Below are positions 1 through 64,000 of a DNA stretch of 64,000 nt, piece after piece; position 1 is the first letter of the stretch; each line of letters opens with the position of its first letter. Where the stretch lies: NCBI GenBank assembly GCA_040007095.1, contig JBDTVS010000058.1, positions 15,719 through 79,718 on the forward strand, written 5' to 3'. The notes beneath the pieces are model-generated. The model searched no databases. It saw only the letters and a list, made by a program, of their open reading frames with translations, and was not told where the DNA came from. Both the position numbers and the translations under genes were made by a program. The DNA comes from Acidobacteriota bacterium. Its GTDB lineage: Bacteria; Acidobacteriota; Vicinamibacteria; Vicinamibacterales; CAVVIG01.

Positions 1-7
1 CGACCCG

Positions 8-1636
8 CTACTCGACCACGAAATTCACGAGCACGTGGATGTTCGCCTCGACCGGCACGCCGTCCAGTCGCACCTGCGTGAATTGCCAGAGACGAAGAGC
101 CTCGACCGTCGCACTCGCGAAATCCGGATCGGCCGGAGCGAGGACCCGAAAGTCCTTGATGAATCCGTCCGTGCCGATGCGGCCATCCACCTCCACCTTG
201 CCGGAGGTGCCCGAGGCGACGTGGGCCTGCGGGTACCGCGGCCGGGCATCGGCGATCCTGAGCGGTGGCTTGATACACCCACCGGTGGTCACCTGGCTGC
301 ACCGGTCGAAGTCCGACTGGGCAACCTGCCGCGCGGCGCGGGGGGCAGTCGGAATCTCCTTGCTCGAGATGGACACCGTCTCCTGAATGCCACCGATCTG
401 CAGCGCCACATCGCGATCGAGCACCTGGCCGGCGGCGAGCGTCAGCCGACCTTGCGAAGTGTCGAAGCCTGGCAACCGCGCCCCCAGCTGGTACTCGCCG
501 GCGGGCAGACCGGTCAGCGCGAAATGACCGGCCTCGTCGCTCTGCGCCTCGTATTTCTGTTTCGTCCGGGCACTCGTCAGCACCAGTGCAACATTTGGAA
601 GGATGCGGCCGACCGCGTCGATGAGGGAACCGGAGAAGGTGGCAGTGGCCGTCTGCGCGGAAGCCACAAGGCCGGCGAGCGGCAACGTCAGGCAGACGAG
701 TGCGATGACGATCGCGACGGCGTTGCACCAGGTGATTGGCGTGCGATTGAGACGGGTATTCAACATGGCGCTGACTCTCCTTTCAAGGCTGGACGGACGA
801 GCCATGGCCGGCGCGGGAAACACCGTGGCTTCGTACCCTTTGAACGCGCGCGCGACCGCCAACAGGTGAGTGGCGTATTCCGGACCGTTCACGCCGAGGC
901 CGAGCACGGCGTCGTCGCAGGCCTGCTCGCTTTCCTGGCGCAGCCGCCTGACGACGATCCACACGAGCGGGTTGAACCAATACACCGCGCGGAGCAGCTC
1001 GGCGAGAACCTGCACGAGCCAGTCGCGGCGCAGGACGTGCGCCAGTTCGTGGCCGAGCACGATGCGGACGCGGTCCTCGGGCCACTCGAAGGCGTCCGGC
1101 GGCAGGATGACCTTCGGCGGACGCAGGCCCCACGTCGCCAGCAGCGTGGGATGGCTGCTCCGCAGGAGCAGGACCGGGCGGCGCAGCCCGTAGTCGCGCG
1201 ACAGCCGGGCGGTCAGTTCGGTCCAGGCACCGTGCTCGACTCGTGAAGAGCCCGATGCCAGCCACGCCAACCGTGCAAGCCCGACGAGCAGTAACAGGAG
1301 ACTGACCGCCGTGCCCGCCATCCACACCATGCCGAGGGCACGGGCGGCGGTCAGAGACCGGGCCGGAGCGGCGCCGGCATTTGACGCGGGACCCGCCGCC
1401 TCGTCTGCCTGCGCCATCCGAATGGGAATGAACAGCGTCAATGGCTCGGCCGATCGACCGAGCCACGCGGAGTCTACCGGCACATGCCACGACGGCACGA
1501 CGAGCTCCAGCAGCGGCGTCGCCGCCGCGCACGCGATTGTCACCGCCAGCACCCAATGCCGGACGGCCGCCGATCTCCGGCGCAGCAGCGCGGTGGCTGC
1601 CAGGCCCAACGAGACGATGAGCGACACCTTCATCAT
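8..1636 (-). CDS. BlaR1-like M56 zinc-metallopeptidase sensor fused to a CarboxypepD_reg-like domain and a TonB C-terminal domain
   Basis: 542-aa ORF. N-terminal TM helices and an HEXXH motif (GHELAHVLRRD). A mid-protein Ig-like segment (GHFALTGLPAGEYQL). C-terminal TonB_C-like segment (RPRYPQ...GKVEVDGRIGTDG). Overlaps the upstream blaI-like gene by 4 nt. Confidence 0.85.
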   Translation of the reverse strand: MMKVSLIVSLGLAATALLRRRSAAVRHWVLAVTIACAAATPLLELVVPSWHVPVDSAWLGRSAEPLTLFIPIRMAQADEAAGPASNAGAAPARSLTAARALGMVWMAGTAVSLLLLLVGLARLAWLASGSSRVEHGAWTELTARLSRDYGLRRPVLLLRSSHPTLLATWGLRPPKVILPPDAFEWPEDRVRIVLGHELAHVLRRDWLVQVLAELLRAVYWFNPLVWIVVRRLRQESEQACDDAVLGLGVNGPEYATHLLAVARAFKGYEATVFPAPAMARPSSLERRVSAMLNTRLNRTPITWCNAVAIVIALVCLTLPLAGLVASAQTATATFSGSLIDAVGRILPNVALVLTSARTKQKYEAQSDEAGHFALTGLPAGEYQLGARLPGFDTSQGRLTLAAGQVLDRDVALQIGGIQETVSISSKEIPTAPRAARQVAQSDFDRCSQVTTGGCIKPPLRIADARPRYPQAHVASGTSGKVEVDGRIGTDGFIKDFRVLAPADPDFASATVEALRLWQFTQVRLDGVPVEANIHVLVNFVVE

Positions 1637-2064
1637 CGAACGCCATCCTTTCTGGCTTTTGCGACCAGGTCAGCGATCCGTTTCAGGTCCTCGTTGGAGA
1701 GGCGCCTGGCTTCCCCGCCGAGGACGGCGGCCACGACCTGCTCCGCGGATCCATCGAAAAACGTGTCCACGAGATGGCGCAAAGCGGACTTCCGTGCCGC
1801 GGCGCGGGGGACGGCAGGCGCGTAGACGTAGCGCACGCCGTCCTCTTCGTGACGCACGTGTCCCTTTTCTTCGAGCACTCGCAGCTGGGTTCGCACCGTC
1901 GAGTAGTTGGGCGTGCCGGACAGGTCGTCCATGACCTCGCTGGCGGTGGCGCGACCGCGGCGATAGAGAATGTCCACGATCTGACGCTCCCGCCGCGACA
2001 GCGCCGGATGGGTCGAGACGCGGGTCGAGGGGTTGGATGCCGAGGGGTTGGATGTTCTGGCCAT
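1633..2064 (-). CDS. blaI: BlaI/MecI/CopY family transcriptional repressor
   Basis: 143-aa ORF with a winged-helix segment (LSRRERQIVDILYRRGRATASEVMDDL...YSTVRTQLRVLEEKGHV) typical of the family. Translationally coupled to the M56 sensor gene downstream. Confidence 0.9.
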   Translation of the reverse strand: MARTSNPSASNPSTRVSTHPALSRRERQIVDILYRRGRATASEVMDDLSGTPNYSTVRTQLRVLEEKGHVRHEEDGVRYVYAPAVPRAAARKSALRHLVDTFFDGSAEQVVAAVLGGEARRLSNEDLKRIADLVAKARKDGVR

Positions 2065-2066
2065 GT

Positions 2067-2100
2067 GTTATTTTCGTAGCATATATGCTACGAAAATAAC
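2067..2100. promoter_or_regulatory. Perfect 34-bp palindrome, candidate BlaI operator overlapping the promoter and leader
   Basis: GTTATTTTCGTAGCATA|TATGCTACGAAAATAAC is an exact reverse complement of itself. It is AT-rich in a GC-rich genome and ends 3 nt upstream of the blaI-like start codon. Confidence 0.6.
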
Positions 2101-2141
2101 ATGTCAAGCGCGGACGACGGCGGGGCGCGGGCAGATTCGAT

Positions 2142-3041
2142 TCAATGCGCGGTCGTGGAGACCGGCGTCACGCTGACCCCGACGTGCAGCGTGTGGTCCT
2201 GCCCGCCGAGCACCACACCCCGCAGCGGGCTCACGTCCGCGTAGTCGCGTCCCCACGCCAGGACCACGTGGCGCAGCGCCGGCAGCAGACCGTTGGTCGG
2301 ATCCAGATCCACCCAGCCCTGCCGGGAGCACCACACCGCGAGCCAGGCGTGCGACGCGTCGGCGCCGACCAGACGGGGCTGACCGGGCGGCGGATCGGTC
2401 AGCAGATACCCACTCACATAGCGGGCCGCCAACCCCAGCGCGCGCATGCTGGCAATCTGCAGATGCGCGAAATCCTGACAGACGCCATGCCGGTCCTCGA
2501 GCACGCGGCTCACGGGCGTGGCGATCGACGTCGCTCGCGCATCGAAAATGAATTCACGGTGAATGCGATGCATCAGGTCTACCGCGCCGGCCAGGAACGG
2601 ACGTCCCGGCTTGAACGACTTGGCGGCATACGCAGCCAGTTGCGGATCCGGGGTCGCGTACGGCGACGGATAGCTGAACTGGACGGCCTCCTGATACGCA
2701 GCGCTCCTCTTATAGAGCAGCGCGTCCCGTACGACCTCCCAGGCCTCGCTCGCGTCCGGATCGACCTTCGTCTCCGGCGGCCGCACCTCGACCAGGCTGC
2801 GGCTGACCGCGCGCATCCCTTCGTACGGCGTGAGGATGGTGAACTGATCCACCGTGTTCCCGAAGTAGTCGGTGCGCCGGTTCCGATTCGACGGGGCGGG
2901 CTCGACGATCAGATCGTGCGTGTGCAGGCGCTGGCGGGGCAATTCGCGCGGCGTGAGATACGCCACGTGCTGCGAGGTCGACGCACGGCCGGCGTGACGG
3001 TACCGCGTCTCGTGTTCGATCCGATAGAGCGCCGTGGTCAT
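2142..3041 (-). CDS. Transglutaminase family protein (bacterial transglutaminase N-terminal domain plus transglutaminase core)
   Basis: 299 aa. N-terminus 'YRIEHETRYRH' is typical of Bact_transglu_N. Core Cys motif 'GVCQDFAHLQIASMRALGLAARYVSGY', then 'SHAWLAVW' (His) and 'VDLDPTN' (Asp). Confidence 0.85.
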   Translation of the reverse strand: MTTALYRIEHETRYRHAGRASTSQHVAYLTPRELPRQRLHTHDLIVEPAPSNRNRRTDYFGNTVDQFTILTPYEGMRAVSRSLVEVRPPETKVDPDASEAWEVVRDALLYKRSAAYQEAVQFSYPSPYATPDPQLAAYAAKSFKPGRPFLAGAVDLMHRIHREFIFDARATSIATPVSRVLEDRHGVCQDFAHLQIASMRALGLAARYVSGYLLTDPPPGQPRLVGADASHAWLAVWCSRQGWVDLDPTNGLLPALRHVVLAWGRDYADVSPLRGVVLGGQDHTLHVGVSVTPVSTTAH

Positions 3042-3240
3042 CTAAGTACTCCCGGCAGCTTCGGCGATCCCGGCGGGCAGCGGCCAGCAGCCCGTGCTGA
3101 AAGTGCAGCGTCGCACCAAGGCGGACGAGTCGGGCGAGTCGGACGAGGCGCCCGGATCGCCAGGCGCGACACGCGAGAATACCGGGGATCTACGGGCCCT
3201 TACCGCGGGCTGCCAGGCAGTGGGATCGATCACGGCTGGC

Positions 3241-5826
3241 TCAGACGGCCACCGTTGCGCGCGGCAGATCGTCCACATGCGAAAAATAGCGCAGCGTCAA
3301 CGCATCGGACACCCGCGAGACCAGGCGTTCGGCGTCGAGCAGCAACTGCGCGACCGACGGCCCGCCGCCGAACAGCTCGCCTTGCGCCCCATAGACCGCG
3401 CGACAGGCGTCGTGCAGGTGATCGACCTCGCCGATCACTTCGATCAGATTGGCATCCGGCAGCAGCCGCAGATGCTTGGCCAGCTTGGCCAGTTGAAACC
3501 GGGCCGATCGTGGATGGCGCTCGTCGAACAGCACGAGGTCGACGACCGACTGCCACTCGGGATGCTGCATATGGCGCACGCGATACGTGAGCAGGCTATC
3601 CGAGAGCTCGAGCAGCCATTCGAGAATCGCAGGATCGGCCGACACCAGCTCCAGCGCGACGTCGTCGAGCGTGGTGGCGACAAAGCGCAGACGCTCGAGG
3701 TGGCGGCCGAGGCTCAGGAATCGCCAGCCGTCGTCCCGGGTCATGTGCGCCATCTCGAGGCCGCCGACCGCGACCAACGCGATGAGCGAGTTGTCGATCA
3801 GCTCGAGGGCGTCGTCGAGATCGACCGGATCCGCCGTCCAGACGGGGAACAGTTGGATCAGCCGATTGAGCAGACGCCAGTTATCGGTCGACAGCCGGTC
3901 GCGCACCGCGCCGGCGGCGCGGACCGTTTGTTCGATATTGAAGCCCAGACTCCGTTTGAGCTGGCGATCGAAGATGCCGTCGATGAGGTCGCGTACCGAA
4001 CCCGCCATGACCTTGTCCGGATCCGCGGCGGCGCTCGCCAGTGCGCGGGCCTCTCGCGGCGGCAGCAGTTGCTGCCGCTCGCAGGCCCTGAGGAACGCCG
4101 GCCGCAGTCCCCCGGGGAAGCGGCTATCGTCGGTCAGGTGGCCGAGCACGGCACGCAGAAGCCGGGCGCTGTTCTCGCTGCGCTCGGCGTACCGGCCGAG
4201 CCAGAACAGGTTCTCCGCCGCCCGGCTCGAGGTCGTCAGCTCGCCCGCGGCCTCTCGGAGCGTCGCGCGTCGTTCAACCGGCGGCGCCGGTTCGACCGGT
4301 GCGTCGGACAGGATCCACGTGTCTTTGCTGCTGCCGCCGCGCTGCCCCGACACCACCTGGCGATCGGCGCCGGCAATACGCGACAGTCCGCCCGGCATCA
4401 AGCGGTAGTCGCCGTGGCCATCGGTCAGCAGAAAGACGCGCAACATCAGCGCCCGGCTCGCCAGACGGTCCTCGTGCCAGACCGGTGCGTGCGAGAGCGG
4501 CAGGAACTCCTCGACTACGTATCCGTCCGGGCTCTCGCCCAGGCGATCGTTCCACTCGCGCCGTTCTCGCGCATCGAGCGCCGAGGCGAACACCGGTTCC
4601 ATCGACGCATTGGCAAACGCCGACTTGATCACGCCTTCAGCCAGGCGACGGCGGGCGTCCTCGAGCGCCGCCGTTTCACCACACCACCACGTCGCCAGCG
4701 CCGGCGTCTCGAGCTTTTCGCCGAGCAGCCTGGCGCAGATCGGCGGCAGGAACCCGAGCAGGGCGGGTGATTCGAGCACGGCCATGCCGAACGCATTCGC
4801 GACCAGCACGTTGCCCGCACGCCACGCTTGAAGGAGCCCCGTAATCCCGAGCGTCGATTCCGGGCGCAGTTCCAGCGGGTCGCAGTAGTCGTCGTCCAGA
4901 CGTCTGAGAATCGCGTGGACCGGACGCAAGCCGGACACCGTTTTCAGGAACACCCGGTCCTGACGCACGGTGAGATCGCCGCCCTCCACCAGCGGAAATC
5001 CCAGCTGGCGCGCGAGATACGCATGTTCGAAATAGGTCTCGTTGTAGGGCCCGGGCGTCAACAGCACGACGTGCGGCGATTGGTCCTGGACCGGCGCGCC
5101 TTCAAGCAGCGTGTCGCGCAGCGCCTGAAAAAATGGCGCCAGGGCGTGCACGCGCATCGTGCGGAAGGCGTCGGGAAAAACACGCGACATGATCGCGCGG
5201 TTCTCCAAGGCATAGCCGACGCCAGAGGGCGCCTGCGTCCGCGTGCCGACCACGCGCCAGCGGCCGTCGGGACCGCGCGCCAGATCGAAAGCGACCAGAT
5301 GTAGAAAAATGCCGTTCGCCGGTGCGACCCCGTGGCACTCGCGGAGAAACCCCGGATGTCTGAAGACCAGGGCCGGTGGGAGCAGCCCCTCGCGCAGCAA
5401 TGTCTGGGGACCGTAGAGGTCGGCGGCCACCGCGTTCAGCAACCGGGCCCGCTGGCGAAGACCCCGCGCCAACTGCTCCCACTCCACCGTCGGAACGAGC
5501 AGCGGCAGCACGTCGAGCGTCCACGGACGACCTGGCCCATCGGGCGTCGCATAGACGTTGTAGGTGACGCCGTTCTCCCCGATCTGCCGCGCGACACGCT
5601 TCTGCGCCTGGGCGAAATAGTCGGCGTTGAGATCGCCGGTCGCGGCGGCGAATTCCGCCCAGGAGGGGCGCAGCACGCGGGAGCCGGTGAGCAGCTCGTC
5701 GAAGTGACCGTCGGGGACCGAATACGCGGGCAGAAGCGGCCAGACTTCTCCGGTGAAGTGCGTCTCGTCAGGCGCAGAGTCAGGCGTGCCGAGTGATCCG
5801 GTGGAAGATTGGCTCTGGCTCTGCAT
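3241..5826 (-). CDS. Circularly permuted ATP-grasp (type 2) protein fused to an alpha-E domain
   Basis: 861 aa. The N-terminal ~480 aa match my memory of the CP_ATPgrasp_2 family (..GVTYNVY.., ..LLTPGPYNETYFEHAYLARQLG.., ..AFGMAVLESPALLGFLP..). The C-terminal ~300 aa are helical alpha-E-like (..ENLFWLGRYAERSE..). It sits between two transglutaminase genes, as in the known conserved operon. Confidence 0.8.
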   Translation of the reverse strand: MQSQSQSSTGSLGTPDSAPDETHFTGEVWPLLPAYSVPDGHFDELLTGSRVLRPSWAEFAAATGDLNADYFAQAQKRVARQIGENGVTYNVYATPDGPGRPWTLDVLPLLVPTVEWEQLARGLRQRARLLNAVAADLYGPQTLLREGLLPPALVFRHPGFLRECHGVAPANGIFLHLVAFDLARGPDGRWRVVGTRTQAPSGVGYALENRAIMSRVFPDAFRTMRVHALAPFFQALRDTLLEGAPVQDQSPHVVLLTPGPYNETYFEHAYLARQLGFPLVEGGDLTVRQDRVFLKTVSGLRPVHAILRRLDDDYCDPLELRPESTLGITGLLQAWRAGNVLVANAFGMAVLESPALLGFLPPICARLLGEKLETPALATWWCGETAALEDARRRLAEGVIKSAFANASMEPVFASALDARERREWNDRLGESPDGYVVEEFLPLSHAPVWHEDRLASRALMLRVFLLTDGHGDYRLMPGGLSRIAGADRQVVSGQRGGSSKDTWILSDAPVEPAPPVERRATLREAAGELTTSSRAAENLFWLGRYAERSENSARLLRAVLGHLTDDSRFPGGLRPAFLRACERQQLLPPREARALASAAADPDKVMAGSVRDLIDGIFDRQLKRSLGFNIEQTVRAAGAVRDRLSTDNWRLLNRLIQLFPVWTADPVDLDDALELIDNSLIALVAVGGLEMAHMTRDDGWRFLSLGRHLERLRFVATTLDDVALELVSADPAILEWLLELSDSLLTYRVRHMQHPEWQSVVDLVLFDERHPRSARFQLAKLAKHLRLLPDANLIEVIGEVDHLHDACRAVYGAQGELFGGGPSVAQLLLDAERLVSRVSDALTLRYFSHVDDLPRATVAV

Positions 5827-5835
5827 TCACCCCGC

Positions 5836-8800
5836 TCAGGTTCGAAGATCCAGCGTGAACGGAAACTCGCGACTCCGTACCGGCGGCAAGACGCGGACCC
5901 TGCCGGAGGTATGGGCCAACTGTGTGAACCGCGCCAGTCGGCGGCTTTCCGCCTCCAGGCTGTTCACCGGGAGTTGTTCGGAGTTTCGTCCGCCCGGATG
6001 CATCACATGATACTGGCATCCCGCGACGGATTGATCCATCCAGGTGTCCACGATGTCGAAGGTCAGCGGCACATGCACCGGAATCGTCGGATGCAAGCCC
6101 GACGGTGGATGCCAGGCGCGATACCGTAGCCCCGACACCAGCTCGCCCTCCCGGCCCGTCGGCTGCAGCGGCAGCGTGCGACCATTGCACGTGATCGCGA
6201 ACCGATCGCCGGTCATGCCGGTGACGAGCACCTGCAACCGCTCGACCGACGAGTCCACGTAGCGCGCCGTGCCGCTGGCGGTGACCTCCTCGCCAAGCAC
6301 GTGCCAGGGCTCGAGCGCCTGCCTGAGCGTCAGGTGAATCGCGCGCACGGCCAGCTCGCCGGCGATTGGGAAGCGGAACTCGAAGTGTGGTGCGAACCAC
6401 TCCGACGACATCGCGTAGCCGGCGCGCCGTACCTCCTCGAGCACGTCTTCGAAATCCAGCCACACGAAGTACGGGAGCATGAAGCGGTCGTGCAGCTGCG
6501 TACCCCAGCGCACCAGACCCGCTTCGTACGGCTCGCGCCAGAAGCGGGCGATCAACACCCGGAGCAGCAGTTGCTGCGCCAGACTCATGCGGGCATGGGG
6601 CGGCATCTCGAACGCGCGCAGCTCGAGTAGACCGCGACGGCCCGCGGTCGAATCCGGCGAGTAGAGCTTGTCGATGCAGAACTCCGCACGGTGCGTGTTC
6701 CCCGTCAAATCGACGAGCAGATGCCGGAGCGCCCGATCCACCAGCCACGCGGGGGCGGGCGTGCCGGGGGACGGCAGCTTCGAGAACGCAATCTCCAGCT
6801 CATACAAGCTGTCGTTCCGCGCTTCGTCCACGCGCGGCGCCTGGCTCGTCGGACCGAGAAACAGTCCCGAGAACAGATACGACAGGGACGGATGGTTGTG
6901 CCAGTAGCTGATCAGGCTGCGCAGCAAATCGGGACGACGGAGGAACGGGCTGTCGGAGGGGGACCAGCCGCCCAGGACGAAGTGGTTGCCGCCGCCTGTG
7001 CCCGTGTGCCGTCCGTCCACCATGAACTTCTCGGTGGTCAAACCCACCTGACGCGCCTCTTCATACAGCGTCGTCGTCTGCTCGACGAGCTGGTCCCAAT
7101 CGGCTGCGGGCGCCACGTTGACTTCGATCACGCCAGGGTCCGGTGTGATCTGAATGTGGGGCAGCCGCTGGTCGTGCGGCGGCTGGTAGCCTTCGAGCAT
7201 CACGCGCAGGCTGAGGCGGCGGGCGGTCGATTCAATCGCCGCGACCAGATCCAGATAGCCCTCGAGCGTCGAGATCGGCGGCATGAACACGTACAACACG
7301 CCCTTGCGCGGCTCGACACAGAGCGCCGATCGCACCACCCCGTGCGCCGATTCGCCGCGCGCGGGCGCGTCGGCGGACCGTGCGGTGGCAGCGTCAGCTG
7401 CGGTGGCGGTGCCAGGCGCGTGGGCGGGCAGTAGGCCATCAGCGGCGCCGTCAACGCCGCCTTCAGCACCGATGCCGGCGGCGGTGGCGGCGTCAGGCCC
7501 CACCCCGCCGCGCCGGACGTGTGACGATTGCGCTGCGGCGTCTGCTGAGTCCGCTCCGCCGTCTGAATCCGCTCCCGCGTGTGCCGAGTCGGCTTCGCCG
7601 TGGGCCGACTTTGGCCCGGCGAGGGCCGACTCCGCCTCGGAGGGTTCCGTCCCCGGGCGCTCCTGCATCAGCGGTTGGTCGTCGGCCGCCTGATCCGATC
7701 GCGGCGGCAACGGCGCTCGCAGCGCGAACGGATCGCGCTCGAAAACCTCGTCGCGATCGCCCTTGGCCGACCAGGGCAGCGAATCGAGCGGCAGCCGCAG
7801 TCCCATCGGCGAGTCGCCAGGAAAGAGATAGAGACGCTCGGCGCGTAGAAACCACGGCCCCGTGATCCAGGGCGTCGCGCCGCCAGCATGTTTCAGCGGC
7901 AGCGCGTAGCCGACGACCGCATCGAGCCCCTGCGTGAAGATGCGGCGCAACCGATCGCGTTCGAGCTCGTCGTCCAGCCGCGCGTCGAACGGATCGACGT
8001 TCGCCGGCAGGGTGCGCTCGCGCCATAAGTAATAGAAGACGTCTTCGTAGCCGGGTTGGACGTGGGCGGTGGTCAGGTGGAGCTCGGCCGCGAGCGTGGT
8101 GATGAACCGCGCGGCGTCGGCCGCATCGTGGCCTTCGGGATGTCGCTCGTCGGCAATGAGGGCCGGGTCGCGCCAGACGGGCTCGCCATCGGCGCGCCAG
8201 TAGCACCCGAGCGTCCAGCGCGGCAACTGCTCACCCGGATACCACTTGCCTTGACCGAAGTGCAGGAATCCGCCCGCGCCGTATCGCTTTTTCAAACGCC
8301 AGAGCAAATCGGCGGCGCGAAGCCGTTTGGTTGGTCCCTGCGCGGACAGGTTCCACTCGTCGGCATCGCGATCGGTCACCGACACGAACGTCGGCTCGCC
8401 GCCCTGTGTCAACCTGACGTCCTGCCGGCCCAGGTCGCTATCCACCGCTCTGCCAAGTTCGACAATCGCCTGCCACTGTGGGTCGGTGTACGGCTTGGTG
8501 ACGCGCGGCGATTCGTAGATCCGCCGGACCGACATCTCGTGATGGAATTCCACTTCGGATTCGCTGACGCCGCCGGTCACGGGCGCGGCGCCCGTCGGGT
8601 CCGGCGTGCAGGCGAGCGGCAGATGTCCCTCCCCGGCCAGCAGACCCGACGTGGGATCGAAGCCGATCCAGCCGGCGCCAGGCAGATAGGCCTCGCACCA
8701 GGCGTGCAGATCGGTGAAATCGTGATCGGTCCCGACCGGACCGTCGATCGCCTTGATGTCGGCCGTCAGCTGAATCAGGTAGCCCGACACGAAGCGCGCG

Positions 8801-9390
8801 GCGATCCCCAGGTGTCGAAGCAGCTGCACGAGCAGCCACGTCGTGTCACGGCATGAGCCGGACGCCAGGCCGAGCGTCTGCTCGACCGTCTGCACGCCGG
8901 GATCGAGCCTGATGACGTAATGAATGTCCCGCTGGAGTTGTCGATTGATGTCGACGAGCGCGTCGATCGTACGACGGGGCTGCCGGTCGATCGTGCCGAG
9001 GTACCCGGCGAAATGCGGAGTCAGCGGCTCGGTGCGCAAGTACGGCTGCAGTTCGTGCCGCTCCCATTCTTCGTAGACGAACGGGAACATTTCCGCGGCC
9101 GGCTCGAGGAAGAAATCGAACGGATCGTAGACGGCCATCTCGGCCACGACGTCGACCTCGACGCAGAACTCCTTGACCCTCTCGGGAAAGGTCAACCGCG
9201 CCACGTAGTTGCTCTGGGGGTCCTGCTGCCAGTTGATGAAATGTCCGGCAGGCGTGATGCGCTGCGAATAGGACAGGATCGGCGTGCGGCAGTGCGGGGC
9301 CGGACGCAGGCGCACGAGCTGGGGCGACAGCGTGACCAGCCGATCGTAGCGGTACCGCGTCACGTGATTGAGGGCGATGTGAATGCTCAT
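5836..9390 (-). CDS. Large transglutaminase-family / DUF2126 protein
   Basis: The ORF track starts at 9489. I prefer the ATG at 9388-9390 (MSIHIALNHVTRYRYDR), the canonical Bact_transglu_N start. Core Cys motif 'SGSCRDTTWLLVQLLRHLGIAARFVSGY', a long DUF2126-like C-terminal region, and an internal Ala/Asp/Gly low-complexity insert. Confidence 0.85.
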   Translation of the reverse strand: MSIHIALNHVTRYRYDRLVTLSPQLVRLRPAPHCRTPILSYSQRITPAGHFINWQQDPQSNYVARLTFPERVKEFCVEVDVVAEMAVYDPFDFFLEPAAEMFPFVYEEWERHELQPYLRTEPLTPHFAGYLGTIDRQPRRTIDALVDINRQLQRDIHYVIRLDPGVQTVEQTLGLASGSCRDTTWLLVQLLRHLGIAARFVSGYLIQLTADIKAIDGPVGTDHDFTDLHAWCEAYLPGAGWIGFDPTSGLLAGEGHLPLACTPDPTGAAPVTGGVSESEVEFHHEMSVRRIYESPRVTKPYTDPQWQAIVELGRAVDSDLGRQDVRLTQGGEPTFVSVTDRDADEWNLSAQGPTKRLRAADLLWRLKKRYGAGGFLHFGQGKWYPGEQLPRWTLGCYWRADGEPVWRDPALIADERHPEGHDAADAARFITTLAAELHLTTAHVQPGYEDVFYYLWRERTLPANVDPFDARLDDELERDRLRRIFTQGLDAVVGYALPLKHAGGATPWITGPWFLRAERLYLFPGDSPMGLRLPLDSLPWSAKGDRDEVFERDPFALRAPLPPRSDQAADDQPLMQERPGTEPSEAESALAGPKSAHGEADSAHAGADSDGGADSADAAAQSSHVRRGGVGPDAATAAGIGAEGGVDGAADGLLPAHAPGTATAADAATARSADAPARGESAHGVVRSALCVEPRKGVLYVFMPPISTLEGYLDLVAAIESTARRLSLRVMLEGYQPPHDQRLPHIQITPDPGVIEVNVAPAADWDQLVEQTTTLYEEARQVGLTTEKFMVDGRHTGTGGGNHFVLGGWSPSDSPFLRRPDLLRSLISYWHNHPSLSYLFSGLFLGPTSQAPRVDEARNDSLYELEIAFSKLPSPGTPAPAWLVDRALRHLLVDLTGNTHRAEFCIDKLYSPDSTAGRRGLLELRAFEMPPHARMSLAQQLLLRVLIARFWREPYEAGLVRWGTQLHDRFMLPYFVWLDFEDVLEEVRRAGYAMSSEWFAPHFEFRFPIAGELAVRAIHLTLRQALEPWHVLGEEVTASGTARYVDSSVERLQVLVTGMTGDRFAITCNGRTLPLQPTGREGELVSGLRYRAWHPPSGLHPTIPVHVPLTFDIVDTWMDQSVAGCQYHVMHPGGRNSEQLPVNSLEAESRRLARFTQLAHTSGRVRVLPPVRSREFPFTLDLRT

Positions 9391-9668
9391 AATGGGCGCG
9401 AAGTGTGAGCACCCATTATGCATTGGAGCCGACCGCGCCCGGCAGGTCGTTCGAGTTCGATGAGGGCGATCGTTGAAGCGATCGCTCAACCCATCGACAA
9501 TTATGTCGCAATCGTCACGAGCGACCCCGTCGCGCGTGCCCCCTCGTCTGACGAATAACCTGACGCGGCCGCCGCGACTGTCTGTGTGTTTCGCGGCTGG
9601 CTGACCGGCCGACTGGCCGCCTGGGGATGGATTGACATATGTATGTCTTCCGGTACATGGTGTCGAAC

Positions 9669-9911
9669 ATGAGGACCACCGTTCGATTGGATGAGGGACT
9701 GCTGCGCCAGGCGAAGGCCGAGGCGTCGCGAAAAGGCGAGACCGTCACGGCGCTGATCGAGCGCGGCTTACGGCTGGTACTTGCGACGCCTCGCGTCCAC
9801 GGTCGCCGTGCCCGTGTGACGCTGCCGGTGTCGCGTGCCACGGGCGGCACCCATGCCGGAGTGGACCTCGACGATTCACGTGCCGTGATGGATCTGATCG
9901 ACGGACGCTAG
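9669..9911 (+). CDS. vapB: Type II antitoxin (VapB-like)
   Basis: Start chosen at MRTTVRLDEGLLRQAKAEASRKGETVTALIERGLRLVL, a typical antitoxin N-terminus. It ends 5 nt before the PIN toxin gene. Confidence 0.7.
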   Translation: MRTTVRLDEGLLRQAKAEASRKGETVTALIERGLRLVLATPRVHGRRARVTLPVSRATGGTHAGVDLDDSRAVMDLIDGR

Positions 9912-9916
9912 AGCTG

Positions 9917-10336
9917 GTGATTCTTCCAGACGTCAACGTCCTGCTGTACGCCTTCCGCCGCGACGCCGAGCGCCACGACGAGTATCGCGCATGGCTCGAG
10001 GACGTCGTCAACGGCGAGTCCGCCTATGGCATCTCCCCTCAAGTGTTGTCGTCGGTCGTTCGCATCGCCACACACCGTCGCGTGTACGTAAATCCCAGTA
10101 CAACGCCCGAGGCTCTCGCCTTCTGCGACGCGGTCCTCCGGCCGCAACACTGCACCGTCGTCCAGCCTCGCGACCGCCATTGGAGCATCTTCACGGAGCT
10201 CTGTCGTAAGTCTCGTGCGACGGGGAACCTGGTGCAGGATGCCTGGCTCGCCGCGTTGGCCATCGAGTCGGGGTGCGAGCTCTATTTCTTGGCTGGCGGC
10301 GCCTTGCTCTTCGGCGGCACGACCTGCACTTCGTAG
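9917..10336 (+). CDS. vapC: PIN-domain VapC-like toxin with an atypical, probably replaced, C-terminus
   Basis: GTG start. 'ILPDVNVLLYAFRRD' carries the first PIN acidic residue. '..NLVQDAWLAALAIESGCEL' matches the family. The usual '..T.D.DF..' ending is absent, and the last 18 codons overlap the convergent CusF-like gene. Confidence 0.7.
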   Translation: MILPDVNVLLYAFRRDAERHDEYRAWLEDVVNGESAYGISPQVLSSVVRIATHRRVYVNPSTTPEALAFCDAVLRPQHCTVVQPRDRHWSIFTELCRKSRATGNLVQDAWLAALAIESGCELYFLAGGALLFGGTTCTS

Positions 10337-10629
10337 AGCGTCTTGAAGTCGCCCTCGTACACCTTCGCCGTGATCTCGTCGCCCACTTTCACCGTGGTCA
10401 CAACGTCGTCCTTGTCGGCGGTGTAGGTCATCGTCATCGCCGACATCCAACCCTGCACATTCTCACCATTCACGGTGAGAGTCTTCGTTTTCGCGTCGAT
10501 CTTCTCGACCTTGCCGCGGAACGGGAATGATTTTCCCTTCGGCTGGGCATGCGCCACGCTCACCAGCAGGAGCACGCTCAGCGCCGCTCCAAGCCAAGCC
10601 GCCAATCGAGTACGCTGCGATCCGCTCAT
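10282..10629 (-). CDS. CusF-like periplasmic copper-binding protein
   Basis: 115 aa. Signal peptide (..LLLVSVAHA/QP) and a 'GKVEKID...LTVNGENVQGWMSAMTMTY' Met/Trp motif typical of the CusF family. Confidence 0.75.
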   Translation of the reverse strand: MSGSQRTRLAAWLGAALSVLLLVSVAHAQPKGKSFPFRGKVEKIDAKTKTLTVNGENVQGWMSAMTMTYTADKDDVVTTVKVGDEITAKVYEGDFKTLYEVQVVPPKSKAPPAKK

Positions 10630-10925
10630 TCGTTCCTCCCTATGTGGACGGTCGGTTGATCAAAGTGTAGCCACTTGCCATCAGCGATTGCCAGCCGACT
10701 CCGTTCCCGGCGCTCGCTCGTGGCCCGGGCACTCCAGAACGGGCAGCCGCGGGTATTTCGGGAAGCGGTCATCCGACAACGAGCGGTGGCAAAGGACGAA
10801 CATCGACCCGCGCGGCGTGACCACTTCCCTGGCCTGGGTGCAGACACCGCACAGCCCGATGCCGCGTGCCGAGATCGCCCGGCCCGTGCCCTCTCGGTCC
10901 ATCGGCCCAGTATACCTGGCCGAAA

Positions 10926-10997
10926 GCGCGGCGCTCGCAATGTTCGCTGGCGCGGCCTGCTTTCAGGCCATGTCGAGAGACGGCGAACTTCCGCGAG
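10926..10997 (+). repeat. F1 repeat family, truncated copy (right arm only)
   Basis: gcgcggcgctcgcaatgttcgc..gcggcctgctttcaggcc..cgaacttccgcgagg aligns with the right arm of the copy at 18831-19108. No left arm is present. Confidence 0.6.
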
Positions 10998-11135
10998 GCA
11001 TCGCGCGACGACAATCGATCCGGACTTATTGCCACGGCGGCTGCATCGCGGGCGGCGTGCAATCTTGTACAAGAAGGGAGGCAGAAGAAGTGTACTGTCA
11101 AGGAAGGGAACACGTTCGTTCAGTAAGGAGTCACT

Positions 11136-11735
11136 ATGCAGGTTGGCATGACCATCGCGTTCGCACTGACACTGGCAGCCGGGCAAGCGCCGGTGGATGT
11201 CCGTCAGATGTACGACTCGGGCCGATACCAGGACGTGGTGAAGGCAAACGAGCAGGCGACCGCGGACGACGACCGGACCTCCCGGCTGCGATTTCTGACG
11301 GCGCAAAGCTACGCCAAGTTGAACGACGGCGACGCAGCGCGGCGCACCTATCAGCGTCTGGCCGAGGGCGGGGCGAGCCCCTGGGCCTCGATCGGAAAAT
11401 CCGCCCTGCAGTTGATGGACAAGCAACTGGACCAGTCGCTCGAATCCGCCAACCAGGCGGTGCGCGCGGGCGACTCGCTGCCCGAGGCGCACTACCAGCG
11501 CGGGATCGTCCTGATGTCGAAAATGGAGTACGGCGAGGCGGCCAGCGCGTTCGCCAAGGCGACGCAACTCGACCCGACGTTCGCTGCCGCCAACTACTAC
11601 GGCGGCCTGGCCAACTACCGCGCGAAACGAATCGACCTGATGACGAACAACTTCGAGGCCTTCGTCAAGCTGGCACCCAACGCCCCCGAACGTCAGGAGG
11701 TCGAAGCGATTCTCCGAACGGTTCGTGGCAGGTAG
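11136..11735 (+). CDS. Secreted TPR-repeat protein
   Basis: 199 aa with a short signal-like N-terminus and repeated A/Y/L helical TPR-like units (..AHYQRGIVLMSKMEYGEAASAFAKATQLDPTFAAANYYGGLANY..). Confidence 0.7.
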   Translation: MQVGMTIAFALTLAAGQAPVDVRQMYDSGRYQDVVKANEQATADDDRTSRLRFLTAQSYAKLNDGDAARRTYQRLAEGGASPWASIGKSALQLMDKQLDQSLESANQAVRAGDSLPEAHYQRGIVLMSKMEYGEAASAFAKATQLDPTFAAANYYGGLANYRAKRIDLMTNNFEAFVKLAPNAPERQEVEAILRTVRGR

Positions 11736-11756
11736 TTCAGAAGAACAAGACGGTCA

Positions 11757-11857
11757 GTGAACTCGGAACTGTGAGATGCGAATTGTCTAAGAATCTCGCA
11801 GTCCTTCTGAGTTCTAACTTTTGAGTTTTGAGTTCGGCTGCGTTTTCCAGCAGCCGG
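11757..11857 (+). repeat. F2 repeat family copy a (AT-rich, hairpin plus T-rich tract)
   Basis: gtgaactcggaact..aagaatctcgcagtccttctgagttctaacttttgagttttgagttcggctgcgttttccagcagccgg is shared with 21153-21252 and 44289-44421. It lies between two convergent genes. Confidence 0.65.
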
Positions 11858-14800
11858 CTAAAACGACTGGCCGAGTGAGAAGAACCATTGGACGCGTGAT
11901 TCGCCCGGCTTCGGGCTGACGGGTGTCGCCACGTCCGCTCGGAGCAGCGCGAACGGGGTCTGCACCCGCAGGCCGAATCCGGCGCCAGCTCGCAGACTAC
12001 CGAAGCCGAGATCGCCAATGGTTGGAAACGCGTTCCCGGCATCGAAGAAACCGACGCCCCGGAATCGCCACGCAATCGGGAACCGCAGCTCCTGGTTGAG
12101 CACCAACAGCGCATTGCCGCCCGTGGGATCGCCGAACACGTCGACGGGTCCGAGCATATCGTCCTTGAATCCGCGCACGCTGTTGCCGCCCCCCGCGTAG
12201 AACCGCTCGCTGCGAATCAAATCCTGACCGTAACCGGCGCCGAGCCCCAGTCGCCCGGACGTGGCGAAGACCAGCCGGTGTCCCAGCGTTCGATAGTAGT
12301 TCTGCTGGAAGAAGTACTTGGCGAATCGCAGGTCGGAGCCAAGCGGGCCCGCGCCGTATTCGAACGTCGACGAGAGGAGCACGCCCCGCGTCGCATCCCC
12401 CAAATCGTTCCGCGTGTCGACGAGCGCGGTCGCCGTCAGCCGTGCGATGTTCACGGTGAGATCGAACGCGAACGGGTCGTCCGGATTCGCATCAGGATCG
12501 AAGGAGTGGTTGCGCTGGAAGTTGTAGCTGTAGGCCAGTTGCAGTTTGCGGCCGGCGCGAAACCGCTGCTCCGCGGTGAACTCCGCCTTGTCGGTGATGA
12601 ACGGCTGCGTGGTCTCGGCGCCGAACCGCTCGCGCGATCGCGCAAGAAAGAGATTCGACGTCAGCGGCAGACCAAAGAATGACGGTGTGGAGAAGAACGC
12701 CCGAGCCGCTTCGAAATCTTTGGTATAGCGCAGCGCGAGACCGGTAGTGGCGGCCCGGCCGAGCACATTGCGGTAGGTCGCGTCGGCAGCCACGCCTGGC
12801 CGCAGATCCCGGGTTTCACTCGCCGGCTGCCGTTGATCGTCAACCTCGAAGCCGTAGCGAACGCGGAGCGGGGGCCATTCGTCCACGGTCACGCGTGCCT
12901 GCATTGGCTGTTCGACGACCGCCGGAGCGTCAACCGCCGGAGCATCCGCCGGAGCGTCAACCGCCGGGGCATTCGCCGGAGCATCGACTGTTGGCGCGCC
13001 AGCCGCCGGCGCCGGTTCAAGCGGGACAGCCTGTATGTCGACCTGACGAAACACGCTGGTGTCGTACAACCGCTTGCGCGCCTGCGCCCACGCCAATCGA
13101 TCGACAGGCTGGCCGACATCGAGCTTGAGCTCGCGGCTGACCAGCTCCGGGTCGGTCCGCCGCACGCCCTCGGTCGAGACGGATCGCAGGACCTGGCGCG
13201 GCCCCTGGTCGATATTGACGGTCAGGGCCACGAGCCCCGTCGCACGAGTGGCCTGACTCGTCAAGGTGACGCGCACCGCATTGAACCCGTCGGCTCGATA
13301 GGCGCTGGTCAGCGCCTGCACCGCCGTGTCGGCGGTCGCGCGAGTCCAGGCCGCCCCCGGCTCGAGCCCAAACGCCTTCCGGTCGGCCTCCGGCGTGCGC
13401 GCGCGAGCGCCCGCGACAGCAACGCTTTCGAGGTGGAAGAGCGGGCCCTCGGCAATCGTGATCGGCAGTGTCGCCGCGGCGCCATCGATCTCGGGCGCAC
13501 CAATCGTCACCGCCGCATCGAGATTCCCCTCGTTGCGATACATCGTCGTGATCGACCGCACCAGCGCCGCAGGATCGATCCAGGGCGAGGCGCCCGCGGC
13601 CGCCAACTCCTCGAGCCTGGCGCTGCTGACGCGCTCGTGGCCACTGAAGCGAAGGGTCTGGCGCGTAAAGCGGGGGCCAGGTTCGACGCGGACCACCAGA
13701 TGTTTTTCGTCGCCCGCCTTCAGCTCGATCGCGGTCGTCGCCGTCGCGAGGAGATAGCGGTCGCGAATCATCGCCGCGCGCGCCGCGTTCCTGGCTTCGT
13801 CGAGCAGAAAGCCGTCGAAGACCGCCTGGGACCAGAGACGCTCCAGTTCGCGACGAAGACTCCGGTCGTTGGCGATGCCCGAGATATCGACGAGGGTCCG
13901 GGGACCCCGATCGATGTCGTAGGTCAGATCGACCGCTGCGGCGGCCGCGGCCTCCGAGCCGGAACGGTGCGCCGAAGCGCGCGCCTCGAAATAGCCGTCC
14001 CCACGGAGCCTGGCCTCGAGCCGATCGCGATCCTGCTGCCAACGGAAGAAGTCGAACGCCTTGCCTGCGGTCAGCCGCAACTGGCGCGTGAGCTCGTCCT
14101 CGGGAAGGCCGGGCGTGCCCGTGAACCGCACCGAGGCAATCCGCGCGACGGGGCGGGAAACCGGCGGCGGACCCGTTGTGGCGCCGCCGATCGTCACATC
14201 GTGACGGAAGTCGTAGATGCGACTCTCGTTGTCCACCGAGACGAAGCGAAGCTCGATGCTCGCCTTCGGCCGATAGCCGACGATCCACGTGAGCTTGCCG
14301 CTGTCCTTGAGGCTTTGCGAGAACACCACCTCCACGTTTCGTGTGACCTGCTTGCCGAACGTGAGGCGTGAGGCCGGATCCGTCTCGCTCGCGACCAGCC
14401 CGGCGTCGAACCGGACGTCCTGGCCTCGTTCGATTCGCAGCGCATCGAGACCGAGCGCGCGGCCCGTGACGCCCAGCACTTCGCCGGAAAGATAGCCGAT
14501 CACCTGATCGCTGCCGACCGCCAGTGCGCTGGCGTTCTCTTTCTGTCCGGTGACCAGCAGCGACACGATTTCGCCCTGACTGAGGGGCGGCTCGGAGGTG
14601 AGGGTCGTTTCAAGCGTTGCGGGGGTACCCTTCAGCGCCATCGTGACGTCAACGCCCGCAATTCGCGTCAAGGCGGTGAGCGTAAGGTCGGGCTCGATTC
14701 GCGTGGGGTTGGAAAAATCGACCACGCCCGCGCCGACGATCTGGTAGACGTTGCCGCCAAGAAAAATGCGGCCGCCTTCACGGACTTCGGCCCGGCCGAG

Positions 14801-17800
14801 CAAGGTTGGCGCCGTCAGCGTGCCCCCGATCCGCACGTCCGCCGCCAGCGCCATCTTGGCGTAGTTGTTGTCCACGACGATGTCCTCGGACGTGGTGAGG
14901 CGGATGTCGAGCGTCAGCATGTCGGCAGCCGACGGAGCATCGAGCTGAACGCCGGCGGGCGACAACTGCAACGCCTGCAGAAGGCCCGAAGCCAGCGAGA
15001 TCGGCTCGCGATACGAACCGCCGAGCACGGACGCATCGCCCGAGAGCGAGAATGCGCCACGGTCCACGGCCAGGCTCAGTTCAAAATCCGCCTCGGTCTT
15101 GAGCGCTTCCGGGATCGCCAGCGCGAGACTGCGACCGCTAATCGCCAACCGCCCGCTCGTGAGCCGCAGACCCGCATGTTTCAGCGTGCCGGCGACCGAG
15201 ACCGTCCCACCGTTGGCCTGGCCCTCGACGCCGGACACCTTGAGCTCGTCCCGGGACAACACGAGACTGCCGGTGAGGTCGGTAATCGCGAGACGGGGCG
15301 ACGCGTTGCGCCATTCGACGGCTTGCAGATCGATGCGGCCGTCGAGCTGCGGATCAGCGATGGCGCCCGACGCGCGGGCGCTGACGACCGCTCGGCCTTG
15401 CGTGGCGACGCCGGGGAGAAACGCGCCAAGCGCGCGCAGATCGATGGTCCCATCGGCTGACACGTCCAGTGTGGGAGGGCCGTCGAACTGGCCGTCGAAC
15501 TGGACGCCGCCGCTCAACGAAAACCGATTGCCGGCGCCGCCCCAGTTCCACTCGACAATCTCGGCACGCCCGTTCGCCACGTCGACTCGCGTGGGCTGCT
15601 GCTGCTCAAACGGCACGCCGGCCACTCCCAGCGCGACATGATCCAGGACGAGTTGTCCGTGGACGGACGACAGCACCGGGCGATCCGCGTCGAGCGTCAA
15701 GGTGCCCGACACGAGGCCCGTTACCTGCGACAGTGTGTCAGCCGGCACGAACGGGGCCAGCACGGCCGGTGTGATCGAGTCGATCCGCGCCCTCAAGCGT
15801 CCGACTGTTTGCTGTGCCGCTGGCGCGCCCGTGAGCCAGCCTGGAACCTGCGGCGCGACGAGCGCGATCGGCACGTCGCCGGTGGCCGAAACGGTGGCGC
15901 CCTGCCAGGCCGCATCGAGACGGGAGACGGAAACGACGCCGGCGTCGTATGCCGCGCGCAGGTTCAGCGACATCGCCTCTGACCTACCGTCGATCACCAC
16001 CCGGCCTTCGTCCAGGCTCGCGACGGCGCTGAGTGCGGGACGATCGAGCGAGCCCGGTGCGCGCACGTCGACATGCACGGGCCCGGCGAGCTGCACGCGA
16101 CCGATCGAGCTCCCGGCTGGAAGAAAAGCCGACGCCACCTGCTCGAGATCGCGAGCGTCGCCATCGAGCGACACGGCGAGCGTGCCCGGCCGGTCGGCCC
16201 CGAGCTCTCCGGCGGCGTGCAGCTCACTGCCGCCAACGTTGAGGGTGAGTTCCGTGATACCGAGCGTCTTGCCGTCGTAGCTCGCCTGCCCGGGCCGCGT
16301 CGCACGCACGGGCACGTCGCCGACCGCCCCATCCAGGCGTTGAAGATCCAGGGTGGTGCGCAGGTGGGCGAGATCCTGTTGGCTGCCTTGCGCGTGCACC
16401 GTGAACGAAGCGGTGCCGGTCACGGGTGCATCCAAGGCGATGCGCATTCGCGATGCCAGGGACGCCAGGTCCGCGTCTTTCGTCTGGGTCTCAATCGCCA
16501 GGCTACCGCCGGCGTCAAGGCCCACGTTGGCAGTGCCGGTTGTAAAGAGATCGGCGAGATCGAAGCCGGCGTCCAGCCGATGATCCTTCAGGGCGAGGCG
16601 CGCTGTGACGCGGCCCAGGTCGCGATCGAGGACGTGCGTTTCGTCGAGCGCCAACTCGCCGGTGCCCTCGGGATCCTCGATGGTGCCCCGCGCGCGCCAC
16701 TCGCCGCTCAGCCTCGCGGTGATCGGCGCGAGGATCTCGTCAGGCCGGGCGCCAGGAACGGGAACGACCGTAAAATGGTCGGCCGACAAGAGCGCCGCGA
16801 GCTGGCCCGTGCGCAGGTCGTAGTCTCCGTTGCCTGTCAGAGTGCCACCGGCTTGCGTCAACCGCAGCGATTGAATGCGCGCCATCTGCGGGGTGAGCGT
16901 GAATGAGGCTTCGAGGCGATCGGCCGATTGTCCCGCGATCGACATCGCGTCGCCGACGAGCCGGCCATCCAGGGCGGGAACCTTTGCGGTGCCGGACACC
17001 GTGGCGGAGAGCGTGAGCCCGCCCGATGGCCGCAGAACCGCCGGGACAATGCCGTTCAACTGACCGAGCTCGGGCAGCTCGGCTTCGACCTGGCCGGCGA
17101 TCGTCGGGTTCTCGATGCGGCCCGAGAGCGTCAGTTCGGCGCGGCCGCCGCCGCTCACGCTCGGCGGGGACGAAGTGGTGGCGAGACCGACATCGTGCAG
17201 CGTCTGCCAGATCTCGGGCCACGAGTCCGCAGTCGCGACGAGGTTCGCGTCGATCGTCGATGCGGACGTCGATGCGGACGTCGATGCGGACGTCGATACG
17301 GACGGCGACGCCGGTGTCAGCCGCCCGGCCGCGTACCCTTCGAGGTGCACCGCATCTTCGAGCCAGTGGTCGAACGAGGCTTGCCACTCTCCCTCGCTCA
17401 GCTCGGCGTTCGCCGTGCCGTTCACGCCAAGCACGCGTACGTCGCCGGAGTTCGATCGGGTCGTCGATCGGGTCGTAGCCTCGATTTCTCCCGAAAGTCC
17501 GTCGATCGTCCACGCGGTCCACGTCGCCGTGGCTTGGCCATCAAGCAGCGCGTTCACCTTCACCGGCGTCTTCGTATCGAGCGCCTTGAGGAGGCTGGTG
17601 ACGTCCATGTCACGCCACTCGACGCGGGCTCGAGCCAGCTCCGTTCCCGGGGACGAAGAGGACAGCGAGACACGGCCACTCCCGGTCGCCGTGCCACCGA
17701 GCAAGCGAAGGTTGATGGATCCGAGCTCGACGGCGGTCCGGTCGATCTGTGCGGACGCGTCAGCGGCGACATTCGTCAAGCCCTGCCAAGCGAGGTCCTG

Positions 17801-18685
17801 CGATCCAACAGTCAGATCGGCGCGCGGTTCGTTGAGGCTGCCGGTGGCGTGTGCCTTGAAGGTCAGGTGACCGGATGGATTCGGGCCAGGCCCCAACCAG
17901 GCCGCGAGGCGGTTGAGATCCACGCTGCCGTTGGCGTCGATCGCCATCGGCAATCCCACGGAGAGCACGCCGACGGAACCTGCGGCCGTCACCGTGGCTT
18001 CGGGCGTGGACAGCTGCAACGAATCGGTCGACAGCGACGAACCGTTCCACCCGATTCGGGCAGTGAGCGCGAGCTCCGTCGTGCGGCCGCGAGCCCGAAG
18101 CGTGGCCGGACGACCGAGGGTCAGCGTGCCGGTCGCACCTCGCGCGGTCGGGAGCAAGTTGAGCGACAGGCGATCTGCCTCGCCACTCATCCCAAGCACT
18201 TCGTCCTGCCAGACGATGGACACGTTCGAGAGCGCCAGGGCACCAATCGGAAATGGCGAGGGACGCTCTGTGCCGCTCGCCGGCTTCGACTCGGGAAGGT
18301 TGGTCGAGCCATCCTGCCGCCGCAGAATGGCGATGCGGATACCGTCGCCGGACAGCGAGGAGACGCCCAGGCGGCCGCGAAGAATCGACCGCGGCAACGT
18401 CACGTCGAGCCGCGCGGCCTCGAGGAATGGATGCTGCGTATCCGTGGTCGCCGACGCCACCAACTGCTCGACGTGGACGCTCAGCGTCGCGAGGTTGTAC
18501 GAGAGGGCGGCCGTCCGTATCGTGATCCCGCGCGCCAGCAATTGCGACGCCGCCCATTGACCGACGCGGGCCTGGACCCACGGAAGGTGCGCGCCCAGCA
18601 CGATGGCTGCGAGGCACAGGCCCACTACGAGGCCTGCCAGGCCAACCCAGAGCGCGATTGATCGAAGCCTGTGGCGAGACGTCAT
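11858..18685 (-). CDS. Fusion of a TamB/AsmA-like translocation-assembly protein (N-terminal ~1500 aa) to a POTRA plus Omp85/TamA-BamA-like beta-barrel (C-terminal ~760 aa)
   Basis: Uninterrupted 2275-aa ORF. N-terminal signal-anchor, then long beta-rich repeats. DUF490-like end (..LSQGEIVSLLVTGQ...LTFGKQVTRNVEVVFSQSL...WIVGYRP..). POTRA-like units follow (..IASVRFTGTPGLPEDELTRQL..). Omp85 barrel ending in ..VQWFFSLGQSF. Confidence 0.85.
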   Translation of the reverse strand: MTSRHRLRSIALWVGLAGLVVGLCLAAIVLGAHLPWVQARVGQWAASQLLARGITIRTAALSYNLATLSVHVEQLVASATTDTQHPFLEAARLDVTLPRSILRGRLGVSSLSGDGIRIAILRRQDGSTNLPESKPASGTERPSPFPIGALALSNVSIVWQDEVLGMSGEADRLSLNLLPTARGATGTLTLGRPATLRARGRTTELALTARIGWNGSSLSTDSLQLSTPEATVTAAGSVGVLSVGLPMAIDANGSVDLNRLAAWLGPGPNPSGHLTFKAHATGSLNEPRADLTVGSQDLAWQGLTNVAADASAQIDRTAVELGSINLRLLGGTATGSGRVSLSSSSPGTELARARVEWRDMDVTSLLKALDTKTPVKVNALLDGQATATWTAWTIDGLSGEIEATTRSTTRSNSGDVRVLGVNGTANAELSEGEWQASFDHWLEDAVHLEGYAAGRLTPASPSVSTSASTSASTSASTIDANLVATADSWPEIWQTLHDVGLATTSSPPSVSGGGRAELTLSGRIENPTIAGQVEAELPELGQLNGIVPAVLRPSGGLTLSATVSGTAKVPALDGRLVGDAMSIAGQSADRLEASFTLTPQMARIQSLRLTQAGGTLTGNGDYDLRTGQLAALLSADHFTVVPVPGARPDEILAPITARLSGEWRARGTIEDPEGTGELALDETHVLDRDLGRVTARLALKDHRLDAGFDLADLFTTGTANVGLDAGGSLAIETQTKDADLASLASRMRIALDAPVTGTASFTVHAQGSQQDLAHLRTTLDLQRLDGAVGDVPVRATRPGQASYDGKTLGITELTLNVGGSELHAAGELGADRPGTLAVSLDGDARDLEQVASAFLPAGSSIGRVQLAGPVHVDVRAPGSLDRPALSAVASLDEGRVVIDGRSEAMSLNLRAAYDAGVVSVSRLDAAWQGATVSATGDVPIALVAPQVPGWLTGAPAAQQTVGRLRARIDSITPAVLAPFVPADTLSQVTGLVSGTLTLDADRPVLSSVHGQLVLDHVALGVAGVPFEQQQPTRVDVANGRAEIVEWNWGGAGNRFSLSGGVQFDGQFDGPPTLDVSADGTIDLRALGAFLPGVATQGRAVVSARASGAIADPQLDGRIDLQAVEWRNASPRLAITDLTGSLVLSRDELKVSGVEGQANGGTVSVAGTLKHAGLRLTSGRLAISGRSLALAIPEALKTEADFELSLAVDRGAFSLSGDASVLGGSYREPISLASGLLQALQLSPAGVQLDAPSAADMLTLDIRLTTSEDIVVDNNYAKMALAADVRIGGTLTAPTLLGRAEVREGGRIFLGGNVYQIVGAGVVDFSNPTRIEPDLTLTALTRIAGVDVTMALKGTPATLETTLTSEPPLSQGEIVSLLVTGQKENASALAVGSDQVIGYLSGEVLGVTGRALGLDALRIERGQDVRFDAGLVASETDPASRLTFGKQVTRNVEVVFSQSLKDSGKLTWIVGYRPKASIELRFVSVDNESRIYDFRHDVTIGGATTGPPPVSRPVARIASVRFTGTPGLPEDELTRQLRLTAGKAFDFFRWQQDRDRLEARLRGDGYFEARASAHRSGSEAAAAAAVDLTYDIDRGPRTLVDISGIANDRSLRRELERLWSQAVFDGFLLDEARNAARAAMIRDRYLLATATTAIELKAGDEKHLVVRVEPGPRFTRQTLRFSGHERVSSARLEELAAAGASPWIDPAALVRSITTMYRNEGNLDAAVTIGAPEIDGAAATLPITIAEGPLFHLESVAVAGARARTPEADRKAFGLEPGAAWTRATADTAVQALTSAYRADGFNAVRVTLTSQATRATGLVALTVNIDQGPRQVLRSVSTEGVRRTDPELVSRELKLDVGQPVDRLAWAQARKRLYDTSVFRQVDIQAVPLEPAPAAGAPTVDAPANAPAVDAPADAPAVDAPAVVEQPMQARVTVDEWPPLRVRYGFEVDDQRQPASETRDLRPGVAADATYRNVLGRAATTGLALRYTKDFEAARAFFSTPSFFGLPLTSNLFLARSRERFGAETTQPFITDKAEFTAEQRFRAGRKLQLAYSYNFQRNHSFDPDANPDDPFAFDLTVNIARLTATALVDTRNDLGDATRGVLLSSTFEYGAGPLGSDLRFAKYFFQQNYYRTLGHRLVFATSGRLGLGAGYGQDLIRSERFYAGGGNSVRGFKDDMLGPVDVFGDPTGGNALLVLNQELRFPIAWRFRGVGFFDAGNAFPTIGDLGFGSLRAGAGFGLRVQTPFALLRADVATPVSPKPGESRVQWFFSLGQSF
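12917..12987. repeat. In-frame coding tandem repeat (VDAPA(N/D)APA units) inside the Omp85-like part
   Basis: ccgccggagcgtcaac/cgccggagcatc units are reiterated. They translate on the minus strand to APANAPAVDAPADAPAVDAPAV. Confidence 0.7.
17256..17303. repeat. In-frame 12-bp tandem repeat x4 (STSA units) inside the TamB-like part
   Basis: gtcgatgcggac x3 plus gtcgatacggac. It translates on the minus strand to STSASTSASTSAST. Confidence 0.8.
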
Positions 18686-18830
18686 CGATAGCTGCGCTCA
18701 TCCGATCCTACCCGCGTTCCTTCAGTGGGCCGCCTGGTGATTGTGAGGGGCAGAATGTAACCACGGAAACACGAAGACTCGGAAACAGCGTGCGCTGTCT
18801 TGCTGGACGTAGGTCCGGCGCAGCGTATCG

Positions 18831-19108
18831 ATGCCGTTCGGAAATTCCACTACGGTTTTCGGCCTGAAACCAGGCCGCTCTGCGAACAGCTCGACGCCGG
18901 GGCCCCCGGCGCGGCAGCCGCGCTGGGGTGGGGCGCCGCGGGAACCCGCCGCTTCAGGACTTGTCGGTGGTATGCGGCAGGTCCGCGACCTGCCGCGGAT
19001 CCTGGCCTTGCGCGGCGGTTTCCCGTCTGTCGCGCGAGACGCGGCGCTCGCACCGTTCGCTTCGCGGCCTGCTTTCAGGCCGTCTCGAGAGACCGCGAAT
19101 TTCCGAGA
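18831..19108 (+). repeat. F1 repeat family, full copy A (long imperfect hairpin, variant subfamily)
   Basis: Termini atgccgttcggaaattc ... gaatttccgaga are inverted. The conserved core gcgaacagctcgacgcc / ggtttcccgtctgtcgcgcgag / gcggcgctcgcaccgttcgc is shared with copies B and C. It lies 145 bp upstream of the TamB-fusion gene start. Confidence 0.7.
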
Positions 19109-19314
19109 ATCGAGTCGTCATGCGCCGGGGCGCACCCCCCATAGCGTGAAAACGTGATCGCACACGAACGGAGTAGTGTCCGGCTTCAGCCGGACCCGGA
19201 CGTTTGCACCGTCATTTTCTGAACAGCCACACCGAATGCACCGAGGTAGAAATTTGGATTTTCCGGTGTTCTCGGTGATCTCCGTGGTTGACCTTGAAAC
19301 TTGTCGGGGTCAGG

Positions 19315-19683
19315 TCACTGATGGCGAGACGAGTCGGCCACGAGCATCGACAGGACGGTGCTGACGAAGCTCACGACCAGCGCGCCCCAGAAAGCGGCCC
19401 AGAAACCGCTGACGTGGAAGCCCAACCCGAGGCCTTCCGACAGCGAGCTGGTCAGCCACAGCATCAGGCCGTTGACGACCAGCGCGAAGATGCCGAGCGT
19501 GAGGATGATGAGCGGAAACGTCAACACCTTCGCGACGGGCCTGATGAAGGCATTGACCACGCCGAAGACGGCCGCCACCCCAAGAAACGGAAGCCAACCG
19601 CCGGCAAACGTGACACCTGGCACCACGTTCGTCGCGACCCACAGCGCCGCGGCGTTCACGAGCAATCGAACCACAAATGGCAT
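19315..19683 (-). CDS. Phage-holin-family / DUF360 (YvlD-like) small membrane protein
   Basis: 122 aa with four predicted TM helices. 'LLVNAAALWVA...VPG....GGW..FLGVAAVFGVVNAFIRP' matches the DUF360 pattern. Confidence 0.7.
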   Translation of the reverse strand: MPFVVRLLVNAAALWVATNVVPGVTFAGGWLPFLGVAAVFGVVNAFIRPVAKVLTFPLIILTLGIFALVVNGLMLWLTSSLSEGLGLGFHVSGFWAAFWGALVVSFVSTVLSMLVADSSRHQ

Positions 19684-19833
19684 GATGTGCGCCTTTCACC
19701 GGCACGACCCGCCGGCACCATCCGTCCGCCCCGCGAAGCCAGCTTACCCGTTGGAACGCATTGCAGAACTGAAATCCTGTGAACCACAAAGACACAAAGA
19801 ACAGGTCTCATTTCGCAATTTGCTCTTAGCTGG

Positions 19834-20739
19834 TTACGGCCGCGGACGATCGAGCGCGGTCCGATCCCAGCCGGCCAGCGTCGCCGCCACGTCGTAGCTG
19901 CTGCCGACAAACGTCAGGATGGCCTGCTCGGGCGAGGCGGCGGTCCTGACGGCATCGTACGGCAGGATGAACTCGCCGAGCTCGCGGTGATAGTACGCGC
20001 CCTGCGGCCCAACCGATGCCTCTTTGAAGCCCGGCGGCTCCGGAACGGCGTACGAATAGAACACCGGCTCGGGAAGCGGCCCGCCCCCCGGCCAGAATCC
20101 GTGGCTGATGACCTCGTGCGAATACGCCTCGCGCATGAACGCGGGGCCTTCGCGCGGCGGCGCCGGCTTGCCGGAGAAACGTGTCACCGCCAGATCGAAG
20201 GCGCCCCAGAAGAAATGGACCGGGCTGCTCTTCCCCACAAACGCGCACTGCGAGAGGGTGAACACGCGCGCGACCTGCGAGAAAATCCGCCAGCAGCGGT
20301 TCGCGTACACCGGATCGTATGCCGCGTGGGTCCTGTCCTGGTCGAATCGGATCGGCGAGGCGACCTCTACCGGCACCGGCCAGATCTTCACCGGCAGGCC
20401 CATCGCGGAGAGCGTCGACATCACCGCGGCGTAGAAATCGGCGACCGTCTGCGGCCGTAGCGCCAGCATCCGCGACTCGCCATCCGACGTCCGGATGACG
20501 AGCTGATGTGCGATGAAATCGAACTGGATGGTGAAGGAACGATGGCCGTGCGAAAGGGTCCGCGTGGACAACCCGGTGGGCGTGATTTGCAGCGCAATCG
20601 CCCAGGAATGATTGAGCGGCGGCGCCAGCGCGAGCGCCACCTTGCCGACCACCTGCGTCCACATGTGCACGGTCTCGCAGGTGTCCTGCCATGCCGCATA
20701 GGGCAGCGCCGGCCAGAGCTCTTCGGTCACACTCGTCAT
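19834..20739 (-). CDS. DUF5996 family protein
   Basis: 301 aa. The N-terminus 'WPALPYAAWQDTCETVHMWTQVVGKVALALAP' matches my memory of the DUF5996 signature. Confidence 0.7.
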   Translation of the reverse strand: MTSVTEELWPALPYAAWQDTCETVHMWTQVVGKVALALAPPLNHSWAIALQITPTGLSTRTLSHGHRSFTIQFDFIAHQLVIRTSDGESRMLALRPQTVADFYAAVMSTLSAMGLPVKIWPVPVEVASPIRFDQDRTHAAYDPVYANRCWRIFSQVARVFTLSQCAFVGKSSPVHFFWGAFDLAVTRFSGKPAPPREGPAFMREAYSHEVISHGFWPGGGPLPEPVFYSYAVPEPPGFKEASVGPQGAYYHRELGEFILPYDAVRTAASPEQAILTFVGSSYDVAATLAGWDRTALDRPRP

Positions 20740-20788
20740 TGGAATCGTCCTTTAGTCCTGCGCCCCGGTGTTTAGCCAGACGTTGGTC

Positions 20789-21025
20789 ATGCCTTTCGGA
20801 AATTCAAACGCGAGCATGACCGGAAAATGAGTCGCTCCGCGAACAGCTCGACGCCGCCGGAAACCGCTTCTCCGGGTCAGGTGTACAGAGGCGCAGCTCC
20901 GCGAGCTGCGCCGGACTCGGCCCTCCGTACGCGGTTTCCCGTCTGTCGCGCGAGGGCGCGGCGCTCGCAACGTTCGCTTCGCGACTCATTTTCCGGTCAT
21001 TTCCTCGTGGAGCGAATTTCCGAGA
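20789..21025 (+). repeat. F1 repeat family, full copy B
   Basis: atgcctttcggaaattc..catgaccggaaaatgagtcgc..[core]..gcgactcattttccggtcat..gaatttccgagag. The two arms are reverse complements, and the apex palindrome is ggcgcagctccgcgagctgcgcc. Confidence 0.75.
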
Positions 21026-21152
21026 GCGATAAATCGTTGGCGGGGCCTACGTTACCACGCCACTTTTCGAATCGAAACACGAGGGAACATGCCATGATCA
21101 CAGAAACGGGGCGTCCACATCGGCCCTTGTCTCGATTCACGACATGGTCTTC

Positions 21153-21252
21153 GTGAACTCAGAACTTTGAAGTAAGAATCCCCGAGCAATCTCGCGGTCG
21201 TTCTAAGTTCTGACTTTTGAATTTTCAGTTTGGCTGCGTTTTTCAGCAGCGG
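21153..21252 (+). repeat. F2 repeat family copy b
   Basis: gtgaactcagaacttt..gcaatctcgcggtcgttctaagttctgacttttgaattttcagtttggctgcgtttttcagcagcgg aligns with copies a and c. Confidence 0.65.
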
Positions 21253-21267
21253 TAAAGGATCTCCCCC

Positions 21268-21537
21268 ATGGAAAGTGCACCATGTCCTCATATCGCCTCG
21301 GTCGAAATCGTCAAACATCCCAAGAAACTGGAGTGCGTGGAGTGCGTCGCCATCGGCGCTGACTGGGTACATCTGCGCACCTGCCAGAGTTGCGGGGTGA
21401 CGCTCTGCTGTGATTCGTCGCCGAACCGCCACGCCAGCAAGCACGCGCGCAGCAGCAAGCATCCAGTGATCGCGTCCGCCCAGCCGGGCGAACGCTGGCT
21501 GTACTGCTACCCGGACGACCAGATGGCCGACTATTAG
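21268..21537 (+). CDS. UBP-type zinc-finger domain protein
   Basis: 89 aa. 'C.H......K...C.EC......WVHLR.C..CG...CCDSS.N.HA.KH...S.HPV' is the zf-UBP Cys/His pattern. Confidence 0.8.
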   Translation: MESAPCPHIASVEIVKHPKKLECVECVAIGADWVHLRTCQSCGVTLCCDSSPNRHASKHARSSKHPVIASAQPGERWLYCYPDDQMADY

Positions 21538-21807
21538 CGATTCTTCTAGTTCGTCGCGCGTTGGTCTTTCGTCGCCGCCCGACGGACTACCGACATCTCC
21601 CCCACCTTCGCATTATCAAGCTAAACGTTGTCACGCAAAGACTTACTCGTCATGAAGACTGGGCAGTGATGGCAGTCTCCCGACGGTATCCGCGTTGCTA
21701 TTACCTGGGTGGACCGCAACGGCCGGTCCTGCGCGCGGCGCTGCCGGTCGCGGTGCGAGGGGCGGCCTCGCCGCGTCGGCCATATATCCGGAGCCGTGGG
21801 AGAAGCC

Positions 21808-21981
21808 ATGAAGACTCTCGTCGTACGTCTCGCTCGTGAAACGGAAGGGCAGGATCTGATCGAGTACGCGTTCCTGACGGGCTTCCTCGCCCTGACGATG
21901 ATCGCGTCGTTCAATGCGATACAGGCCAACCTCGCCGAGGTATTCACCAGGGTCAGAGTCATACTGCTGGCTGGGTCTTAG
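21808..21981 (+). CDS. flp: Flp/Fap family type IVb pilin
   Basis: Start chosen at MKTLVVRLARETEGQDLIEYAFLTGFLALTMIASF, which contains the Flp motif G-(Q)-x-x-IEYA followed by a hydrophobic helix. 57 aa. Confidence 0.75.
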   Translation: MKTLVVRLARETEGQDLIEYAFLTGFLALTMIASFNAIQANLAEVFTRVRVILLAGS

Positions 21982-22340
21982 GAGCCCGATCTCCCCGGCT
22001 GTGTCGCGATCGGCGACTCGCTCGACGAAGTGCAGGCGTCGATTCGCGAACCGATTGACGACCCCGTGGCCGTTCTGCGAGACGAGGGGCGCCGTCCCGG
22101 AACCCGCAACGCGTGTGGAGTACGCCGACGTCGCCTGACGCGGTCAAGATTCGCGCCGCGGCCGATTCCGAGTCTGTTGGCGCCAGGCTGCTTTAGGCCT
22201 GCCAGAAAACAACTGCACGATTCTGCCTGACGACATCCCGGCTGGCGGCGTTGCGCTTGCCGCCAGGCTCGTTCCTGCCGCCTTGCCATCCGGGCGCCTC
22301 GACACCGAGAATAGCGCACCTGTTCCTGACAGACTCCAAG

Positions 22341-24518
22341 ATGACGTCAATGTTGACAACGGCCGGGTTGACCGTCGCGGTGTTGGTCCTGTCGGCCGCA
22401 TCCGCCGGCGCGCAGAGCGACAACGCGCAGGTTCGCGTCACGGTTCGCAGCGAGGGCGACGCGCTGGCGGGCGCGTCGGTCACCGCGAATGGCATGACCC
22501 TGGTCACCGATCGGCTCGGCGTCGTCACGCTGGTGGTTGCCGTCGGGACAATCGAGGGGAAGATCGAAGTACCGGTCGAGGTGACGGCCAGCAAGGACGG
22601 ATATCTTCCCGCCGCGCTCAGCCTCACGGTCACCACGGGCGAACAGCGCAGCGTCAGCCTCGAGCTTCAGCGGCTGCAGGAAGAGGTTATCGTGACGGCC
22701 GCGCGCTCGAGCACGCGGCTCGAGGATCAGCCGCTGCGCGTGGAAGTGATCGATCGCGAGGAAATCGAAGAGAAAGCCATGATGACGCCGGGTAACGTCG
22801 CGATGCTGGTCAGCGAGACCACCGGGCTGCGAATCCAGACGACTTCGCCGTCGCTCGGCGCCGCGAACGTCCGAATCCAGGGCCTCCGCGGCCGCTATTC
22901 GCAACTGCTCGCCGACGGCCTGCCCTTGTATGGGACGCAGGGGGACTCGTTCAGCCTGCTGCAGGTGCCGCCTCTCGATCTCGGCCAGGTCGAAGTGATC
23001 AAGGGCGTCGCGTCGGCGTTGTACGGCGCGTCCGCGCTCGGCGGCGTGATCAATCTCGTGTCGCGTCGTCCTCGCGAGACGGAGCACCAGCTCCTCGTCA
23101 ACACGACCTCGCAAACGGGTCGAGACATCGCGGGGTGGTACGCGCATGCGCCCGTCGGCGCGTGGGCGTGGTCGCTGCTTGGCAGCTACAACGGACAAAC
23201 GCGGCGCGACCTGGACCACGACGGCTGGTCGGACCTGCCGACCTTCAATCGCGCCGTCATCCGGCCGCGGGTGTTCTACGACAATCAGCGCGGGAGCACG
23301 GTCTTCGCCACCCTCGGCGTCATCACGGAAGACCGCGCGGGTGGGACGCAGTCGTTGAGCGTCGCGCCGGACGGGCGGCCATTTCCAGAGGAACTGGCGA
23401 CCCGCCACCTCGATGGTGGCGTTTCGGGCCGCTGGCTGCTGGGCGATCGCGTGTTGTCGATACGCGGCTCGGCGCTGCAGCAACGCCAGGAACGGCAATG
23501 GGGAGAGACCTCGGAACATGGGACGCGATCGGTCTGGTTCTCCGAGGGTTCGCTGCAGGGCACGTCGGGGCGCCACACCTGGGTCGTCGGCGCCGCGTTC
23601 CAACAGGATCGCTTGGTCCTCGACCAGCTCCCCCAGTTCGATTACCGCTTTTCGACGCCTGCCGTCTTTGCGCAGGACGAAGTGTCGTTTGGTCGAAAGT
23701 GGACGGTCGGGCTGAGCGCACGAGCGGACGTGCACTCGGAATACGGCACGCTGGCCACCCCGCGCGTCTCGTTTCTGGCGCGGCCCTGGTCCGGATGGAC
23801 GATTCGAGTGGCAGCCGGCACCGGCGCCTTTGCGCCCACGCCGTTCACTGAAGAGACCGAAGAGACCGGCCTGTCGCGTGTCTTGCCGCTGCGCGGCGTA
23901 CGAGCCGAGCACGCGCGAGGAACGTCGATCGACCTCACGCGAGTGCTGGGACCGTGGGAAGTGACGGCCACCGTGTTCGGCTCGGTCGTGGACGACCCGC
24001 TGCAACGGCGTATCGCCGACGCGAATCATGTGGCGCTGGTGAACGTGGATGGGCAGACCCGCACTGCAGGGACGGAACTGCTGGTTCGATACCGGGCCGG
24101 TGAATTCAACGCGCTGTTCACGCACGGATGGACGCGCTCGAACGAAATCGATCCGGACGATGGCCGTCGTCGCGACGTGCCGCTGACACCGAGTCACACC
24201 ATGTCCTTCTCGCTGATCTGGGAGGCGGAAGGTCGAGGACGGTTGGGTTTTGAAGCCTATTACACGGGCCGCCAATCGCTCGAGGAGAACCCGTACCGGG
24301 CCACGGGGTCGCCGTACGCGCTGATTGGAGCACTGGGGGAACGCAGGGTCGGACCGGCGAGTCTGTTCATCAACTGCGAAAATCTGCTGGACGTACGGCA
24401 GACGAAGTTCGATCCGCTCGTCTTGCCGGCGCCGCGTCCCGATGGCCGTTGGACCGTGGACGCGTGGGCGCCGCTCGACGGCCGGGTCATCAATGGCGGG
24501 ATTCGTCTGTTCTTCTGA
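22341..24518 (+). CDS. TonB-dependent receptor with an N-terminal CarboxypepD_reg-like domain
   Basis: Start chosen at MTSMLTTAGLTVAVLVLSAASAGAQ (signal peptide). Plug segment 'VIVTAARSSTRLEDQPLRVEVI..' and 'IQGLRGRYSQLLADGLPLYG'. The beta-barrel ends in ..GIRLFF. Confidence 0.85.
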   Translation: MTSMLTTAGLTVAVLVLSAASAGAQSDNAQVRVTVRSEGDALAGASVTANGMTLVTDRLGVVTLVVAVGTIEGKIEVPVEVTASKDGYLPAALSLTVTTGEQRSVSLELQRLQEEVIVTAARSSTRLEDQPLRVEVIDREEIEEKAMMTPGNVAMLVSETTGLRIQTTSPSLGAANVRIQGLRGRYSQLLADGLPLYGTQGDSFSLLQVPPLDLGQVEVIKGVASALYGASALGGVINLVSRRPRETEHQLLVNTTSQTGRDIAGWYAHAPVGAWAWSLLGSYNGQTRRDLDHDGWSDLPTFNRAVIRPRVFYDNQRGSTVFATLGVITEDRAGGTQSLSVAPDGRPFPEELATRHLDGGVSGRWLLGDRVLSIRGSALQQRQERQWGETSEHGTRSVWFSEGSLQGTSGRHTWVVGAAFQQDRLVLDQLPQFDYRFSTPAVFAQDEVSFGRKWTVGLSARADVHSEYGTLATPRVSFLARPWSGWTIRVAAGTGAFAPTPFTEETEETGLSRVLPLRGVRAEHARGTSIDLTRVLGPWEVTATVFGSVVDDPLQRRIADANHVALVNVDGQTRTAGTELLVRYRAGEFNALFTHGWTRSNEIDPDDGRRRDVPLTPSHTMSFSLIWEAEGRGRLGFEAYYTGRQSLEENPYRATGSPYALIGALGERRVGPASLFINCENLLDVRQTKFDPLVLPAPRPDGRWTVDAWAPLDGRVINGGIRLFF

Positions 24519-24699
24519 TCGAGCGGGATTGGAGACAACGCTGCGCCGCGCAGCAGGGCGATCCGGTATCAGCGGAAGCCCACAATGCACGCGCGCGCGC
24601 GTTGCACTTGTGGCGTACATGAGCCCAGGGCCACGGGCCGGGAGATCGCAGTTGTCCGTACACCACCCGTACGCTACACTCGTGGTCGAGGAGGCTGCC

Positions 24700-24981
24700 G
24701 TGCCGACATCTTCGACCACTCGCGACGACCGGATTGAGCTGCGTGCGTCCCGCGAGGAGAAGCGCATCCTCGCGGCAGCCGCCGCGTACCAACGCCTCGA
24801 TCTCACCACCTTCGTCATGCGGACGGCCCTGCCGGTCGCCGAGGAGGTCGTGGCGCGGCACGAACGCATCCGGCTGAGCGCCCGCGACAGCGGCCGCGTG
24901 CTGGATCTGCTGGAGCATCCGCCGAAACCGACGGCGGCGCTGCGTGCCGCCGCCAAGCGGCTGCGACGGCACCGCGCATGA
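24700..24981 (+). CDS. DUF1778 (TacA-like) antitoxin
   Basis: GTG start preceded by a gaggagg Shine-Dalgarno sequence. 'RIELRASREEKRILAAAAAYQRLDLTTFVMRTALPVAEEVV' is the DUF1778 pattern. Overlaps the GNAT toxin gene by 4 nt. Confidence 0.8.
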   Translation: MPTSSTTRDDRIELRASREEKRILAAAAAYQRLDLTTFVMRTALPVAEEVVARHERIRLSARDSGRVLDLLEHPPKPTAALRAAAKRLRRHRA

Positions 24982-25502
24982 CCCGCCCCGGCGTGATCTG
25001 GCGCGAAGAAGCTCTCGCGCGCCGGCACGATCGCGCCGGGTTCGACTGCGGGGTGCCCGCGCTCAACGAATACCTCCAGCGGTATGCTCGGCAAAATCAC
25101 GAAAGCGGCGGGGCCAAGACGTTTGTCGCCGTCTTGCCCAACTCGTCTGACGCAATCCTTGGCTATTACACGATCAGCCCAGGCGCCATCGACTTTGCCA
25201 AAGTTCCTGAGGCGCTGAAGAAGGGTTTGGGTCGCTACGAGGTGCCCCTGTTTCGGCTTGGTCGGCTCGCCGTGTCCGTCACGATGCAAGGCAAGGGACT
25301 CGGCGGAGAACTGCTCATCGCCGCCGGCGAACGTGTGCTCGCCGTAGCCGAGGAGGTGGGCGGCGTTGCCTTGGCCGTTGACGCCAAGGACGAGCGTGCG
25401 GCCCAATGGTACCAACGATTCGGTGCGTTACGGCTGCTCGACGATCCGCTGAAGCTCATCCTGCCCCTGGCGACAATCGCCGCCGTTCTCAAGGGCAAGT
25501 GA
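24978..25502 (+). CDS. GNAT-family acetyltransferase toxin (TacT-like)
   Basis: 174 aa. '..HDRAGFDCGVPALNEYLQRYARQN......FV........ILGYYTIS......LGRLAV....QGKGLGGELL' is typical of TacT-type toxins. Confidence 0.85.
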   Translation: MTRPGVIWREEALARRHDRAGFDCGVPALNEYLQRYARQNHESGGAKTFVAVLPNSSDAILGYYTISPGAIDFAKVPEALKKGLGRYEVPLFRLGRLAVSVTMQGKGLGGELLIAAGERVLAVAEEVGGVALAVDAKDERAAQWYQRFGALRLLDDPLKLILPLATIAAVLKGK

Positions 25503-25560
25503 CCTGCGAGGCCATTCTGCGACCTGCGCGGCTCGGTCGGCGGTCCTGGCGCTGGCGTTC

Positions 25561-26787
25561 ATGGCCCTGTTCGGTTCGATCGCGCGCGCTGATGTTCGTC
25601 ACGTCGACCCGTTGTTCATCGGCGGGACGACCGCGATTCGGGAAGAGTGTCAGCGTCTCACGGTCACGCGGCCTTCGCGGGGGTTCCTTCGTCGGGGATC
25701 GCCCCAACCGTCGCCGGCGACACTCGCTGCCTGCCTGGAACTTGTTCGATCGGCGCTGATGCAGACGGCGCCAGTCGTGCCGGAGACGGCGGGTCCGAAT
25801 CATGCCGCGTCATCCGACCTCAAATTGCGTCAACTGTTGGGCACCTACCGCGCCGTCGAGCAACTCGAACCGTGGGTAGTGTGGAGCGTAGGGTGGAGCG
25901 TAGGGTGGAGCGACAAATCGCAACCAGCCTCAGCCTTGACGCTGGAGCTTGCCTCGTTGAAAGCCGCCGCGCTGGCTGCGCTGGCCGCGGATCGGGTGGT
26001 CGGTCCAAGGTACGATGTCGTGATCGAGGGCGGCGTCGTGGACGCCGAGGGCGGTGGAGACCTCGGGCCGTCCGTCAACGCCCCGCGCCTTGGGACGACA
26101 TCAGCATTCGTTCGTCTCGAGGTCGAGACGGCGCACCTCGATATTGGCGCAGGTTGGGACGCGGGCCTGGGATTTCAAGTCGGGTGGCAGCCGATGCTGA
26201 CCATGACCACGTCAGCAAGTCGTCCCGTGCTTCCCGCCTACAGGGATGGCTTCACCACGTCGCAATCGTTTCGATTCGCGAAGTCCTCCTCCACAACCGA
26301 GACCGCCATCGTCGGGCGAGTTGGCGCAACCCGCCTCAGCCTGGCGCCGGTGCTCGATCGGAACAGCAGCCCGAATCAACTATTCGCGATTGCCGACAAC
26401 GGCATCGCCGAGTGGGCGCTCGTCTTCGACGCGGGCGTCGACTTCAGGTGGTACGACCGCGACGTGTGGCTCGAGCACCTGGCCGCCCAGACGCTCGAAC
26501 CGCTGGTCGATGTCCACGTCGGACTTCGACACGATCAGCGTTTCCACCGCGCCGGCGATCTGTCCGAGTTCGACGATCCCACGGGACGCCTGGTCTTCGG
26601 CTTCATGGTGAATCCGATTCGCATCACCGACCGGGGCGCAGGCGGCATCGGCAATACCCGGCTGACCTTCGGAGGCGGATTCGAATTCGAGGGCGCGCTG
26701 CGCGGACCCACCCGGCTGCCGTCCGGGTTCCGGATCGTGCTGGCAGGCCGGCTCGATCTCCCGAGAGCGTGGACCGCGGGGAAATGA
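25561..26787 (+). CDS. Hypothetical protein, possibly an exported beta-rich protein; start uncertain
   Basis: 408-aa ORF with balanced composition, unlike the Arg-rich alternative frame. An in-frame signal-like stretch (RSAVLALAFMALFGSIARA) straddles the first ATG. Contains a WSVG tandem repeat. Confidence 0.5.
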   Translation: MALFGSIARADVRHVDPLFIGGTTAIREECQRLTVTRPSRGFLRRGSPQPSPATLAACLELVRSALMQTAPVVPETAGPNHAASSDLKLRQLLGTYRAVEQLEPWVVWSVGWSVGWSDKSQPASALTLELASLKAAALAALAADRVVGPRYDVVIEGGVVDAEGGGDLGPSVNAPRLGTTSAFVRLEVETAHLDIGAGWDAGLGFQVGWQPMLTMTTSASRPVLPAYRDGFTTSQSFRFAKSSSTTETAIVGRVGATRLSLAPVLDRNSSPNQLFAIADNGIAEWALVFDAGVDFRWYDRDVWLEHLAAQTLEPLVDVHVGLRHDQRFHRAGDLSEFDDPTGRLVFGFMVNPIRITDRGAGGIGNTRLTFGGGFEFEGALRGPTRLPSGFRIVLAGRLDLPRAWTAGK

Positions 26788-27134
26788 GCCTCGACCCATT
26801 GTTGAAGCGCCAGCGGCCTGTCCGCCTGATTTTGTGAGGAAAAATACGTCGCGACTTTTGTGGCCTTCGTGCCCCTTGTGGTTCGGACCCAACCCGCTAC
26901 AGCGTTGTCGAAATTGCTCTACGTTATCGGTCGTTGGTCGGTCCAAGCTCGACTCGCCACAGCCGGAAATCACCGCGTTCAGAAACAGCAGAGAGCAGAC
27001 AACTGCCGAGATTGAGAGCGCGATCCACAAACCGTCGCGTCCGTTCATCGTTGAGCCGCTCAGGCGTGCCGATTCGCCGGCTCTCGTTCAGAAACGCGCG
27101 CCGTGCTTGTCATGTTCTGCTAGAGTCCGGTTGA

Positions 27135-28202
27135 ATGTCTGGGTTGTCACTGCGCGATGCTCACAGCCATCGTCACGGCTGGGTCAACTTCGGACTGGCT
27201 ATCGCGCTTGTTCTTTGCGCGTCCCCTGCCCTGCCGCAGACTGCGAATCCCTCCCAGCAATCCCTGGGCACCATCAACGGCTCGATCGTCGACGACTCGG
27301 GCGCCGCCATAAACGGGGCGACAATCACGTTGTCGCAGGACGATGTCGCGCCGGCGCGCGAGGTTCGTTCGCAACCGGACGGCCAGTTCTCGGTGCCGAA
27401 TATTTCGTCCGGGCCATTCCGCCTTACCGTGTCGGCGCCGGGCTTTGCCGATCGCACCGTGGCGGGCACCCTCAGTGCCGGCGAAGTCTCGAACCTCCCG
27501 CCCATTCGATTGACCCTCGCTCTCGGGACCGTCGTCGTGGACGTGGCGCCGACGAGATTCGAATTGGCGGAACAACAGATCAAAGAGCAGGAACAGCAGC
27601 GGCTCCTGGGCGTCTTTCCGAATTTCTTCGTCACCTACGATCCCAACGCCGTCCCACTGACGGCCGGGCAGAAGTTCGAACTGTCCTGGAAGTCCCATGT
27701 CGATCCGGTCAGGTTCGGCGTGGTCGCCATCGTCGCGGGCGTCCAGCAGGCGCGCAACGATTTCAGCGGGTTTGGCGAGGGGGTTGAAGGCTACGCCAAG
27801 CGCTACGCCGCCGCCTACGGGAATATCATGACGCAAAGCCTGATCGTTCAGGTGCTGATGCCCTCCCTGTTCAAGCAGGATCCTCGGTATTTCTACAAAG
27901 GCACCGGCAGCACGAAAGCGCGGATCGCGTACGCCATCTCGCGCGCCGTGATCAAAAAGGGCGACAACGGCCACTGGCAACCGAACTACTCGGGAATACT
28001 CGGGAGCCTCGCCGCGGGCGCGATTTCAAATTTCTACTATCCCTCGGAGGATCGCCGGGGAGCGCGACTGACGCTGGAAAATGCCGCGATCGGCATCGGC
28101 GGCGCCGCGGCGGGCCACCTCGCTCAGGAATTTCTGTTCGCGAGGCTGACAACCCACGCGCGCAAATCGAAGGGTGGAGCCACGAAGTCGCCCACGCCTT
28201 GA
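27135..28202 (+). CDS. CarboxypepD_reg-like domain protein with a C-terminal membrane-associated region
   Basis: 355 aa. Signal peptide, then 'GSIVDDSGAAINGATITL......DGQFSVPNISSGPFRLTVSAPGFA' (Ig-like regulatory domain), then a conserved hydrophobic C-terminal half. Confidence 0.7.
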   Translation: MSGLSLRDAHSHRHGWVNFGLAIALVLCASPALPQTANPSQQSLGTINGSIVDDSGAAINGATITLSQDDVAPAREVRSQPDGQFSVPNISSGPFRLTVSAPGFADRTVAGTLSAGEVSNLPPIRLTLALGTVVVDVAPTRFELAEQQIKEQEQQRLLGVFPNFFVTYDPNAVPLTAGQKFELSWKSHVDPVRFGVVAIVAGVQQARNDFSGFGEGVEGYAKRYAAAYGNIMTQSLIVQVLMPSLFKQDPRYFYKGTGSTKARIAYAISRAVIKKGDNGHWQPNYSGILGSLAAGAISNFYYPSEDRRGARLTLENAAIGIGGAAAGHLAQEFLFARLTTHARKSKGGATKSPTP

Positions 28203-28303
28203 GATAACGACAGGCTCAGGTGCGCGAGTTGTGCCAATCAATTCCCGGAACGATCGAGACGACGATAAGATGGCGAGGTGGCGTGAATTCCGATGATTGA
28301 ACC

Positions 28304-28564
28304 ATGCCGATCATTTCCGTGTTCTTCGGTATCGTCGTCCGGATGCATTACAAAGAGCACGAGCCTGGGCACTTTCATGCCGAGTATCAGGGTCAGCAGG
28401 CCAAGTTCGATTTCTCGGGAGCATTGACGATCGGCCACATTCGGTCTGCGACCGCGCTACGATTGATCCGAGAATGGGCACTCGTGCATCGAGCAGAGCT
28501 CGAGGCAAACTGGGAGCAGATGAAAGCCGGCCGGCCGCTGAATCGCATCGCACCGTTGGAGTGA
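28304..28564 (+). CDS. DUF4160 domain protein
   Basis: 86 aa. 'MPIISVFFGIVVRMHYKEHEPGHFHAEYQGQQA' is the DUF4160 signature. Confidence 0.8.
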   Translation: MPIISVFFGIVVRMHYKEHEPGHFHAEYQGQQAKFDFSGALTIGHIRSATALRLIREWALVHRAELEANWEQMKAGRPLNRIAPLE

Positions 28565-28572
28565 GGCCGCAC

Positions 28573-28857
28573 ATGGATTTCTTGCCGTCGGTTGTTGCAG
28601 CTAGGTACGATGATGAATTTCGAATTCATCTTACGTTCAACGATGACCTGCAGGGCACACTCGATCTTCAGGACTGGCTCGATGGACCGATCTTCGAGCC
28701 GTTGAAAGATCGTGAGCATTTCCGGCAGTTCTTCATCGACGGCGGAACCGTCGTCTGGCCGAATGGCGCGGACATTGCTCCGGAGACCCTGTACGAGGCG
28801 GTCAGGCAAACTGTCGCAGCCCAACATCGGGCTGGAGCCGTCGGCGCTCAGGGCTAG
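28573..28857 (+). CDS. DUF2442 domain protein
   Basis: Start chosen at MDFLPSVVAARYDDEFRIHLTFNDD..G.LDL..W......PL.D...F.QF.IDGGTVVWPNGADIAPE. This is the usual partner of DUF4160. Confidence 0.75.
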   Translation: MDFLPSVVAARYDDEFRIHLTFNDDLQGTLDLQDWLDGPIFEPLKDREHFRQFFIDGGTVVWPNGADIAPETLYEAVRQTVAAQHRAGAVGAQG

Positions 28858-28863
28858 GACGGA

Positions 28864-28951
28864 AGCGCCGCGGCTCAAGCGGACCGCATAACATCCGCTT
28901 GGAGCCGTCGCGCTTAACGGCCGGTGCGCCGCCGCGCGCGGCTCAAGCGGA
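28864..28951. repeat. Local inverted and direct repeat of the gcgcggctcaagcgga motif
   Basis: gccgcggctcaagcgga (28867-28883) pairs imperfectly with tccgcttggagccgtcgcgc. A second direct copy, gcgcgcggctcaagcgga, lies at 28934-28951. A degenerate third copy, gcgcgcggctcattcgtagcg, lies near 29703. Confidence 0.4.
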
Positions 28952-28993
28952 GCGTTGGGCCGATAAAGATGATCGATTCCGATTGAACCGACG

Positions 28994-29464
28994 ATGAAGT
29001 CGACGGTCTATCTCGAAACCACGATTGCGAGCTATCTCGTTGCTGCACCGACCCGCGATATCATCCAAGCGGCGCATCAGCAGGCGACGCGGGAATGGTG
29101 GACAACCCGGGACCGTTTCGATCTCTTCGTATCGGGACCGGTCCTGGCTGAAGCACGTCGTGGGGACACCATCGCGGCGGCTCGTCGGTTGGAAGCGCTG
29201 GCCGGCGTGCCAATCCTGTCCGTCGATCGGGCCGTGCGAACTCTGGCGAATACGCTCCTGCGAGTCGGGGCATTGCCGACGAAGGCTCGTCTCGACGCAG
29301 TCCACGTCGCGATCGCGGCGGTGAACGGCATAGATTACCTCCTCACCTGGAACCTGCGGCACCTCGCCAACGCGGCCATCCGTGGCAAAATCGAGGAAGC
29401 GTGCCGACGGGCCGGCATACAGCCACCAAATATCTGCACACCTGAACAACTGATGGAGGTCTAG
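28994..29464 (+). CDS. PIN-like toxin-family protein
   Basis: 156 aa. 'VYLETTIASYL' and 'DAVHVAIAAVNGIDYLLTWNLRHLAN' resemble a PIN-like family commonly annotated as VapC-type toxins. Confidence 0.65.
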   Translation: MKSTVYLETTIASYLVAAPTRDIIQAAHQQATREWWTTRDRFDLFVSGPVLAEARRGDTIAAARRLEALAGVPILSVDRAVRTLANTLLRVGALPTKARLDAVHVAIAAVNGIDYLLTWNLRHLANAAIRGKIEEACRRAGIQPPNICTPEQLMEV

Positions 29465-29466
29465 CT

Positions 29467-29721
29467 GTGACGCGCCGAGATCCGATCGTCGAGGAAGTCC
29501 GGCGGCATCGAGAAGCGATCGCTCGGGAACGCGGGAACACCGTGGACGCGATCGTCGCTTCATTCCAACGCGAGGAAGCGGCGAGCGGTATCACCACGGT
29601 GTCGCGTCCGCCGAAGCGTCTTGCGAAGTCGGCACCAAAACGCAAACTCCACAAAACCGATCGGCGCAAAAAAATGGAGCCGACGCGCTCTGGGTCACGA
29701 AAGCGCGCGGCTCATTCGTAG
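29467..29721 (+). CDS. Small basic protein, putative partner of the PIN-like gene
   Basis: 84-aa GTG-start ORF that begins 2 nt after the PIN-like stop. No recognisable domain. Confidence 0.45.
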   Translation: MTRRDPIVEEVRRHREAIARERGNTVDAIVASFQREEAASGITTVSRPPKRLAKSAPKRKLHKTDRRKKMEPTRSGSRKRAAHS

Positions 29722-29745
29722 CGATAGGCCGCGAACTGTAACCCT

Positions 29746-30663
29746 CTACCGCTGAGGGTTCGGCGCCGCCTCTCCTTGCTGGCCACCACCGCCTGCGCCC
29801 CGCCCGCCAGCTCCACCGGCCCGGCCAGCCCCACGTCCGCCCTGGAAATTCGCCTGCAGCAGATGCGTCAGCGTGTGCACGTAGCGGAGCTTGCCGTTCT
29901 CGACCCGGAACAGGTGCGTATCGGGCGCGCCGCTGCCGCCGGCGACGCTCCCCGCGCCGAAGGTGCAGAACGCCACCACCGAACCGATCGTCTCGTCCAC
30001 CACGAAGCGGCGGTTGGCGATGTTCACACCACTGGGAACGCCGACCTGGCACGAGTCGTCCGCTGCGCCTCTGCCCGTGTGCGCGCCGCCTTCCGTGCGA
30101 TTGCAGGGCAGGCCCCACGGCACGAGGTCCATCTTCCCTTCGAGAAACGCATCGAGGTAGGCGTTGGCCGCCGCGACCAGCGTGGTACGCGTGTCGCGCT
30201 TGTCAACCGGAATGACGTCCCATTTCTCGGTGGACGAATACTGCAGGTAGGTGTCGGCGTTGAAGAGCCAGTACCCGGTCGTCGTCCAGAGCGTTTCGAT
30301 CTCGGCGATCTTGTCGTGGTTCACACGCAGGCGCGTGCCGAGGACGTACGGCTTCTCTTTGTTGGCCACGATCGCTTCGGTAAACGTCTGGCACGTCGCC
30401 GTATCGAGCAGGCTGCGCTGGTGATCGATCTTCATCGGCGTCTTGATTACGCCGGTGTTGATGTCGGCGGGCGCCGCATTCTCCATGTAACCCAGCCCCC
30501 GCGCCAGCGGCATGTCGGACGTGTCGCCCCTGGTCTGGGCAGCGATGTAGAGATCGACGGCCCGCTGCAACCCTTCGCGCGTGCAGGACATCTGGGCGAA
30601 GCCGGTCGTGGGAACGAGCAGCGCGCCCGTGAGCACAACCCACGTCAGAGCAATGCGTTTCAT
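29746..30663 (-). CDS. Secreted hypothetical protein with a Gly/Arg-rich C-terminal tail
   Basis: 305 aa. Clear signal peptide (MKRIALTWVVLTGALLVPTTGFAQ), a globular body with four Cys, and the tail GGRGAGRAGGAGGRGAGGGGQQGE. Confidence 0.6.
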   Translation of the reverse strand: MKRIALTWVVLTGALLVPTTGFAQMSCTREGLQRAVDLYIAAQTRGDTSDMPLARGLGYMENAAPADINTGVIKTPMKIDHQRSLLDTATCQTFTEAIVANKEKPYVLGTRLRVNHDKIAEIETLWTTTGYWLFNADTYLQYSSTEKWDVIPVDKRDTRTTLVAAANAYLDAFLEGKMDLVPWGLPCNRTEGGAHTGRGAADDSCQVGVPSGVNIANRRFVVDETIGSVVAFCTFGAGSVAGGSGAPDTHLFRVENGKLRYVHTLTHLLQANFQGGRGAGRAGGAGGRGAGGGGQQGEAAPNPQR

Positions 30664-30890
30664 TGAACCTCCCCCACAAACCGAGCAACTGGCCGTACAG
30701 CGACGTCAGCGGAGCAGTATGAATATCACCATTGCCGCGATCGGCGAAACCGTGGGGCCGTTTGCTCCTGATACACTCCTGCCCTACAGTGCGGCGCTAT
30801 AGTTCGGCCCTGCAGTTCGGCACTATGGTTCCTCACGCGGCCGAGTCGCGCGTGACCTGAACTCCGGTCGGCTCCCGTTGGAGGGTCTCG

Positions 30891-31706
30891 ATGAACGCAC
30901 GATCGCTCGCTCGATGGTCGGTCCGGGCCGGCGCGGCCGTCCTGGTCGGCGCGGTCGTCCTGCTGGGCCCGGGCTCGGCGTCTGCCGACGACCTGCACGT
31001 CATGATCTCCGCAGGCTTCTATCAGGCCTACGCAAAGCTCGGCCCCGAGTTCGAGCGCGCAACCGGTCATCATCTGATCACGACGCGCGGTCCATCGATG
31101 GGCGACTCTCCGGATGCCATACCCGCCCGCTTCGCGCGCGGCGAGACCGCGGACGTCGTGATCCTGGATGGTGAGGCGGCCGACGAGCTCGCGAAGCGAG
31201 GGCTGGTGCGCGCCGGCAGCAAAGTTGAGCTCGCGTTGTCGCAAATCGGCATGGTGGTGCGCGACGGGACGCGGACGCCCGACATCAGCAGCGTCGAGGC
31301 GCTAAAGAGGACGCTGCTAGCCGCAATGTCGATCGGCTACTCGGACAGCGGCAGCGGGACGTATCTGTCGACCACCCTCTTCCCGAAGCTCGGCGTGGCG
31401 GATCAGATCGCCGCCAAAAGTCGAAAGGTGCGCGGGCCGCCATCCGGCGAACCCGTCGCCGCCCTCGTCGCGCGCGGCGAGGTGGAGATCGGGTTTCAAC
31501 AGGTCAGCGAGCTCCTCCACACTCCGGGTGTGACCTTTGTCGGGGCGCTTCCGGCCGAGGTCCAGCCCGGATTCTCGTTCGCCGGAGCGATCGTCACCGC
31601 CGCCCGACACCCCGATGCGGCACTCGCGCTGCTCCGCTTCCTCTCGTCGCCCGAGGCGGCCTCGACGATCTCGACGGCCGGGCTGACGCCGCCGACAGGA
31701 CGGTAG
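30891..31706 (+). CDS. ModA-like (molybdate/tungstate-type) periplasmic substrate-binding protein, orphan
   Basis: 271 aa. Signal peptide and family-like segments (..ADVVILDGEAADELAKRGLV.., ..IGYSDSGSGTY.., ..GEVEIGFQQVSEL..). No permease or ATPase gene is adjacent. Confidence 0.7.
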   Translation: MNARSLARWSVRAGAAVLVGAVVLLGPGSASADDLHVMISAGFYQAYAKLGPEFERATGHHLITTRGPSMGDSPDAIPARFARGETADVVILDGEAADELAKRGLVRAGSKVELALSQIGMVVRDGTRTPDISSVEALKRTLLAAMSIGYSDSGSGTYLSTTLFPKLGVADQIAAKSRKVRGPPSGEPVAALVARGEVEIGFQQVSELLHTPGVTFVGALPAEVQPGFSFAGAIVTAARHPDAALALLRFLSSPEAASTISTAGLTPPTGR

Positions 31707-31741
31707 GAAGTACGGTGGGGTGCTTAATCAGGACAAGCTGC

Positions 31742-33772
31742 TCAAGAACCCACTGCGCTGCGGAGAGGTACGCGGCGCTCTCGATTGGTTCGTCGCGGCG
31801 TCGCCGCATGCCATCTGACTCCCAGCAGCGGAACGAAGACTGCGAGAGCGATGCCGGTCGCCACCGCCCATCCGTTCGACCGTGGCGACATCTCTGGCAT
31901 GGCGTGCGACGGAATCAGGTCTTCCCCGTCGTGACGGGTCCCATCGATGCCGATTAACGCCGAACCTTCGGGAACTGTTTCGAGCAGAACCGTCTTCTCC
32001 ACCGGCTGATAGCCGTACAGCTGCACCGAAACGGTCCAGCGGAGGCGGCCGGGCAAACATGGCGGCGCTGGTGTATTGCGGCCCAACGATCTCATTGCCG
32101 CGGCCGCCATTTGATCCCCGGTAGGTTGCCTCCCTTCCCTGATGGCCCGATCGTATTCGTCGGCGGGCGAAGGGCCGGAGGACGGCTGGGAACACCCGTT
32201 GGCGTACCGGGGCCCGTCGGCACGATGAATCGCGCTCCCCGCAGGTGGCTGAGCGGGGGGGGTGTAGAGCTGCAGTACACCCGGCTCCGGCACCCTCTCC
32301 CATTTCAGAAAGCTCTCAATATCCGCGACTTTGGGGCCGAGCCCGATCGAACCTTTTGGTCTTTCGACCACGCGTTCGATTGTGTAGATTCCAATCGCAT
32401 TGCCCCCTCGGCCCGACCTTTCCTCCATACGCTCAGTCGGGGAGGGTTCGTCGCTGATCTGATCGAGCTCGATGACTGGTAGCGGCGACAAGTACGATTT
32501 GTCTTCATAGTCCCGCATGTAGGTAAGGCCCTCAATCGTATAGGTGGCCTTGAGATGCAGCTTCACCGACCCGCCACTGCCCGAAGTCCAGCTGACGACA
32601 GGTTGGTTGAAGATCACCGAGGGCGCCTCGACCTTGATTTGCATCGGGTCGGAGCGCCTCGGGGAGTCGATGATACGACCGGTGCTCTCATACTCGTACG
32701 GGTAGAAGGTCGGCGGCATGAGCGCGTCGCTGCCGAGCTTCTTGGGCCATCGCGGGAACTGGCCGGACGCTTCGTCTTCGATCATCGCTTCGTCGATCAC
32801 CGTCACCGATCTCCCCGGCGAGGGTACAGCGGTCTTGCCGGGCGGGCCACCGACTGGAAACTCGCTCGGCCCCACTGAAACGTTGGTCGGCGATTGCCAC
32901 GGGACCCAGGAACCAATGATCGGATTTCTGTCGATCAACCGGGTGAGGACGACGAGAATCCGGTCCATGTCCGGCACTCTCGTGTTCTGCGGCAGGATTG
33001 GATCCTGGTGCTTCGTGTGAAACGAGCTCAGTGACGCCTGAAACTCCTGCAGCGCCTTGATGCTATCCCGGGTCGCGCACAAGGCTTTGGCTCTGGAGAA
33101 ACTGAGATGATCCGGCAGGTGAGCGGCCGCCGGATGACCACGAAAGGTGTCCCACTCGAAGTGCGCGTAGTAATCCTGAACGAAGTGCATCAACGCGCCG
33201 GGATTTCCCTGGTCCACGGCGAGGCCCATCAGCCACTTCTTCTGCTTCGCCCGCGCCTCCTCCACCTTGGCGGCAACCTCCGCGGTACATGGCCCTCCTG
33301 CGAACTTGTACTTGTTCGGCGTGTTCTCAGGGGTCAGCGGCGGCTTCATGATGGTCGCGAGGCACTGGTGCTCGGGATTCTCGACCTGCCAGCTCCAACT
33401 GCAGCCGTTCACCAGCGTCTCGTCGGCAAACGCGTGAAGGTCGCGCCATTTGTAGGCGAGCGCAGGCTTGCTGCTGCCGAACAGGCCGAGCACCGCGTGG
33501 TTGGCGCCAAATATGCCATCCCACGTCGTCGCCTCCATCGGCGATGTCACGGGCCACCAGTCGAGCGCATAGGCACCGCTCGCAATTTGGAACGCCTGGC
33601 GTTTCGTGAACCCCACTTGAAGGGCCAGGTAGTAGGTCCATGCGTAGTGGTCGAACTCGTATGCACGGACCGGCTGGACCGACACGTCCGAGCAGAGGAA
33701 CGCAAGAAGTAAGAGGGCGCAGATGGCCGGCGAGCGCCTGCGCGACGGGGCACGTGTGATTGGGTTGATCAT
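31742..33772 (-). CDS. Type I membrane protein: signal peptide, large ectodomain with an HxxxD....H motif (possible zinc phospholipase C / P1-nuclease-like fold), C-terminal TM anchor and a 20-aa cytoplasmic tail
   Basis: 676 aa. Signal 'ICALLLLAFLCSDVSVQPVRA'. 'FDHYAWTYYLAL' and 'ALMHFVQDYYAHFEW' His/Asp motifs. The C-terminal helix VATGIALAVFVPLLGVRWHA is paralogous to the TM helix of the next gene. Confidence 0.65.
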   Translation of the reverse strand: MINPITRAPSRRRSPAICALLLLAFLCSDVSVQPVRAYEFDHYAWTYYLALQVGFTKRQAFQIASGAYALDWWPVTSPMEATTWDGIFGANHAVLGLFGSSKPALAYKWRDLHAFADETLVNGCSWSWQVENPEHQCLATIMKPPLTPENTPNKYKFAGGPCTAEVAAKVEEARAKQKKWLMGLAVDQGNPGALMHFVQDYYAHFEWDTFRGHPAAAHLPDHLSFSRAKALCATRDSIKALQEFQASLSSFHTKHQDPILPQNTRVPDMDRILVVLTRLIDRNPIIGSWVPWQSPTNVSVGPSEFPVGGPPGKTAVPSPGRSVTVIDEAMIEDEASGQFPRWPKKLGSDALMPPTFYPYEYESTGRIIDSPRRSDPMQIKVEAPSVIFNQPVVSWTSGSGGSVKLHLKATYTIEGLTYMRDYEDKSYLSPLPVIELDQISDEPSPTERMEERSGRGGNAIGIYTIERVVERPKGSIGLGPKVADIESFLKWERVPEPGVLQLYTPPAQPPAGSAIHRADGPRYANGCSQPSSGPSPADEYDRAIREGRQPTGDQMAAAAMRSLGRNTPAPPCLPGRLRWTVSVQLYGYQPVEKTVLLETVPEGSALIGIDGTRHDGEDLIPSHAMPEMSPRSNGWAVATGIALAVFVPLLGVRWHAATPRRTNRERRVPLRSAVGS

Positions 33773-33795
33773 GGGAGGTCGCCCGTTGCGTTGCT

Positions 33796-34788
33796 CTACG
33801 GGTCCGGTCGTAGTGACGGAGCCGGGGGCAGTCTCGCGTACTCAGCCTTCAATATCTCTGCGTGCCTTGCGGTCTCGGCCGGATCCAGACGGGGAACGGC
33901 CGCCTCATCTTCCGCCGAGATTCCCAAATAGCCCCGGCCACTTGCCCGGGTGGGCAACGGGCGCGAATCAGGCAAGCCGGACGATCCAGTCGATCCGGGA
34001 AGCGCGGATTCCCCGGAGCGCAGCGCATACCATCCGACCGCCAGAAGAGGAACGAGGACCGCGAGCGCGATACCGGTCGCCACACCCCGTCTGGTCGGCG
34101 GCAGCGACATCTTCGGGATCCAGCCCTGAACGCCTATCCCGCCCCAGGCCGGAGCACCTTGTATCTCTCCCCTGAGGAAGCCGAAGTCGATCGTGGTCCC
34201 GGGCGCCAGCTTGATCGTTTTTCCGGGTTCGACGCGGTGCGCGACACCGCCGGGAACCGTTGCCGACCAGGCGTGATCCGTCAGATTCTTGAGGCCGAGC
34301 AGTGCAGGGTCATTCGGGCGGCCGGCCACCTGCGCCGCCGGAGCGCCGGGGCGCCCACTCCGCATCCCCATGACATCCCGTGCGGTGAGCCTCCGCCCTG
34401 CCTTGAGGAGGATTCCCGATCCCGCCGGAGTGCTGAGGACGAAGCCGCTCTGCCCGTCTCGCACTGTTCCTGCGAGCGGACCGAAGTCGATCCGTAGACC
34501 GCTCTCGAGTTTCACGGTTTTCCCCGGCTCGATTTTCCTCCGTCCACCCTCAGGCGCTGGTGCCGACCAGGCATTGCGGCAGAGGTTCTTCAGTCCCAGA
34601 ATGCTGGGATTCGTGGGGTGGCCCGTGACCTCGGCAAATGCCTTGTCAGTTCCGTGGCTCCCCAACTCGACGAACTCCTCCGCGGCGACGGTCGTTCCAT
34701 CCCGAACCTTCAGGGCGCGGCCCGAAGAGAGCCGTATGATGAAAACCTCTTGCGCGCTCACGGCAATCAGGCTATCACGATGCTCCAT
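33796..34788 (-). CDS. Membrane protein with two tandem FHA-like modules (cytoplasmic), one TM helix and a ~75-aa external tail
   Basis: 330 aa. Two ~95-aa repeats each contain ..AEV.GHP.(N/D)P..LGLKNL....W.A..P.G....(I/V)EPGKT(V/I)KL..G..IDFG. These are homologous to the kinase C-terminus. TM helix VATGIALAVLVPLLAVGWYA. Confidence 0.7.
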   Translation of the reverse strand: MEHRDSLIAVSAQEVFIIRLSSGRALKVRDGTTVAAEEFVELGSHGTDKAFAEVTGHPTNPSILGLKNLCRNAWSAPAPEGGRRKIEPGKTVKLESGLRIDFGPLAGTVRDGQSGFVLSTPAGSGILLKAGRRLTARDVMGMRSGRPGAPAAQVAGRPNDPALLGLKNLTDHAWSATVPGGVAHRVEPGKTIKLAPGTTIDFGFLRGEIQGAPAWGGIGVQGWIPKMSLPPTRRGVATGIALAVLVPLLAVGWYALRSGESALPGSTGSSGLPDSRPLPTRASGRGYLGISAEDEAAVPRLDPAETARHAEILKAEYARLPPAPSLRPDP

Positions 34789-34933
34789 CGGCGAACCGCT
34801 CCGGAGGGGACCTAATCAAATCGTCTCCGCCGACAGGGATGGGCTCGCGTCGGGAAGGCGCGACCGAGAGGTGGTCGTGAAAAGGCCTGGATACCGGTTA
34901 CAATCCGCCCGCTCCCGCATTCGGGATGTGACA

Positions 34934-35116
34934 ATGCCGCAGTGTCCCTTCTGTCAATCCGATCTGGGCTCTGGACGCGCCGGGCGCTCTTGCCCGGCCT
35001 GCGGCAAGCCGCTTCCTCAGACGTGGAGTGCAGTGACACCGCGGGTCGGGCAGTTGACGGTGGGCGGTGTGATCGTCACGCTCCTCTGGGTCGTGCTGGT
35101 CAATTCGCGCTGCTGA
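34934..35116 (+). CDS. Zinc-ribbon plus single-TM mini-protein
   Basis: 60 aa from an internal ATG: MPQCPFCQSDL....RSCPACGKPL (CxxC..CxxC), followed by the hydrophobic helix LTVGGVIVTLLWVVLV. It is divergent from the 330-aa gene and sits 35 nt upstream of the next FHA-like gene. Confidence 0.5.
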   Translation: MPQCPFCQSDLGSGRAGRSCPACGKPLPQTWSAVTPRVGQLTVGGVIVTLLWVVLVNSRC

Positions 35117-35150
35117 GCGCGGGACGGATCGAACGTCATGGGGACACAGC

Positions 35151-36257
35151 ATGAGCACGGCTGATACGTTCACTTTGCGACTGAAGTCAGGTCGCACGCT
35201 ATCGTTGCGAGATGGCGTCACGCTGAAAGCCGACGACCTCCTCGGGGTCACATCCACACGTGCTGACGGCGTGGTCGCCGAGGTTTCGCCGAGCCCGCAC
35301 GATCCCAGCGTGCTCGGCCTGATGAACCAGACGCGACACGCGTGGTCCGCCACACTGTCCGACGGCAGTCTGCGCCAGGTCGACCCCGGCAAGAGCATCA
35401 AGTTGGCGGACGGCACGGCGCTCACGATCGCGTCGACGCGCGTCGCTGTCCGACAACGCACTGGCGGATTCGTCCTGAGCATCCCGACCGTTGGCGATAT
35501 TCCACTCAAGAGCGGGACGCGGCTGAAAGCCGGCGAACTGCTCGGTGTGGCCGCGAGCCCCACGGGCGTGGTAGCGGAGGTCGGACGCCACCCGAAAGAT
35601 CCTGCCATTCTGGGCCTCAGGAATCTCACGAATCTTCCCTGGTCCGCCCGCCTCCCGGACGGAAGCCAACGACGCGTCGAACCCGGCAAGAGCATCTCCC
35701 TGACAGGCAGAACGACCATCACCTTCAGCCACGTCGAAGCAACGATCGAAGAACCGATAGCCACGCCCGGGCGGCGATCGCTGGGCCTCAAACCGTACTT
35801 CGATGAGCAGCGGGCGCAGTCGTCGGCGGCACATCCGGTGCGCTCCACGCCGCGGCCGGAGCAGCGCTCGGGATTTGACTGGCAGAATTTTCGACCGGAC
35901 CTTCTGAGCAGCGCGGTCGCCATCGGCTTCGCCGTGCTGACGCGGAGCGTCGTGCCCGTCATCATCTCGATGCTATTGGTCGGCGGCATGCGTCATTTCG
36001 GCCAGGGGATCGATCGAGCGCTCTCGCCGTTCTGGCGACTTCGGGACGTCATCCCTCGACCGCTGCGGATGGGTCTCGGCTGGATCGTTCCAATAGGTGT
36101 GGGCTATTTGATGACGGCATCCCCGACGCTGCAGAACGGGATTGCGCGTTTGCCATTCGGCGCGCCCGAGATCTCCGTCTTCACTGCCACCGCAGTGATC
36201 GCCGCGCCGCTCGCATATTTCCTCGTCCGTGAACCTCAGCGGGGAGCCACGTCGTGA
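35151..36257 (+). CDS. Membrane protein with two tandem FHA-like modules and a C-terminal multi-TM region
   Basis: 368 aa. The repeats contain ..VVAEV...P.DP..LGL.N.T...WSA.L.DGS.R.V(D/E)PGKSI.L. The C-terminal ~130 aa hold about three hydrophobic helices. The stop overlaps the next gene's start by 4 nt. Confidence 0.7.
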   Translation: MSTADTFTLRLKSGRTLSLRDGVTLKADDLLGVTSTRADGVVAEVSPSPHDPSVLGLMNQTRHAWSATLSDGSLRQVDPGKSIKLADGTALTIASTRVAVRQRTGGFVLSIPTVGDIPLKSGTRLKAGELLGVAASPTGVVAEVGRHPKDPAILGLRNLTNLPWSARLPDGSQRRVEPGKSISLTGRTTITFSHVEATIEEPIATPGRRSLGLKPYFDEQRAQSSAAHPVRSTPRPEQRSGFDWQNFRPDLLSSAVAIGFAVLTRSVVPVIISMLLVGGMRHFGQGIDRALSPFWRLRDVIPRPLRMGLGWIVPIGVGYLMTASPTLQNGIARLPFGAPEISVFTATAVIAAPLAYFLVREPQRGATS

Positions 36258-37591
36258 GCCCGTCGCTGGGTAAGGATGGTGAGACGTTGAGGCATCGGGT
36301 GCGCGGGCCGTGGGCCCTGGTCGTGAGTCTCTTTCTTCTGGCGCTGACGCCGCGTGTCTTTGCCGACTCGTGCTTCGAGCGGGCCACGTCGATTCGTCAA
36401 GGAAGCATTCCGTACGGCCAGCCCGATGGCGATTGTGATGCGGGCGGAAAAGCAGGTGCGTACTTCTCGTGGTTTGCCGCGGGCGCGGCAGCTGCAGCCG
36501 CGGCACGGGCGGCGGCTCGCCGGACGCAACAGGGCAAGGCCGAGCGGCCCAACCATTGGCCCACCAACCTGACAGGACCGACGGCGTTCTGCGAACTGGG
36601 CACGGCGATCGCCCAGGAGGACTATCTGCAGACGAAAGTGCCGACGCAGGGAGGGGGCGAGCGCGACCTCAACGATATCGAGAAGACGCTGTACCTCTAC
36701 GAGCGGATGCGGGAAGCCGCGAGGGTGTATGGCCTGAAGGCGCCGACCGAGGGATTCGATTTCATGGACAAATACAAGGTCGGGTTGAGCCGTCGCGATA
36801 CGCTCGTCTCCTGGGGCGTCATCGCCGGTGCCACCCTGCTCGGCGGTTTGGCCGGGAGCGCGGTTTTTGGTCCTGCCGGGTACCTGATCGGTCCCTCACT
36901 CGGGGGACTGGCTGGCACACTCGCGGGAATACTTGGCACGGTCACCGGGGCCTTGGCTTCCGGAGCCGCAGCGCTCCTGTCGGGTTTCGCGACCAACGTG
37001 GGCGATGCGGCTGACCGGTCGATGGACCGGTTCACCGACAAGCAGATTCAGCTCGGTGGCACCGGAATCGGCGCGGTTATCGGCGGCCTGGTCGGAACCC
37101 TGGGGGGTCCTCCCGGCGTGGCGGTCGGGATCGCGGGTGGCGGAATTCTGGGCACCATGCTGTCGCGGCTGTTCACCGGTGGCGACCAGGAGGAGGTCGA
37201 CAGTCTCAAAATGAGCGGAGTCGGCCACTGTGGAGAGTGGTCGCTGGCCTTCAGCAGGCTGCTCAAATGCGCCGGCGTGGCGCAGCAGAAGGTGGCCTAT
37301 GCCGATCACAAACCGGATTCTGTTGCGAGCTACGGCTTTGGCGGGACCGACACGACCGTGATCGTCAAGGACGGCGACGGCAAGAATCGGGTCTTCGACA
37401 TCTTTCGAGAGATGTATGAATCGAAGAACAAAAATCTTCCGTCCGACAAGAGCGTCTTCTCGAATCTGCCAATGACCGCCGGGGATCTTCAACCTTACGA
37501 CTCGATCGACCAGACGCCCAGGGTCTGGCAAAAGGCGATGAAAAAGGAGTTCATCAAGGACAACCAGGGCAACGTGCTCTGGCAGCAGTAA
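36254..37591 (+). CDS. Exported glycine-zipper membrane protein with a C-terminal transglutaminase/papain-like Cys motif (candidate effector)
   Basis: 445 aa. Signal peptide (..LLALTPRVFA). Two long GxxxG-rich blocks (GGLAGSAVFGPAGYLIGPSLGGLAGTLAGILGTVTGALASGAA; GGTGIGAVIGGLVGTLGGPPGVAVGIAGGGILG). 'GVGHCGEWSLAFSRLLKCAGV' resembles the transglutaminase-core Cys motif seen in the genes at 2142 and 5836. Confidence 0.6.
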   Translation: MSPSLGKDGETLRHRVRGPWALVVSLFLLALTPRVFADSCFERATSIRQGSIPYGQPDGDCDAGGKAGAYFSWFAAGAAAAAAARAAARRTQQGKAERPNHWPTNLTGPTAFCELGTAIAQEDYLQTKVPTQGGGERDLNDIEKTLYLYERMREAARVYGLKAPTEGFDFMDKYKVGLSRRDTLVSWGVIAGATLLGGLAGSAVFGPAGYLIGPSLGGLAGTLAGILGTVTGALASGAAALLSGFATNVGDAADRSMDRFTDKQIQLGGTGIGAVIGGLVGTLGGPPGVAVGIAGGGILGTMLSRLFTGGDQEEVDSLKMSGVGHCGEWSLAFSRLLKCAGVAQQKVAYADHKPDSVASYGFGGTDTTVIVKDGDGKNRVFDIFREMYESKNKNLPSDKSVFSNLPMTAGDLQPYDSIDQTPRVWQKAMKKEFIKDNQGNVLWQQ

Positions 37592-37672
37592 GCGACTGCC
37601 GGAGTCCGATGATATGCTTTCCGCCATTCTGCAATACGCCGCAGCAGTCATTTCGCCGGGAGAAGTCCGCGC

Positions 37673-38284
37673 GTGACAGCCGCGATCTGGCGCCGACCCT
37701 CAATACTTCTGGCGTTCTTCGCCGCGTCGACCTCGGGGCTGGCCATCCTGCTGTACGCCGCCCGCCTGATGACGCTGACCTACGCCGTCTGGATCCTGGC
37801 GCCGCTGACTGCCCTGTTGTTCATCGCGCTGCTGGCGGCGACGGGGCTGAACCCGGAAGACCAGCTGGTTGACCGTCTGCGCGGCGGGCTGATCGCGGGC
37901 TTCATTGGCTTGGTGGCGTACGACATCGTTCGGCTCTTGATCCTGTTGGCGGGAGTGCCCTTCAATCCGTTTCGGCCGATCGAGGTGTACGGACTCCTCA
38001 TCCTTGACCGCTTCGATGACACACTGCTGACGAAGTCGGTTGGCTGGGCCTTTCACATATGGAATGGCCTGTCGTTCGCAGCGATGTATACGCTGGCGGT
38101 CGGACGGGGGCGCGTGCTGTGGGGACTGCTCTGGGGGCTGACGCTGGAGGTGGCGATGCTCTCGAGCTACCCGTCCATCTTTCAGCTATCGGTGAACCGG
38201 CCGTTCGTGATTGTGAGCCTCACGGGACATTTCTTTTACGGCCTCGCCATTGGCATCGCGGCGCGCCGGTTCGTTCGATCCTGA
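37673..38284 (+). CDS. Polytopic membrane protein of unknown function
   Basis: 203 aa with about six hydrophobic helices. No recognisable motif. Confidence 0.6.
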   Translation: MTAAIWRRPSILLAFFAASTSGLAILLYAARLMTLTYAVWILAPLTALLFIALLAATGLNPEDQLVDRLRGGLIAGFIGLVAYDIVRLLILLAGVPFNPFRPIEVYGLLILDRFDDTLLTKSVGWAFHIWNGLSFAAMYTLAVGRGRVLWGLLWGLTLEVAMLSSYPSIFQLSVNRPFVIVSLTGHFFYGLAIGIAARRFVRS

Positions 38285-38695
38285 TTAGAGCTTCCCGTCC
38301 AGAGGCCTTTGGGCTCGACGCGCACCACCCACACCGATAGGCTCGGCACGTCAGTCAGCAAGAGCCGGACAGCGTCGACGATCCCGCGGCCGCGCTGGGT
38401 CATCTTCACGAGTGTGCGTGACTTTCGCGTCTTGGAATTCAGATTGACCTCGGCGGGACTCGACCCTGCTCCACCACAGCCGCCGCTGTTTGCAAACCCC
38501 GCCACCATTCTCGTTGCGCCTTCTTGGATCGGATGCGTATGATACACGTGCCAAATCAAGCATTCGCGTTGAACCCTCGACGCAGGCCGAAGCCGCAGAG
38601 GTAAAGGCCCAGCTTCACAACCGCCGCGCTGCATGGCGGCGACGTAGTCGTTCGAAGGGTTTCCCGCTCACGATCCGGATTGAGAGGACCTGACT

Positions 38696-39388
38696 ATGGC
38701 TCTGAGACCAGGCGGCGAACTAGCGACCCGGCCACTCCATTTCATCTGGATCTGCGATTGTTCCGGATCGATGGCGGTCGACGGCAAGATCCAGTCGTTG
38801 AACAACGCGATCCGCGAAGCCGTTCCGCACATGCAGAAGATCGCCGACGAGAATCCCAACGCTCAGGTGCTGGTGCGTTCGTTGATGTTCTCGACCGGCG
38901 CCAGTTGGCATGTGTCGCAACCGACGCCGATCGCCAGCTTCACCTGGTCTGATTTGACCGCCGACGGCGTCACCGACATGGGTCAGGCACTCTCGTCGGT
39001 CGCGAAGGAACTGCGCATTCCACCGATGACCGATCGCGCGCTGCCACCGGTGCTGGTGCTGATTTCCGACGGCCGTCCCACCGACGACTGGAACGCGGGG
39101 CTCAAGGAACTGATGTCGCTTCCCTGGGGAAAGAAATCGGTGCGCGTCGCGATTGCGATTGGCGACGATGCGGACCTCGACGTGCTGCAGGAATTTATCG
39201 GTCCAACCGGTCCGGCGCCGCTGCAGGCGAACAATCCAGAAGCGCTCGTCGGGTACATCAGGTGGGTATCGACGGTCGTGCTGCAATCGGTGTCGCAGCC
39301 CGCGAGCCAGGTCGATCCGAACGCCGCACTGATCCCCGAGGCGCCAAGCGCAGACGATCTCGGCGCGGCCGCGGCCACCATCTGGTAA
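38696..39388 (+). CDS. vWA domain protein (TerY-like)
   Basis: 230 aa. MIDAS motif 'FIWICDCSGSM', '..VTDMGQAL..' and '..VLVLISDGRPTD..'. No signal or TM segment. Its TAA stop overlaps the PP2C ATG (TAATG). Confidence 0.85.
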   Translation: MALRPGGELATRPLHFIWICDCSGSMAVDGKIQSLNNAIREAVPHMQKIADENPNAQVLVRSLMFSTGASWHVSQPTPIASFTWSDLTADGVTDMGQALSSVAKELRIPPMTDRALPPVLVLISDGRPTDDWNAGLKELMSLPWGKKSVRVAIAIGDDADLDVLQEFIGPTGPAPLQANNPEALVGYIRWVSTVVLQSVSQPASQVDPNAALIPEAPSADDLGAAAATIW

Positions 39389-40467
39389 TGAACGGCGGCG
39401 TTTCAGCGTGGCAGCTGATCGGTGAGTGCGTTCGTGGCGCGTCCCACGTGCGGAACGTTTCGCCGAATCAGGATGCGATTGCGTGGCGAGTCGATTCGAC
39501 GACGAACCGTGCGGCCATCATGGCCGTGTCCGACGGTCACGGCAGCGCGAAGTGCTTTCGAAGCGATGCGGGGTCCAGGCTCGCCGTGAACGCGGCCCTT
39601 CGCATCCTGGAAAGTTTTGCATGCAATCCCGCGCCGGTGGATCTGACGGCAGTGGATGGTCAGGCGGCGGATGGTACCGCGGCGGATGCCAAGGCGAACG
39701 ATGGCATCGAAGCCGGGCGCAATGGGCCTGATGGGAACGGGGCCGCGCCCGATCGCCACTCCCGACTGGCTCAGAACATCGTCCTCGAATGGCAGAAGGA
39801 TGTCGACGCGGCGCTAGAGGAGCATCCGCTTTCAACCGAGGAGATGGAGTCGCTCGAGGCGCGAGAGGGCGCCGCGGCTCGTCAGGCCGTGGACCGCAAT
39901 CCTCGCCTGGCTTACGGCGCCACGCTGCTTGCCGCGGTGATTACCGATGCCTACATCCTCTACCTTCAGCTCGGCGACGGCGACATCGTCACCGTCTCGG
40001 ATACGGGGGCCGCGAGCCGGCCGCTCGAACACGATCAGCGGTTGTTCGCGAACGAGACGACGTCGCTCTGCGCCCGAGACGCCTGGCGCGAGATTCGCGT
40101 TCGCTGCGACGAACCGGCCGAACCGGCGCCCGCGTTGATCCTGCTGTCAACCGACGGCTACGCCAATTCCTTCAGAACCGATGCGGGATTTCTGGCGGTG
40201 GGATCGGATCTGCTCGAGATCATCCGCGCCGAAGGGCTCGACAGCGTCGGCGGTCATCTGGAGGGCTGGCTGACCGAGACGTCCCAGGGCGGCAGCGGCG
40301 ATGACATTACACTTGGCATTCTGTGCCGGATGGACGCGGTCGCGTCGTCCAGTAGGTCGTCCAGTAGGTCGTCCAGTAGGTCGTCCAGCAGGTCGTCCAG
40401 CAGATCGCCCGGCGACGACCCGGCGATCCCGCCCGGACCCGCGGACACAACCGAAGTGGCCCGTTGA
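39388..40467 (+). CDS. PP2C-family Ser/Thr protein phosphatase with a C-terminal (SSSR)5 tail
   Basis: Start chosen at MNGGVSAWQLIGECVRGASHVRN..NQDA. Motifs '..AVSDGHGS..' and '..LLSTDGY..' match PP2C metal-binding signatures. Confidence 0.85.
   Translation: MNGGVSAWQLIGECVRGASHVRNVSPNQDAIAWRVDSTTNRAAIMAVSDGHGSAKCFRSDAGSRLAVNAALRILESFACNPAPVDLTAVDGQAADGTAADAKANDGIEAGRNGPDGNGAAPDRHSRLAQNIVLEWQKDVDAALEEHPLSTEEMESLEAREGAAARQAVDRNPRLAYGATLLAAVITDAYILYLQLGDGDIVTVSDTGAASRPLEHDQRLFANETTSLCARDAWREIRVRCDEPAEPAPALILLSTDGYANSFRTDAGFLAVGSDLLEIIRAEGLDSVGGHLEGWLTETSQGGSGDDITLGILCRMDAVASSSRSSSRSSSRSSSRSSSRSPGDDPAIPPGPADTTEVAR
40344..40403. repeat. In-frame 12-bp tandem repeat x5 encoding (SSSR)5
   Basis: gtcgtccagtag x3 followed by gtcgtccagcag x2. 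Confidence 0.85.
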
Positions 40468-41786
40468 ACCAGATCCTCGAGACCAATCAGATCGTACGGA
40501 CCAGCCCTTCGGCCCTGCAGTGCCGGGTTCTGCGGCTGCTCGGGGGCGGCGGACAGGGCGAAGTCTATCTGGCCGATCTCCACGGCAAGCTGGTCGCCTT
40601 GAAGTGGTATCGGCCGATCGCGGCCACGCCACGGCAGCAGACCGGACTCGAAGAGCTCGTGAGGAAGGGGTCTCCAGACGAGCGGTTTCTCTGGCCGCTC
40701 GAGCTGGCGTTCGACCCCCAGACTCCCGGATTCGGGTACGTGATGCTGCTGCGCGAGCCGCGCTTCAAGAGCCTCTACGATCTGATGAAGTGCCGGATCG
40801 CGCCGAGCTTTCGCACGCTCGCCACGGTCGGCCTGTCGCTGTCGGACGCGTTCCTCCGCTTGCATTCCCAGGGCCTCTGCTACCGGGACATCAATTTCGG
40901 CAACGTGTTCTTCGATCCCGATACCGGCGAGGTTCTGATTTGCGATAACGACAACGTCGCGGTTGACGGAGAAGACGAGGGCGTGCTCGGCACGCCGCGT
41001 TTCATGGCGCCCGAGATCGTGCGCGGCGACGCCAGGCCGACGTCGCAATCCGATTTGTTCTCGCTGGCCGTGCTGCTCTTCTACATCTTCATGGTGCACC
41101 ACCCGCTCGAAGGTGCCCAGGAAGCGTCGATCAAGGCGCTCGATGCGCCGGCGATGAAGTGGCTGTACGGCACCAAGCCGGTATTCATCTTCGATCCCGT
41201 CGATCGATGCAATGCGCCGGTGCCCGGACTGCACGACAACGCGGTGATCTACTGGTCGATCTACCCGCAGTTTTTCCGCGACCTCTTCACCAAGGCGTTC
41301 ACCGACGGGATCCGTGATCCGCGCAACGGCAGGGTGCGCGAGAGTGAATGGCGCGCCACGATGGTCCGGCTGCGGGACTCGATCGTTTATTGTCCCGCCT
41401 GCAATGAGCAGAACTTCTACGACGGCGACGCGCTGAAAGCGTCCGGCGGCAAGGCACCAGCATGCTGGGCCTGTCAGAAGGAGGTTCGCCTGCCGCCGCG
41501 AATCCGGATCGGCAAGAGCACAATCGTGATGCTCAACCACGACACGCGCCTGTTCCCGCACCATGTGGACGACCGCTGCGGCTACGATTTCTCCGAGCCG
41601 ATCGCGGAGGTGGCGAAGCATCCGACCGACGCGCGGATCTGGGGGCTCAAGAACGTCTCGAAGACACAATGGACCGGCCAGATCGCCGACGGCACGACCA
41701 GGGATGTGCCGCCAGGACGCAGCGTAACGCTGGCGGCCGGGACACGGATCAATTTCGGTCAGCGAGAGGGCGAGATTCGGGTGTGA
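40464..41786 (+). CDS. Ser/Thr protein kinase with a C-terminal zinc ribbon and an FHA-like module
   Basis: 440 aa. The TTG start overlaps the PP2C stop. Gly-loop LGGGGQGEVY, VALK lysine, catalytic YRDINFGN, DND (DFG-equivalent), GTPRFMAPE. Then CPAC...CWAC, then a module containing ..AEVAKHPTDARIWGLKNVSKTQW......V.PGRSVTL..G..INFG. Confidence 0.9.
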   Translation: MNQILETNQIVRTSPSALQCRVLRLLGGGGQGEVYLADLHGKLVALKWYRPIAATPRQQTGLEELVRKGSPDERFLWPLELAFDPQTPGFGYVMLLREPRFKSLYDLMKCRIAPSFRTLATVGLSLSDAFLRLHSQGLCYRDINFGNVFFDPDTGEVLICDNDNVAVDGEDEGVLGTPRFMAPEIVRGDARPTSQSDLFSLAVLLFYIFMVHHPLEGAQEASIKALDAPAMKWLYGTKPVFIFDPVDRCNAPVPGLHDNAVIYWSIYPQFFRDLFTKAFTDGIRDPRNGRVRESEWRATMVRLRDSIVYCPACNEQNFYDGDALKASGGKAPACWACQKEVRLPPRIRIGKSTIVMLNHDTRLFPHHVDDRCGYDFSEPIAEVAKHPTDARIWGLKNVSKTQWTGQIADGTTRDVPPGRSVTLAAGTRINFGQREGEIRV

Positions 41787-41941
41787 GCCTGATGCCGTTG
41801 GGAAATTCCGTAACGGTTTGTGGCCTGAGACCAGGGCGCTCCAGGCAAGCGACGAGCAACGTGAGCAGGCGATAGACAGCGGACCAGAATGTTTATGTGA
41901 TTCGTTTCGGTTCCCACACCGAACGGTTTTGCGGATCAGCC

Positions 41942-42805
41942 ATGGATAATCAGCCACGACAGAGCCTTCGCGACCTCGTTGCCAAGCACGGCAAGAACGT
42001 CTGTGACGACCCACGGCGATGCGAAGCGTTGTTGCGGGACGCCTGCGGGGCGCACAAACGCGAACTGAACATCCTGATGAACGCGCTCCGCGAGCGCGTG
42101 CCGACGGACCTGCAGACGGGCGATCCCAGACTGCCGCAGGACATCCTGTTGTCGCGGCTCACGACCCGGCTGACGGACCTCGGGCTGGCCGAGGATGCGG
42201 CGCGATGGTCGGTGGATTCATGGGCCCTCGCGCTCGGCGTGATCGCGAAGCCGCGTCCCGATGCGCCGGCGGCGGCGCCATCCCAAGGTCCGACCGGGAC
42301 AACGCAGCGCACAGCGACGCCGAAGCCGCCGAAGCCGACGACACCGGTGGTCGCGGCGAAACCCGTGGTCGCGGTGAAGCGTCCGTCGAGCGCATCACCT
42401 TCGTCGAGTGGATCATCGTCGCCGGGCACTGGCACCTTCGCAAGCCGCTCGACGCCGTCGACGCCCACCGTCTCCTCCGGACCCAGTCGTGCGGGCGCGT
42501 CACCGCCGCCGGCAAGCAACCCCGCGAAGAGCGGTGGCTCTTCCGGATCGGGCGGAGCCCTCCAAGGCTTGTGGGAGTTTGGAGGGTTCCTCCTCTCGAT
42601 TCCGCTGCTGTTCGGATCGGCCATCGTTGTCGCCGGAGCGATGTTCTGGACGCTCTCTCAGATGGGATATGAGTACAAGCAGCTGTCGTCCACCGCTCAA
42701 GCCCTGATAGGCATCCTTTTCCTCGGATTGACGGTCCTCGTGATGGGGGCCATCGTAGCCCTATTCGAAAAGCTCAAGGAGCTGTTTACGCAGTCTCCGA
42801 AGTAG
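41942..42805 (+). CDS. Membrane protein: N-terminal helical domain, long Ser/Thr/Pro-rich linker, two C-terminal TM helices
   Basis: Start chosen at MDNQPRQSLRDLVAKHGKNVCDDPRRCEALLRDACGAHKRELNILMNALRERVP. A ~110-aa S/T/P/A low-complexity stretch follows, then two hydrophobic helices. Confidence 0.6.
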   Translation: MDNQPRQSLRDLVAKHGKNVCDDPRRCEALLRDACGAHKRELNILMNALRERVPTDLQTGDPRLPQDILLSRLTTRLTDLGLAEDAARWSVDSWALALGVIAKPRPDAPAAAPSQGPTGTTQRTATPKPPKPTTPVVAAKPVVAVKRPSSASPSSSGSSSPGTGTFASRSTPSTPTVSSGPSRAGASPPPASNPAKSGGSSGSGGALQGLWEFGGFLLSIPLLFGSAIVVAGAMFWTLSQMGYEYKQLSSTAQALIGILFLGLTVLVMGAIVALFEKLKELFTQSPK

Positions 42806-43068
42806 GGACGTTCGAACGACCTCTCTGCTTTCATAGCCGGCCGGAATCGAACGAAAGACTGAGCCGGGATTCCACGTGCCATTGGTGCCGTCGTAGGGTT
42901 CGAAGACGGGCGCTGCCGTGTCTTTGTAGATGATGCAGCACGATGCGGCCGGGCTGACGGGGCCGACCCACGGACATGCCCACGCGCCCTCCGACGCATC
43001 CTCGGTCCCGTGGTTGGCGTGCCGGCACGAGCCGCAGGTGTCAGCCGCGACGTTGTGGGTCAACGTTC

Positions 43069-43306
43069 ATGCCTTCCGGAAATTCAAGCGCGAGCATGAC
43101 CAAAAAATAAGTCGCTTTGCGAACAGCTCGGCGCCGCGGGAAACCGCTGCTCCGGGTTGTGGATACAGCAGGCGCAGCTCCGCGAGCTGCGCCGGACTTG
43201 GCCCTTCGTGCGCGCTTTCCCGTCTGTCGCAAGCGTCGCGGCGCTCGCAACGTTCGCTCTCGCGACCCATTTTCCGGTCATTTCGTCAGTGCAGTAATTT
43301 CCGAAA
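43069..43306 (+). repeat. F1 repeat family, full copy C
   Basis: atgccttccggaaattc..catgaccaaaaaataagtcgc..[core, apex ggcgcagctccgcgagctgcgcc]..gcgacccattttccggtcat..aatttccgaaa. It lies 213 bp upstream of cpsB. Confidence 0.75.
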
Positions 43307-43518
43307 GGCCTGCTCATTATCACCGCGTTCGGCCACTTCGCTGTGCGCCTGGCCTGAATCGGCAGCAGCGCGGGCTGGACATCGTATGCTGTACGAGTGC
43401 CAGCACAGAGCAGGAACACCACTTTGCGCGACGCTCTCAAGGTTCGGTCCGCGGTCGATTTTCGGCCAGTGTGTCCAAAGGAATCTAACAAAGCCTCATA
43501 GGTACGGGAAGGATTGAG

Positions 43519-44280
43519 ATGGGGTACGTAGACATCCATAGCCACGTGCTCTACGGGCTGGACGATGGAGCGGAGACGCGCGAGGAGAGCGTGCAGATGC
43601 TCGAACTGGCCGTCCGGTCGGGCACGACTGATATCGTCGCGACGCCGCATGCGAATGGGCGATACCGATTCGCGCCCCACTTGATCGCGGAACAGATCGC
43701 CGAGCTCAGCGCCGGGACCGAGCTGCGTATCTATCCAGGCTGCGATTTTCATCTGCAGTTCGACAACATCGAGGATGCGGTCGCCCATCCCGAGAAGTAC
43801 ACTATCAATCACAAGGGCTATCTGCTGGTCGAGTTCCCCGATGTCGGTTTCTTCACCGAAACCGACGCGATTCTCGGCCGGCTGCTCGACGGCGGCATGG
43901 TGCCCATCGTCACGCACCCCGAGCGCAACCGGGAGTTGCGTCGCCACCTGGACGATATCGCGCGGTGGGTCCAGATCGGTTGCTACGTGCAAGTGACCGC
44001 GGGATCGTACACAGGGACGTTCGGCAAGGGCGCACGACAGACTGCGAACGAGCTGATGCATCGCGGCCTGACGCACTTCGTGGCAAGCGATGCGCACGAT
44101 GTCCAGTTCCGGTCGCCAAGCCTGCTCGAGGCGTACACCTTGCTCGCCGACGAGTGGGGCGAGGATCTGATCCGGCCGCTGTTCGTGGAAAACCCGAGAG
44201 CAGTGTTGACAGGGGCCGCGGTGGACTTCGAACTGCCACCGACCAGCGTCCGGCGGCGGAAGTGGTATCAGTTCTGGTGA
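43519..44280 (+). CDS. cpsB: PHP-family protein-tyrosine phosphatase (CpsB/CapC type)
   Basis: 253 aa. 'VDIHSHVLYGLDDGA', '..ATPH..' and '..VASDAHD..' are the CpsB metal-binding His/Asp motifs. Confidence 0.85.
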   Translation: MGYVDIHSHVLYGLDDGAETREESVQMLELAVRSGTTDIVATPHANGRYRFAPHLIAEQIAELSAGTELRIYPGCDFHLQFDNIEDAVAHPEKYTINHKGYLLVEFPDVGFFTETDAILGRLLDGGMVPIVTHPERNRELRRHLDDIARWVQIGCYVQVTAGSYTGTFGKGARQTANELMHRGLTHFVASDAHDVQFRSPSLLEAYTLLADEWGEDLIRPLFVENPRAVLTGAAVDFELPPTSVRRRKWYQFW

Positions 44281-44288
44281 GCTCTTCC

Positions 44289-44421
44289 GTGAAGAATGAG
44301 CTTTGATCCAGAGGTCGCAAAGAACTCCTCCTGTTCTTGCGTTCTCCAGCAATCTTGCAGCTTTCTAACTTCTGCCTTCTGAGTTTTGAGTTTCAGTTCG
44401 GCGGCGTCTTTTCAGCAGCCG
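44289..44421 (+). repeat. F2 repeat family copy c
   Basis: ..gcaatcttgcagctttctaacttctgccttctgagttttgagtttcagttcggcggcgtcttttcagcagccg aligns with copies a and b. It lies between convergent genes. Confidence 0.6.
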
Positions 44422-44772
44422 TTAGGATGTTGCGGCTTCAGTGGCGGGTCGTCGCCAATCGCGGTATTGCAGGCGGCAGCTGTAGCACCGGTTAAGCGGG
44501 GCCCCGGTCAGCCTGAGCAGCAGGCTGAGGGGATGGCGCGACATCGAATCGATCCGATCGCGCTTCTTCATCCGGTGCACGTTCGGCGTGCCGCAGCGGA
44601 TGCAGTGCGAGTAGCGGGAAAAGGCGAACGTGAGGATGCCGCCGCTGCGCAGGCGCGACCGCTTCAGACGACGGCCGCATTTCCTGCAGCGGAAGACGTC
44701 GGAATAGAGGAGCTTCTGCGCCAGCGTTCGATGCGTCCGCATCATGTGCCTCGCGCAGTCGGGGCATTGCAT
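44422..44772 (-). CDS. Double zinc-ribbon small protein
   Basis: 116 aa from an internal ATG: MQCPDCARH...FRCRKCGRRL...YSHCIRCGTP...NRCYSCRLQY (four CxxC pairs). The longer ORF upstream is Arg/Gly-rich shadow sequence opposite the lipoprotein gene. Confidence 0.5.
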   Translation of the reverse strand: MQCPDCARHMMRTHRTLAQKLLYSDVFRCRKCGRRLKRSRLRSGGILTFAFSRYSHCIRCGTPNVHRMKKRDRIDSMSRHPLSLLLRLTGAPLNRCYSCRLQYRDWRRPATEAATS

Positions 44773-44868
44773 GGCGGCGGAATAATACCTCGGGATCGAC
44801 GCGGCAGACTGCGTGCACGTCGTATTTATTGACGGTCCCTGCGAGCTACACTGGGACGGCCGTAACTC

Positions 44869-45621
44869 ATGCACGCCATTGCGCGATTGTGGTTCGCCAG
44901 TTTCCTCGTATTTACCTGTGCATCGTGTGCCGGCAATTCCGCCGCTGCGCCCACGGCATCGCCGACGCCCACGACTACAACGACCGTCCGCACCACAACG
45001 ACTGTGCCCGCCACGACGACTGTGCCAGCCCCGGTCCCAACGCCTGCACCGACGTCGCCCGGCCCGCTCGCCCTCAGCAGGAGTCTCTGGCAGACAATCA
45101 GCACGCCGCAGAATTTTCCGCTGGCCAACGACGCCAGCGGCAGCTTGACGTTCGACTTCCCGTCGGCGCCCAGCTCGATGGGTTACGTGTACAGCACGCG
45201 CCCTCCCAGCACGATCTCCGGCCGAGTCGTGGTGTCGCTGCAGGTGACGACGACGGGCGCGCCGGTGTTCAACTACGCGGCGCCCGACAACACGTGCGTG
45301 GTGCCCGCGAAGGTGCGACCGTTTTTCTGGGCGCACCAGAACTCGTTTGCAGAGTTCGACCGGTGGTGGGCCAACCCGATTGCCTACCAACTGGCGGGCG
45401 GATCCACGACGATCATCGTGCCGCTCGTCCCGGAACAGTGGTCGAGCGTGAACGGCAAGTTCGGCAATGCCGATGCGGGCGCGCTTGCCGGGTTCCAGGC
45501 CGCGATCAAGTCCGTCAGCAGCCTCGGCCTGACGTTCGGCGGCGGCTGCTTCTTCGGACACGGCGTCGACGTGTCCGGCGGGACTGCCAGATTCGTGCTG
45601 TCAGGCTATAGCCTGGAGTGA
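44869..45621 (+). CDS. Lipoprotein with a Thr/Pro-rich linker, function unknown
   Basis: 250 aa. Lipobox-like 'FLVFTCASCAG', a PT-rich linker (TPTTTTTVRTTTTVPATTTVPAPVPTPAPT), then a globular domain. Confidence 0.6.
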   Translation: MHAIARLWFASFLVFTCASCAGNSAAAPTASPTPTTTTTVRTTTTVPATTTVPAPVPTPAPTSPGPLALSRSLWQTISTPQNFPLANDASGSLTFDFPSAPSSMGYVYSTRPPSTISGRVVVSLQVTTTGAPVFNYAAPDNTCVVPAKVRPFFWAHQNSFAEFDRWWANPIAYQLAGGSTTIIVPLVPEQWSSVNGKFGNADAGALAGFQAAIKSVSSLGLTFGGGCFFGHGVDVSGGTARFVLSGYSLE

Positions 45622-45834
45622 CCAAGTGCGGCTACTGGACTCCCGGCGCCCTGCCGCGGGGGAAGCGCTGCGGCCCACGTTTCACAACAAATTTCTCGGC
45701 AGACGCCTATTCATTTCCTCAGGGAACGGCCAAGCGGCTCTTTGGTACATTGACGTCTTTAAGGCGTTGTTCTTGAGACAGACGCGTGCTACCATGTCGC
45801 CCTAAATCGTCCTAAGCCAAGCTGAGCCTGACTT

Positions 45835-46782
45835 ATGAACTACTTGCTCGACGACGTGGCCAAGATCCTGGCGAAACCGGCGCTGCCGCGGCGGGAGACG
45901 TTCCGTCTCCTTGGTGGCGTACTGGCGGCAGCCTTTGCGAGCCGCTTCGGCATTCAGCCCGTCGCTGCGACGGGATACGGATGCTCGCACCAGCAAACGG
46001 CGGCAGGGATGTTCGATTGCGGAATTGGCAGCGCCCATCAGGCCTGCTGTCCGCCTGGGACGTGCTGTGCGTCCCATGGCAATGTGGCGACGTGCTGCCC
46101 CAGGGGTTCGTGCATCTGCGGCAACGGGTTGTGCGGGTCGTCGACCGGAGGGAATTGTCCGAGCGGGTGCAGCCGCTGTGAAGAAGGTCATCACGACGAT
46201 CAGGATCATTCCGGCGATCATCAGGACGATCACCAGAACGATCCTCACGACAACCATCAGAACGATCCGCACGATAATCACCAGAACGATCCTCACAACA
46301 ACCAACAGAACAATCAACAAAACAACCAGCAGAACAATTCGCACAACAACCAGCAGAACGACCCTCGCAACAACCAACAAAACGATTCTCACAACAGTCA
46401 ACAGAACACTCAGCAGAGTGATCCTCACGACAACCACCCGGATCTGCACCAGGAGCCATCCAAGGACGTCCGCAAGGATGCGCCGAGCGACCTGCACCAA
46501 GATCCGCCCAAGGATGTCCGTCAGGACTCCTACAAGGATGTCCGCAAGGATTCACCCAACGACGTACGCAAGGATCCGCCAAAGGATGTGACATCCAACG
46601 ATCTGCACAAGGATCCGCCTAAGGATGCGCGCCAGGACCCCTACAAGGATCTCCGCAAGGATTCATTCAGCGACAGGCGCAAGGACTCACCCAAGGATGC
46701 GCACCAGGATTCATCCAAGAATGTTCGCAAAGATGCGCCCAAGGACGGCAACGACCACAAGGATGATCAAGGGCGTCATTAG
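45835..46782 (+). CDS. Probable Tat-exported Cys-rich protein with an extreme His/Asp/Asn/Gln and KD-rich repetitive tail
   Basis: 315 aa. 'PRRETFRLLGGVLAAAFA' is Tat-signal-like. A 17-Cys module follows (..CCPPGTCCASHGNVATCCPRGSCICGNGLCG..CPSGCSRC). Then DNHQNDPH-type and KDVRKD(S/P)P-type repeats. Confidence 0.6.
   Translation: MNYLLDDVAKILAKPALPRRETFRLLGGVLAAAFASRFGIQPVAATGYGCSHQQTAAGMFDCGIGSAHQACCPPGTCCASHGNVATCCPRGSCICGNGLCGSSTGGNCPSGCSRCEEGHHDDQDHSGDHQDDHQNDPHDNHQNDPHDNHQNDPHNNQQNNQQNNQQNNSHNNQQNDPRNNQQNDSHNSQQNTQQSDPHDNHPDLHQEPSKDVRKDAPSDLHQDPPKDVRQDSYKDVRKDSPNDVRKDPPKDVTSNDLHKDPPKDARQDPYKDLRKDSFSDRRKDSPKDAHQDSSKNVRKDAPKDGNDHKDDQGRH
46190..46760. repeat. Degenerate in-frame coding tandem repeats (~24-bp units) within the low-complexity protein gene
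   Basis: caccagaacgatcctcacgacaac-type units come first, then aaggatgtccgcaaggattcaccc-type units. The region is visibly AT-richer than its surroundings. Confidence 0.7.
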
Positions 46783-46840
46783 TGGCGCACTGTTCGTCCT
46801 CCGTCTGAAAAGACGTGCTGGGTGCTAAGCTGAGGCCCTC

Positions 46841-49561
46841 ATGGGGCGCTCCGCGCTACTACTTGGCCTGCTGACACTTGCCGTCGGGTACGCCGTTGTC
46901 ACCCATGGTGGCGACGTACCCGACGATTCGTACAGGTCCCTCCTGTTCGTCGGCCTGACCGCCATCGTCGGTGCCCTGACCGTATTCCGCGTCAAACTCT
47001 TTTCAACACCCGAGCGCACCCTCGACATCGCGATCTTTGCTTTTCCCGTCTATGTCGCCTTCCAGCTCGTGCCTCTCCCGTTGGCCTTGCTGCATGTCGT
47101 ATCCCCTGTTCGCGCCGAAGTTACAGAGGCCCTAGGGGGCGTTATGGCGCTCCCGCGTTTTGCACCGCTAACGATCTCACCTGCCACCACGTGGGTGTAT
47201 CTGTCGCGGATTACCGGCTACGCCCTCATCTTTCTTCTCGTGCGTCAGATCGCCCGCAGGTCCAGGTTCAGCGTCTGGACGCCAGCCATCCCCTTGATAG
47301 TCATCGGAGCATTGGAGACGGCGTGGGCGCTGACGTTATCCCAGGTAGAAGGCACGCCGTTCGCCGGCACGTATCAAAGCAGGAACCATTTCGCGGGCCT
47401 GCTCGAGATGATCCTGCCGTTTGCGCTCGCGTACGGCTTCGCTCTTCTTTCTCGTGACCACCGTCGAAGCAGCCTCCCCGGTGTGGCGATCGTCGGTGCG
47501 TTCGTCCTCTTCGCAGCCGCGGCCGCAATGTTCGTCGCCATCACGCTGTCTGTCTCCAAGATGGGACTGTTCTCCTCGCTCGGATCGCTGTTCGTGATGG
47601 GCATCCTGGGAATGCAATGGCGGCCTTCCAAGGGACCCCGGTGGCCGGTGGTCGCGGGACTTGTCGTGCTCGGCCTTTGCGCCATCGTCTTCCTGACGCC
47701 CACCAAGTTCGTGGAGCAGTTCGGAGCAGTCCTTTCGGATCGGACGACGGAGGGACGGCTACCGATTGCGAAAGACACGCTGCGGCTGTTCGCGGCCTAC
47801 CCGATCTTCGGCTGCGGCCTCGGCGCTTTCTATCCGGGGCTGACGCGTTACCAGGTCTCGGGGTTGCACGTCGCCTGGGTGAACGCGCACAACGACTACC
47901 TGCAGCTCCTCTCGGAACTGGGCGTCATCGGATTCCTGATTCCGGCCGTGCTCGTCTGCACCGTGTTCACCCGCAGTGTGCTCACGGCTCTCTCGAGAAG
48001 CGCGTCGGAGACGTGGGAACCCGGTTCCGTCGACCACCGCGAAAGGCGGTTCCTCGGCCTGGGCTGTGCGGGTGGCCTCACGGCGATTCTGATTCACAGC
48101 GCCGGCGACTACAACACCTACGTCCTGTCCAATGCGATGGTGTTGGCGTGGATCATGGGAATCGCGGCAAGCCTTTCTCCCGTCAAGAGGCTCCGTACGC
48201 AACACTCGAGCCTTTCAGCCGCTCTCCTCTCCAGCATTCCCAATGTTCTCCGAGGCGGCGCGCGGGATCCTCGCCGCGTGCCGATCGAGGCCGCTGGTTT
48301 CGGCAGCCGGATTTCTCTAACAGGTTCGTCGCTCGTGCTTGCTCTTGGCGCCATCTTGAGCCTGTATGCAGGGGGCTGGTTGGTGTTCCTCAACTCCTTT
48401 CACGACGACTTGTCGGCTGAACAAAAGTTCTGCCGGTTCGGAATCTGCGACACCGACGCCGCCGTGGCCGTCATACAACGCGAGCACGGCCGCCGCTCCG
48501 ACGAGACGCTGAAAGCCGCTCGATTCCTCGAATACCTGGCGCGCGATCCGGCGTCGCCTTCCCGTTGGGACGATGTGGGCGAGTCGATGCAGAAGGGGGA
48601 CCGAACACTGGCGGCACGCTACAGCTTTGCCAGGTCGGTCGCGCTCGGTCCAAATTCGCCGGCGACGTTGCTGATGGCGGCCGACTTTCACTTCGACATC
48701 GGGGAGACCCGCACCGCGTTCGATTTTCTGTCGCGCACTCTGCGGGTTGGCAGCGACGAGATCGCCAAAGTGGTTGCTATCGATCTCGAGTTCAGAAAGA
48801 TCCCCGTGGGCGAGGCACTGCGCGCGGTCTCGCCAACCCGGAGGTTTTCGCGCATCTATTGGGAGGAACTAAGCAGCGCGGAAACGGATGCGCCGGAGAA
48901 GACGGCCACTCTCTGGGAATGGATGGTGTCACGCGGATACGGTGACGACCAACTGGCGTGCAAGCACACCAACTTCTTGCTGGGTGCCAACCGTCCGGGA
49001 CTCGCCTGGCAGTCCTGGGCGCTCTACGCCGGCGAGCGAAGCAAGGGATATCCGGACACAAATCGGATCTTCAACGGGGACTTCGAATCGGATCCGACTG
49101 GTTGCAGGTTCGACTGGACGATCCAGCCAACGGGCGGAGCGGCGATCGAGTTCGATCGCAGCGTAGCGTATTCAGGCGGGCGTTCGCTGCGGGTTCAGTT
49201 CGACGGGACGGCGAACCCGAGCGACGTGGGAATGGAAGAGGAGGTCGGTCTCGAACCCGGGAGATATCGATTGAGCGGTTACATTCGAACGAAGGAGCTG
49301 TCGACCGACGAGGGAGTGTTTCTCGGCGTTGTCAACGCGGACAAGCGAGCGCCGATCAACGCGGTGACCGAGACATTGCGCGGCACGAATGGGTGGACCC
49401 GGGTCGAAAGCGTGTTCGACGCGCCGTCGGAGGGGGGACTGGTTAGAGTGCTCCTAACTCGAAAGCCCTCGCTGAAGTTCGACAGTTTGCTTCAAGGCAC
49501 GGCCTGGCTTGACCGAGTGAGCATTAGGCCTCAGGGGTTGGAACCGACCACGAAAGAGTGA
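46841..49561 (+). CDS. O-antigen ligase (Wzy_C) family polytopic membrane protein fused to a helical-repeat region and a C-terminal CBM4_9-like carbohydrate-binding domain
   Basis: 906 aa with about 12 TM helices and 'WVNAHNDYLQLLSELGVIGF' (Wzy_C motif). The C-terminal 'NGDFESDP.....W.......IEFD.....SGGRSLRVQFDG' is typical of a CBM/galactose-binding-like fold. Confidence 0.8.
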   Translation: MGRSALLLGLLTLAVGYAVVTHGGDVPDDSYRSLLFVGLTAIVGALTVFRVKLFSTPERTLDIAIFAFPVYVAFQLVPLPLALLHVVSPVRAEVTEALGGVMALPRFAPLTISPATTWVYLSRITGYALIFLLVRQIARRSRFSVWTPAIPLIVIGALETAWALTLSQVEGTPFAGTYQSRNHFAGLLEMILPFALAYGFALLSRDHRRSSLPGVAIVGAFVLFAAAAAMFVAITLSVSKMGLFSSLGSLFVMGILGMQWRPSKGPRWPVVAGLVVLGLCAIVFLTPTKFVEQFGAVLSDRTTEGRLPIAKDTLRLFAAYPIFGCGLGAFYPGLTRYQVSGLHVAWVNAHNDYLQLLSELGVIGFLIPAVLVCTVFTRSVLTALSRSASETWEPGSVDHRERRFLGLGCAGGLTAILIHSAGDYNTYVLSNAMVLAWIMGIAASLSPVKRLRTQHSSLSAALLSSIPNVLRGGARDPRRVPIEAAGFGSRISLTGSSLVLALGAILSLYAGGWLVFLNSFHDDLSAEQKFCRFGICDTDAAVAVIQREHGRRSDETLKAARFLEYLARDPASPSRWDDVGESMQKGDRTLAARYSFARSVALGPNSPATLLMAADFHFDIGETRTAFDFLSRTLRVGSDEIAKVVAIDLEFRKIPVGEALRAVSPTRRFSRIYWEELSSAETDAPEKTATLWEWMVSRGYGDDQLACKHTNFLLGANRPGLAWQSWALYAGERSKGYPDTNRIFNGDFESDPTGCRFDWTIQPTGGAAIEFDRSVAYSGGRSLRVQFDGTANPSDVGMEEEVGLEPGRYRLSGYIRTKELSTDEGVFLGVVNADKRAPINAVTETLRGTNGWTRVESVFDAPSEGGLVRVLLTRKPSLKFDSLLQGTAWLDRVSIRPQGLEPTTKE

Positions 49562-49753
49562 TGGGCGATGGCCGGGCCAGTCGCTCAACGCCATGATCCG
49601 ACCAGCTTGAAGCTCAGCGTGCTCAGCAACCCGCAGTTCACGTGGTAAATCAATCAGCCCTGTCTCGACCGACCTATAATGGGCTGCGCTAATGTGCCTG
49701 AACGGGGTAGACGCAAATGAAGCCGCTGGGATGGCAGATATAGCACTGAACCG

Positions 49754-50686
49754 GTGATGCTGAGTCTAGTCATTCCTGTCTTCAAGAATGAGCGCTCGAT
49801 TCCGGACTTGGTCGAGGCAGTGGGAGAACTTGCCCGCTGTCTGCCTGGCGGTTTCGAGGCGATATTCGTAGACGACGGTGGGCCTGATCGAAGCCGCCAA
49901 CTGCTGGCAAATCTGCTTCCAAGCGCTGGATTTCGAGCGCGGCTCGTCATGCTCTCACGAAACTTCGGGTCGTTCGCGGCAATTCGAGCTGGTCTTGCCG
50001 AGGGTTCCGGTGACTATTTCGCCGTCATGTCTGCAGACCTCCAAGAACCGACGACGATCGTAACTGAGTTCTTGAGGTTGCTTGAAGGGCAAATGCACGA
50101 CGTCGTCGTGGGAACCAGGGAGCAGCGAGTCGATCCGCTGTTGAGCCGGGTGGCATCGAGCTTGTTCTGGCGGATTTACCGGCTCGCGGTTCAACGCGAC
50201 GTGCCCGCGGGTGGTGTCGATGTCTTCGGCTGCACGCGGGCATTTCGAGACGAAGTTCTCGCGCTATCGGAGAGAAATTCGACGCTCGTTGGCCTCATCT
50301 TCTGGTTGGGCTGTCGCCGAGCAGAGATTAAATATTCTCGATTGCCTCGGCGCCACGGCGTAAGTGCGTGGTCCTTTTGGCGAAAGGTACGCTACCTCCT
50401 CGACAGCACGTTCGCCTTTTCCGACCTGCCAATCCGCCTTCTGAGTCTGGCAGGGATATCCGGGATGGGGGTGTCACTGCTTCTTGCGGCGGTCGTCCTT
50501 GCGGCAAGAATCAGGGGCAACGTCCAAGTACCAGGTTACACCGCAACAGTCCTTGTTGTGATGTTCTTCGGCGGACTCAACTCGTTCGGGATCGGTGTCC
50601 TCGGCGAGTACCTTTGGCGGACGTTCGAAAATACGAAGCGTCGACCGGATTATGTCGTGCTCAAAACTGAGAATTACGGAGCATAG
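49754..50686 (+). CDS. Family 2 glycosyltransferase (polyprenyl-phosphate sugar transferase type, GtrB/ArnC-like)
   Basis: 310 aa. 'LSLVIPVFKNE', 'FVDDGGPD', 'RNFGSFAAIRAGL' and 'MSADLQEP', plus two C-terminal TM helices. Confidence 0.85.
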   Translation: MMLSLVIPVFKNERSIPDLVEAVGELARCLPGGFEAIFVDDGGPDRSRQLLANLLPSAGFRARLVMLSRNFGSFAAIRAGLAEGSGDYFAVMSADLQEPTTIVTEFLRLLEGQMHDVVVGTREQRVDPLLSRVASSLFWRIYRLAVQRDVPAGGVDVFGCTRAFRDEVLALSERNSTLVGLIFWLGCRRAEIKYSRLPRRHGVSAWSFWRKVRYLLDSTFAFSDLPIRLLSLAGISGMGVSLLLAAVVLAARIRGNVQVPGYTATVLVVMFFGGLNSFGIGVLGEYLWRTFENTKRRPDYVVLKTENYGA

Positions 50687-50689
50687 ATC

Positions 50690-51676
50690 ATGACGCTTGA
50701 ACGGACGTCCGGTGGCTGGTTCCGGCATCCGGCTGCAATTGTCGAGTCATCACAAATCGGGGAGCGAACGCGCGTATGGGCGTTCGCCCATGTGTTGCCC
50801 GGCGCACGGGTCGGCGCCGACTGCAACATTTGCGACCACGTGTTCGTAGAGAACGAAGTAATAGTGGGCGACCGTGTCACCGTCAAATGTGGTGTGCAGT
50901 TATGGGACGGAGTAACGATTGAGGACGACGTCTTTATTGGCCCAAACGCCACTTTCACGAATGATATCTTCCCTCGCAGTCGGATTCAGCAGAAGAGGCC
51001 TACGCCCACTGTCTTGCGACGTGGTGCTTCGATCGGTGCCAATGCAACTGTCGTTTGTGGCGTGACTATTGGGGCGAACGCAATGGTTGGCTCGGGTGCG
51101 GTAGTTACGCACAATGTCCCGGCTAATGCCATCGTCGTTGGCAATCCCGCGTTCATCCATGGCTACGTTGCCGTTGAGAAGGGGGTTCAGGCGCCAGAGA
51201 CGGCGCTTCCTGTCGAACCTTTCCAGACGCTTGCCGTCGGGGGCGTTACGATGTACCGATTGCCGGAGTTCGCTGACCTTCGGGGCGGCTTGGTAGTAGG
51301 GGAAATCGGCAAGCAGCTGCCGTTTGAGCCGAAGCGTTTCTTTGTGGTACACGCCGTCCCTACCCGCCAAGCACGCGGCGAGCATGCACACCGAAACATT
51401 CACCAGTTTATTGTGTGCCTACACGGCGAATGCTCCGTTGTCATCGACGACGGGTTCGCACGCCAAGAAATTCGGCTATCCGAGTTGTGTGTCGGCGTCC
51501 ACGTCCCGCCCATGGTGTGGGCGGTCCAGTACAAGTTCTCGCCGGATGCACTGGTTCTTGTCTTGGCGTCGGGCATTTACGACGCTGCGGAGTACGTCCG
51601 CGATTACGACGAGTTTATCGCACTTGCCACTGATAGCCGAGTAAGGGGGATGGAGAATACAGATTCTGCCCGATGA
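50690..51676 (+). CDS. WxcM-like bifunctional protein: N-terminal hexapeptide-repeat acetyltransferase plus C-terminal FdtA-type sugar 3,4-ketoisomerase (cupin)
   Basis: 328 aa. LbH repeats (..IGERTRVWAFAHVLPGARVGADCNICDHVFVENEVIVGDRVTV..). The C-terminal 'DLRGGL.V.E....LPFEPKRFF.V..VP....RGEHAH' is the FdtA/WxcM C-terminal pattern. Confidence 0.8.
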   Translation: MTLERTSGGWFRHPAAIVESSQIGERTRVWAFAHVLPGARVGADCNICDHVFVENEVIVGDRVTVKCGVQLWDGVTIEDDVFIGPNATFTNDIFPRSRIQQKRPTPTVLRRGASIGANATVVCGVTIGANAMVGSGAVVTHNVPANAIVVGNPAFIHGYVAVEKGVQAPETALPVEPFQTLAVGGVTMYRLPEFADLRGGLVVGEIGKQLPFEPKRFFVVHAVPTRQARGEHAHRNIHQFIVCLHGECSVVIDDGFARQEIRLSELCVGVHVPPMVWAVQYKFSPDALVLVLASGIYDAAEYVRDYDEFIALATDSRVRGMENTDSAR

Positions 51677-51758
51677 GACGCAGGAATTCCGGATCAGACT
51701 GAAGACGAGAGCGCTCGCCGGGGCCTCACCGTTCCTCGCGATCGAGCAGGCATAGCAG

Positions 51759-53324
51759 CTACGGGGGTGGGCGGATCGCGGTGGGAACCTTGTGGGGCCA
51801 ATGTGAATAGAGCTCGTAGCGCCGTGGCTTGGTCGGCACGCGGGAGAGGAATGCGGCCTGTGCCGACGGCAGCGTGAACTGATCGATGAGATGCCAACCC
51901 AGAGCGGCAAAGAACTCGCGGCGGTTCGTGGACTCACCCTCATTGACGAGCGCGTAGTCGAGGTCGGCGAACATGGCGGCCTCCGCGTCGGAGCCGATAT
52001 ACCCGTAAGGGCGCACCATCCTCCAGCCGAATTGCCGACCGACGTAGTAGAACTCCCATGGCTCGAGATAAATCCGCTGAAAACGGAGTTCAGGCAGGCG
52101 CGCCGCGGCTTCTACGAGTAACTCGGGACTACGGGCGTGCCGAGCGGCGAGCGCCAACGCCGGCCGAGCGACCAGTGAGATGCCCCCGGCCCAGACAACC
52201 GCAATGGCCATGACGGCCGCGCCCCACGAGCGTAACCAGGAGACTGCCGCCACGCGCCAGCCCTCCCCTATCAGACCGATCAGGTACGGCAAGAGGTACA
52301 CGACACGGTGGACATACACATGAGTCGGGAGGATCGAAATGGTAGCAACGGCGGCGGAGATGGCAAGGACCCGGTTTCTACGGTTAAAGGCCGCGGCCAC
52401 TGCTGCGATCGGTAGACACGGGCTCTGCTCGTAGGAAAGCACTAAATTCAAGACAGAGGCGGGGAAGTAGGTCCAGGGGCTCCCGGAGTCGGAATTGGCC
52501 TGCTTCGAGACGAGGGCGTCTGCCGCCAGTGAGGGGAGTTGATTCCAAACGGGGACCAGGCACAGCGCGAGGCTGATCAGCCCTCCGGCCGCGAAGGCCA
52601 AGCACCACCGCAGCATTGTTCGCTTCGGAACACGCAGCGGGGCGCACACTAGAATCCCCTCCGCGGCGACGAGAGGAAGTAAGAAGATCCCGGATGGCCA
52701 GACGAAACAGGCCACCACCAACAAACCGCCAAGCACAGCCCAACATCGCGAGACACCGCCACTGTCTACCGAGGTGATTTGCCTGCGCCTCAGTACGACG
52801 CAGGCCGCCATTACCAGCGCGATGACAAAGCAGTCGACGCGTCCACCGCGATAGCCTTGCACAAAGATCGGATCGAGGAATAAAGTTACGGCAAGGACCA
52901 GTGCCGGGACGATCCGGACGCGCCGAGAGCGTAGCCATAGGAAAGTGAAGTACCCCGCGACAAGAGCGCCCAGCAGGGTCGATAGCCGCGGTCCAACATT
53001 GGACGGGGCGAGCCAGCGGTACGCGCGCTCCTGTAGGATCGGTCCGAGGTAATTGACGAAGGCTACAGGACGCTGCTTGGCGGTCCAGTTGAGGGACCAC
53101 GTCGGATCGGGTGCGACGACGCTTCGGCCGAGATCCACAATCTGCACTTCATCCTGCCAGATCGTCGGCGAGATCGTGATCGTCAAGAGATGAACGGAAG
53201 CCAAGAGGGCGAGCGTCACTATCGGCAGCCAGGGGCGCCGATTGAGCGTGAGCGTGCCGACTCGGTACAGTCGGACGATCAGCCCGGGTGGTTGGTCTGG
53301 CGTCGGAAGCCGGTGCCGCCGCAT
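51759..53324 (-). CDS. Polytopic membrane protein, putative GT-C-fold (ArnT/PMT-like) glycosyltransferase
   Basis: 521 aa with about 11-12 TM helices. An acidic 'WQDEVQ' motif follows the first helix. The ~130-aa C-terminal domain is soluble. Confidence 0.5.
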   Translation of the reverse strand: MRRHRLPTPDQPPGLIVRLYRVGTLTLNRRPWLPIVTLALLASVHLLTITISPTIWQDEVQIVDLGRSVVAPDPTWSLNWTAKQRPVAFVNYLGPILQERAYRWLAPSNVGPRLSTLLGALVAGYFTFLWLRSRRVRIVPALVLAVTLFLDPIFVQGYRGGRVDCFVIALVMAACVVLRRRQITSVDSGGVSRCWAVLGGLLVVACFVWPSGIFLLPLVAAEGILVCAPLRVPKRTMLRWCLAFAAGGLISLALCLVPVWNQLPSLAADALVSKQANSDSGSPWTYFPASVLNLVLSYEQSPCLPIAAVAAAFNRRNRVLAISAAVATISILPTHVYVHRVVYLLPYLIGLIGEGWRVAAVSWLRSWGAAVMAIAVVWAGGISLVARPALALAARHARSPELLVEAAARLPELRFQRIYLEPWEFYYVGRQFGWRMVRPYGYIGSDAEAAMFADLDYALVNEGESTNRREFFAALGWHLIDQFTLPSAQAAFLSRVPTKPRRYELYSHWPHKVPTAIRPPP

Positions 53325-53580
53325 TTTATCCGATAGAGGTGACCGTCCAAGGCCCAGGACCTGCTGTCAAGTACTGAACCGGTAGACTGTCACAGTCTCT
53401 CATGAAGAGATCCATTCGATCGGTTCGGATTGGCAAGCATTGTTCGGAACCGATCGAGCCACTGAATCTGGGCGGCGAAATATAGTTCTTGCGGAATGCC
53501 AAGGCAAGGTCGTCCTTTCGTATCCCCGTTCACAAGGACGAGAACTGCGGTCCTGAAAAGCCAATCACCTCTGAATGGTG

Positions 53581-54153
53581 TCATCGTTCAGACTTCACTC
53601 GGAAACCGAGGGAGGCGTTTAGAAAACCGAACCATTCGTGCGTGACCGCCATCGCATCTGTCCTATTGCGCCACCAGCGTTCGGGCTCAAATGGATCGTC
53701 AGGAGTGAAGCGAACGACCGCTTGGGCGTCGCCCCCGACAAGGCTGTGCCATAGTGCCCTCACGCGTCGAGTGTGATACTTCGACGTGACCAGGATGACG
53801 CGGTCATCAGCCGGATGCAGCTCGCTGGCGATGGCTCGGAGCTCGTCAACCGTGTTCACGGGTCGCTGCGGGAGCACGCGAATGTCGTTGCCAGGTACGC
53901 CAAGGCGCTCGATCACCTGACGGCTATAGTCGGCTTCGAACGGTCGAACGATTCCCAGGCGCATCAGCGCCAAGTCTTCCTTGGAGGGCACCGCGCCCTG
54001 AGTCAACCATATTTCCTTCGTCCAGCCCTGGCGATATATGCGTGCGGCCTCCATAGCACGGAACGGCAAATGGCCACCCAACACGACCACTGCCCGGGCC
54101 GGTTGAAGCGGATCCTCGATCACAAGCCATGTGCCGGCACTCTTCAACGCCAA
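53581..54153 (-). CDS. DUF218 (YdcF/ElyC/SanA) family protein; start codon uncertain
   Basis: 190 aa from a TTG start. 'VVVLGG', '..IWLTQG..' and '..ILVTSKYHTRR..' are DUF218 motifs. An in-frame TM helix is encoded upstream of the first ATG/GTG/TTG. Confidence 0.8.
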   Translation of the reverse strand: MALKSAGTWLVIEDPLQPARAVVVLGGHLPFRAMEAARIYRQGWTKEIWLTQGAVPSKEDLALMRLGIVRPFEADYSRQVIERLGVPGNDIRVLPQRPVNTVDELRAIASELHPADDRVILVTSKYHTRRVRALWHSLVGGDAQAVVRFTPDDPFEPERWWRNRTDAMAVTHEWFGFLNASLGFRVKSER

Positions 54154-54269
54154 CAGCGCCAGCGTTAGTACAACGGCCAGCGAAACGATCGAAACCGCCA
54201 GTCGGCCGCGGAACGCCCTAACCCGGGCCAGCGGCGTACCGGCTGATTCGTTGAAACATTGAAAACAAT

Positions 54270-55727
54270 CTAAAACACCGCGACTGGAGTCGTAGCGGCA
54301 GCGAGGGCCAGGACTGCTTCTGCGCCTACACCCACATCGGAAGCCACCCTGCCTGCCTCGTCCAGGATGACGGCCGACGGCGTACCCCCGGCGCCAAACC
54401 GCGCACCCACGCTGAAGGCCGAATCGAGCAAGACGCGCGAGCGGAAGCCTTGTTCGCGGTTCGCCTTCGGAGAGCCGGCGGAGATCACGACCAGTTCCGG
54501 CGCATCCTCCGGACGATTCGTCTCCCAGACTTTCACTTTGTCCAGCATCCCCGCGCAGAACCCGCAGGACGGATTCCAGAACAGCAGCAGCGTCCGATGC
54601 CCCAGGATAGTCGCAAGATCGAACGTTCCGCCATTGAGATCCCGAACCGGCAGGAAAGGCACACGTTCGCCCTTCATTAGCGTTGGTGGCCCGGTCGCAT
54701 CCTTGACGAGGGCGCGAATGGCCTCGGCGCCGACAGCCAGCGGCCTTGCGATTGCACCATCGATTACGAGCACGGCACTCGGAGTGATCTCAGCGCGATA
54801 CGATTCAGCAACCTCGCGATTCAGTTGAAGCAGAATGTTCTGGACCTTGTGGGTCCTGCCCTTCGCGCGATTCACGTCGGCCTTGCCTTGGCTGATTGGG
54901 ACGACCACCAGACGCTCGGCGTGCTCTCTCTGCCAGCGTCCGACGTCCGGAAGAATCGCATCGCACGCGCCGCAACCCGGCTCGCTGAAGAACAGCAGAA
55001 CCCCTTTACCACTCTCACTCAGCGCTTGGAGCGTTACGGTCTCGCCGTCAAGACCGGTCAAGCTGAAACGGGGAGCCGCGCTCCTGGCTGGAAGCCCGGC
55101 CACCTGGGGCTGCTCCGCGGTCGGGACAACGCCCAGCTTCACCTCGATCGCGTCGAGGCGCTCAAGCGTTCGGCCATTCTGGCGAAGCACGTGATACAGG
55201 GTGAAAGCACCGACAATCCCTTGTGCCACGACAACCAGCGCAAGGACAATAGCTGCAGTCCCCGCCCGGCTGAAAGCATCGAAAGTCCGGCCGAAGCCGG
55301 ACTCCATGTAGGCAGTATCTGCGTAGGCCTGGCTCCGCCAAAGGACGAGAGCGGCAACGCCCGCGAGGGCGAAATTTCGAAATAGGGTGGGCCAGCCAAC
55401 CGGCGACGAATGTAGCTGCCCGAAACAGCGGCAATTGGGCCTTCGTCCTCGAATCATGCTGACGGAGATGGCCGCGACGAATAAGACTAACAACCCGAGG
55501 GCGCCGCTCGCCCCCAACCAAGCCCAGCCGGCGGAAACCAACCCCGCCGCGCAGGCCAATTCTGCGAGCGGCAGTAGGAGCGCAAACGCCGTAGTCAAAA
55601 AGGCCGGCACACCGAATTCGCCTACAGACTTCCGGGAACCCGACGGATCCGAAAGCTTGGCCACACCCGCCACAGTAAACACGGCGGCGAGCAGCAAACG
55701 CGCAACTAACAGAAATGTATCGAACAA
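54270..55727 (-). CDS. MauE/DoxX-like membrane domain fused to two thioredoxin-fold (TlpA/redoxin-like) domains
   Basis: 485 aa. Four N-terminal TM helices resemble the MauE pattern (..AGVAKL.DP...). Two redox motifs: 'FFSEPGCGACD' and 'LFWNPSCGFCA'. Confidence 0.8.
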   Translation of the reverse strand: MFDTFLLVARLLLAAVFTVAGVAKLSDPSGSRKSVGEFGVPAFLTTAFALLLPLAELACAAGLVSAGWAWLGASGALGLLVLFVAAISVSMIRGRRPNCRCFGQLHSSPVGWPTLFRNFALAGVAALVLWRSQAYADTAYMESGFGRTFDAFSRAGTAAIVLALVVVAQGIVGAFTLYHVLRQNGRTLERLDAIEVKLGVVPTAEQPQVAGLPARSAAPRFSLTGLDGETVTLQALSESGKGVLLFFSEPGCGACDAILPDVGRWQREHAERLVVVPISQGKADVNRAKGRTHKVQNILLQLNREVAESYRAEITPSAVLVIDGAIARPLAVGAEAIRALVKDATGPPTLMKGERVPFLPVRDLNGGTFDLATILGHRTLLLFWNPSCGFCAGMLDKVKVWETNRPEDAPELVVISAGSPKANREQGFRSRVLLDSAFSVGARFGAGGTPSAVILDEAGRVASDVGVGAEAVLALAAATTPVAVF

Positions 55728-55830
55728 TTGACCAACCCCACCATCAATCCAGTCACACGAGAACTAGACTGAAGTTCCACACGCTCAAGTCGAAGATCTC
55801 CTGATTGCGGTAGCACTTAGTCGCGGAGCT

Positions 55831-56338
55831 TCAGTACACGTTACTGACTACGCGATGTGTTTCAGCAAGGCCAATGCGCGCCGCTGCCCTGGTGTAGGGA
55901 ACGTCGTGGCGGTGAACGTCCCGGAGGTCTTCCGCCAGGGTCCGCGTCTGCCACCACCGCGTCGGGGCGAGTTTGGTCTGCGGGGCGATCACGCGCGCCG
56001 CGACTATAGCGGTGACGAGGTCGGCTTCCGGGCACCGGCGCGCCGACAGTAGCCGCGAGAACCCGAGGCGATCCATCGCCGTGAGCACGGCGTGGCCATC
56101 CCCATGCGGGCGCGACGACAATCTCGAACTGATCCGCGGACACCAGCGTCTCGCCCTGCAGCGCCCGCCGAATCAACGCGATGATCGGGTCGGGCAAATG
56201 CGACCGGTTCCCGACCGTCTCCTTGCGCACACGGGGGCCGTCGCGATAACTTCGGCACAGTAGATGGCTGTGGTACGTCTTCCCTTTGTGATGGCGCGTG
56301 GTCGTCACCACGTGGACCGCGCCGCGGCGCTGGGGCAT
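55831..56338 (-). pseudogene. IS1634-family transposase remnant (N-terminal ~170 codons, frameshifted and truncated)
   Basis: 'GKTYHSHLLCRSYRDGPRVRKETVGNRSHLPDPIIALIRRALQGE' continues after a frame change near 56125 as 'RPHGDGHAVLTAMDRLGFSRLLSARRCPEADLVTAIVAARVIAPQTKLA'. The DDE catalytic region is missing. Confidence 0.7.
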
Positions 56339-56471
56339 GGACGGGACTCTACACGAGTCCGGCGGCGAGTACAAGAGCCATTACTCACTACATCTTGACA
56401 CTTGAAAATGTCACAATTGTCACGATTCTGGCCAGACAGTTATCGGAAGTGACCCCAAGTCTCGCGGAACT

Positions 56472-57860
56472 TCAGACTAGACGCTTGCAGCGGTGTGCCA
56501 GTGAAGCCCCTCCAACGGCGCCTCCACGAAACCTCTCGACGAGCATGCCAAGCGCATAAACGGTTAGCGCTGATGCCACCAGTGCTGGCAAAACCGTGTC
56601 CATCCTCTCGCCGCCCTCAGTTAACGTCGCCGTGGCGATCGCAAGCGCCCAGAAGCCACCAAGGTTGTCTTGCGGGCCAGCCATCTTCATTTCCATTCGC
56701 CCGCACACGTAGCCGATCACACCTAACCCGACGACCACCAGAACTGGACCGCCATTTGCATACAGCTCAAAAGGATACGGTAATCCGACACTTGTCTCGC
56801 CACCCCATCGCAAGCCCGTAAATCGGGCGACAAACGCGCTTCCGCCGGCCGTCACCGGCTTATCAGCCCACAGAAGCCGGGGTACGAAGGTATAAAGGAC
56901 GGACCACAACGTGTCTCCACGAGCGTAAGGCTCGACCGCCGGCTGATAGCGTACCTGTGCCGCAAGGATATTCGTCATGTCGACCCGAGTCATGATCGAC
57001 TGCATGACTGATTCAGCCGTCGGAACACTGAGATGTTTCAGATACTCAGCGAAAAATGTATTCGCCTGCTCCATCAGCGGCAGTCCCGCCAGCAAGCCGT
57101 CGCGAATCATCTGCCGGGTCTCAAACCAGGCGGCACCCGCAGAAAACATCCCCGCCGCGACCGCCGGGATTACGAAACACAGCCTTAGGATGTTTGGCAA
57201 CGTAAGCCCGGAAAGCGCCAGCCAAATCACAAGCAGCGGAAAAACCGTCTTTAGTCGAACGAAAGAAAACCCGCTTGCCAACGAACCCACGACCGATAGC
57301 AACGCAAACATCACCACTGCACTAACAAATCGACTCCAGCGTCCGCTTCGAATCGCCGCCACCAAGAGAATGCACAAGCCGATCTTTCCCAACGTCGCCG
57401 CGCAATGAACAGCTGTCGACACGGTGCGAACCGAAGCCACAAATGGCAAGGCAAGCTCAGCGGCAGCGCCCGCGCAAAAAGTCAACCACCCCATATCTTC
57501 GTTGATATGGTTAGAAGATTTGAATGGATCGACCTCTGCCCCAAGCGATGCGCGATCCCTAGTGGGCGTCCACCCCAAGTAGATGCCTCCAGCCATCGCC
57601 AGTAGACCACATATCGAATATGAGACAACCTCCGGATGCTCAGCCGTGACCCATGGCGTCGATTGACCGGACACTGTAGCGAAGACGAACCCAAACAACG
57701 TTGCGCTCGCCACCATGAACACGTTGAGAATATTAAGTCCGAAGAGAGCGCTCCTTCGATGAGCCAATAACACTCCGTACGCAATAATGACCAGAATGCA
57801 TCCTGCAAACCTCAATAGGTCAAAATCGTCCATCTCGTACCCGTACTTCTCGGTCAGCAA
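56472..57860 (-). CDS. Polytopic membrane protein, candidate O-antigen/EPS polymerase (Wzy-like)
   Basis: 462 aa with about 10-12 TM helices. Located inside a glycosyltransferase operon. No diagnostic motif recognised. Confidence 0.45.
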   Translation of the reverse strand: MLTEKYGYEMDDFDLLRFAGCILVIIAYGVLLAHRRSALFGLNILNVFMVASATLFGFVFATVSGQSTPWVTAEHPEVVSYSICGLLAMAGGIYLGWTPTRDRASLGAEVDPFKSSNHINEDMGWLTFCAGAAAELALPFVASVRTVSTAVHCAATLGKIGLCILLVAAIRSGRWSRFVSAVVMFALLSVVGSLASGFSFVRLKTVFPLLVIWLALSGLTLPNILRLCFVIPAVAAGMFSAGAAWFETRQMIRDGLLAGLPLMEQANTFFAEYLKHLSVPTAESVMQSIMTRVDMTNILAAQVRYQPAVEPYARGDTLWSVLYTFVPRLLWADKPVTAGGSAFVARFTGLRWGGETSVGLPYPFELYANGGPVLVVVGLGVIGYVCGRMEMKMAGPQDNLGGFWALAIATATLTEGGERMDTVLPALVASALTVYALGMLVERFRGGAVGGASLAHRCKRLV

Positions 57861-59091
57861 GAAGCCTCGCTAGCTCCCGCGCCTGGTCGTCGAGATTAAA
57901 GTGCTGCAGCACAATCCGACGTCCTGCCTCACCCATTTCCATCCGAAGCTGCGAATTCCTGGCTAGTCGCTTGATTGCCGCTGCCATCTCTCCCGGATTG
58001 TTCTTGTCCACAAGAATTCCGGATTGTCCGTCAAGAATCACTTCAACGGCGCCTCCGCTGCGCGTGCAAACTACAGGCACAGCGCGTTCCCCAGCTTCAG
58101 CCACCACCAACCCGAATCCTTCCTCGTGTCGTGAAGCCATCACAAATATGTCGATTGCCTCAAAGAAGTCCTGGGACCTCGATAACCAACCGGCAAACCC
58201 CACAAGTGTCCTTATCCCGTCCCGCTCCAGACGTCTTTGCAAATGAGAAAAGAACGGCTCCTGTTGCTTACCACCTATTACGAGCCTCAGATTCGCGCAC
58301 TCCTGAGTCAATAGTCGAAAGGCCTCCAGAACATCCTCGTGCCCTTTGTGAGCACTCATTTGACCCGTTATACCCACTACAAGCACCGTCTCTGGCCAAC
58401 CGAACTGTCCGCAGAGTCGGTCGCTTCGTCGTCGAGGCAGCGTCAATCCGGACACCTCAACGCCATTGTGAAGAACCATGTCTCGACTGCTCAGGTTACC
58501 CAACCGCGAAAGCCTCTCTCTGACGTTTGTCGAGATACAAATGAAGCGTCCTATGGCCAATCGCCACAAGCAAAATGACAACTTCTGAAATAGAATGGCT
58601 GGCGGCGGATCGTGCATATGGCACACTACTTTGCGCCGTAGCATTATCAGCAATGGCCACAGCAAAATCACCTCGTGATAGTTCGCTACGAAAATGACAT
58701 CTGGCCTCATTCGCCGAGTGAGGCGGATGACATCATAATAAGCAATCGGCAGCTTCACGAGACACGAAAGTGTCATCCTCAGGTTGCGCCGGTCGAGCCG
58801 ACGAGAAAACATTCCCAACCAAGTGGCTGAGTGCTGTATCCCCAACTCAGTCAGTCGACGCGGGAACTCACCATCATTCCATCGGGTATTAATAAAATGG
58901 CATACCGCCACGCGCGACATGTGCCGGAATAGTCCTAGTGTGACATTTTGCAAACCAAAGCAAAACCCACTTGGAACCACAGCAAGGATGCGCAGGTCCC
59001 GCTGACACTCAGCGGGTCGATTCTCACTATCGTCAGCTGAGGACGGTCCACTGCGGACCTTCCGCGACCAAACGCAGCAATCACGCATCAA
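57820..59091 (-). CDS. GT4-family (GT-B fold) glycosyltransferase
   Basis: 423 aa. 'LRILAVVPSG' N-terminus and the C-terminal 'ASRHEEGFGLVVAEAGERAVPVVCTRSGGAVEVI.DG.SGILV' motif (E-x7-E region). Confidence 0.85.
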   Translation of the reverse strand: MMRDCCVWSRKVRSGPSSADDSENRPAECQRDLRILAVVPSGFCFGLQNVTLGLFRHMSRVAVCHFINTRWNDGEFPRRLTELGIQHSATWLGMFSRRLDRRNLRMTLSCLVKLPIAYYDVIRLTRRMRPDVIFVANYHEVILLWPLLIMLRRKVVCHMHDPPPAILFQKLSFCLWRLAIGRFICISTNVRERLSRLGNLSSRDMVLHNGVEVSGLTLPRRRSDRLCGQFGWPETVLVVGITGQMSAHKGHEDVLEAFRLLTQECANLRLVIGGKQQEPFFSHLQRRLERDGIRTLVGFAGWLSRSQDFFEAIDIFVMASRHEEGFGLVVAEAGERAVPVVCTRSGGAVEVILDGQSGILVDKNNPGEMAAAIKRLARNSQLRMEMGEAGRRIVLQHFNLDDQARELARLLADREVRVRDGRF

Positions 59092-59968
59092 AAAACTCGC
59101 TCGGCCACGAATCTGGCTGTAGGTTTATCGGAAGCGCGGAAGTTTGAATGGGCACATACTCTATGCGACTGACATCATCGAAGTATCCTAAATAGTTCAT
59201 TTCCCGATGAGATGACTTGGCGGCTTTGATTATCAATCGCTCTCGCCCGCCCAGCCAACATCCATGATGGAACATCCCAACCTCAGGTGGGCATTCGATA
59301 AAACCCCAAAGGGAAGCCGAGAAATCGTGCACGTGACACATTTTAAGGAACTTCGAGACACGCGACTCATTCCATGACACAGTTCGCCGCATTGTGAAGA
59401 CAATGCCAGGCTCAAGAAACCCGAAGTGGCAAAATCGCACAACGTCGGGAAGGACCCTGCGATTCCAGGTCTTCACGTAATTGTAGGCGTGTACACGCAT
59501 CCCGCGCGGGCGCGCGACCGCTAACAAGTCAAGAATCTGCGGCAAGGTGGACGGATCATAGAACTCGTCGGCATCGACGATCAGAAAGTAATCGGGCGGC
59601 GCGTGGAAGGCGCGGATCCGGTCTAACGACGAACCATGCGACATGATTCCCCGTTCTGGACGGCAGAGGTGCGCAAGCATCTCCGAGTTTCTTGCCGACG
59701 CCTCGTCTGGCCAGCGCCGAACAATCAAGTGAATCTTACCCTCCGGATCGGGAAACTCGGCCACGCGCTGCAGCGTCTGATCGGGTGCGACCTCGGTCCC
59801 GTACCAGTCGCGGTCGTACTGAGTCAGGACGCTGATACCTGAGCAGAATGGATACAGCGTCTTCAATTGGTTGCAGATGAACACCTCCTCGTTTAAAGCA
59901 AGAATGATCGCGTGGATCCGAAGACGCAAGGTTGCGCTGCGCACGCCTACTGTCGGGCCTTGTAACAC
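59081..59968 (-). CDS. GT2-like (GT-A fold) glycosyltransferase
   Basis: 295 aa. 'IHAIILALNEE' and 'YFLIVDADEFY' (DxD motif). Confidence 0.7.
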   Translation of the reverse strand: MLQGPTVGVRSATLRLRIHAIILALNEEVFICNQLKTLYPFCSGISVLTQYDRDWYGTEVAPDQTLQRVAEFPDPEGKIHLIVRRWPDEASARNSEMLAHLCRPERGIMSHGSSLDRIRAFHAPPDYFLIVDADEFYDPSTLPQILDLLAVARPRGMRVHAYNYVKTWNRRVLPDVVRFCHFGFLEPGIVFTMRRTVSWNESRVSKFLKMCHVHDFSASLWGFIECPPEVGMFHHGCWLGGRERLIIKAAKSSHREMNYLGYFDDVSRIEYVPIQTSALPINLQPDSWPSEFFDA

Positions 59969-61158
59969 GCGTAGACAGTCTGAACTGTCGACGCGATCGA
60001 GTTACGACGGCAAAAGTCAGATAAATCATTCGTCGCCGGCCGCCTGGCGTTAACGGCGACCAACGCCGTCGCGAGCGCCTCCGGATCGCCAAACCGGTAG
60101 CAAGCGCTGCGCTCCGCTGCTCTAGGTAAATCCTCGACGCAACCGCATGCGCTACTCACAATACAAGGCAAGCCACTTGCCATCGCTTCATTCACGACGA
60201 GCCCCCAGGTTTCTCCGTGGTCGCTTGGCAGAACCAGACAATCCGCCGCAACGTAAGCCCACGAAATCGTCGTCTGATTGAGAAATCCCGCAAAAGAAGC
60301 CTTGGGCAACGCGGAGCCCCTATTCCCTGTCTCGGCGCCTGCTGCTTCTGCATCGACGACGACTTGACAAGCATCCCGAATATCTTTCGCCAATTCGCCC
60401 GACCCGACAAATAGCAAATGAATGTTTGGCAACCGCTCGGTCGCTATCAGTAGACGGGCTGCCTTTACGAGATCGAGCGGCCGCTTCTTCGAAATGAACT
60501 TACCGCAGAACAGGACACAAAACGCGTCTTCTCGAATTTGCCATCGCTCCCTAATCTCCGCTCGCTTTCCTCGAAGCACGTCGGCCTGTCGAGCGAATCG
60601 TTCATTGTCTACCGCATACGGTGCGTGGTACAGGTTGTCATCGGACACGCCATATCTCTGGTAGAGTCGGCGGTTCGCCGCACCAATGTAGAGGAAGCGG
60701 TCCACGCGTTGGAAGAACTCCCGGAGAACCAATTTCTTCAGACCATGCTTCCAAAGAGCCTTCGGGGCCAGATCGTTACTCTCCCCCCGTAGCCACACTT
60801 CCGCGCCGATCGCTCGTGCCTCCCACACTGCCTGCCAATATGCGGCTACTTGCCACCCTTGCACCCATAGCGCCTCCGTCCCACTGGACCGCAGGCGCCT
60901 GCGTAGGCTCTCTCGAAGACGGCACTTTAGAAAGGACCCCGGCGACGCGGCGGCGGCAACGTCAAGAAATTTGTGCGGATATCCAGAGAGCGTGTCGATA
61001 TCCCACGCGAAGGCTCTACCAAACTCCCGATCTTGGCTGATTCGGGTTCCGTGGTCGGTTAGATACCAGACCTCGAACGGCACGCGGCCATCTAGCGCAA
61101 GAGCCTGCCACAGCGGCACTTGGTATTGGATCGGATGCGTGGAAATAATGGCCAGCAA
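59947..61158 (-). CDS. GT4-family (GT-B fold) glycosyltransferase
   Basis: 403 aa. The C-terminal 'LPSDHGETWGLVVNEAMASGLPCIVSSACGCVEDL' motif. Confidence 0.85.
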   Translation of the reverse strand: MLAIISTHPIQYQVPLWQALALDGRVPFEVWYLTDHGTRISQDREFGRAFAWDIDTLSGYPHKFLDVAAAASPGSFLKCRLRESLRRRLRSSGTEALWVQGWQVAAYWQAVWEARAIGAEVWLRGESNDLAPKALWKHGLKKLVLREFFQRVDRFLYIGAANRRLYQRYGVSDDNLYHAPYAVDNERFARQADVLRGKRAEIRERWQIREDAFCVLFCGKFISKKRPLDLVKAARLLIATERLPNIHLLFVGSGELAKDIRDACQVVVDAEAAGAETGNRGSALPKASFAGFLNQTTISWAYVAADCLVLPSDHGETWGLVVNEAMASGLPCIVSSACGCVEDLPRAAERSACYRFGDPEALATALVAVNARRPATNDLSDFCRRNSIASTVQTVYACYKARQ

Positions 61159-61222
61159 GTGTGCTCCTTAGAAACTCGTTCAATGTGGGTTCGGCCGGAC
61201 AAGACGTAAGGCTGCGACCCAC

Positions 61223-61633
61223 ATGGATGCGACGGTGGGCGCCGATGCTCAAGATCGACATGGGCGCCATCCCGTGTGTCAGCATCGCTCGAGTGACGAG
61301 GTGCCGAAGCGATCAACGCAATCGCCGCGCATGCGTGGGCGACGCGGGCGCCGCCTGATGCGACAACGCGGCGAGCGAATCGAGCGCTCCTTCGCGCATC
61401 TGTATGACGGGGGCATGGGTCGCACGCACCTGCGCGGTCACACGAACATCCTGAAGCGCCTGCTGATTCATGCGGGCGGCTTCAATCTTGGGCTCATCAT
61501 GCGTCAATTGATCGGACTCGGCACGCCACGCGGCCTGCAGGGCCGTCTGCGCGTCATGATCGCCACGTTCTTGGTACTCATGAGAGCTATCCGCCGTCGT
61601 GTAGTGGCGATCGGCTCGTCGCTTCAACCCTAG
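61223..61633 (+). pseudogene. IS5/IS1182-type transposase C-terminal remnant
   Basis: 'RGRRLMRQRGERIERSFAHLYDGGMGRTHLRGHTNILKRLLIHAGGFNLGLIMRQLIGLGTPRGLQG' is the conserved C-terminal end of this transposase type. The upstream frame changes near 61325, and no N-terminal or DDE part is present. Confidence 0.65.
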
Positions 61634-61714
61634 TGATCTGGCGCGGTCAGATCTCAATGACCACGCTCTTTGTCAATTCGTCAGCAGCGACAACTTTCAC
61701 TACGGGCCGCTAGA

Positions 61715-62734
61715 CTAGGCGTGAACGCCCGAACCACGCGGAATCGCCAACATGAATAGCTGATCCGGTGCATTAGGGGCAGTCGCTATCGCTTGCATCT
61801 CAGGCTCACCCGCCAAGAGTTCAATGGCACCGTCAAACGCGTTCCATGATTTCCATAAGCGACTAGCCCACCGAGCGAGACGGGATTGTGCCCGTGTTCC
61901 GCGATTCATGTCCCAGAACTTCATTTCATACATTGGACGCAGAAGATCACACACCTCCGCTAATGTGTGCCCGTACGTCCCGATAAATCGTGGGTGTAGT
62001 TCCACAAACAAAAGCGGCCGTTCACGTTCTATTGTCTCTAGGGCACCACTCAAAATATCGTACTCGAAACCTTCGCAATCGATCTTAATGAGGCCGACCA
62101 TACGTCGTCCTTTGAGCTCGTCGTCCAGTCGAACGACCGGGACAGTGATAGTTGGACGGCAGTCGTCGTCCACTTCCCTCGATTCCCGCGCACCTACAAC
62201 AATACTTCCATTCAAGGACACGTGGAACGCCAACTCACTGGAACTGGAGCCACAAGCGACATTCCGTGTCTCGACGTTCCCCATGCGATTGTTTCTCACA
62301 TTGCGTGATAGAAGGTCATAGATTTCTGGATTTGGCTCGAAGGCGAGTATCGACGCACGCGAGACACTGCGAAAGTCAGCCACATACGCACCCATGTTGG
62401 CCCCGACGTCGACGATCAACGAGTTCGATTCCCTTGGGCACACGTCCGACACAATATGGAAGAACTCTGGATTCTGACGATGCGGTCCGTTGAGTATTGG
62501 TGCAGACGCTGAGGAAGCCTGGCTCAGCCACGAAGCTGGAATACTCAGAAACAAGCCTTTTCCCCAGGGAACCTCGATCGATTCTGCTTGCCTAAAGAGA
62601 AAGAACAGGAGCGGATTGTACCTGTGTCCAAGTGGGAGAAGCCGATTGAGATATCTCACTGCGGACACCTTTGCAGCACGCCACTTGCTACGTGTGATCA
62701 CCATCGCTCTCCGTCGCCACGTCCGTGAGGACAA
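61715..62734 (-). CDS. FkbM-family methyltransferase
   Basis: 339 aa. 'LIVDVGANMGAY', 'ILAFEP.PE.Y..L..N' and 'LIKIDCEGFEYDIL.G' are FkbM motifs. Confidence 0.85.
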   Translation of the reverse strand: MSSRTWRRRAMVITRSKWRAAKVSAVRYLNRLLPLGHRYNPLLFFLFRQAESIEVPWGKGLFLSIPASWLSQASSASAPILNGPHRQNPEFFHIVSDVCPRESNSLIVDVGANMGAYVADFRSVSRASILAFEPNPEIYDLLSRNVRNNRMGNVETRNVACGSSSSELAFHVSLNGSIVVGARESREVDDDCRPTITVPVVRLDDELKGRRMVGLIKIDCEGFEYDILSGALETIERERPLLFVELHPRFIGTYGHTLAEVCDLLRPMYEMKFWDMNRGTRAQSRLARWASRLWKSWNAFDGAIELLAGEPEMQAIATAPNAPDQLFMLAIPRGSGVHA

Positions 62735-62752
62735 TGCTGGTACAGCATGACG

Positions 62753-63553
62753 CTACGGTTTCAAGAAATGAATAATCGGATCCCTATGATTCGTACCCAC
62801 ATCCGGATCGACGATTTCGTAGCCAGTTGCGATGAGCATGCTGCAGGTCCTTTCTGTTCCCGCGTTATAGAACCTGCCCGGCCTCGGCTCTTCGTCTTTG
62901 TCGGCAGCCAGTGGTAACCAAGGCTCAGCGAATACTTTGCTTTCTAGTAGTTGGACTAACCACTTCACAGGAAGGAATCGTCGACCTGACCTAGGTACGA
63001 GGAATTGCGAAATACTCAAGGACTCTTGCATTGCGACGGCGGCGTTGTATTTCTCGTAATCGGCAACCATCCAGAAGCAATGGCTTCCTTTTCTTAGCTT
63101 GGAATAAATACTGGCCGCGTATTGAGTGATTCCACCAAACGAAAGGTGGCACAAACAGCCAAATGAGAACATGTAATTGAAAAAATCATTGGGCAACATT
63201 TCGCACTTGAGATCGTCGACCTGAACATACTTCACATTGTGAGGATCGCCGAGGTATTCAAAGAAGTGGTTGTGCTCAGCCGACAAAGCGTCGAGGACCC
63301 AGACCTCTCTCGAGCCAAGGAGCGCCTTTGTCCAGGCTCCTTTCCCAGGGCCAATTTCCAGCGCGACTGTTTCAGGTGTCACGTATGGACGGATGCACCG
63401 CAGATAAGTCGCGTGCAATACGCTCATAAAGTTAAGCGTACCGTAATTGGAGGGGGACATGGGAATCAGGGGGTCGCCCTCGTAGTATCCTCCATGCCAC
63501 AGATTCTGAAAGGACTTCAGCTCAATCGACGATCTATCCTCTGTCAACGTCAC
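62753..63553 (-). CDS. Class I SAM-dependent methyltransferase
   Basis: 266 aa. Motif I 'VALEIGPGKGAWTKAL'. Located in an operon with sugar-modifying enzymes. Confidence 0.7.
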   Translation of the reverse strand: MTLTEDRSSIELKSFQNLWHGGYYEGDPLIPMSPSNYGTLNFMSVLHATYLRCIRPYVTPETVALEIGPGKGAWTKALLGSREVWVLDALSAEHNHFFEYLGDPHNVKYVQVDDLKCEMLPNDFFNYMFSFGCLCHLSFGGITQYAASIYSKLRKGSHCFWMVADYEKYNAAVAMQESLSISQFLVPRSGRRFLPVKWLVQLLESKVFAEPWLPLAADKDEEPRPGRFYNAGTERTCSMLIATGYEIVDPDVGTNHRDPIIHFLKP

Positions 63554-63614
63554 ACTCCCAAAATAGCCGTTAACACATTCTTACTTGAGCGCAGCGCCAC
63601 ACGCCCGCAGCCAT

Positions 63615-64000
63615 TCAGGTCGCATGAGGAGAACGTTGCCGTTCTAGCACTCGCGCCGGCACGCCTGCAATCACCCGGCCGGCCGGGAAGCTTTTAGTGA
63701 CGACGGCGCCCGCTGCCACCACGCAGCCGTCGCCCAACTCGACGTTTCGTAGGATGACCGCTTTCGCTCCTATCCAGCAGCGACTTCCGATTTTAACGTA
63801 ACCTCTCTGCATCGACGCTGCCTTCGGAGCGACTCCGTCGCCAAAACTGTGATCGCTGTCAGTGATGTAGGCGTCTGGCCCAAACAGATTGTCGTCGCCA
63901 ATTTCGATCATCCCGCACGAGTCAATCATCACATTTCTGTTGAAGTAGTTACCGTTACCTATTCGAATACGAACGCCATCGCTGTCGGTATCATCTGGCC
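63615..64000 (-). CDS. Hexapeptide-repeat (LbH) acetyltransferase; 5' end lies beyond the window
   Basis: 'IGSRCWIGAKAVILRNVELGDGCVVAAGAVVTKSFPAGRVIAGVPARV' is the LbH pattern. The reading frame stays open to the window edge. Confidence 0.75.
   Translation of the reverse strand, partial: PDDTDSDGVRIRIGNGNYFNRNVMIDSCGMIEIGDDNLFGPDAYITDSDHSFGDGVAPKAASMQRGYVKIGSRCWIGAKAVILRNVELGDGCVVAAGAVVTKSFPAGRVIAGVPARVLERQRSPHAT

What the first reader, a model, noticed from the sequence alone, without database searches (positions are those of the whole stretch)
11858..18685. TamB-like and Omp85 (TamA/BamA-like) proteins fused into a single 2275-aa polypeptide
In characterised systems the TAM inner-membrane-anchored TamB and the outer-membrane Omp85 partner TamA are separate proteins. 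They are usually encoded in the order tamA then tamB. Here one uninterrupted ORF encodes, in order: a signal-anchor, a very long TamB/AsmA-like beta-rich region ending in a DUF490-like segment, POTRA-like repeats, and a C-terminal 16-strand-type barrel ending in an aromatic residue (..SLGQSF). The junction is near nt 14150-14200 (..RIYDFRHDVTIGGATTGPPPVSRPVARIASVRFTG..). The order TamB then Omp85 is the reverse of the usual operon order, so simple read-through of a tamA stop cannot explain it. A covalent fusion would hard-wire a trans-envelope bridge.
Basis: partly seen in the sequence, partly recalled or inferred. Interest (0 to 1): 0.7.

Follow-up and report, generated by a model that had tools for sequence, protein, structure and literature searches.

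The report
Single-chain TamB–Omp85 envelope bridge
One 2,275-residue protein of a soil Acidobacteriota bacterium joins two partners that are separate proteins in all studied bacteria: the inner-membrane-anchored lipid bridge TamB and a BamA-like outer-membrane barrel. The fusion is real and is conserved across much of the phylum. I found no description of it in the papers I could search.

Summary
Window 11858..18685 (-) is one intact ORF. In order it has:
- about 1,330 residues of continuous beta-sheet, as in TamB/AsmA-like proteins;
- a complete TamB terminal domain (Pfam TamB, E 2e-30), with helices and six beta-strands;
- a 14-residue linker;
- five POTRA domains;
- a 16-strand Omp85 barrel (Pfam Omp85, E 6e-46) ending in Phe.

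It is not an assembly artefact. All 150 best 50%-identity cluster representatives match across the junction, and the complete ones are about 1,900-2,400 aa. Named members come from Vicinamibacterales, Luteitalea, Blastocatellia, Thermoanaerobaculia and Aminicenantes. The linker length is conserved (median 14 residues). The Omp85 half has no signal peptide of its own.

The nearest unfused relatives of the Omp85 half sit in tamB->omp85 operons. These have the same gene order as the fusion and a 4-nt overlap, so a simple route to the fusion exists.

The most likely reading is a single-chain TAM-like machine whose TamB end docks in cis into its own barrel. In-cis docking, absence of cleavage and function are inferred, not shown. 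I could not test whether the same genomes also keep a housekeeping BamA. No searched paper describes such a fusion, and databases name it after one half only.

Verdict: a new variant of a known kind, of moderate to high interest.

The parts
11858..18685 (-). Whole fused gene, 2275 codons plus stop
   Evidence: ORF list and translation. Pfam TamB, POTRA and Omp85 all match in one frame. The same architecture occurs in 53 aligned homologues. All of the best 150 representatives of 50%-identity clusters match across the junction.
18587..18664 (-). N-terminal signal-anchor helix, aa about 8-33. It is the only hydrophobic segment of the protein.
   Evidence: A Kyte-Doolittle scan finds a single segment, aa 7-39. 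AF2 predicts a helix at aa 5-32. Weak AsmA/DUF748/YhdP N-terminal matches cover aa 8-177.
14591..18586 (-). Long all-beta periplasmic body, TamB/AsmA-like 'taco', aa 34-1365
   Evidence: AF2 of aa 1-1200 has mean pLDDT 86.3: one short helix, then about 70 consecutive strands. AF2 of aa 1101-2275 continues the sheet to aa about 1365. BLASTP to E. coli TamB aligns aa 1160-1419 with TamB 926-1194 at 23% identity.
14246..15223 (-). Pfam TamB (DUF490) match, aa 1155-1480
   Evidence: PF04357, E 2.3e-30, 106.5 bits against a cut-off of 22.4, profile positions 5-354 of 381.
14186..14590 (-). TamB terminal domain, aa 1366-1500: three helices plus six beta-strands. The last strand is aa 1488-1499 (SRIYDFRHDVTI).
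   Evidence: AF2 secondary structure. The segment aligns colinearly with the very C-terminus of E. coli TamB (...LLYQFEF*). The motif Y-x-F-R-H-D...GG is conserved in most of the 53 homologues, though not in the most divergent ones. In E. coli this domain has two helices and six strands, and the last strand pairs with TamA beta1 (PMC12800296).
14144..14185 (-). Fusion linker, aa 1501-1514 (GATTGPPPVSRPVA)
   Evidence: In alignment A1 the linker length has median 14 and range 10-30, and its composition is rich in A/R/P/G. It has no hydrophobic stretch or signal-peptide-like segment.
13022..14143 (-). Five POTRA domains, aa 1515-1888
   Evidence: AF2 shows five beta-alpha-alpha-beta-beta units. 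Pfam matches POTRA and POTRA_2. Foldseek aligns about 790 residues to full-length BamA chains, best 9hg7_A at E 4e-38.
12914..13021 (-). Low-complexity A/P/V/D-rich spacer between POTRA5 and the barrel, aa 1889-1924. It holds an in-frame tandem repeat.
   Evidence: AF2 pLDDT is below 50 at model residues 795-819. TRF finds a 27-nt period array at 12919-12982.
11861..12913 (-). 16-strand Omp85 barrel, aa 1925-2275. It has the NSVRGF loop-6 motif (aa 2168-2173) and a C-terminal Phe.
   Evidence: PF01103, E 5.9e-46, aa 1973-2275. AF2 predicts the barrel strands. R2171, G2172 and F2275 are nearly invariant. BLASTP to the E. coli TamA barrel gives 31% identity, E 2e-18.
11136..11735 (+). Conserved neighbour: a 199-aa secreted TPR protein. 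It is convergent and lies 122 nt beyond the stop of the fusion gene. It is a possible accessory factor.
   Evidence: Pfam TPR_1, E 1.7e-7. Homologues occupy the same convergent position after the fusion in L001, L002, L003, L005 and L012, but not in L013.

Best explanation
The gene encodes a natural single-chain version of the TamB-Omp85 (TAM-like) trans-envelope machine.

**Anatomy, N- to C-terminus**
- An uncleaved N-terminal helix anchors the chain in the inner membrane.
- About 1,330 residues of open beta-sheet cross the periplasm. This is the AsmA/TamB 'taco', which in E. coli carries phospholipids.
- The TamB terminal domain (helices plus six strands) follows.
- A 14-residue linker leads into five POTRA domains and a 16-strand BamA-like barrel in the outer membrane.

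**Proposed mechanism**
- In E. coli and in the Borrelia models, the last TamB strand pairs with beta1 of the Omp85 barrel. Its C-terminal end should then face the periplasm.
- I propose that here the TamB end docks in cis into its own barrel.
- The short linker would then return to POTRA1, so the POTRA arm closes into a loop under the barrel.
- The result is a 1:1, non-dissociable bridge that feeds phospholipids to the outer membrane and may also help insert outer-membrane proteins.
- The Omp85 half has no signal peptide. It must reach the periplasm as part of the TamB chain.

**Origin.** The fused Omp85 most likely descends from a TamB-operon BamA paralogue, not from the housekeeping BamA.

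**Shown:** the ORF, the domains, conservation and distribution, the missing internal signal peptide, and unfused relatives with the same gene order.

**Inferred:** membrane topology, in-cis docking, absence of cleavage, and function.
For: **The fusion is real**
- The ORF is intact and all domains lie in one frame.
- 53 full-length homologues at 21-74% identity share the architecture, and both halves diverge in parallel.
- All of the best 150 50%-identity cluster representatives match across the junction. Full-length ones are about 1,900-2,400 aa and the shorter ones look like fragments.

**Distribution**
- Named members are Acidobacteriota, Vicinamibacteraceae/Vicinamibacterales, Luteitalea, Blastocatellia, Thermoanaerobaculia and Ca. 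Aminicenantes.
- Two Acidobacteriota MAGs carry it.

**Junction**
- The full TamB C-terminal strands are kept. They align colinearly with the E. coli TamB C-terminus.
- The linker length is conserved.
- There is only one hydrophobic segment in the protein, and none near the junction.

**Structure**
- AF2 models have pLDDT 79.8 with pTM 0.64, and pLDDT 86.3. They show a TM helix, a long beta body, helices plus six terminal strands, five POTRAs and a barrel.
- Foldseek matches full-length BamA at E 4e-38.

**Literature**
- E. coli TamAB cryo-EM shows the last TamB strand paired with TamA beta1, strands 3-5 in the barrel lumen, and lipid-like densities in the taco cavity (PMC12800296).
- A preprint argues that the hybrid barrel is stable and that DUF490 is an Omp85-docking domain (PMC13119328).
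- Modelling of the Borrelia TamB-BamA complex (five POTRAs) suggests the same arrangement (PMC13382580).

**Origin**
- The nearest unfused Omp85 relatives are in tamB->omp85 operons.
- A crude NJ tree groups fused Omp85 with TamB-operon Omp85. They stand apart from E. coli BamA, E. coli TamA and a PVC-group BamA in 76 of 100 bootstraps.
- The window has no skp-lpxD context.
Against: - No model coordinates could be read. Pairing of strand 1488-1499 with barrel beta1, and the closed POTRA loop, are inferences from homologous structures.
- There is no expression, localisation or processing data. Cleavage in the linker cannot be excluded.
- Function (lipid transfer or OMP insertion) is carried over from E. 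coli TAM, where it is still debated.
- The tree contains no housekeeping BamA from Acidobacteriota, so the paralogue assignment is provisional.
- Fused proteins were not monophyletic in that tree (2 of 100 bootstraps).
- The N-terminal AsmA-like Pfam matches are below their curated cut-offs.
- Foldseek of the N-terminal model gave only low-TM hits to ApoB100 and LptD.
Confidence: 0.72

Rival explanations
1. The fused barrel is the organism's housekeeping, possibly only, BamA. The essential BAM core would then be permanently tethered to the inner membrane through TamB. This would be a covalent form of the Borrelia BamA-TamB complex.
For: - It has five POTRA domains, as canonical BamA does.
- Its best structural matches are full-length BamA chains.
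- BamA TIGR03303 is the top NCBIfam hit.
- In spirochaetes the BamA that lies in the tamB-bamA operon is the only BamA (PMC4494059; PMC13382580).
- No other Omp85 gene lies in the 64-kb window.
Against: - TIGR03303 gives 225 bits, below the 297 cut-off. A bamA-skp-lpxD BamA scores 496, and TamB-operon Omp85s score 248-388.
- The closest unfused relatives are TamB-operon Omp85s.
- The gene context lacks skp and lpxD.
- Heinz et al. 2015 report that the Acidobacteria sampled then have a canonical BamA plus a second, TamB-linked BamA.
- A barrel whose seam is permanently occupied in cis would be an awkward general insertase.
Confidence: 0.17
2. The fusion is a precursor. TamB serves as the export vehicle for a barrel that has no signal peptide. 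The chain is then cut in the linker, giving an ordinary two-protein TAM with guaranteed 1:1 stoichiometry.
For: - The linker is short, rich in A/R/P/G, and poorly conserved in sequence.
- The Omp85 half lacks a signal peptide.
- Unfused relatives function as two proteins.
Against: - The linker has no recognisable cleavage motif or hydrophobic region.
- The linker length is tightly conserved (13-15 residues in most members). That fits a geometric constraint better than a disposable spacer.
- The fused form has lost two POTRAs relative to the unfused partners. This suggests the architecture has adapted to the tether.
- There is no direct data either way.
Confidence: 0.12
3. The fusion is an artefact: an assembly or sequencing error has merged adjacent tamB and omp85 genes.
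For: Some related loci show frame breaks, one of them near the junction. These are L002 and L005/L006.
Against: - Those loci come from assemblies with many scattered frame breaks along the whole gene.
- The cluster of P0104 contains an intact 2257-aa member.
- L003 carries the whole gene in its DNA at 75-90% identity.
- More than 150 independent clusters have the junction intact.
- The Omp85 half never has its own signal peptide, whereas truly separate partners do.
Confidence: 0.01

Closest known systems
E. coli TAM (TamA + TamB)
   Same: - The TamB part has an N-terminal signal anchor, a long beta 'taco' and a DUF490 end with helices plus six strands.
- The Omp85 part has POTRA domains and a 16-strand barrel.
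- The TamB terminal strands align colinearly with the end of E. coli TamB.
   Different: - It is one polypeptide instead of two.
- The gene order is reversed (TamB part first).
- It has five POTRAs instead of three.
- The barrel scores far below the TamA equivalog (87 against 625 bits) and the TamB part far below the TamB equivalog (55 against 825 bits).
- The TamB part is about 1,500 aa, against 1,259 in E. coli.
- The TamB C-terminus is not free.
Borrelia burgdorferi BamA-TamB (hybrid BAM-TAM) complex
   Same: - TamB partners with a five-POTRA BamA-type protein.
- The gene order is tamB then bamA.
- The TamB terminal segment is a helix followed by six strands, modelled as completing the BamA barrel (PMC4494059; PMC13382580).
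   Different: - In Borrelia there are two separate proteins, and the BamA is the cell's only, housekeeping BamA with its own signal peptide.
- Here the two are covalently joined. The barrel more likely derives from a TamB-linked paralogue.
Unfused tamB->omp85 operons in metagenomic relatives (L008, L009), and the BamA2-x-TamB operon type (L004; Acidobacteria of Heinz et al. 2015)
   Same: - They are the closest unfused relatives of the Omp85 half.
- L008 and L009 have the same gene order as the fusion, with a 4-nt overlap.
- The TamB end is similar...DFRVRHAF* against ...YDFRHDVTIGG.
   Different: - Their Omp85 has its own signal peptide and about two more N-terminal POTRAs (927-1094 aa against 776 aa).
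- L004 has the opposite order, with an extra 318-aa gene in between.
Chloroplast TIC236-TOC75
   Same: It is a TamB homologue anchored in the inner envelope membrane and bound to an Omp85 protein in the outer envelope. Named from the literature (PMC10345924).
   Different: It consists of separate proteins in a eukaryotic organelle and has been assigned to protein import. It was not compared by sequence here.
Long MlaD of Veillonella parvula (an Mla 'transenvelope bridge')
   Same: It is another lipid-trafficking system proposed to span the envelope (PMC10665443, title and abstract). My recollection, not checked in the text, is that a single MlaD chain carries an outer-membrane barrel.
   Different: It belongs to the unrelated MCE/MlaD fold, not the AsmA-like or Omp85 families. 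It is an analogy only.
N-terminally extended Omp85 proteins (PlpD patatin-Omp85; WD40-like Omp85)
   Same: They are Omp85 barrels that carry an extra N-terminal module (PMC4104836; PMC11116518).
   Different: None of those modules is TamB/DUF490. The 2014 survey of Omp85 architectures mentions neither DUF490 nor a TamB fusion.

Membership tests
TamB / AsmA-like (Pfam PF04357, DUF490) | C-terminal DUF490 domain scoring above the Pfam gathering threshold | tested here: met
   106.5 bits against 22.4, aa 1155-1480.
TamB / AsmA-like | N-terminal uncleaved signal-anchor helix followed by a long continuous beta-sheet body | tested here: met
   There is a single hydrophobic segment at aa 7-39. AF2 predicts a helix at aa 5-32 and then about 70 strands, with pLDDT 86. 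That the helix stays uncleaved is inferred.
TamB / AsmA-like | Terminal segment of helices plus six beta-strands that ends the protein (free C-terminus) | tested here: not met
   The helices and six strands are present. The chain does not end there. It continues through a 14-aa linker into POTRA1.
TamB orthologue (NCBIfam NF047952, equivalog) | Score above the curated cut-off of 825 bits | tested here: not met
   55.4 bits.
TamB / AsmA-like | Hydrophobic groove that carries phospholipids | not testable with these tools
   Model coordinates are not readable here, and there is no biochemistry.
Omp85 superfamily (PF01103) | 16-strand barrel scoring above the gathering threshold, preceded by at least one POTRA domain | tested here: met
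   157.9 bits against 24. POTRA scores 85.4 bits. AF2 shows five POTRAs and a barrel.
Omp85 superfamily | Conserved loop-6 (V/I)RG(F/Y) motif and a C-terminal aromatic residue | tested here: met
   NSVRGF lies at aa 2168-2173. R2171, G2172 and F2275 are nearly invariant in 53 sequences.
BamA (NCBIfam TIGR03303, equivalog) | Score above the curated cut-off of 297.15 bits | tested here: not met
   217.5 bits for the whole protein and 225.1 for the Omp85 half alone. A bamA-skp-lpxD BamA scores 496.
BamA (housekeeping) | Five POTRA domains | tested here: met
   AF2 secondary structure shows five beta-alpha-alpha-beta-beta units. Foldseek aligns about 790 residues to BamA chains.
BamA (housekeeping) | Own cleavable signal peptide, and the usual gene context next to skp/lpxD | tested here: not met
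   There is no hydrophobic stretch after the junction. The neighbours are DUF5996, a holin-like gene, a TPR gene and a PIN gene.
TamA (NCBIfam NF047950, equivalog) | Score above 625 bits, and three POTRA domains | tested here: not met
   87-93 bits. It has five POTRAs.
TAM complex (two-partner module) | TamB terminal strand pairs with beta1 of the Omp85 barrel (hybrid barrel) | not testable with these tools
   This is inferred from PMC12800296 and PMC13382580.
TAM complex (two-partner module) | Two separately encoded and separately exported subunits | tested here: not met
   It is a single ORF with a single export signal.

The most novel reading that the evidence does not exclude
In these Acidobacteriota the fused barrel is the only BamA-type insertase. 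The essential outer-membrane protein assembly core would then be built as one uncleaved chain anchored in both membranes, and all OMP insertion would take place at a barrel permanently joined to a lipid bridge. This would mean that lipid supply and protein insertion are physically coupled at single sites. It would also raise the question of what first inserts the barrel of the insertase itself.
Probability: 0.12. Interest if true: 0.85.

Novelty: new variant of a known kind. Interest (0 to 1): 0.6.

Why it matters
**A natural test of a current dispute**
- TamB and its Omp85 partner are at the centre of two questions: how phospholipids reach the outer membrane, and whether the TamB-barrel 'hybrid' is a stable working state or a transient one. 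Two recent structural studies disagree on the second point (PMC12800296 and PMC13119328).
- A natural covalent fusion with a length-conserved 14-residue tether is conserved across several classes of a major soil phylum.
- It argues that a permanent 1:1 TamB-Omp85 assembly is compatible with function.
- It fixes where the TamB C-terminus must lie relative to POTRA1.
- It offers a ready-made single-chain construct for structural work, and a design for E. coli TamB-linker-TamA fusions.

**A biogenesis puzzle**
- How does a chain of about 240 kDa, held in the inner membrane by its N-terminus, get its C-terminal barrel folded into the outer membrane?

**An annotation problem**
- Current annotation names these proteins after one half only: 'TamB domain-containing', 'BamA' or 'BamA/TamA family'.
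- Frame-shifted long-read assemblies split them into pieces.
- Surveys of TAM/BAM distribution in Acidobacteriota can therefore miscount both components.

Tried and rejected
1. **The search for related loci with broad alignments A1 and A3.** Both failed because no stretch was conserved enough. A systematic taxonomic census was therefore not possible.
2. **P0018, a 'TamB-only' protein at 88% identity.** It looked like an unfused close relative. Its contig L003 carries the whole fused gene broken by four scattered frame changes, so it is an assembly artefact.
3. **P0104, an 'Omp85-only' 763-aa protein with a frame change inside the linker (L005/L006).** I considered it as a natural split or a programmed frameshift. 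I rejected both for two reasons:
   - the product would start at POTRA1 without a signal peptide;
   - the same 90% cluster holds an intact 2257-aa member.
4. **The last protein search, used to find a housekeeping BamA of Acidobacteriota.** I started from P0118 (dnaB-bamA-skp-lpxD context). It turned out to belong to the PVC group (Kiritimatiellae, Lentisphaerae), so it says nothing about these genomes.
5. **Foldseek of the N-terminal model against the PDB.** It gave only low-TM matches (0.08-0.2) to ApoB100 and LptD. This is uninformative beyond 'long open beta-sheet'.
6. **Other scans.**
   - Rfam found nothing in the window.
   - The promoter and terminator scan found nothing above chance.
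   - No second Omp85, skp, lpxD or tamA gene lies in the window.
7. **Literature.** Six phrase variants for a TamB-BamA or TamB-TamA fusion returned 0 papers. These papers do not mention a natural fusion:
   - the 2015 TAM evolution paper;
   - the 2014 Omp85 survey;
   - the 2023 AsmA review;
   - the 2024 TAM review;
   - the 2026 structure papers.

   Subscription-only papers are not covered.
Full report
**1. Is it there?**

Yes. Window 11858..18685 on the minus strand is one ORF of 2275 codons with an ATG start and no internal stop. About 630 bp of non-coding DNA lies upstream. The junction peptide is at aa 1489-1523, and the protein ends in ...SLGQSF.

Pfam gives these matches, all in one frame:
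- a weak AsmA/DUF748/YhdP-type N-terminus at aa 8-177, below the curated cut-offs;
- TamB/DUF490 at aa 1155-1480 (106.5 bits, cut-off 22.4);
- POTRA (85.4 bits) and POTRA_2;
- Omp85 at aa 1973-2275 (157.9 bits, cut-off 24).

NCBIfam ranks BamA first (217 bits, below its 297 cut-off). TamA (87), TamL (73) and TamB (55) all fall far below their cut-offs. A hydropathy scan finds exactly one membrane-helix-like segment, aa 7-39, and nothing resembling a signal peptide near the junction.

**2. Anatomy**

Two AlphaFold2 runs used 53-sequence alignments.
- Residues 1-1200 (mean pLDDT 86.3) form a helix at aa 5-32, a second short helix, and then about 70 consecutive beta-strands.
- Residues 1101-2275 (mean pLDDT 79.8, pTM 0.64) continue the sheet to about aa 1365. 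After that come:
  - three low-confidence helices and six strands, the last at aa 1488-1499;
  - a coil at aa 1500-1514;
  - five beta-alpha-alpha-beta-beta POTRA units at aa 1515-1888;
  - a disordered A/P/V/D-rich spacer;
  - a barrel at aa 1925-2275.

Foldseek aligns about 790 residues of this model to full-length BamA chains (9hg7_A, E 4e-38). TamA chains come later (8us1, E 7e-30). phmmer against PDB sequences agrees.

BLASTP aligns aa 1160-1419 with E. coli TamB 926-1194. A local alignment then continues colinearly to the last residues of E. coli TamB...LLYQFEF* against ...RIYDFRHDVTIGG. The fused protein therefore keeps the whole TamB terminal domain.

In E. coli that domain is two helices plus six strands. 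Its last strand (1251-1259) pairs with TamA beta1, and strands 3-5 sit in the barrel lumen (PMC12800296). Modelling of the Borrelia TamB-BamA complex suggests the same arrangement (PMC13382580).

**3. Artefact or real?**

Read mapping was not possible, so I used comparative evidence.
- The word-indexed protein search returned 72 hits. About 53 of them are 1,970-2,350 aa with TamB + POTRA + Omp85, at 74% down to 21% identity.
- The exhaustive HMMER search of 1.84 billion cluster representatives, with aa 1101-2275 as query, listed 150 best hits. Every one matches across the junction, and rank 150 still has E 1e-157. More than 150 clusters at 50% identity therefore carry the fusion.
- In the alignment the TamB terminal strands are conserved: RLTFGK..VVFSQSL..TWI.Y.P..ELR.VS.D..R.Y.FRHD..IGG.
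- The linker is poorly conserved in sequence but tightly conserved in length. The median is 14 residues, most members have 13-15, and the range is 10-30. It is rich in A, R, P and G.
- The two halves lose identity in parallel across the family.

Three apparent counter-examples dissolved.
- P0018 ('TamB only', 88% identical) comes from contig L003. That contig holds the whole gene with four scattered frame changes.
- The two MAG loci L001 and L002 have similar scattered breaks.
- P0104 ('Omp85 only') has a frame change inside the linker. It would start at POTRA1 with no signal peptide, and its own 90% cluster includes an intact 2257-aa protein.

**4. Who has it?**

Every source name I could recover points to Acidobacteriota. 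The names are:
- Acidobacteria/Acidobacteriota bacterium;
- Vicinamibacteraceae and Vicinamibacterales;
- Luteitalea sp.;
- Blastocatellia;
- Thermoanaerobaculia;
- Candidatus Aminicenantes.

One partial sequence is labelled Dehalococcoidia. I suspect mis-binning, because I know that class as bacteria without an outer membrane. I did not check this.

The window's closest relatives are an ENA contig at about 88% identity (L003) and a JGI protein at 74%. L003 shares the flanking DUF5996, holin-like, TPR and DUF2126 genes, so it is the same lineage.

**5. Where did it come from?**

The window has no tamA, bamA, skp or lpxD. Searching with the Omp85 half alone found mostly fragments of fusions. 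The closest truly separate proteins were P0114 and P0115.
- Both lie immediately after a tamB gene, overlapping it by 4 nt. That is the same order as in the fusion (L008, L009).
- Their TamB ends ...YALDFRVRHAF*, close to the fused ...YDFRHD.
- Their Omp85 has its own signal peptide and about 180 extra N-terminal residues, roughly two POTRAs.

A third type (L004) has the order Omp85(1094 aa)-318 aa-TamB. This matches the BamA-TamB operon that Heinz et al. 2015 described for Acidobacteria.

A BamA in a dnaB-bamA-skp-lpxD context (P0118) is much more distant, at E 2e-17.

On the BamA equivalog model (cut-off 297 bits) the scores are:

| Protein | Bits |
|---|---|
| Fused half | 225 |
| L009 | 248 |
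| L004 | 303 |
| L008 | 388 |
| P0118 | 496 |

A crude NJ tree of the last 560 residues groups fused and TamB-operon Omp85s. It sets them apart from E. coli BamA, E. coli TamA and the PVC-group BamA in 76 of 100 bootstraps. It does not recover the fusions as one clade (2 of 100).

I read this as follows. The fused barrel descends from a TamB-linked BamA paralogue. The fusion needed loss of the tamB stop, of the signal peptide and of two POTRAs. Whether it happened once is unresolved.

**6. How it most likely works**

The chain is exported through its only signal, the N-terminal anchor, which stays in the inner membrane as in TamB. The beta-taco spans the periplasm.

By homology, the terminal six-strand domain docks at the seam of the barrel. 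Here the only partner encoded on the same chain is its own barrel. I infer the geometry from strand directions:
- beta1 of an Omp85 barrel rises from the periplasm;
- the TamB last strand should pair with it antiparallel, as a substrate's final strand does with BamA beta1;
- so the end of that TamB strand faces the periplasm.

A 14-residue linker, at most about 45-50 Å long, must then reach POTRA1. The five-POTRA arm would have to curl back under the barrel. This resembles the POTRA ring seen in BAM (PMC13382580).

The product would be a non-dissociable bridge with a fixed 1:1 ratio. It most plausibly delivers phospholipids to the outer membrane (PMC12800296, PMC13119328) and may also assist OMP insertion. 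The topology, the in-cis docking, the absence of cleavage and the function are all inferences. I could not read model coordinates.

**7. Rivals**

- (a) The barrel is the housekeeping or only BamA, probability about 0.17. Five POTRAs, the BamA-like fold and the spirochaete precedent favour this. The profile scores, the nearest relatives, the gene context and the Heinz et al. report of two BamAs in Acidobacteria speak against it.
- (b) The fusion is a precursor that is cut in the linker, probability about 0.12. Nothing excludes it. The conserved linker length and the loss of two POTRAs fit a retained tether better.
- (c) It is an artefact, probability about 0.01.

**8. Known or new?**

The sequences are in public databases under names that describe one half: 'TamB domain-containing protein', 'BamA/TamA family outer membrane protein', 'BamA' or 'YaeT'. 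JGI sometimes gives both names.

In the searchable literature I found no description of a natural TamB-Omp85 fusion.
- Six phrase variants returned nothing.
- The TAM evolution paper, the Omp85 architecture survey, two reviews and three 2026 structure papers do not mention one.

The library lacks most subscription papers, so absence is not proof. I file it as a new variant of a known kind: a single-chain TAM-like or BAM-TamB-like module.

**9. Side observations**

- A 199-aa secreted TPR protein gene (11136..11735, +) lies convergently right after the fusion gene in the window. The same is true in five of six related loci, while the other flanking genes differ. It is a candidate partner.
- Two in-frame tandem repeats lie inside the gene.

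Noticed in passing
window 11136..11735 (+); L001 16672-17292, L002 about 16930-17534, L003 13705-14302, L005 10437-11099, L012 13033-13650: A roughly 200-aa secreted TPR protein has a signal peptide and no lipobox cysteine. Its gene lies convergently just downstream of the fusion gene in the window and in five of six related loci, at 39-87% identity. Other neighbours are not conserved. It may be an accessory factor with a BamD-like role.
   Followed up: partly
window 12919-12982 and 17255-17308 (inside the fusion gene): There are two in-frame tandem repeats. One has a 27-nt period and encodes the A/P/V/D-rich spacer between POTRA5 and the barrel. The other is a 12-nt unit repeated 4.5 times that encodes (STSA)n at aa about 460-478. 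Both lie in low-confidence or loop regions and are likely to vary in length.
   Followed up: no
L001, L002, L003, L005/L006 (relatives of the fusion gene): Some assemblies break this 6.8-kb GC-rich gene into 3-8 pieces through scattered frame changes. I took these to be long-read assemblies, judging by their contig names. Gene callers then report 'TamB-only' and 'BamA-only' proteins (P0018, P0104 and others). Database names describe one half only. Censuses of TamB and BamA in Acidobacteriota would be distorted.
   Followed up: yes
L008 18-3229; L009 2784-9961 (also 9961-10614); L004 1764-10299: Unfused relatives fall into two operon types. One is tamB->omp85 with a 4-nt overlap, followed by a 217-227-aa gene that has no Pfam match. 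The other is omp85-(318-aa gene with a faint SurA_N-like match)-tamB. The small conserved third genes are uncharacterised.
   Followed up: partly
tree (P0052 / L013 lineage, Blastocatellia): The Blastocatellia-type fusion (21-24% identity) grouped with unfused TamB-operon Omp85s rather than with the other fusions. It also lacks the TPR neighbour. This could be an independent fusion or only poor resolution.
   Followed up: no
window 3241..9489 (-) and 2142..3041 (-): This is a cluster of genes: DUF2126 amidoligase with transglutaminase domains (1217 aa), a circularly permuted ATP-grasp protein with an Alpha-E domain (861 aa), and a second transglutaminase-like protein. The same genes recur near the fusion in L003, and partly in L012.
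   Followed up: no
window 8..2064 (-): A BlaR1-type M56 peptidase is fused to CarboxypepD_reg and TonB_C domains (542 aa). Next to it is a BlaI/Penicillinase_R repressor (143 aa). This domain combination looked unusual to me for a BlaR-type sensor. I did not check how common it is.
   Followed up: no
window 9917..10336 (+); 19315..19683 (-); 19834..20739 (-): A PIN-domain protein lies downstream of the fusion gene. A PF04020 'Phage_holin_4_2' small membrane protein and a DUF5996 protein lie directly upstream. The upstream pair is conserved only in the 88%-identical relative L003. A PF04020 gene also lies 3 kb from the fusion in L005.
   Followed up: partly
window about 20500-37600: G+C drops from 0.65-0.69 inside the fusion gene to 0.58-0.60 beyond about 20.5 kb. 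Several long ORFs at 22-37 kb have no Pfam match: 22347..25415, 25561..26787, 31742..33772, 33796..34788, 34898..35989 and 36254..37591. Which of them are real genes was not worked out.
   Followed up: no
P0100: A partial fusion protein at 44% identity is labelled Dehalococcoidia bacterium in NCBI. I know that class as bacteria without an outer membrane, so contig mis-binning seems likely. I did not check this.
   Followed up: no

What the first reader, a model, noticed from the sequence alone, without database searches (positions are those of the whole stretch)
18831..19108. Compensatory substitutions between F1 subfamilies preserve the hairpins
Copies B and C have the apex palindrome ggcgcagCTccgcgAGctgcgcc. 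Copy A has gcggcagGTccgcgACctgccgc, so both halves changed together. The sub-terminal arms differ in the same way. B and C use catgaccggaaaatgagtcgc paired with gcgactcattttccggtcat. A, and the fragment at 10926, use cggcctgaaaccaggccgc paired with gcggcctgctttcaggccg; each of these also forms its own local ggcctg/caggcc hairpin. The flanking core stays conserved throughout. Paired changes argue that the structure, not only the sequence, is under selection.
Basis: seen in the sequence. Interest (0 to 1): 0.6.

Follow-up and report, generated by a model that had tools for sequence, protein, structure and literature searches.

The report
Mobile hairpin repeat with covarying stems
The repeats are copies of a small non-coding mobile hairpin element of soil Acidobacteria (order Vicinamibacterales); its stems have kept their base pairing through well over a hundred matched double mutations around a nearly fixed core, so the fold itself is being preserved, although what it does is still unknown.

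Summary
Copies A, B and C carry the quoted apex and arm sequences. One detail is off: copy C's arms are not identical to B's and hold four A·C mismatches.

The paired changes are not just two clonal lineages. I collected 59 distinct copies, 13 from this genome and 46 from about 20 other Vicinamibacterales MAGs.
- 38 of 60 stem pairs change on both sides.
- 88.9% of cells pair, against 75.2% after shuffling (0/500).
- A tree needs at least 146 switches from one Watson-Crick pair to another.
- The apex stem has 19 versions, and 12 of them pair perfectly.

A covariance model finds the element in 29 of 151 genomes of the order (13 of 19 families). It finds none in about 140 other Acidobacteriota.

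The element is MITE-like: terminal inverted repeats, target duplications, insertion into REP hairpin loops, no coding capacity and no fixed neighbouring gene. Unusually, the ~145-nt asymmetric core is conserved while the outer arms and termini differ between lineages.

The window's minus strand folds better, and stem mismatches tend to keep G on that strand. This points to a single-stranded form (RNA or ssDNA) of that strand. No Rfam family matches. An earlier follow-up in this scan had already called the family a MITE.

The parts
18831..19112 (+). Copy A, full length (the finding). TIR ATGCCGTTCGGAAATTC at 18831; 5' arm 18861-18879; apex stem-loop 18975-18997; 3' arm 19064-19082; degenerate right TIR GAATTTCCGAGAATCG.
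   Evidence: fold -175.9 kcal/mol, z -7.2; R1 122 bits
18895..18937 (+). Nested ~40-nt small palindromic repeat (REP-2 type, CCCC..GCGCGG-CAG-CCGCGC..GGGG) inside copy A. The same insert at the same site occurs in two other copies of the genome, which have the other arm and apex types.
   Evidence: 21 dispersed copies of CCCCAACGCGG..CCGCGTTGGGG in the genome
20789..21030 (+). Copy B, full length, with perfectly paired 20-bp sub-terminal arms.
   Evidence: z -7.6; 180 bits
43069..43312 (+). Copy C, full length. The arms carry four A·C mismatches on this strand (G·U on the other strand).
   Evidence: 180 bits
10927..11001 (+). 3' fragment: right part of the core, A-type 3' arm and right TIR.
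41792..41842 (+).
19173..19195 (+). GTAG-tagged REP hairpin GTAGTGTCCGGCTTCAGCCGGAC, the repeat family whose loop is the insertion site of several copies elsewhere in the genome.
   Evidence: 53 core copies in the genome

Best explanation
F1 is a non-autonomous mobile element (MITE-like, about 245 nt) of the order Vicinamibacterales, and the whole element folds back on itself.

Anatomy:
- The outer ~17 nt are transposon ends.
- Inside them lies a variable but always complementary arm (P1, about 19 bp).
- Inside that lies a ~145-nt asymmetric core: helices P2-P6 with conserved bulges and loops, namely GTCTGTCGC, GGACTCGGCCCT, TGTGTACAG and the apex loop CCGYG.

What is preserved is the fold of one strand in single-stranded form (RNA or ssDNA), probably the window's minus strand. 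The helices serve as scaffolding, so their sequence drifts while pairing is restored. The conserved unpaired motifs are the likely contact sites for a protein.

The constraint appears to act mainly on the lineages of copies that go on propagating. Single inserted copies also decay.

Shown: mobility signatures, conservation across the order, abundant independent compensation, strand asymmetry.
Inferred: that the folded strand is needed for the element's own propagation or persistence; whether the strand is RNA or DNA; the identity of the partner protein.
For: Mobile element:
- The own genome holds 14 full copies and about 18 fragments.
- The 17-nt TIRs are ATGCCKTTCGGAAATTC / GAATTTCCGAAAGGCAT.
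- Direct repeats flank the copies. GGCTGAAGCC flanks copies that split the REP hairpin GTCCGGCTGAAGCCGGAC. GGTCTAGCC flanks L089. CTAA flanks 4 of 4 copies that have TTCGACTTTGTCAGATC ends.
- All copies are intergenic, next to unrelated genes.

Structure maintained:
- 88.9% of cells paired against 75.2% shuffled (0/500); 38 of 60 pairs with double changes; covariation score 0.315 against 0.110; slid controls 36-40% paired.
- at least 146 pair switches on the tree.
- 12 different perfectly paired apex stems.
- in 100 copies, 91.4% paired against 66.6% shuffled.
- 110 Watson-Crick-preserving double changes at the tips, against about 9 expected.

Core constraint: among 7 copies of one subgroup, P1 differs by 22% but the core stems by only 0.9%.

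Distribution: 29 of 151 genomes of the order, in 13 of 19 families, with 1-16 copies each. None in about 140 Acidobacteriota genomes outside the order.

One strand matters:
- A·C mismatches outnumber G·U, 114 to 58 cells overall and 81 to 17 in P1.
- Stem changes lose G on the plus strand 116 times and C 49 times.
- The minus-strand RNA fold is more stable in 47 of 59 and in 82 of 99 copies.

Single copies decay: P1 averages 3.6 mismatches in 19 pairs.
Against: - No autonomous insertion sequence with the same ends was found in this genome. Searches found none, but the assembly is a 243-contig MAG.
- No partner protein was identified, either next to the copies or as a Y1 transposase.
- The same core sits between at least two or three unrelated kinds of ends. 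That is odd if the core serves one transposase.
- Most compensated differences are transversion-type, 308 against 117 cells, with few wobble intermediates. This fits one-step DNA-level correction as well as selection does.
- Orientation relative to flanking genes shows no clear bias: 21 against 15 in co-directional contexts.
- The strand-asymmetry counts are not phylogenetically independent.
Confidence: 0.55

Rival explanations
1. The core is a structured non-coding RNA (or cis-acting RNA module) with a function of its own for the cell. It has repeatedly been picked up or flanked by different inverted-repeat ends. The covariation then reflects ordinary RNA-level purifying selection on every copy.
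For: - The core is conserved across 13 families of an order, with helices that covary and loops that do not.
- Core stems evolve far more slowly than P1, even among paralogues within one genome.
- The same core occurs with different termini.
- A diverged type II paralogue with the same architecture exists.
- One strand folds better than the other.
Against: - No Rfam match at gathering or at E<=10.
- No promoter or terminator is evident.
- No orientation bias relative to genes.
- Patchy presence (29 of 151 genomes) and copy numbers from 1 to 16 fit a mobile element better than an essential RNA.
- Many copies are truncated or carry several stem mismatches.
Confidence: 0.2
2. There is no selection on the fold. 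The arms stay complementary because DNA hairpins formed during replication or repair template their own correction (quasipalindrome template switching, or arm-to-arm gene conversion).
For: - Double changes are mostly transversion-type, and wobble intermediates are scarce.
- Modules (arm type, apex type, nested insert) are reassorted among copies, so recombination between copies occurs.
Against: - Such correction should erase asymmetry. Yet bulges and internal loops (GTCTGTCGC, GGACTCGGCCCT against TGTGTACAG) are conserved across the order.
- Individual copies do carry uncorrected mismatches.
- The strand bias in mismatch types and the better fold of one strand are not expected from symmetric correction.
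Confidence: 0.14
3. The element is simply a left end joined to a right end of a transposon with long, multi-site ends. The arms match because both ends must bind the same transposase, not because they pair.
For: - A GGAAA / TTTCC motif recurs three times on each arm: in the TIR (CGGAAAT), in P1 (CCGGAAAA or CCAGAAAC) and in P4 (GGGAAACC).
- TIRs and target duplications are present.
Against: - The positions that covary (P1 outside the motif, the P6 apex stem, the P4 extension) are exactly those that are not conserved. A protein site would be conserved rather than swapped on both sides.
- Pairing collapses when the partner is slid by one column.
- Strand asymmetry is seen.
Confidence: 0.1
4. The paired differences are only two clonal subfamilies that happen to differ.
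For: Within the window alone, only two apex types and two arm types are visible.
Against: - 19 apex haplotypes and 58 P1 haplotypes.
- At least 146 pair switches on the tree.
- All four combinations of the two variable apex features exist.
Confidence: 0.01

Closest known systems
REPINs (REP doublets forming hairpins, mobilised by RAYT tyrosine transposases; Bertels & Rainey 2011, PMC3116915)
   Same: - Short non-coding interspersed elements that fold into one long hairpin.
[quoted passage not shown]
- A single-stranded intermediate is proposed.
   Different: - REPINs have conserved ends (the two REPs) and a variable middle. F1 has a conserved middle and variable ends.
- F1 has target duplications and no GTAG tag at its ends.
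- This genome shows no Y1/RAYT gene.
- F1 is roughly twice as long.
ERIC / IRU elements of Enterobacteriaceae and Vibrio (own knowledge: Hulton 1991; Wilson & Sharp 2006)
   Same: - An imperfect palindrome of 100-250 nt, intergenic and conserved across genera.
- Longer variants arise through insertions at fixed internal sites, as with the nested REP-2 insert in copy A.
   Different: - No sequence relationship.
- A different phylum.
- F1 has clear TIRs and target duplications, and a strongly asymmetric conserved core.
Bacterial MITEs such as Correia/NEMIS of Neisseria, RUP, and MITEs derived from IS4/IS5-type insertion sequences
   Same: - Small size, TIRs, target duplications.
- Many dispersed intergenic copies and no coding capacity.
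- They fold as hairpins when transcribed.
   Different: - In ordinary MITE families the ends are the conserved part and the interior is free.
- Here the interior is conserved across an order and occurs with different ends and different duplication lengths (9-10 bp against CTAA).
- No parent IS was found here.
IS elements that target REP hairpins (IS1397, ISKpn1, ISPpu9/10; own knowledge: Wilde 2003, Tobes & Pareja 2006)
   Same: Several F1 copies sit exactly in the loop of the REP hairpin GTCCGGC-TGAA-GCCGGAC.
   Different: Those are autonomous insertion sequences. F1 is non-coding, and not all of its copies are in REPs.
Integron attC sites
   Same: Imperfect palindromes whose structure rather than sequence is conserved. 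They act as folded single strands, and one strand is preferred.
   Different: - attC sites have conserved outer boxes and a variable centre, the reverse of F1.
- They lie in cassette arrays next to an integrase.
- One F1 subgroup lacks the AAC..GTT boxes, and no arrays or integrase were seen.

Membership tests
MITE (non-autonomous DDE-type transposable element) | Small, non-coding, many dispersed copies | tested here: met
   - About 245 nt long.
- 14 full copies and about 18 fragments in the genome.
- No conserved ORF.
- Intergenic.
MITE (non-autonomous DDE-type transposable element) | Terminal inverted repeats | tested here: met
   - ATGCCKTTCGGAAATTC / GAATTTCCGAAAGGCAT in the own genome.
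- TTCGACTTTGTCAGATC in other lineages.
MITE (non-autonomous DDE-type transposable element) | Target-site duplications | tested here: met
   - CTAA on both sides in L049, L051, L059 and L082.
- GGTCTAGCC in L089.
- GGCTGAAGCC in C155 and GGCTGAAGC in C157.
- The length is ambiguous (4 to 10 bp) where the target is itself a palindrome.
- Older copies have decayed flanks.
MITE (non-autonomous DDE-type transposable element) | A cognate autonomous IS with the same ends | tested here: inconclusive
   - No TIR pair encloses a transposase in the own genome.
- DDE_Tnp_1 genes exist elsewhere in the genome, but their ends were not matched.
- The assembly is fragmented.
- Relatives were not searched for this.
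MITE (non-autonomous DDE-type transposable element) | Filled versus empty sites between strains | not tested
   No closely related genomes with orthologous loci were compared.
REPIN / REP-RAYT system | Two inverted GTAG-tagged REPs as the conserved ends | tested here: not met
   The F1 ends carry no GTAG tag. The GTAG-tagged REP of this genome is a separate 23-nt element.
REPIN / REP-RAYT system | A RAYT (Y1 transposase) gene in the genome | tested here: not met
   - PF01797 gave 0 candidates in G000.
- 6 of the 29 genomes holding the element lack it.
- Its frequency is the same with or without the element.
REPIN / REP-RAYT system | Long hairpin with compensatory changes | tested here: met
   compare PMC3116915.
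Described structured RNA family (Rfam) | Match to a curated covariance model | tested here: not met
   - 0 matches at gathering score over the window.
- Only chance-level hits at E<=10 over 18700-21300.
Structured non-coding RNA (generic) | Covariation-supported conserved secondary structure | tested here: met
   60-pair structure.
Structured non-coding RNA (generic) | Transcribed as a discrete RNA from a defined strand | not testable with these tools
- Indirect evidence only: the minus strand folds better.
- No orientation bias relative to genes.
Integron attC site | Cassette array, neighbouring integrase, conserved R''/R' boxes with a variable centre | tested here: not met
   - Neighbours are large housekeeping genes.
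- No recurrent neighbouring protein.
- The centre is conserved and the outside varies.

The most novel reading that the evidence does not exclude
The ~145-nt core is an autonomous functional nucleic-acid module: a structured RNA or folded ssDNA that binds or guides a still unknown protein. It has been carried through the Vicinamibacterales on several unrelated kinds of transposon ends, and in some genomes it works as an obligate convergent pair with a diverged type II paralogue. That would make it a new class of structured mobile non-coding element rather than an ordinary deletion derivative of an insertion sequence.
Probability: 0.25. Interest if true: 0.75.

Novelty: new variant of a known kind. 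Interest (0 to 1): 0.5.

Why it matters
Vicinamibacterales (Acidobacteria subgroup 6) are among the most abundant soil bacteria and are almost unstudied genetically. This element gives a 188-position, 60-base-pair model backed by covariation, with about 100 known members and no counterpart in Rfam.

It also reverses the usual MITE logic: the ends are interchangeable and the interior is fixed. If the fold proves necessary for mobility, it would be a clean natural case of selection on a single-stranded transposition or RNA intermediate. If the core has its own function, it is a new structured RNA or DNA class.

In practical terms, the model can be used to annotate these repeats, to flag assembly breakpoints in soil MAGs, and as a lineage marker for the order.

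Tried and rejected
- **Rfam.** Searches at gathering score and at E<=10 found nothing real.
- **Gene-specific cis-regulator.** Rejected. Neighbours are unrelated: a TamB-Omp85 fusion, DUF5996, TPR, holin, zf-UBP and CpsB. No protein family recurs next to 102 copies. It does not hold for the family, where convergent contexts number 26 and divergent 10.
- **Autonomous parent IS.** None found. 'End-only' fragments have no transposase beside them. A whole-genome TIR scan found only the known copies, one new fragment and weak chance-like hits. A candidate TIR pair 3.6 kb apart on C157 encloses an amidohydrolase and a GXGXG protein, not a transposase.
- **RAYT/Y1 partner.** Rejected.
- **Integron attC and IS200/IS605-type elements.** Considered and rejected on anatomy.
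- **G·U versus A·C wobble test for the folded strand.** It gives a clear bias in P1 but not in the core helices. Transversions show the same G-loss bias. It is therefore suggestive rather than decisive.

Full report
**What is there**

The window (G000:C58:15719-79718, 63% G+C) holds three full copies of a ~245-nt repeat:
- A at 18831-19112
- B at 20789-21030
- C at 43069-43312

The one correction is that copy C's sub-terminal arms are not those of B. They carry four A·C mismatches.

Each copy folds as one long imperfect hairpin, far more stable than shuffled sequence (z -7.2, -7.6, -3.9).

**Collecting the family**

nhmmer on the whole genome (8.56 Mb, 243 contigs) finds 14 full-length copies and about 18 fragments.

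The core is also 75-89% identical in other genera. A pattern scan of one genome per species returned 39 loci. All are from Acidobacteriota MAGs labelled Vicinamibacterales, Vicinamibacteria or Gp6.

From these I aligned 59 distinct copies with MAFFT, which takes no account of structure (A2). Thirteen come from this genome and 46 from about 20 other MAGs.

A covariance model built on that alignment (R1, 188 positions, 60 pairs) gave these results:
- It finds the element in 29 of 151 sampled genomes of the order, in 13 of 19 families and 24 of 80 genera, with 1-16 copies each.
- In a sample of the phylum it finds matches only in genomes of the same order, and none in about 140 others.

No Rfam family matches.

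**Anatomy**

From the outside in, the element consists of:
- A 17-nt terminal inverted repeat.
- A short spacer helix.
- P1, the 'sub-terminal arm' of about 19 bp.
- P2 (GCGAAC/GTTCGC, or GCGYCCCC/GGGGNCGC in one subgroup).
- P3 (CGSCGCG/CGCGSCG).
- A conserved 3'-side bulge, GTCTGTCGC plus about 8 nt.
- P4 (GGGAAACCGC/GCGGTTTCCC plus a variable 3-bp extension).
- An asymmetric internal loop (5' TGKGYACAG, 3' GGACTCGGCCCT) with a short P5.
- The apex stem-loop P6, with loop CCGYG.

This comes from the consensus of the individual minimum-energy folds and from RNAalifold.

**Test of the claim**

On A2, with the structure given by hand:
- 88.9% of cells form standard pairs, against 75.2 ± 0.4% after shuffling partners (0 of 500 shuffles reach it).
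- 38 of 60 pairs show changes on both sides (shuffled 28.8 ± 1.9).
- The covariation score is 0.315 against 0.110.
- Sliding the 3' partner by 1-3 columns drops pairing to 36-40%.

RNAalifold on its own found 25 of 38 predicted pairs with double changes.

The apex stem exists in 19 versions, 12 of them perfectly paired. A version's own arms mismatch 0.68 times on average, against 2.81 when arms are exchanged between versions.

I built a maximum-likelihood tree from all columns, which is conservative. On it, the fewest switches from one Watson-Crick pair to a different one sum to 146: P1 102, P6 23, P4 13, P2 4, P3 3, P5 1.

Against the consensus of its three nearest relatives, a copy shows in total:
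- 200 one-sided changes.
- 110 double changes that keep a Watson-Crick pair, where about 9 are expected by chance.
- 26 double changes that do not keep one.

On 100 unique copies aligned to the model, 91.4% of cells pair against 66.6% shuffled. That alignment leans towards the structure.

**What kind of element**

It is mobile and non-coding.
- Several copies split the loop of a separate GTAG-tagged REP hairpin (GTAGTGTCCGGCTTCAGCCGGAC, 53 core copies in the genome). They are flanked by direct repeats of it: GGCTGAAGCC in C155 and GGCTGAAGC in C157.
- L089 is flanked by GGTCTAGCC.
- In other genomes, copies with the ends TTCGACTTTGTCAGATC are flanked by CTAA in four of four cases.
- The neighbours are unrelated genes.
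- Contexts between convergent genes are commonest (26, against 10 divergent). Orientation relative to co-directional genes is 21 against 15.
- No transposase with matching ends was found in this fragmented assembly. The genome has no Y1/RAYT gene.

An earlier follow-up of this scan (e1-3228697) had already called the family a MITE and named IS4 as the closest parent. I agree with 'MITE-like', but I could not confirm the IS4 link.

**What is unusual**

1. The interior, not the ends, is the conserved part. In one subgroup of seven copies, P1 differs by 22% while the core stems differ by 0.9%. The same core is found between at least two or three unrelated kinds of outer arms and termini, with different duplication lengths.
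2. Modules reassort. In this genome the arm type, the apex type and a ~40-nt insert occur in different combinations. The insert in copy A is a nested member of a second small palindromic repeat family, CCCCAACGCGG..CCGCGTTGGGG, with 21 copies. Its arms again differ from the dispersed family by matched changes.
3. In several MAGs a copy is paired with a diverged 'type II' paralogue of the same architecture. The pair is always 3' end to 3' end, mostly 20-55 nt apart, in ten of ten cases.

**Which molecule folds**

The two strands are not equivalent.
- On the strand as aligned (window plus), A·C mismatches outnumber G·U by 114 to 58, and by 81 to 17 in P1.
- Private stem changes lose G 116 times and C 49 times. 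So mismatches keep a G on the minus strand (G·U, G·A, G·G), and these are the least destabilising kinds.
- The minus strand gives the more stable RNA fold in 47 of 59 and in 82 of 99 copies, by 5-6 kcal/mol on average.

These counts are not phylogenetically independent, and the core helices alone show no bias. The result is therefore suggestive. It argues for a single-stranded form of the minus strand, RNA or ssDNA. It argues against a purely double-stranded, symmetric reading.

**How the pairing is kept**

Two processes fit, and they may act together. One is selection on lineages of copies that keep propagating. The other is hairpin-templated correction in DNA.

In favour of a role for correction: double changes are mostly transversion-type (308 against 117 cells), and wobble intermediates are few.

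Against correction as the whole story:
- The conserved asymmetric bulges and loops would be erased by it.
- Single copies carry uncorrected mismatches.
- The strand bias is not expected from it.

Compensatory changes in hairpin-forming mobile repeats are known from REPINs (PMC3116915), so the phenomenon as such is not new.

**Verdict**

- The element is a new, order-wide family of mobile hairpin repeats with an unusually conserved asymmetric core.
- Its function and its partner protein remain unknown.

Noticed in passing
window 41792-41842: A fifth F1 piece: the left TIR and an A-like 5' arm only, just after the stop of the kinase-like gene at 40464-41786 and 1.2 kb upstream of copy C.
   Followed up: partly
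window 19173-19195, and 53 sites genome-wide: A GTAG-tagged REP hairpin family (GTAGTGTCCGGCTTCAGCCGGAC) serves as an insertion target for F1. Yet PF01797 (Y1/RAYT transposase) gives no hit at all in this 94%-complete genome.
   Followed up: partly
window 18895-18937; G000:C90:133391-133430; G000:C200:33287-33317; 21 dispersed sites: A second small palindromic repeat family (CCCCAACGCGG-N-CCGCGTTGGGG). A variant of it is nested at the same internal site in three F1 copies that otherwise belong to different arm and apex types. This implies recombination between copies or repeated insertion.
   Followed up: partly
L072:3631-4028, L088:3826-4218, L056:6147-6558, L068:5749-6169, L086:1938-2342, L111:1254-1696, L090:400-876, L079:6921-7395: In other Vicinamibacterales MAGs a type I copy is paired with a diverged type II paralogue (GGAAAAACGG / CCGTTTTACC instead of GGGAAACCGC / GCGGTTTCCC). 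The two always converge and usually lie 20-55 nt apart. Some type II copies carry a ~70-nt apex expansion.
   Followed up: partly
window 10927-43312; CAVOIY010000002.1 537-570 kb; CAWEDP010000002.1 1706-1729 kb: Copies cluster regionally: five pieces within 33 kb here, out of about 32 in 8.6 Mb; six within 33 kb and three within 23 kb in two other MAGs. This suggests local hopping or a preferred chromosomal region.
   Followed up: no
window 11805-11834, 21201-21230, 44363-44392: An AT-rich repeat (TTCTGAGTTCTAACTTTTGAGTTTTGAGTT) lies 0.2-1.1 kb to the right of three F1 pieces. I did not examine it here.
   Followed up: no
window 46191-46771: Degenerate 12/24-nt tandem repeats inside the ORF at 45835-46782 encode a His/Asp/Asn/Gln-rich tail.
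   Followed up: no

What the first reader, a model, noticed from the sequence alone, without database searches (positions are those of the whole stretch)
20789..21025. F1: a ~240-bp intergenic hairpin repeat family (three full copies plus one half copy), always 5' of genes
The copies lie at 18831-19108, 20789-21025 and 43069-43306, with a right-arm fragment at 10926-10997. All are in the same orientation. Each full copy is a long imperfect palindrome. The termini (atgcc(t)ttcggaaattc ... gaatttccga(g/a)a) and most internal blocks pair with each other (gcgaacagctcgacgcc with ggcgctcgcaacgttcgc; cggaaaccgc with gcggtttccc). Every copy sits in a promoter-proximal gap: upstream of the TamB-fusion gene, between the DUF5996 and zf-UBP genes, upstream of cpsB, and upstream of the TPR gene. 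The ORFs called through them are low-complexity shadows. The elements could be MITE-like mobile hairpins, structured RNAs or protein-binding cruciforms.
Basis: seen in the sequence. Interest (0 to 1): 0.65.

Follow-up and report, generated by a model that had tools for sequence, protein, structure and literature searches.

The report
Hairpin-shaped miniature transposon family (MITE)
The repeats are copies and remnants of a small non-coding "jumping" DNA element (a MITE) found in soil Acidobacteriota. It is an ordinary kind of feature but an undescribed family, and its two arms have stayed complementary through matched mutations.

Summary
The window has three full copies (18829-19115, 20787-21032, 43067-43313) and the right-arm fragment (10922-11003). 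All are in + orientation, and each full copy folds end to end into a hairpin (z -3.6 to -7.9).

The family is best read as a miniature inverted-repeat transposable element:
- It has 19-bp terminal inverted repeats, NAATGCCnTTCGGAAATTC.
- Perfect 10-bp target duplications abut the repeats in two relatives' copies.
- The target has a strongly preferred YTAR centre (P ~6e-12).
- Two close relatives have syntenic sites without copies A and B.
- A 127-bp deletion derivative keeps both ends.
- Remnants decay differently at shared sites.
- No frame is conserved, and there is no Rfam match.

Homologues occur only in Acidobacteriota MAGs and soil metagenome contigs.

The ends and the duplication length match the IS4 subgroup of the IS4 family. 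E. coli IS4 itself ends in TAATGCC. No transposase was found, so this link is inferred.

A 19-bp subterminal stem covaries strongly, so arm pairing is maintained. There is no strand-specific wobble signal.

"Always 5' of genes" adds nothing beyond intergenic location. Verdict: a new member of a known kind, of modest interest.

The parts
18829..19115 (+). Copy A, full element (287 bp). It lies between the holin_4_2-like gene (19315-19683, -) and the start of the TamB/Omp85 fusion gene (18685, -).
   Evidence: nhmmer E 3e-69. DNA fold z -5.75. Absent from the syntenic spacers of L053 and L055.
18896..18934 (+). Optional ~39-nt GC-rich branch hairpin in the left arm of copy A (CCCCGGCGCGGC-A-GCCGCGCTGGGG).
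   Evidence: The same module sits at the same position in the otherwise divergent copy L037 and in the L053 127-bp derivative. It folds as its own stem.
20787..21032 (+). Copy B, full element (246 bp), in the divergent spacer between DUF5996 (start 20739, -) and zf-UBP (start 21268, +).
   Evidence: nhmmer E 1e-78. RNA fold z -7.85 and DNA fold z -5.96. Absent from the orthologous spacer in L053 and L055.
20787..20805 (+). Left terminal inverted repeat of B (TCATGCCTTTCGGAAATTC).
   Evidence: Family consensus is NAATGCCnTTCGGAAATTC.
21014..21032 (+). Right terminal inverted repeat of B (GAATTTCCGAGAGCGATAA, degenerate at its tip).
20817..20835 (+). Left half of the covarying subterminal stem of B (TGACCGGAAAATGAGTCGC).
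   Evidence: Pairs with 20981-20999. 15 of 19 pairs change on both sides across 15 copies.
20981..20999 (+). Right half of the covarying subterminal stem of B (GCGACTCATTTTCCGGTCA).
20839..20977 (+). Conserved core of B, from GCGAAC to GTTCGC. It contains an asymmetric right-arm bulge (TCTGTCGC plus ~7 variable nt) and the apical hairpin at 20890-20912.
   Evidence: Alignments A2 and A3. The apical stem shows a C-G to G-C swap, 7 versus 10 copies.
43067..43313 (+). Copy C, full element (247 bp), between ORF 41897-42805 (+) and cpsB (43519-44280, +).
   Evidence: nhmmer E 6e-80. DNA fold z -3.58.
10922..11003 (+). Fragment D, right arm only, upstream of the TPR gene (11136-11735, +).
   Evidence: nhmmer E 2e-15. 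At the orthologous place, relative L053 keeps only a left-arm fragment.
41790..41858 (+). Fragment E, left arm only (new). It starts 5 nt after the stop codon of the Ser/Thr kinase gene (40464-41786).
   Evidence: E 8e-5. The orthologous locus L044 (80% nt identity in the downstream gene) carries a full copy with the same unusual terminus, ATGCCGTTGGGAAATTC.

Best explanation
The repeats are copies and decayed remnants of a non-autonomous DNA transposon (a MITE) of about 245 bp that encodes nothing.

Shown:
- It carries 19-bp terminal inverted repeats, NAATGCCnTTCGGAAATTC.
- It duplicates 10 bp of target.
- It strongly prefers targets with YTAR at positions 4-7 of those 10 bp. These tetranucleotides are very rare in these GC-rich genomes and often belong to stop codons, which fits the element lying between genes.
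- Copies are gained and lost between close relatives.
- Copies decay by internal deletion.

Inferred:
- A DDE transposase encoded elsewhere binds the terminal repeats, cuts the element out and pastes it in with a 10-bp staggered cut.
- That transposase is most likely of the IS4 subgroup of the IS4 family, because the termini (NAATR, identical to TAATGCC of E. coli IS4) and the 10-13-bp duplication match that subgroup.

The whole element is a foldback. A 19-bp subterminal stem is kept complementary through compensatory changes, so pairing of the two arms is selected or homogenised. It would form as single-stranded DNA, as a cruciform, or in read-through transcripts of either strand. Which of these matters is not known. 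The confidence given is for the MITE reading; the IS4-subgroup assignment on its own is at roughly even odds.
For: Family and hairpin:
- establish the repeat family; establish the hairpin.

Terminal repeats:
- Both ends of 13 aligned full copies carry them; one search finds the same 18-mer (<=3 mismatches) at the ends of elements in 24 loci and the window.

Target duplications:
- Flanks are identical 10/10 in strict register at L031 (GGCCTAATCG) and L048 (TCCCTAAGGG).
- The best score among 210 mismatched flank pairs was 8/10.
- L044, L043 and B show imperfect duplications.

Target preference:
- YTAR occupies positions 4-7 of the 10 nt abutting the left end in 5 of 14 copies.
- The background frequency is 0.0013 per position, giving P = 6e-12.

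Empty sites:
- L053 and L055 (DUF5996 93% and 91% identical, same gene order) lack copy B in an otherwise alignable spacer.
- Both also lack copy A.

Decay and turnover:
- A 127-bp derivative with both ends lies at L053:4009-4135.
- At the D locus, the window and L053 keep opposite arms.
- At the E locus, L044 has a full copy where the window has a fragment.

Distribution:
- True homologues occur only in four loci of three Acidobacteriota MAGs among 29 hits in species-representative genomes.
- All 23 metagenome contigs hit are true homologues, many of them broken at the repeat.

Non-coding status.

IS4 link:
- IS4 in E. coli K-12 ends in TAATGCCAGTCAGTTAAG / TAATGCCGATCAGTTAAGG, with an abutting 12-bp duplication.
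- PMC2266710 Table 1 gives the IS4 subgroup ends as '-AATR--------WTW----' and direct repeats of 10-13 bp.

Arm covariation:
- 88% of cells pair versus 74.5% in shuffles (0 of 500 reach the observed value).
- 15 of 19 stem pairs have changes on both sides.
- Slid controls pair at 30-41%.
Against: - No transposase or full-length parent element with these ends was found. None occurs among 40 window ORFs scanned with Pfam, in the called genes of L053-L055, or as a pair of terminal repeats at IS-like spacing in 389 kb of fetched sequence.
- Only 2 of 15 copies have perfect duplications, and none of the three window copies has a clean one.
- The IS4 'WTW' positions 14-16 are not matched in register (AAA here, with ATT two bases later).
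- The terminal match to IS4 covers only 7-8 bases and was found by following a recollection, so it is suggestive, not proof.
- Covariation and a core more conserved than the arms are not needed by a simple cut-and-paste MITE. They hint at an additional constraint.
- Core conservation is partly an artefact, because the collection scans required exact core motifs.
Confidence: 0.8

Rival explanations
1. It is a MITE, but it is mobilised by a transposase outside the IS4 family, such as ISAs1 or IS481, which can also give 8-10-bp or 4-15-bp duplications. The match to IS4 termini would then be coincidental.
For: No transposase was found. The terminal identity with IS4 is only 7-8 nt. The WTW positions do not match in register (PMC2266710 Table 1).
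Against: The relaxed first base followed by AATR, together with a duplication of about one helical turn, is the stated hallmark of the IS4 subgroup (PMC2266710). The duplication abuts NAATGCC exactly as in E. coli IS4. The end sequences I recall for ISAs1 and IS481 do not resemble this terminus, but that is memory and was not tested.
Confidence: 0.15
2. It is a multicopy structured RNA, either an sRNA gene or a cis-acting RNA hairpin that tunes stability or termination of neighbouring mRNAs. The repeats would be maintained for that function.
For: Folding is very stable. The subterminal stem covaries strongly. The apical stem shows a C-G to G-C swap. The core is more conserved than the arms, even in the copy not selected by the search pattern (L047b). 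Most copies lie where read-through from neighbouring genes is plausible.
Against: - No Rfam family matches at the gathering threshold or at E <= 10.
- No promoter-like or terminator-like consensus lies in or beside the elements.
- Orientation relative to flanking genes is mixed.
- Both strands fold equally well, and wobble-type mismatches are symmetric: 38 on one strand versus 31 on the other, with 107 transversion mismatches.
- Target duplications, empty sites and terminal repeats are transposon features.
- Fragments persist without the partner arm (D and E).
Confidence: 0.07
3. It is a host-maintained palindromic repeat of the REP/BIME kind, or a protein-binding cruciform, spread by a RAYT-type enzyme or by recombination rather than by a DDE transposase.
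For: It is intergenic and palindromic. Shorter REP-like hairpins (GTCCGGCTKMAGCCGGAC) are also present in these genomes. All five window members share one orientation.
Against: REPs are 20-40 bp and carry GTAG or CGTC tags at one end (PMC3733652). This element is ~245 bp, has NAATGCC ends and has 10-bp target duplications. Two copies in L047 lie in opposite orientation 960 bp apart, so orientation is not fixed. Five of five in one orientation has only a 1-in-16 chance probability.
Confidence: 0.04
4. The elements are integron attC sites or a cluster of attC sites lacking an integrase.
For: They are imperfect palindromes, share one orientation, and lie between genes.
Against: The length is 245 bp, against my recollection of roughly 57-141 bp for attC. 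The termini do not carry the RYYYAAC / GTTRRRY core sites (read). Neighbouring genes are large housekeeping genes in both orientations, not promoterless cassettes. No integrase domain was found.
Confidence: 0.01

Closest known systems
IS4 subgroup of the IS4 family (type element IS4 of E. coli) and MITE-like derivatives of IS4-family elements (I recall the IS231-derived MIC231 cassettes of Bacillus cereus; not checked here)
   Same: The terminus has a relaxed first base followed by AATR, and TAATGCC is identical to E. coli IS4. The target duplication is about one helical turn (10 bp here, 12 bp at IS4 in K-12, 10-13 for the subgroup) and abuts the terminal repeat directly. Target specificity is marked (PMC2266710).
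   Different: No transposase gene and no full-length partner were found. The element is 245 bp rather than 1.4-1.65 kb. The repeat diverges from IS4 after about base 11. The whole element is a foldback with covarying arms, which is not a described IS4 feature.
ERIC/IRU elements of enterobacteria
   Same: Both are intergenic imperfect palindromes that fold over their whole length, occur with optional internal insertions at fixed positions, and are often co-transcribed with neighbours. This rests on my knowledge of the ERIC literature and was not tested here.
   Different: The sequences are unrelated. ERIC is about 127 bp. Clear 10-bp target duplications and a YTAR target are shown here.
Correia elements (NEMIS) of Neisseria
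   Same: Both are MITEs with terminal inverted repeats that form long hairpins in transcripts and insert next to genes (my knowledge, not tested).
   Different: From my recollection, Correia elements duplicate TA, are 100-155 bp long and have 26-bp repeats. Here the duplication is 10 bp and the repeats are 19 bp with IS4-like tips.
REP/BIME elements with RAYT transposases
   Same: Both are abundant intergenic palindromes in bacterial chromosomes.
   Different: None of this applies here.

Membership tests
Bacterial MITE (miniature inverted-repeat transposable element) | Small size (under about 500 bp) and no coding capacity | tested here: met
   Full copies are 241-305 bp. No frame is conserved, and B and C stop at codon 14. 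No Pfam hit. The A ORF has one relative among 5.8 billion proteins.
Bacterial MITE (miniature inverted-repeat transposable element) | Terminal inverted repeats | tested here: met
   NAATGCCnTTCGGAAATTC at both ends of the aligned full copies.
Bacterial MITE (miniature inverted-repeat transposable element) | Target-site duplication of fixed length | tested here: met
   10/10 identical flanks in register at L031 and L048, with a null maximum of 8/10 in 210 pairs. Imperfect in L044, L043 and B. Not visible in A and C.
Bacterial MITE (miniature inverted-repeat transposable element) | Multiple dispersed copies and presence/absence between related genomes | tested here: met
   Five members in the window. 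Copies occur in three Acidobacteriota MAGs and 23 metagenome contigs. Empty sites for A and B exist in L053 and L055.
Bacterial MITE (miniature inverted-repeat transposable element) | An autonomous element with the same terminal repeats that supplies the transposase | not testable with these tools
No transposase occurs in the window or the fetched loci.
IS4 family, IS4 subgroup (as source of the ends) | Ends '-AATR' with a relaxed first base (PMC2266710 Table 1) | tested here: met
   NAATGCC at most left and right ends. B and C have CATGCC. E. coli IS4 has TAATGCC.
IS4 family, IS4 subgroup (as source of the ends) | 'WTW' at positions 14-16 of the ends | tested here: inconclusive
   Positions 14-16 are AAA here, and ATT follows at positions 16-18. 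The match exists only with a 2-nt shift (versus PMC2266710).
IS4 family, IS4 subgroup (as source of the ends) | Direct repeats of 10-13 bp | tested here: met
   10 bp here. 12 bp at IS4 in MG1655.
IS4 family, IS4 subgroup (as source of the ends) | Single-ORF transposase with DDE and Y(2)R(3)E(6)K motifs | not testable with these tools
   No partner element was recovered.
REP/BIME | 20-40-bp palindromes with a GTAG or CGTC tag at one end (PMC3733652) | tested here: not met
   The elements are ~245 bp and end in NAATGCC.
Integron attC | R''/R' core sites RYYYAAC ... GTTRRRY, length about 57-141 bp, promoterless cassettes in one orientation | tested here: not met
   The termini lack these sites and the length is 245 bp. 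The neighbours are housekeeping genes on both strands.
IS200/IS605-derived palindrome-associated elements | No terminal inverted repeats and no target duplication; subterminal hairpins only | tested here: not met
   Terminal repeats and 10-bp duplications are present.
Any curated RNA family (Rfam 15) | Score at or above the family's gathering threshold | tested here: not met
   No hits in the window at gathering thresholds. Only three chance-level hits at E <= 10 in 18700-21300: Rubella_3 lies inside copy A at less than half its gathering score, and the other two lie outside the elements.

The most novel reading that the evidence does not exclude
The element may be more than a passive MITE. 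The covarying subterminal stem, the conserved asymmetric core (a fixed right-arm bulge, TCTGTCGC..., and an apical hairpin with a compensatory swap) and an optional branch hairpin shared by divergent subfamilies could mark a functional folded nucleic acid. One possibility is a single-stranded DNA or cruciform form needed for an unusual, hairpin-dependent mode of mobilisation. Another is an RNA hairpin that the host has co-opted, for example for mRNA processing or stability at the many sites just after stop codons.
Probability: 0.12. Interest if true: 0.55.

Novelty: new member of a known kind. Interest (0 to 1): 0.3.

Why it matters
It adds a defined MITE family to Acidobacteriota, a dominant but poorly characterised soil phylum. 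The description covers ends, duplication length, target motif, subfamilies and decay products.

Practical consequences:
- The family breaks metagenome assemblies; many contigs end inside it.
- It seeds spurious ORF calls.
- It marks recent insertions between close strains, so it can serve as a strain-level marker.
- It may alter expression where it lands, for example in the DUF5996/zf-UBP promoter spacer and ahead of the TamB/BamA-like gene.

The clear covariation between the arms is a clean case for asking why foldback structure is maintained in bacterial MITEs. None of this changes current understanding of transposons.

Tried and rejected
- Rfam at gathering thresholds and at E <= 10: nothing relevant.
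- tRNA/tmRNA scan: none.
- RNAalifold on the MAFFT alignment recovered only the core and apical stems, because MAFFT misaligns the variable arms. I replaced it with arm-versus-arm comparisons and pair counts on mini-constructs.
- A first column-wise arm comparison was blurred by 1-nt register shifts and was discarded.
- The wobble-asymmetry test for a transcribed strand showed no asymmetry.
- Promoter and terminator consensus scans: none in or beside the elements.
- Plasmid collection, distant BLAST: no match.
- Viral contigs scanned with the terminal repeat: 12 hits, all chance. No family homology by nhmmer, and GC of 38-63%.
- Coding hypotheses failed. The ATG in the terminal repeat opens an ORF in A and L047a, but it is not conserved. 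A protein search with the translated core frame found no candidates. The A ORF found a single relative.
- I could not extend the window's own 151-kb contig: one look-up was not on record and the other returned only a 1.1-kb contig.
- The search for a partner IS found no terminal-repeat pairs at IS spacing in 389 kb. The truncated L010 copy is not the end of an IS. No transposase domains occur in the window ORFs.
- One literature search with poorly chosen terms returned only papers on arachnid mites.
- The integron attC, REP/BIME and IS200/IS605-derivative readings were rejected on their defining features (see membership test).

Full report
**1. The observation**

Reading the four stated places and running repeat detection confirm a repeat family. 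A MAFFT alignment and an HMM built from the three full copies agree. A, B and C score E 3e-69 to 6e-80, and the right-arm fragment D scores E 1e-12.

The invariant 21-mer GCGGCGCTCGCAAYGTTCGCT hits exactly these four places at <=3 mismatches, against 0.03 expected. A search with the terminus ATGCCTTTCGGAAATTC recovered both ends of the copies. All five are in + orientation.

Each full copy folds end to end. B folds at -136.3 kcal/mol as RNA (z -7.85), and its complement gives z -6.81. As DNA, A, B and C give z -5.75, -5.96 and -3.58, and no shuffle folded as well.

- A lies between the 3' end of a holin_4_2-like gene and the start of the 2275-aa TamB/POTRA/Omp85 ORF.
- B lies in the divergent spacer between DUF5996 and zf-UBP.

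**2. The family outside the window**

One scan of species-representative genomes with the conserved 21-mer gave 29 loci. nhmmer shows that only four are true homologues, and all come from Acidobacteriota MAGs: L017 and L018 from one MAG, plus L010 and L013. The rest are chance hits.

One scan of metagenome contigs with a two-block core pattern gave 23 contigs, all true homologues. Many contigs end inside the element, as expected for a dispersed repeat. L047 holds two copies in opposite orientation.

There is no match in plasmids. The viral collection gave only chance hits to the terminus. Rfam has nothing at gathering thresholds or at E <= 10.

**3. Anatomy**

The alignment of 17 copies shows the following parts:
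- Terminal inverted repeats, NAATGCCnTTCGGAAATTC ... GAATTTCCGnAAGGCATTN.
- A poorly paired spacer.
- A 19-bp subterminal stem that differs between subfamilies.
- A conserved core, GCGAAC...GTTCGC, with a fixed asymmetric bulge on the right arm (TCTGTCGC plus about 7 variable nt).
- An apical hairpin, GGCGCAGSTCCGYGASCTGCGCC, with a C-G to G-C swap (7 versus 10 copies).

An optional ~39-nt GC-rich branch hairpin sits at one fixed position in the left arm. It is present in A, in the divergent copy L037 and in a derivative in L053.

Core conservation is partly due to how copies were found, because the scans required exact core motifs. Even so, L047b, which was found by proximity rather than by pattern, keeps the core better than the arms.

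**4. Evidence that it moves**

(a) Target duplications. With the ends placed at NAATGCC and GGCATTN, the 10 nt on either side are identical 10/10 at L031 (GGCCTAATCG) and L048 (TCCCTAAGGG). Among 210 pairings of flanks from different copies, the best score is 8/10. L044, L043 and B show degraded duplications. A, L047a and L050 instead have inverted flanks, as if they had inserted into short palindromes.

(b) Target choice. YTAR occupies positions 4-7 of the 10 nt abutting the left end in 5 of 14 copies. It occurs at only 0.0013 per position in these genomes, giving P = 6e-12. Several copies lie 3-12 nt from the stop codon of a long ORF. This fits a target motif that GC-rich genomes carry mostly at stop codons.

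(c) Empty sites. Homologues of the DUF5996 protein led to two syntenic contigs, L053 (93% identity) and L055 (91%), with the order zf-UBP / DUF5996 / holin_4_2 / TamB. Their zf-UBP-DUF5996 spacers align with the window on both sides but lack copy B. Their holin-TamB spacers lack copy A.

(d) Decay. L053:4009-4135 is a 127-bp derivative with both ends, a left arm and the optional module. Upstream of the TPR gene, the window keeps a right arm (D) while L053 keeps a left arm at the same place. Upstream of the gene at 41942, the window keeps a left-arm fragment (E). The orthologous contig L044 has a full copy with the same unusual terminus, ATGCCGTTGGGAAATTC, but a different subterminal stem. That difference suggests exchange between copies.

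**5. Not coding, and not a dedicated RNA gene**

- The ATG in the terminal repeat opens a long ORF in A and L047a, but B and C stop after 13 codons and the frames shift between copies.
- A protein search with the best-conserved frame found no candidate. A's 108-aa ORF has a single relative among 5.8 billion proteins.
- No promoter-like or terminator-like consensus lies in or next to the elements.
- Orientation relative to neighbouring genes is mixed.
- Comparing each left arm with the reverse complement of its right arm gives 1483 matches. Transition mismatches are symmetric, 38 that would be G-U on the + strand against 31 on the - strand, and there are 107 transversion mismatches. Folding energies are similar on both strands.

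So nothing points to one transcribed strand. This does not exclude selection on hairpins in read-through transcripts, because copies face both ways.

**6. The arms covary**

Each left subterminal stem matches its own right partner much better than the partners of other copies: score 14.3 versus 6.9 +/- 3.0. The own partner ranks first in 10 of 16 copies.

I also counted pairs on mini-constructs of stem plus the GCGAAC/GTTCGC clamp from 15 copies:
- 88% of cells pair, versus 74.5% in shuffles (0 of 500 reach the observed value).
- 15 of the 19 stem pairs have changes on both sides.
- 54 cells carry double changes, versus 18 expected.
- Sliding the partner by 1-3 columns drops pairing to 30-41%.

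The sequences are related and the structure was read from copy B, so these controls overstate significance somewhat. The effect is still large. Pairing of the arms is therefore maintained, either by selection or by homogenisation within the palindrome.

**7. Which transposon kind**

A 10-bp duplication and a terminus beginning NAATG recalled IS4, so I tested the recollection. IS4 in E. coli K-12 (NC_000913.3 4502090-4503515) ends in TAATGCCAGTCAGTTAAG and TAATGCCGATCAGTTAAGG. It is flanked by a 12-bp duplication, ATCTTGGTTCTG, that abuts TAATGCC directly.

The survey of the IS4 family (PMC2266710, Table 1 and text) gives these features for the IS4 subgroup:
- Ends '-AATR--------WTW----'.
- A relaxed first base.
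- Direct repeats of 10-13 bp.
- Marked target specificity in some members.

The element meets the first-base, AATR and duplication criteria. It matches WTW only with a 2-nt shift.

No transposase was found. None of 40 window ORFs has a transposase domain. None is called in L053-L055. No pair of terminal repeats lies at IS-like spacing in 389 kb of fetched sequence. The truncated L010 copy is not an IS end. The IS4 assignment is therefore an inference at roughly even odds. The MITE assignment is well supported.

**8. Comparison with known families, and novelty**

It works like a MITE and meets every testable defining feature of one. It fails the defining features of REP/BIME, integron attC sites and IS200/IS605 derivatives. 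It resembles ERIC and Correia elements in being a foldback that lands next to genes, but it differs from them in sequence, size and duplication.

Literature searches found no description of this family. A large MITE survey mentions Acidobacteria only in passing. I rate it a new member of a known kind.

The most novel reading not excluded is that the covarying stem and the conserved asymmetric core mark a functional folded DNA or RNA, either needed for mobilisation or co-opted by the host. I give that about 0.12.

**9. Verdict**

The 'mobile hairpin' reading is supported. The 'promoter-proximal' emphasis is not informative. Interest is modest, at 0.3.

Noticed in passing
window 11743-11869, 21139-21265, 44342-44427: A second, AT-rich repeat family of ~125 bp has three copies, all in + orientation. 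It contains GAGTTCTRACTTTTGARTTTT and ends in the small hairpin GCTGCGTTTTTCAGCAGC. The 21139-21265 copy is absent from the orthologous zf-UBP/DUF5996 spacer of relatives L053 and L055. It therefore also looks like an insertion, right next to hairpin copy B.
   Followed up: partly
window 19178-19195 and 55285-55302; also L053 ~11600, flanks of L013, L044 and L047a: Short REP-like perfect hairpins, GTCCGGCTKMAGCCGGAC, recur in intergenic DNA of these genomes. Copy L047a appears to have inserted into one.
   Followed up: no
window 11858-18685 (-): One 2275-aa ORF combines DUF748/AsmA-like, TamB, POTRA and Omp85 domains. In the close relative L053 the same region is called as several separate genes. 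Either the fusion is real here or one assembly carries frameshifts.
   Followed up: no
window 46191-46750 and 40344-40410: There are in-frame 12- and 24-nt tandem repeats. A His/Asp/Asn/Gln-rich low-complexity stretch lies in ORF 45835-46782. Five copies of GTCGTCCAGTAG lie at the end of the PP2C phosphatase gene (families D1, D2, D8).
   Followed up: no
L047 4396-4634 (+) and 5791-5594 (-): Two hairpin elements lie in inverted orientation 960 bp apart and bracket an 83-aa ORF. This layout could in principle move as a composite. The second copy has a degraded outer arm.
   Followed up: no
window 43427-43482: There is a weak extra match to the right-arm core (nhmmer E 0.002) about 115 bp downstream of copy C. 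It may be an old remnant or chance.
   Followed up: no
window and acidobacterial loci overall: YTAR tetranucleotides (CTAG, CTAA, TTAG, TTAA) occur at only 0.0013 per position, which I judge far below what base composition alone would give. The preferred targets of the element are therefore scarce.
   Followed up: partly
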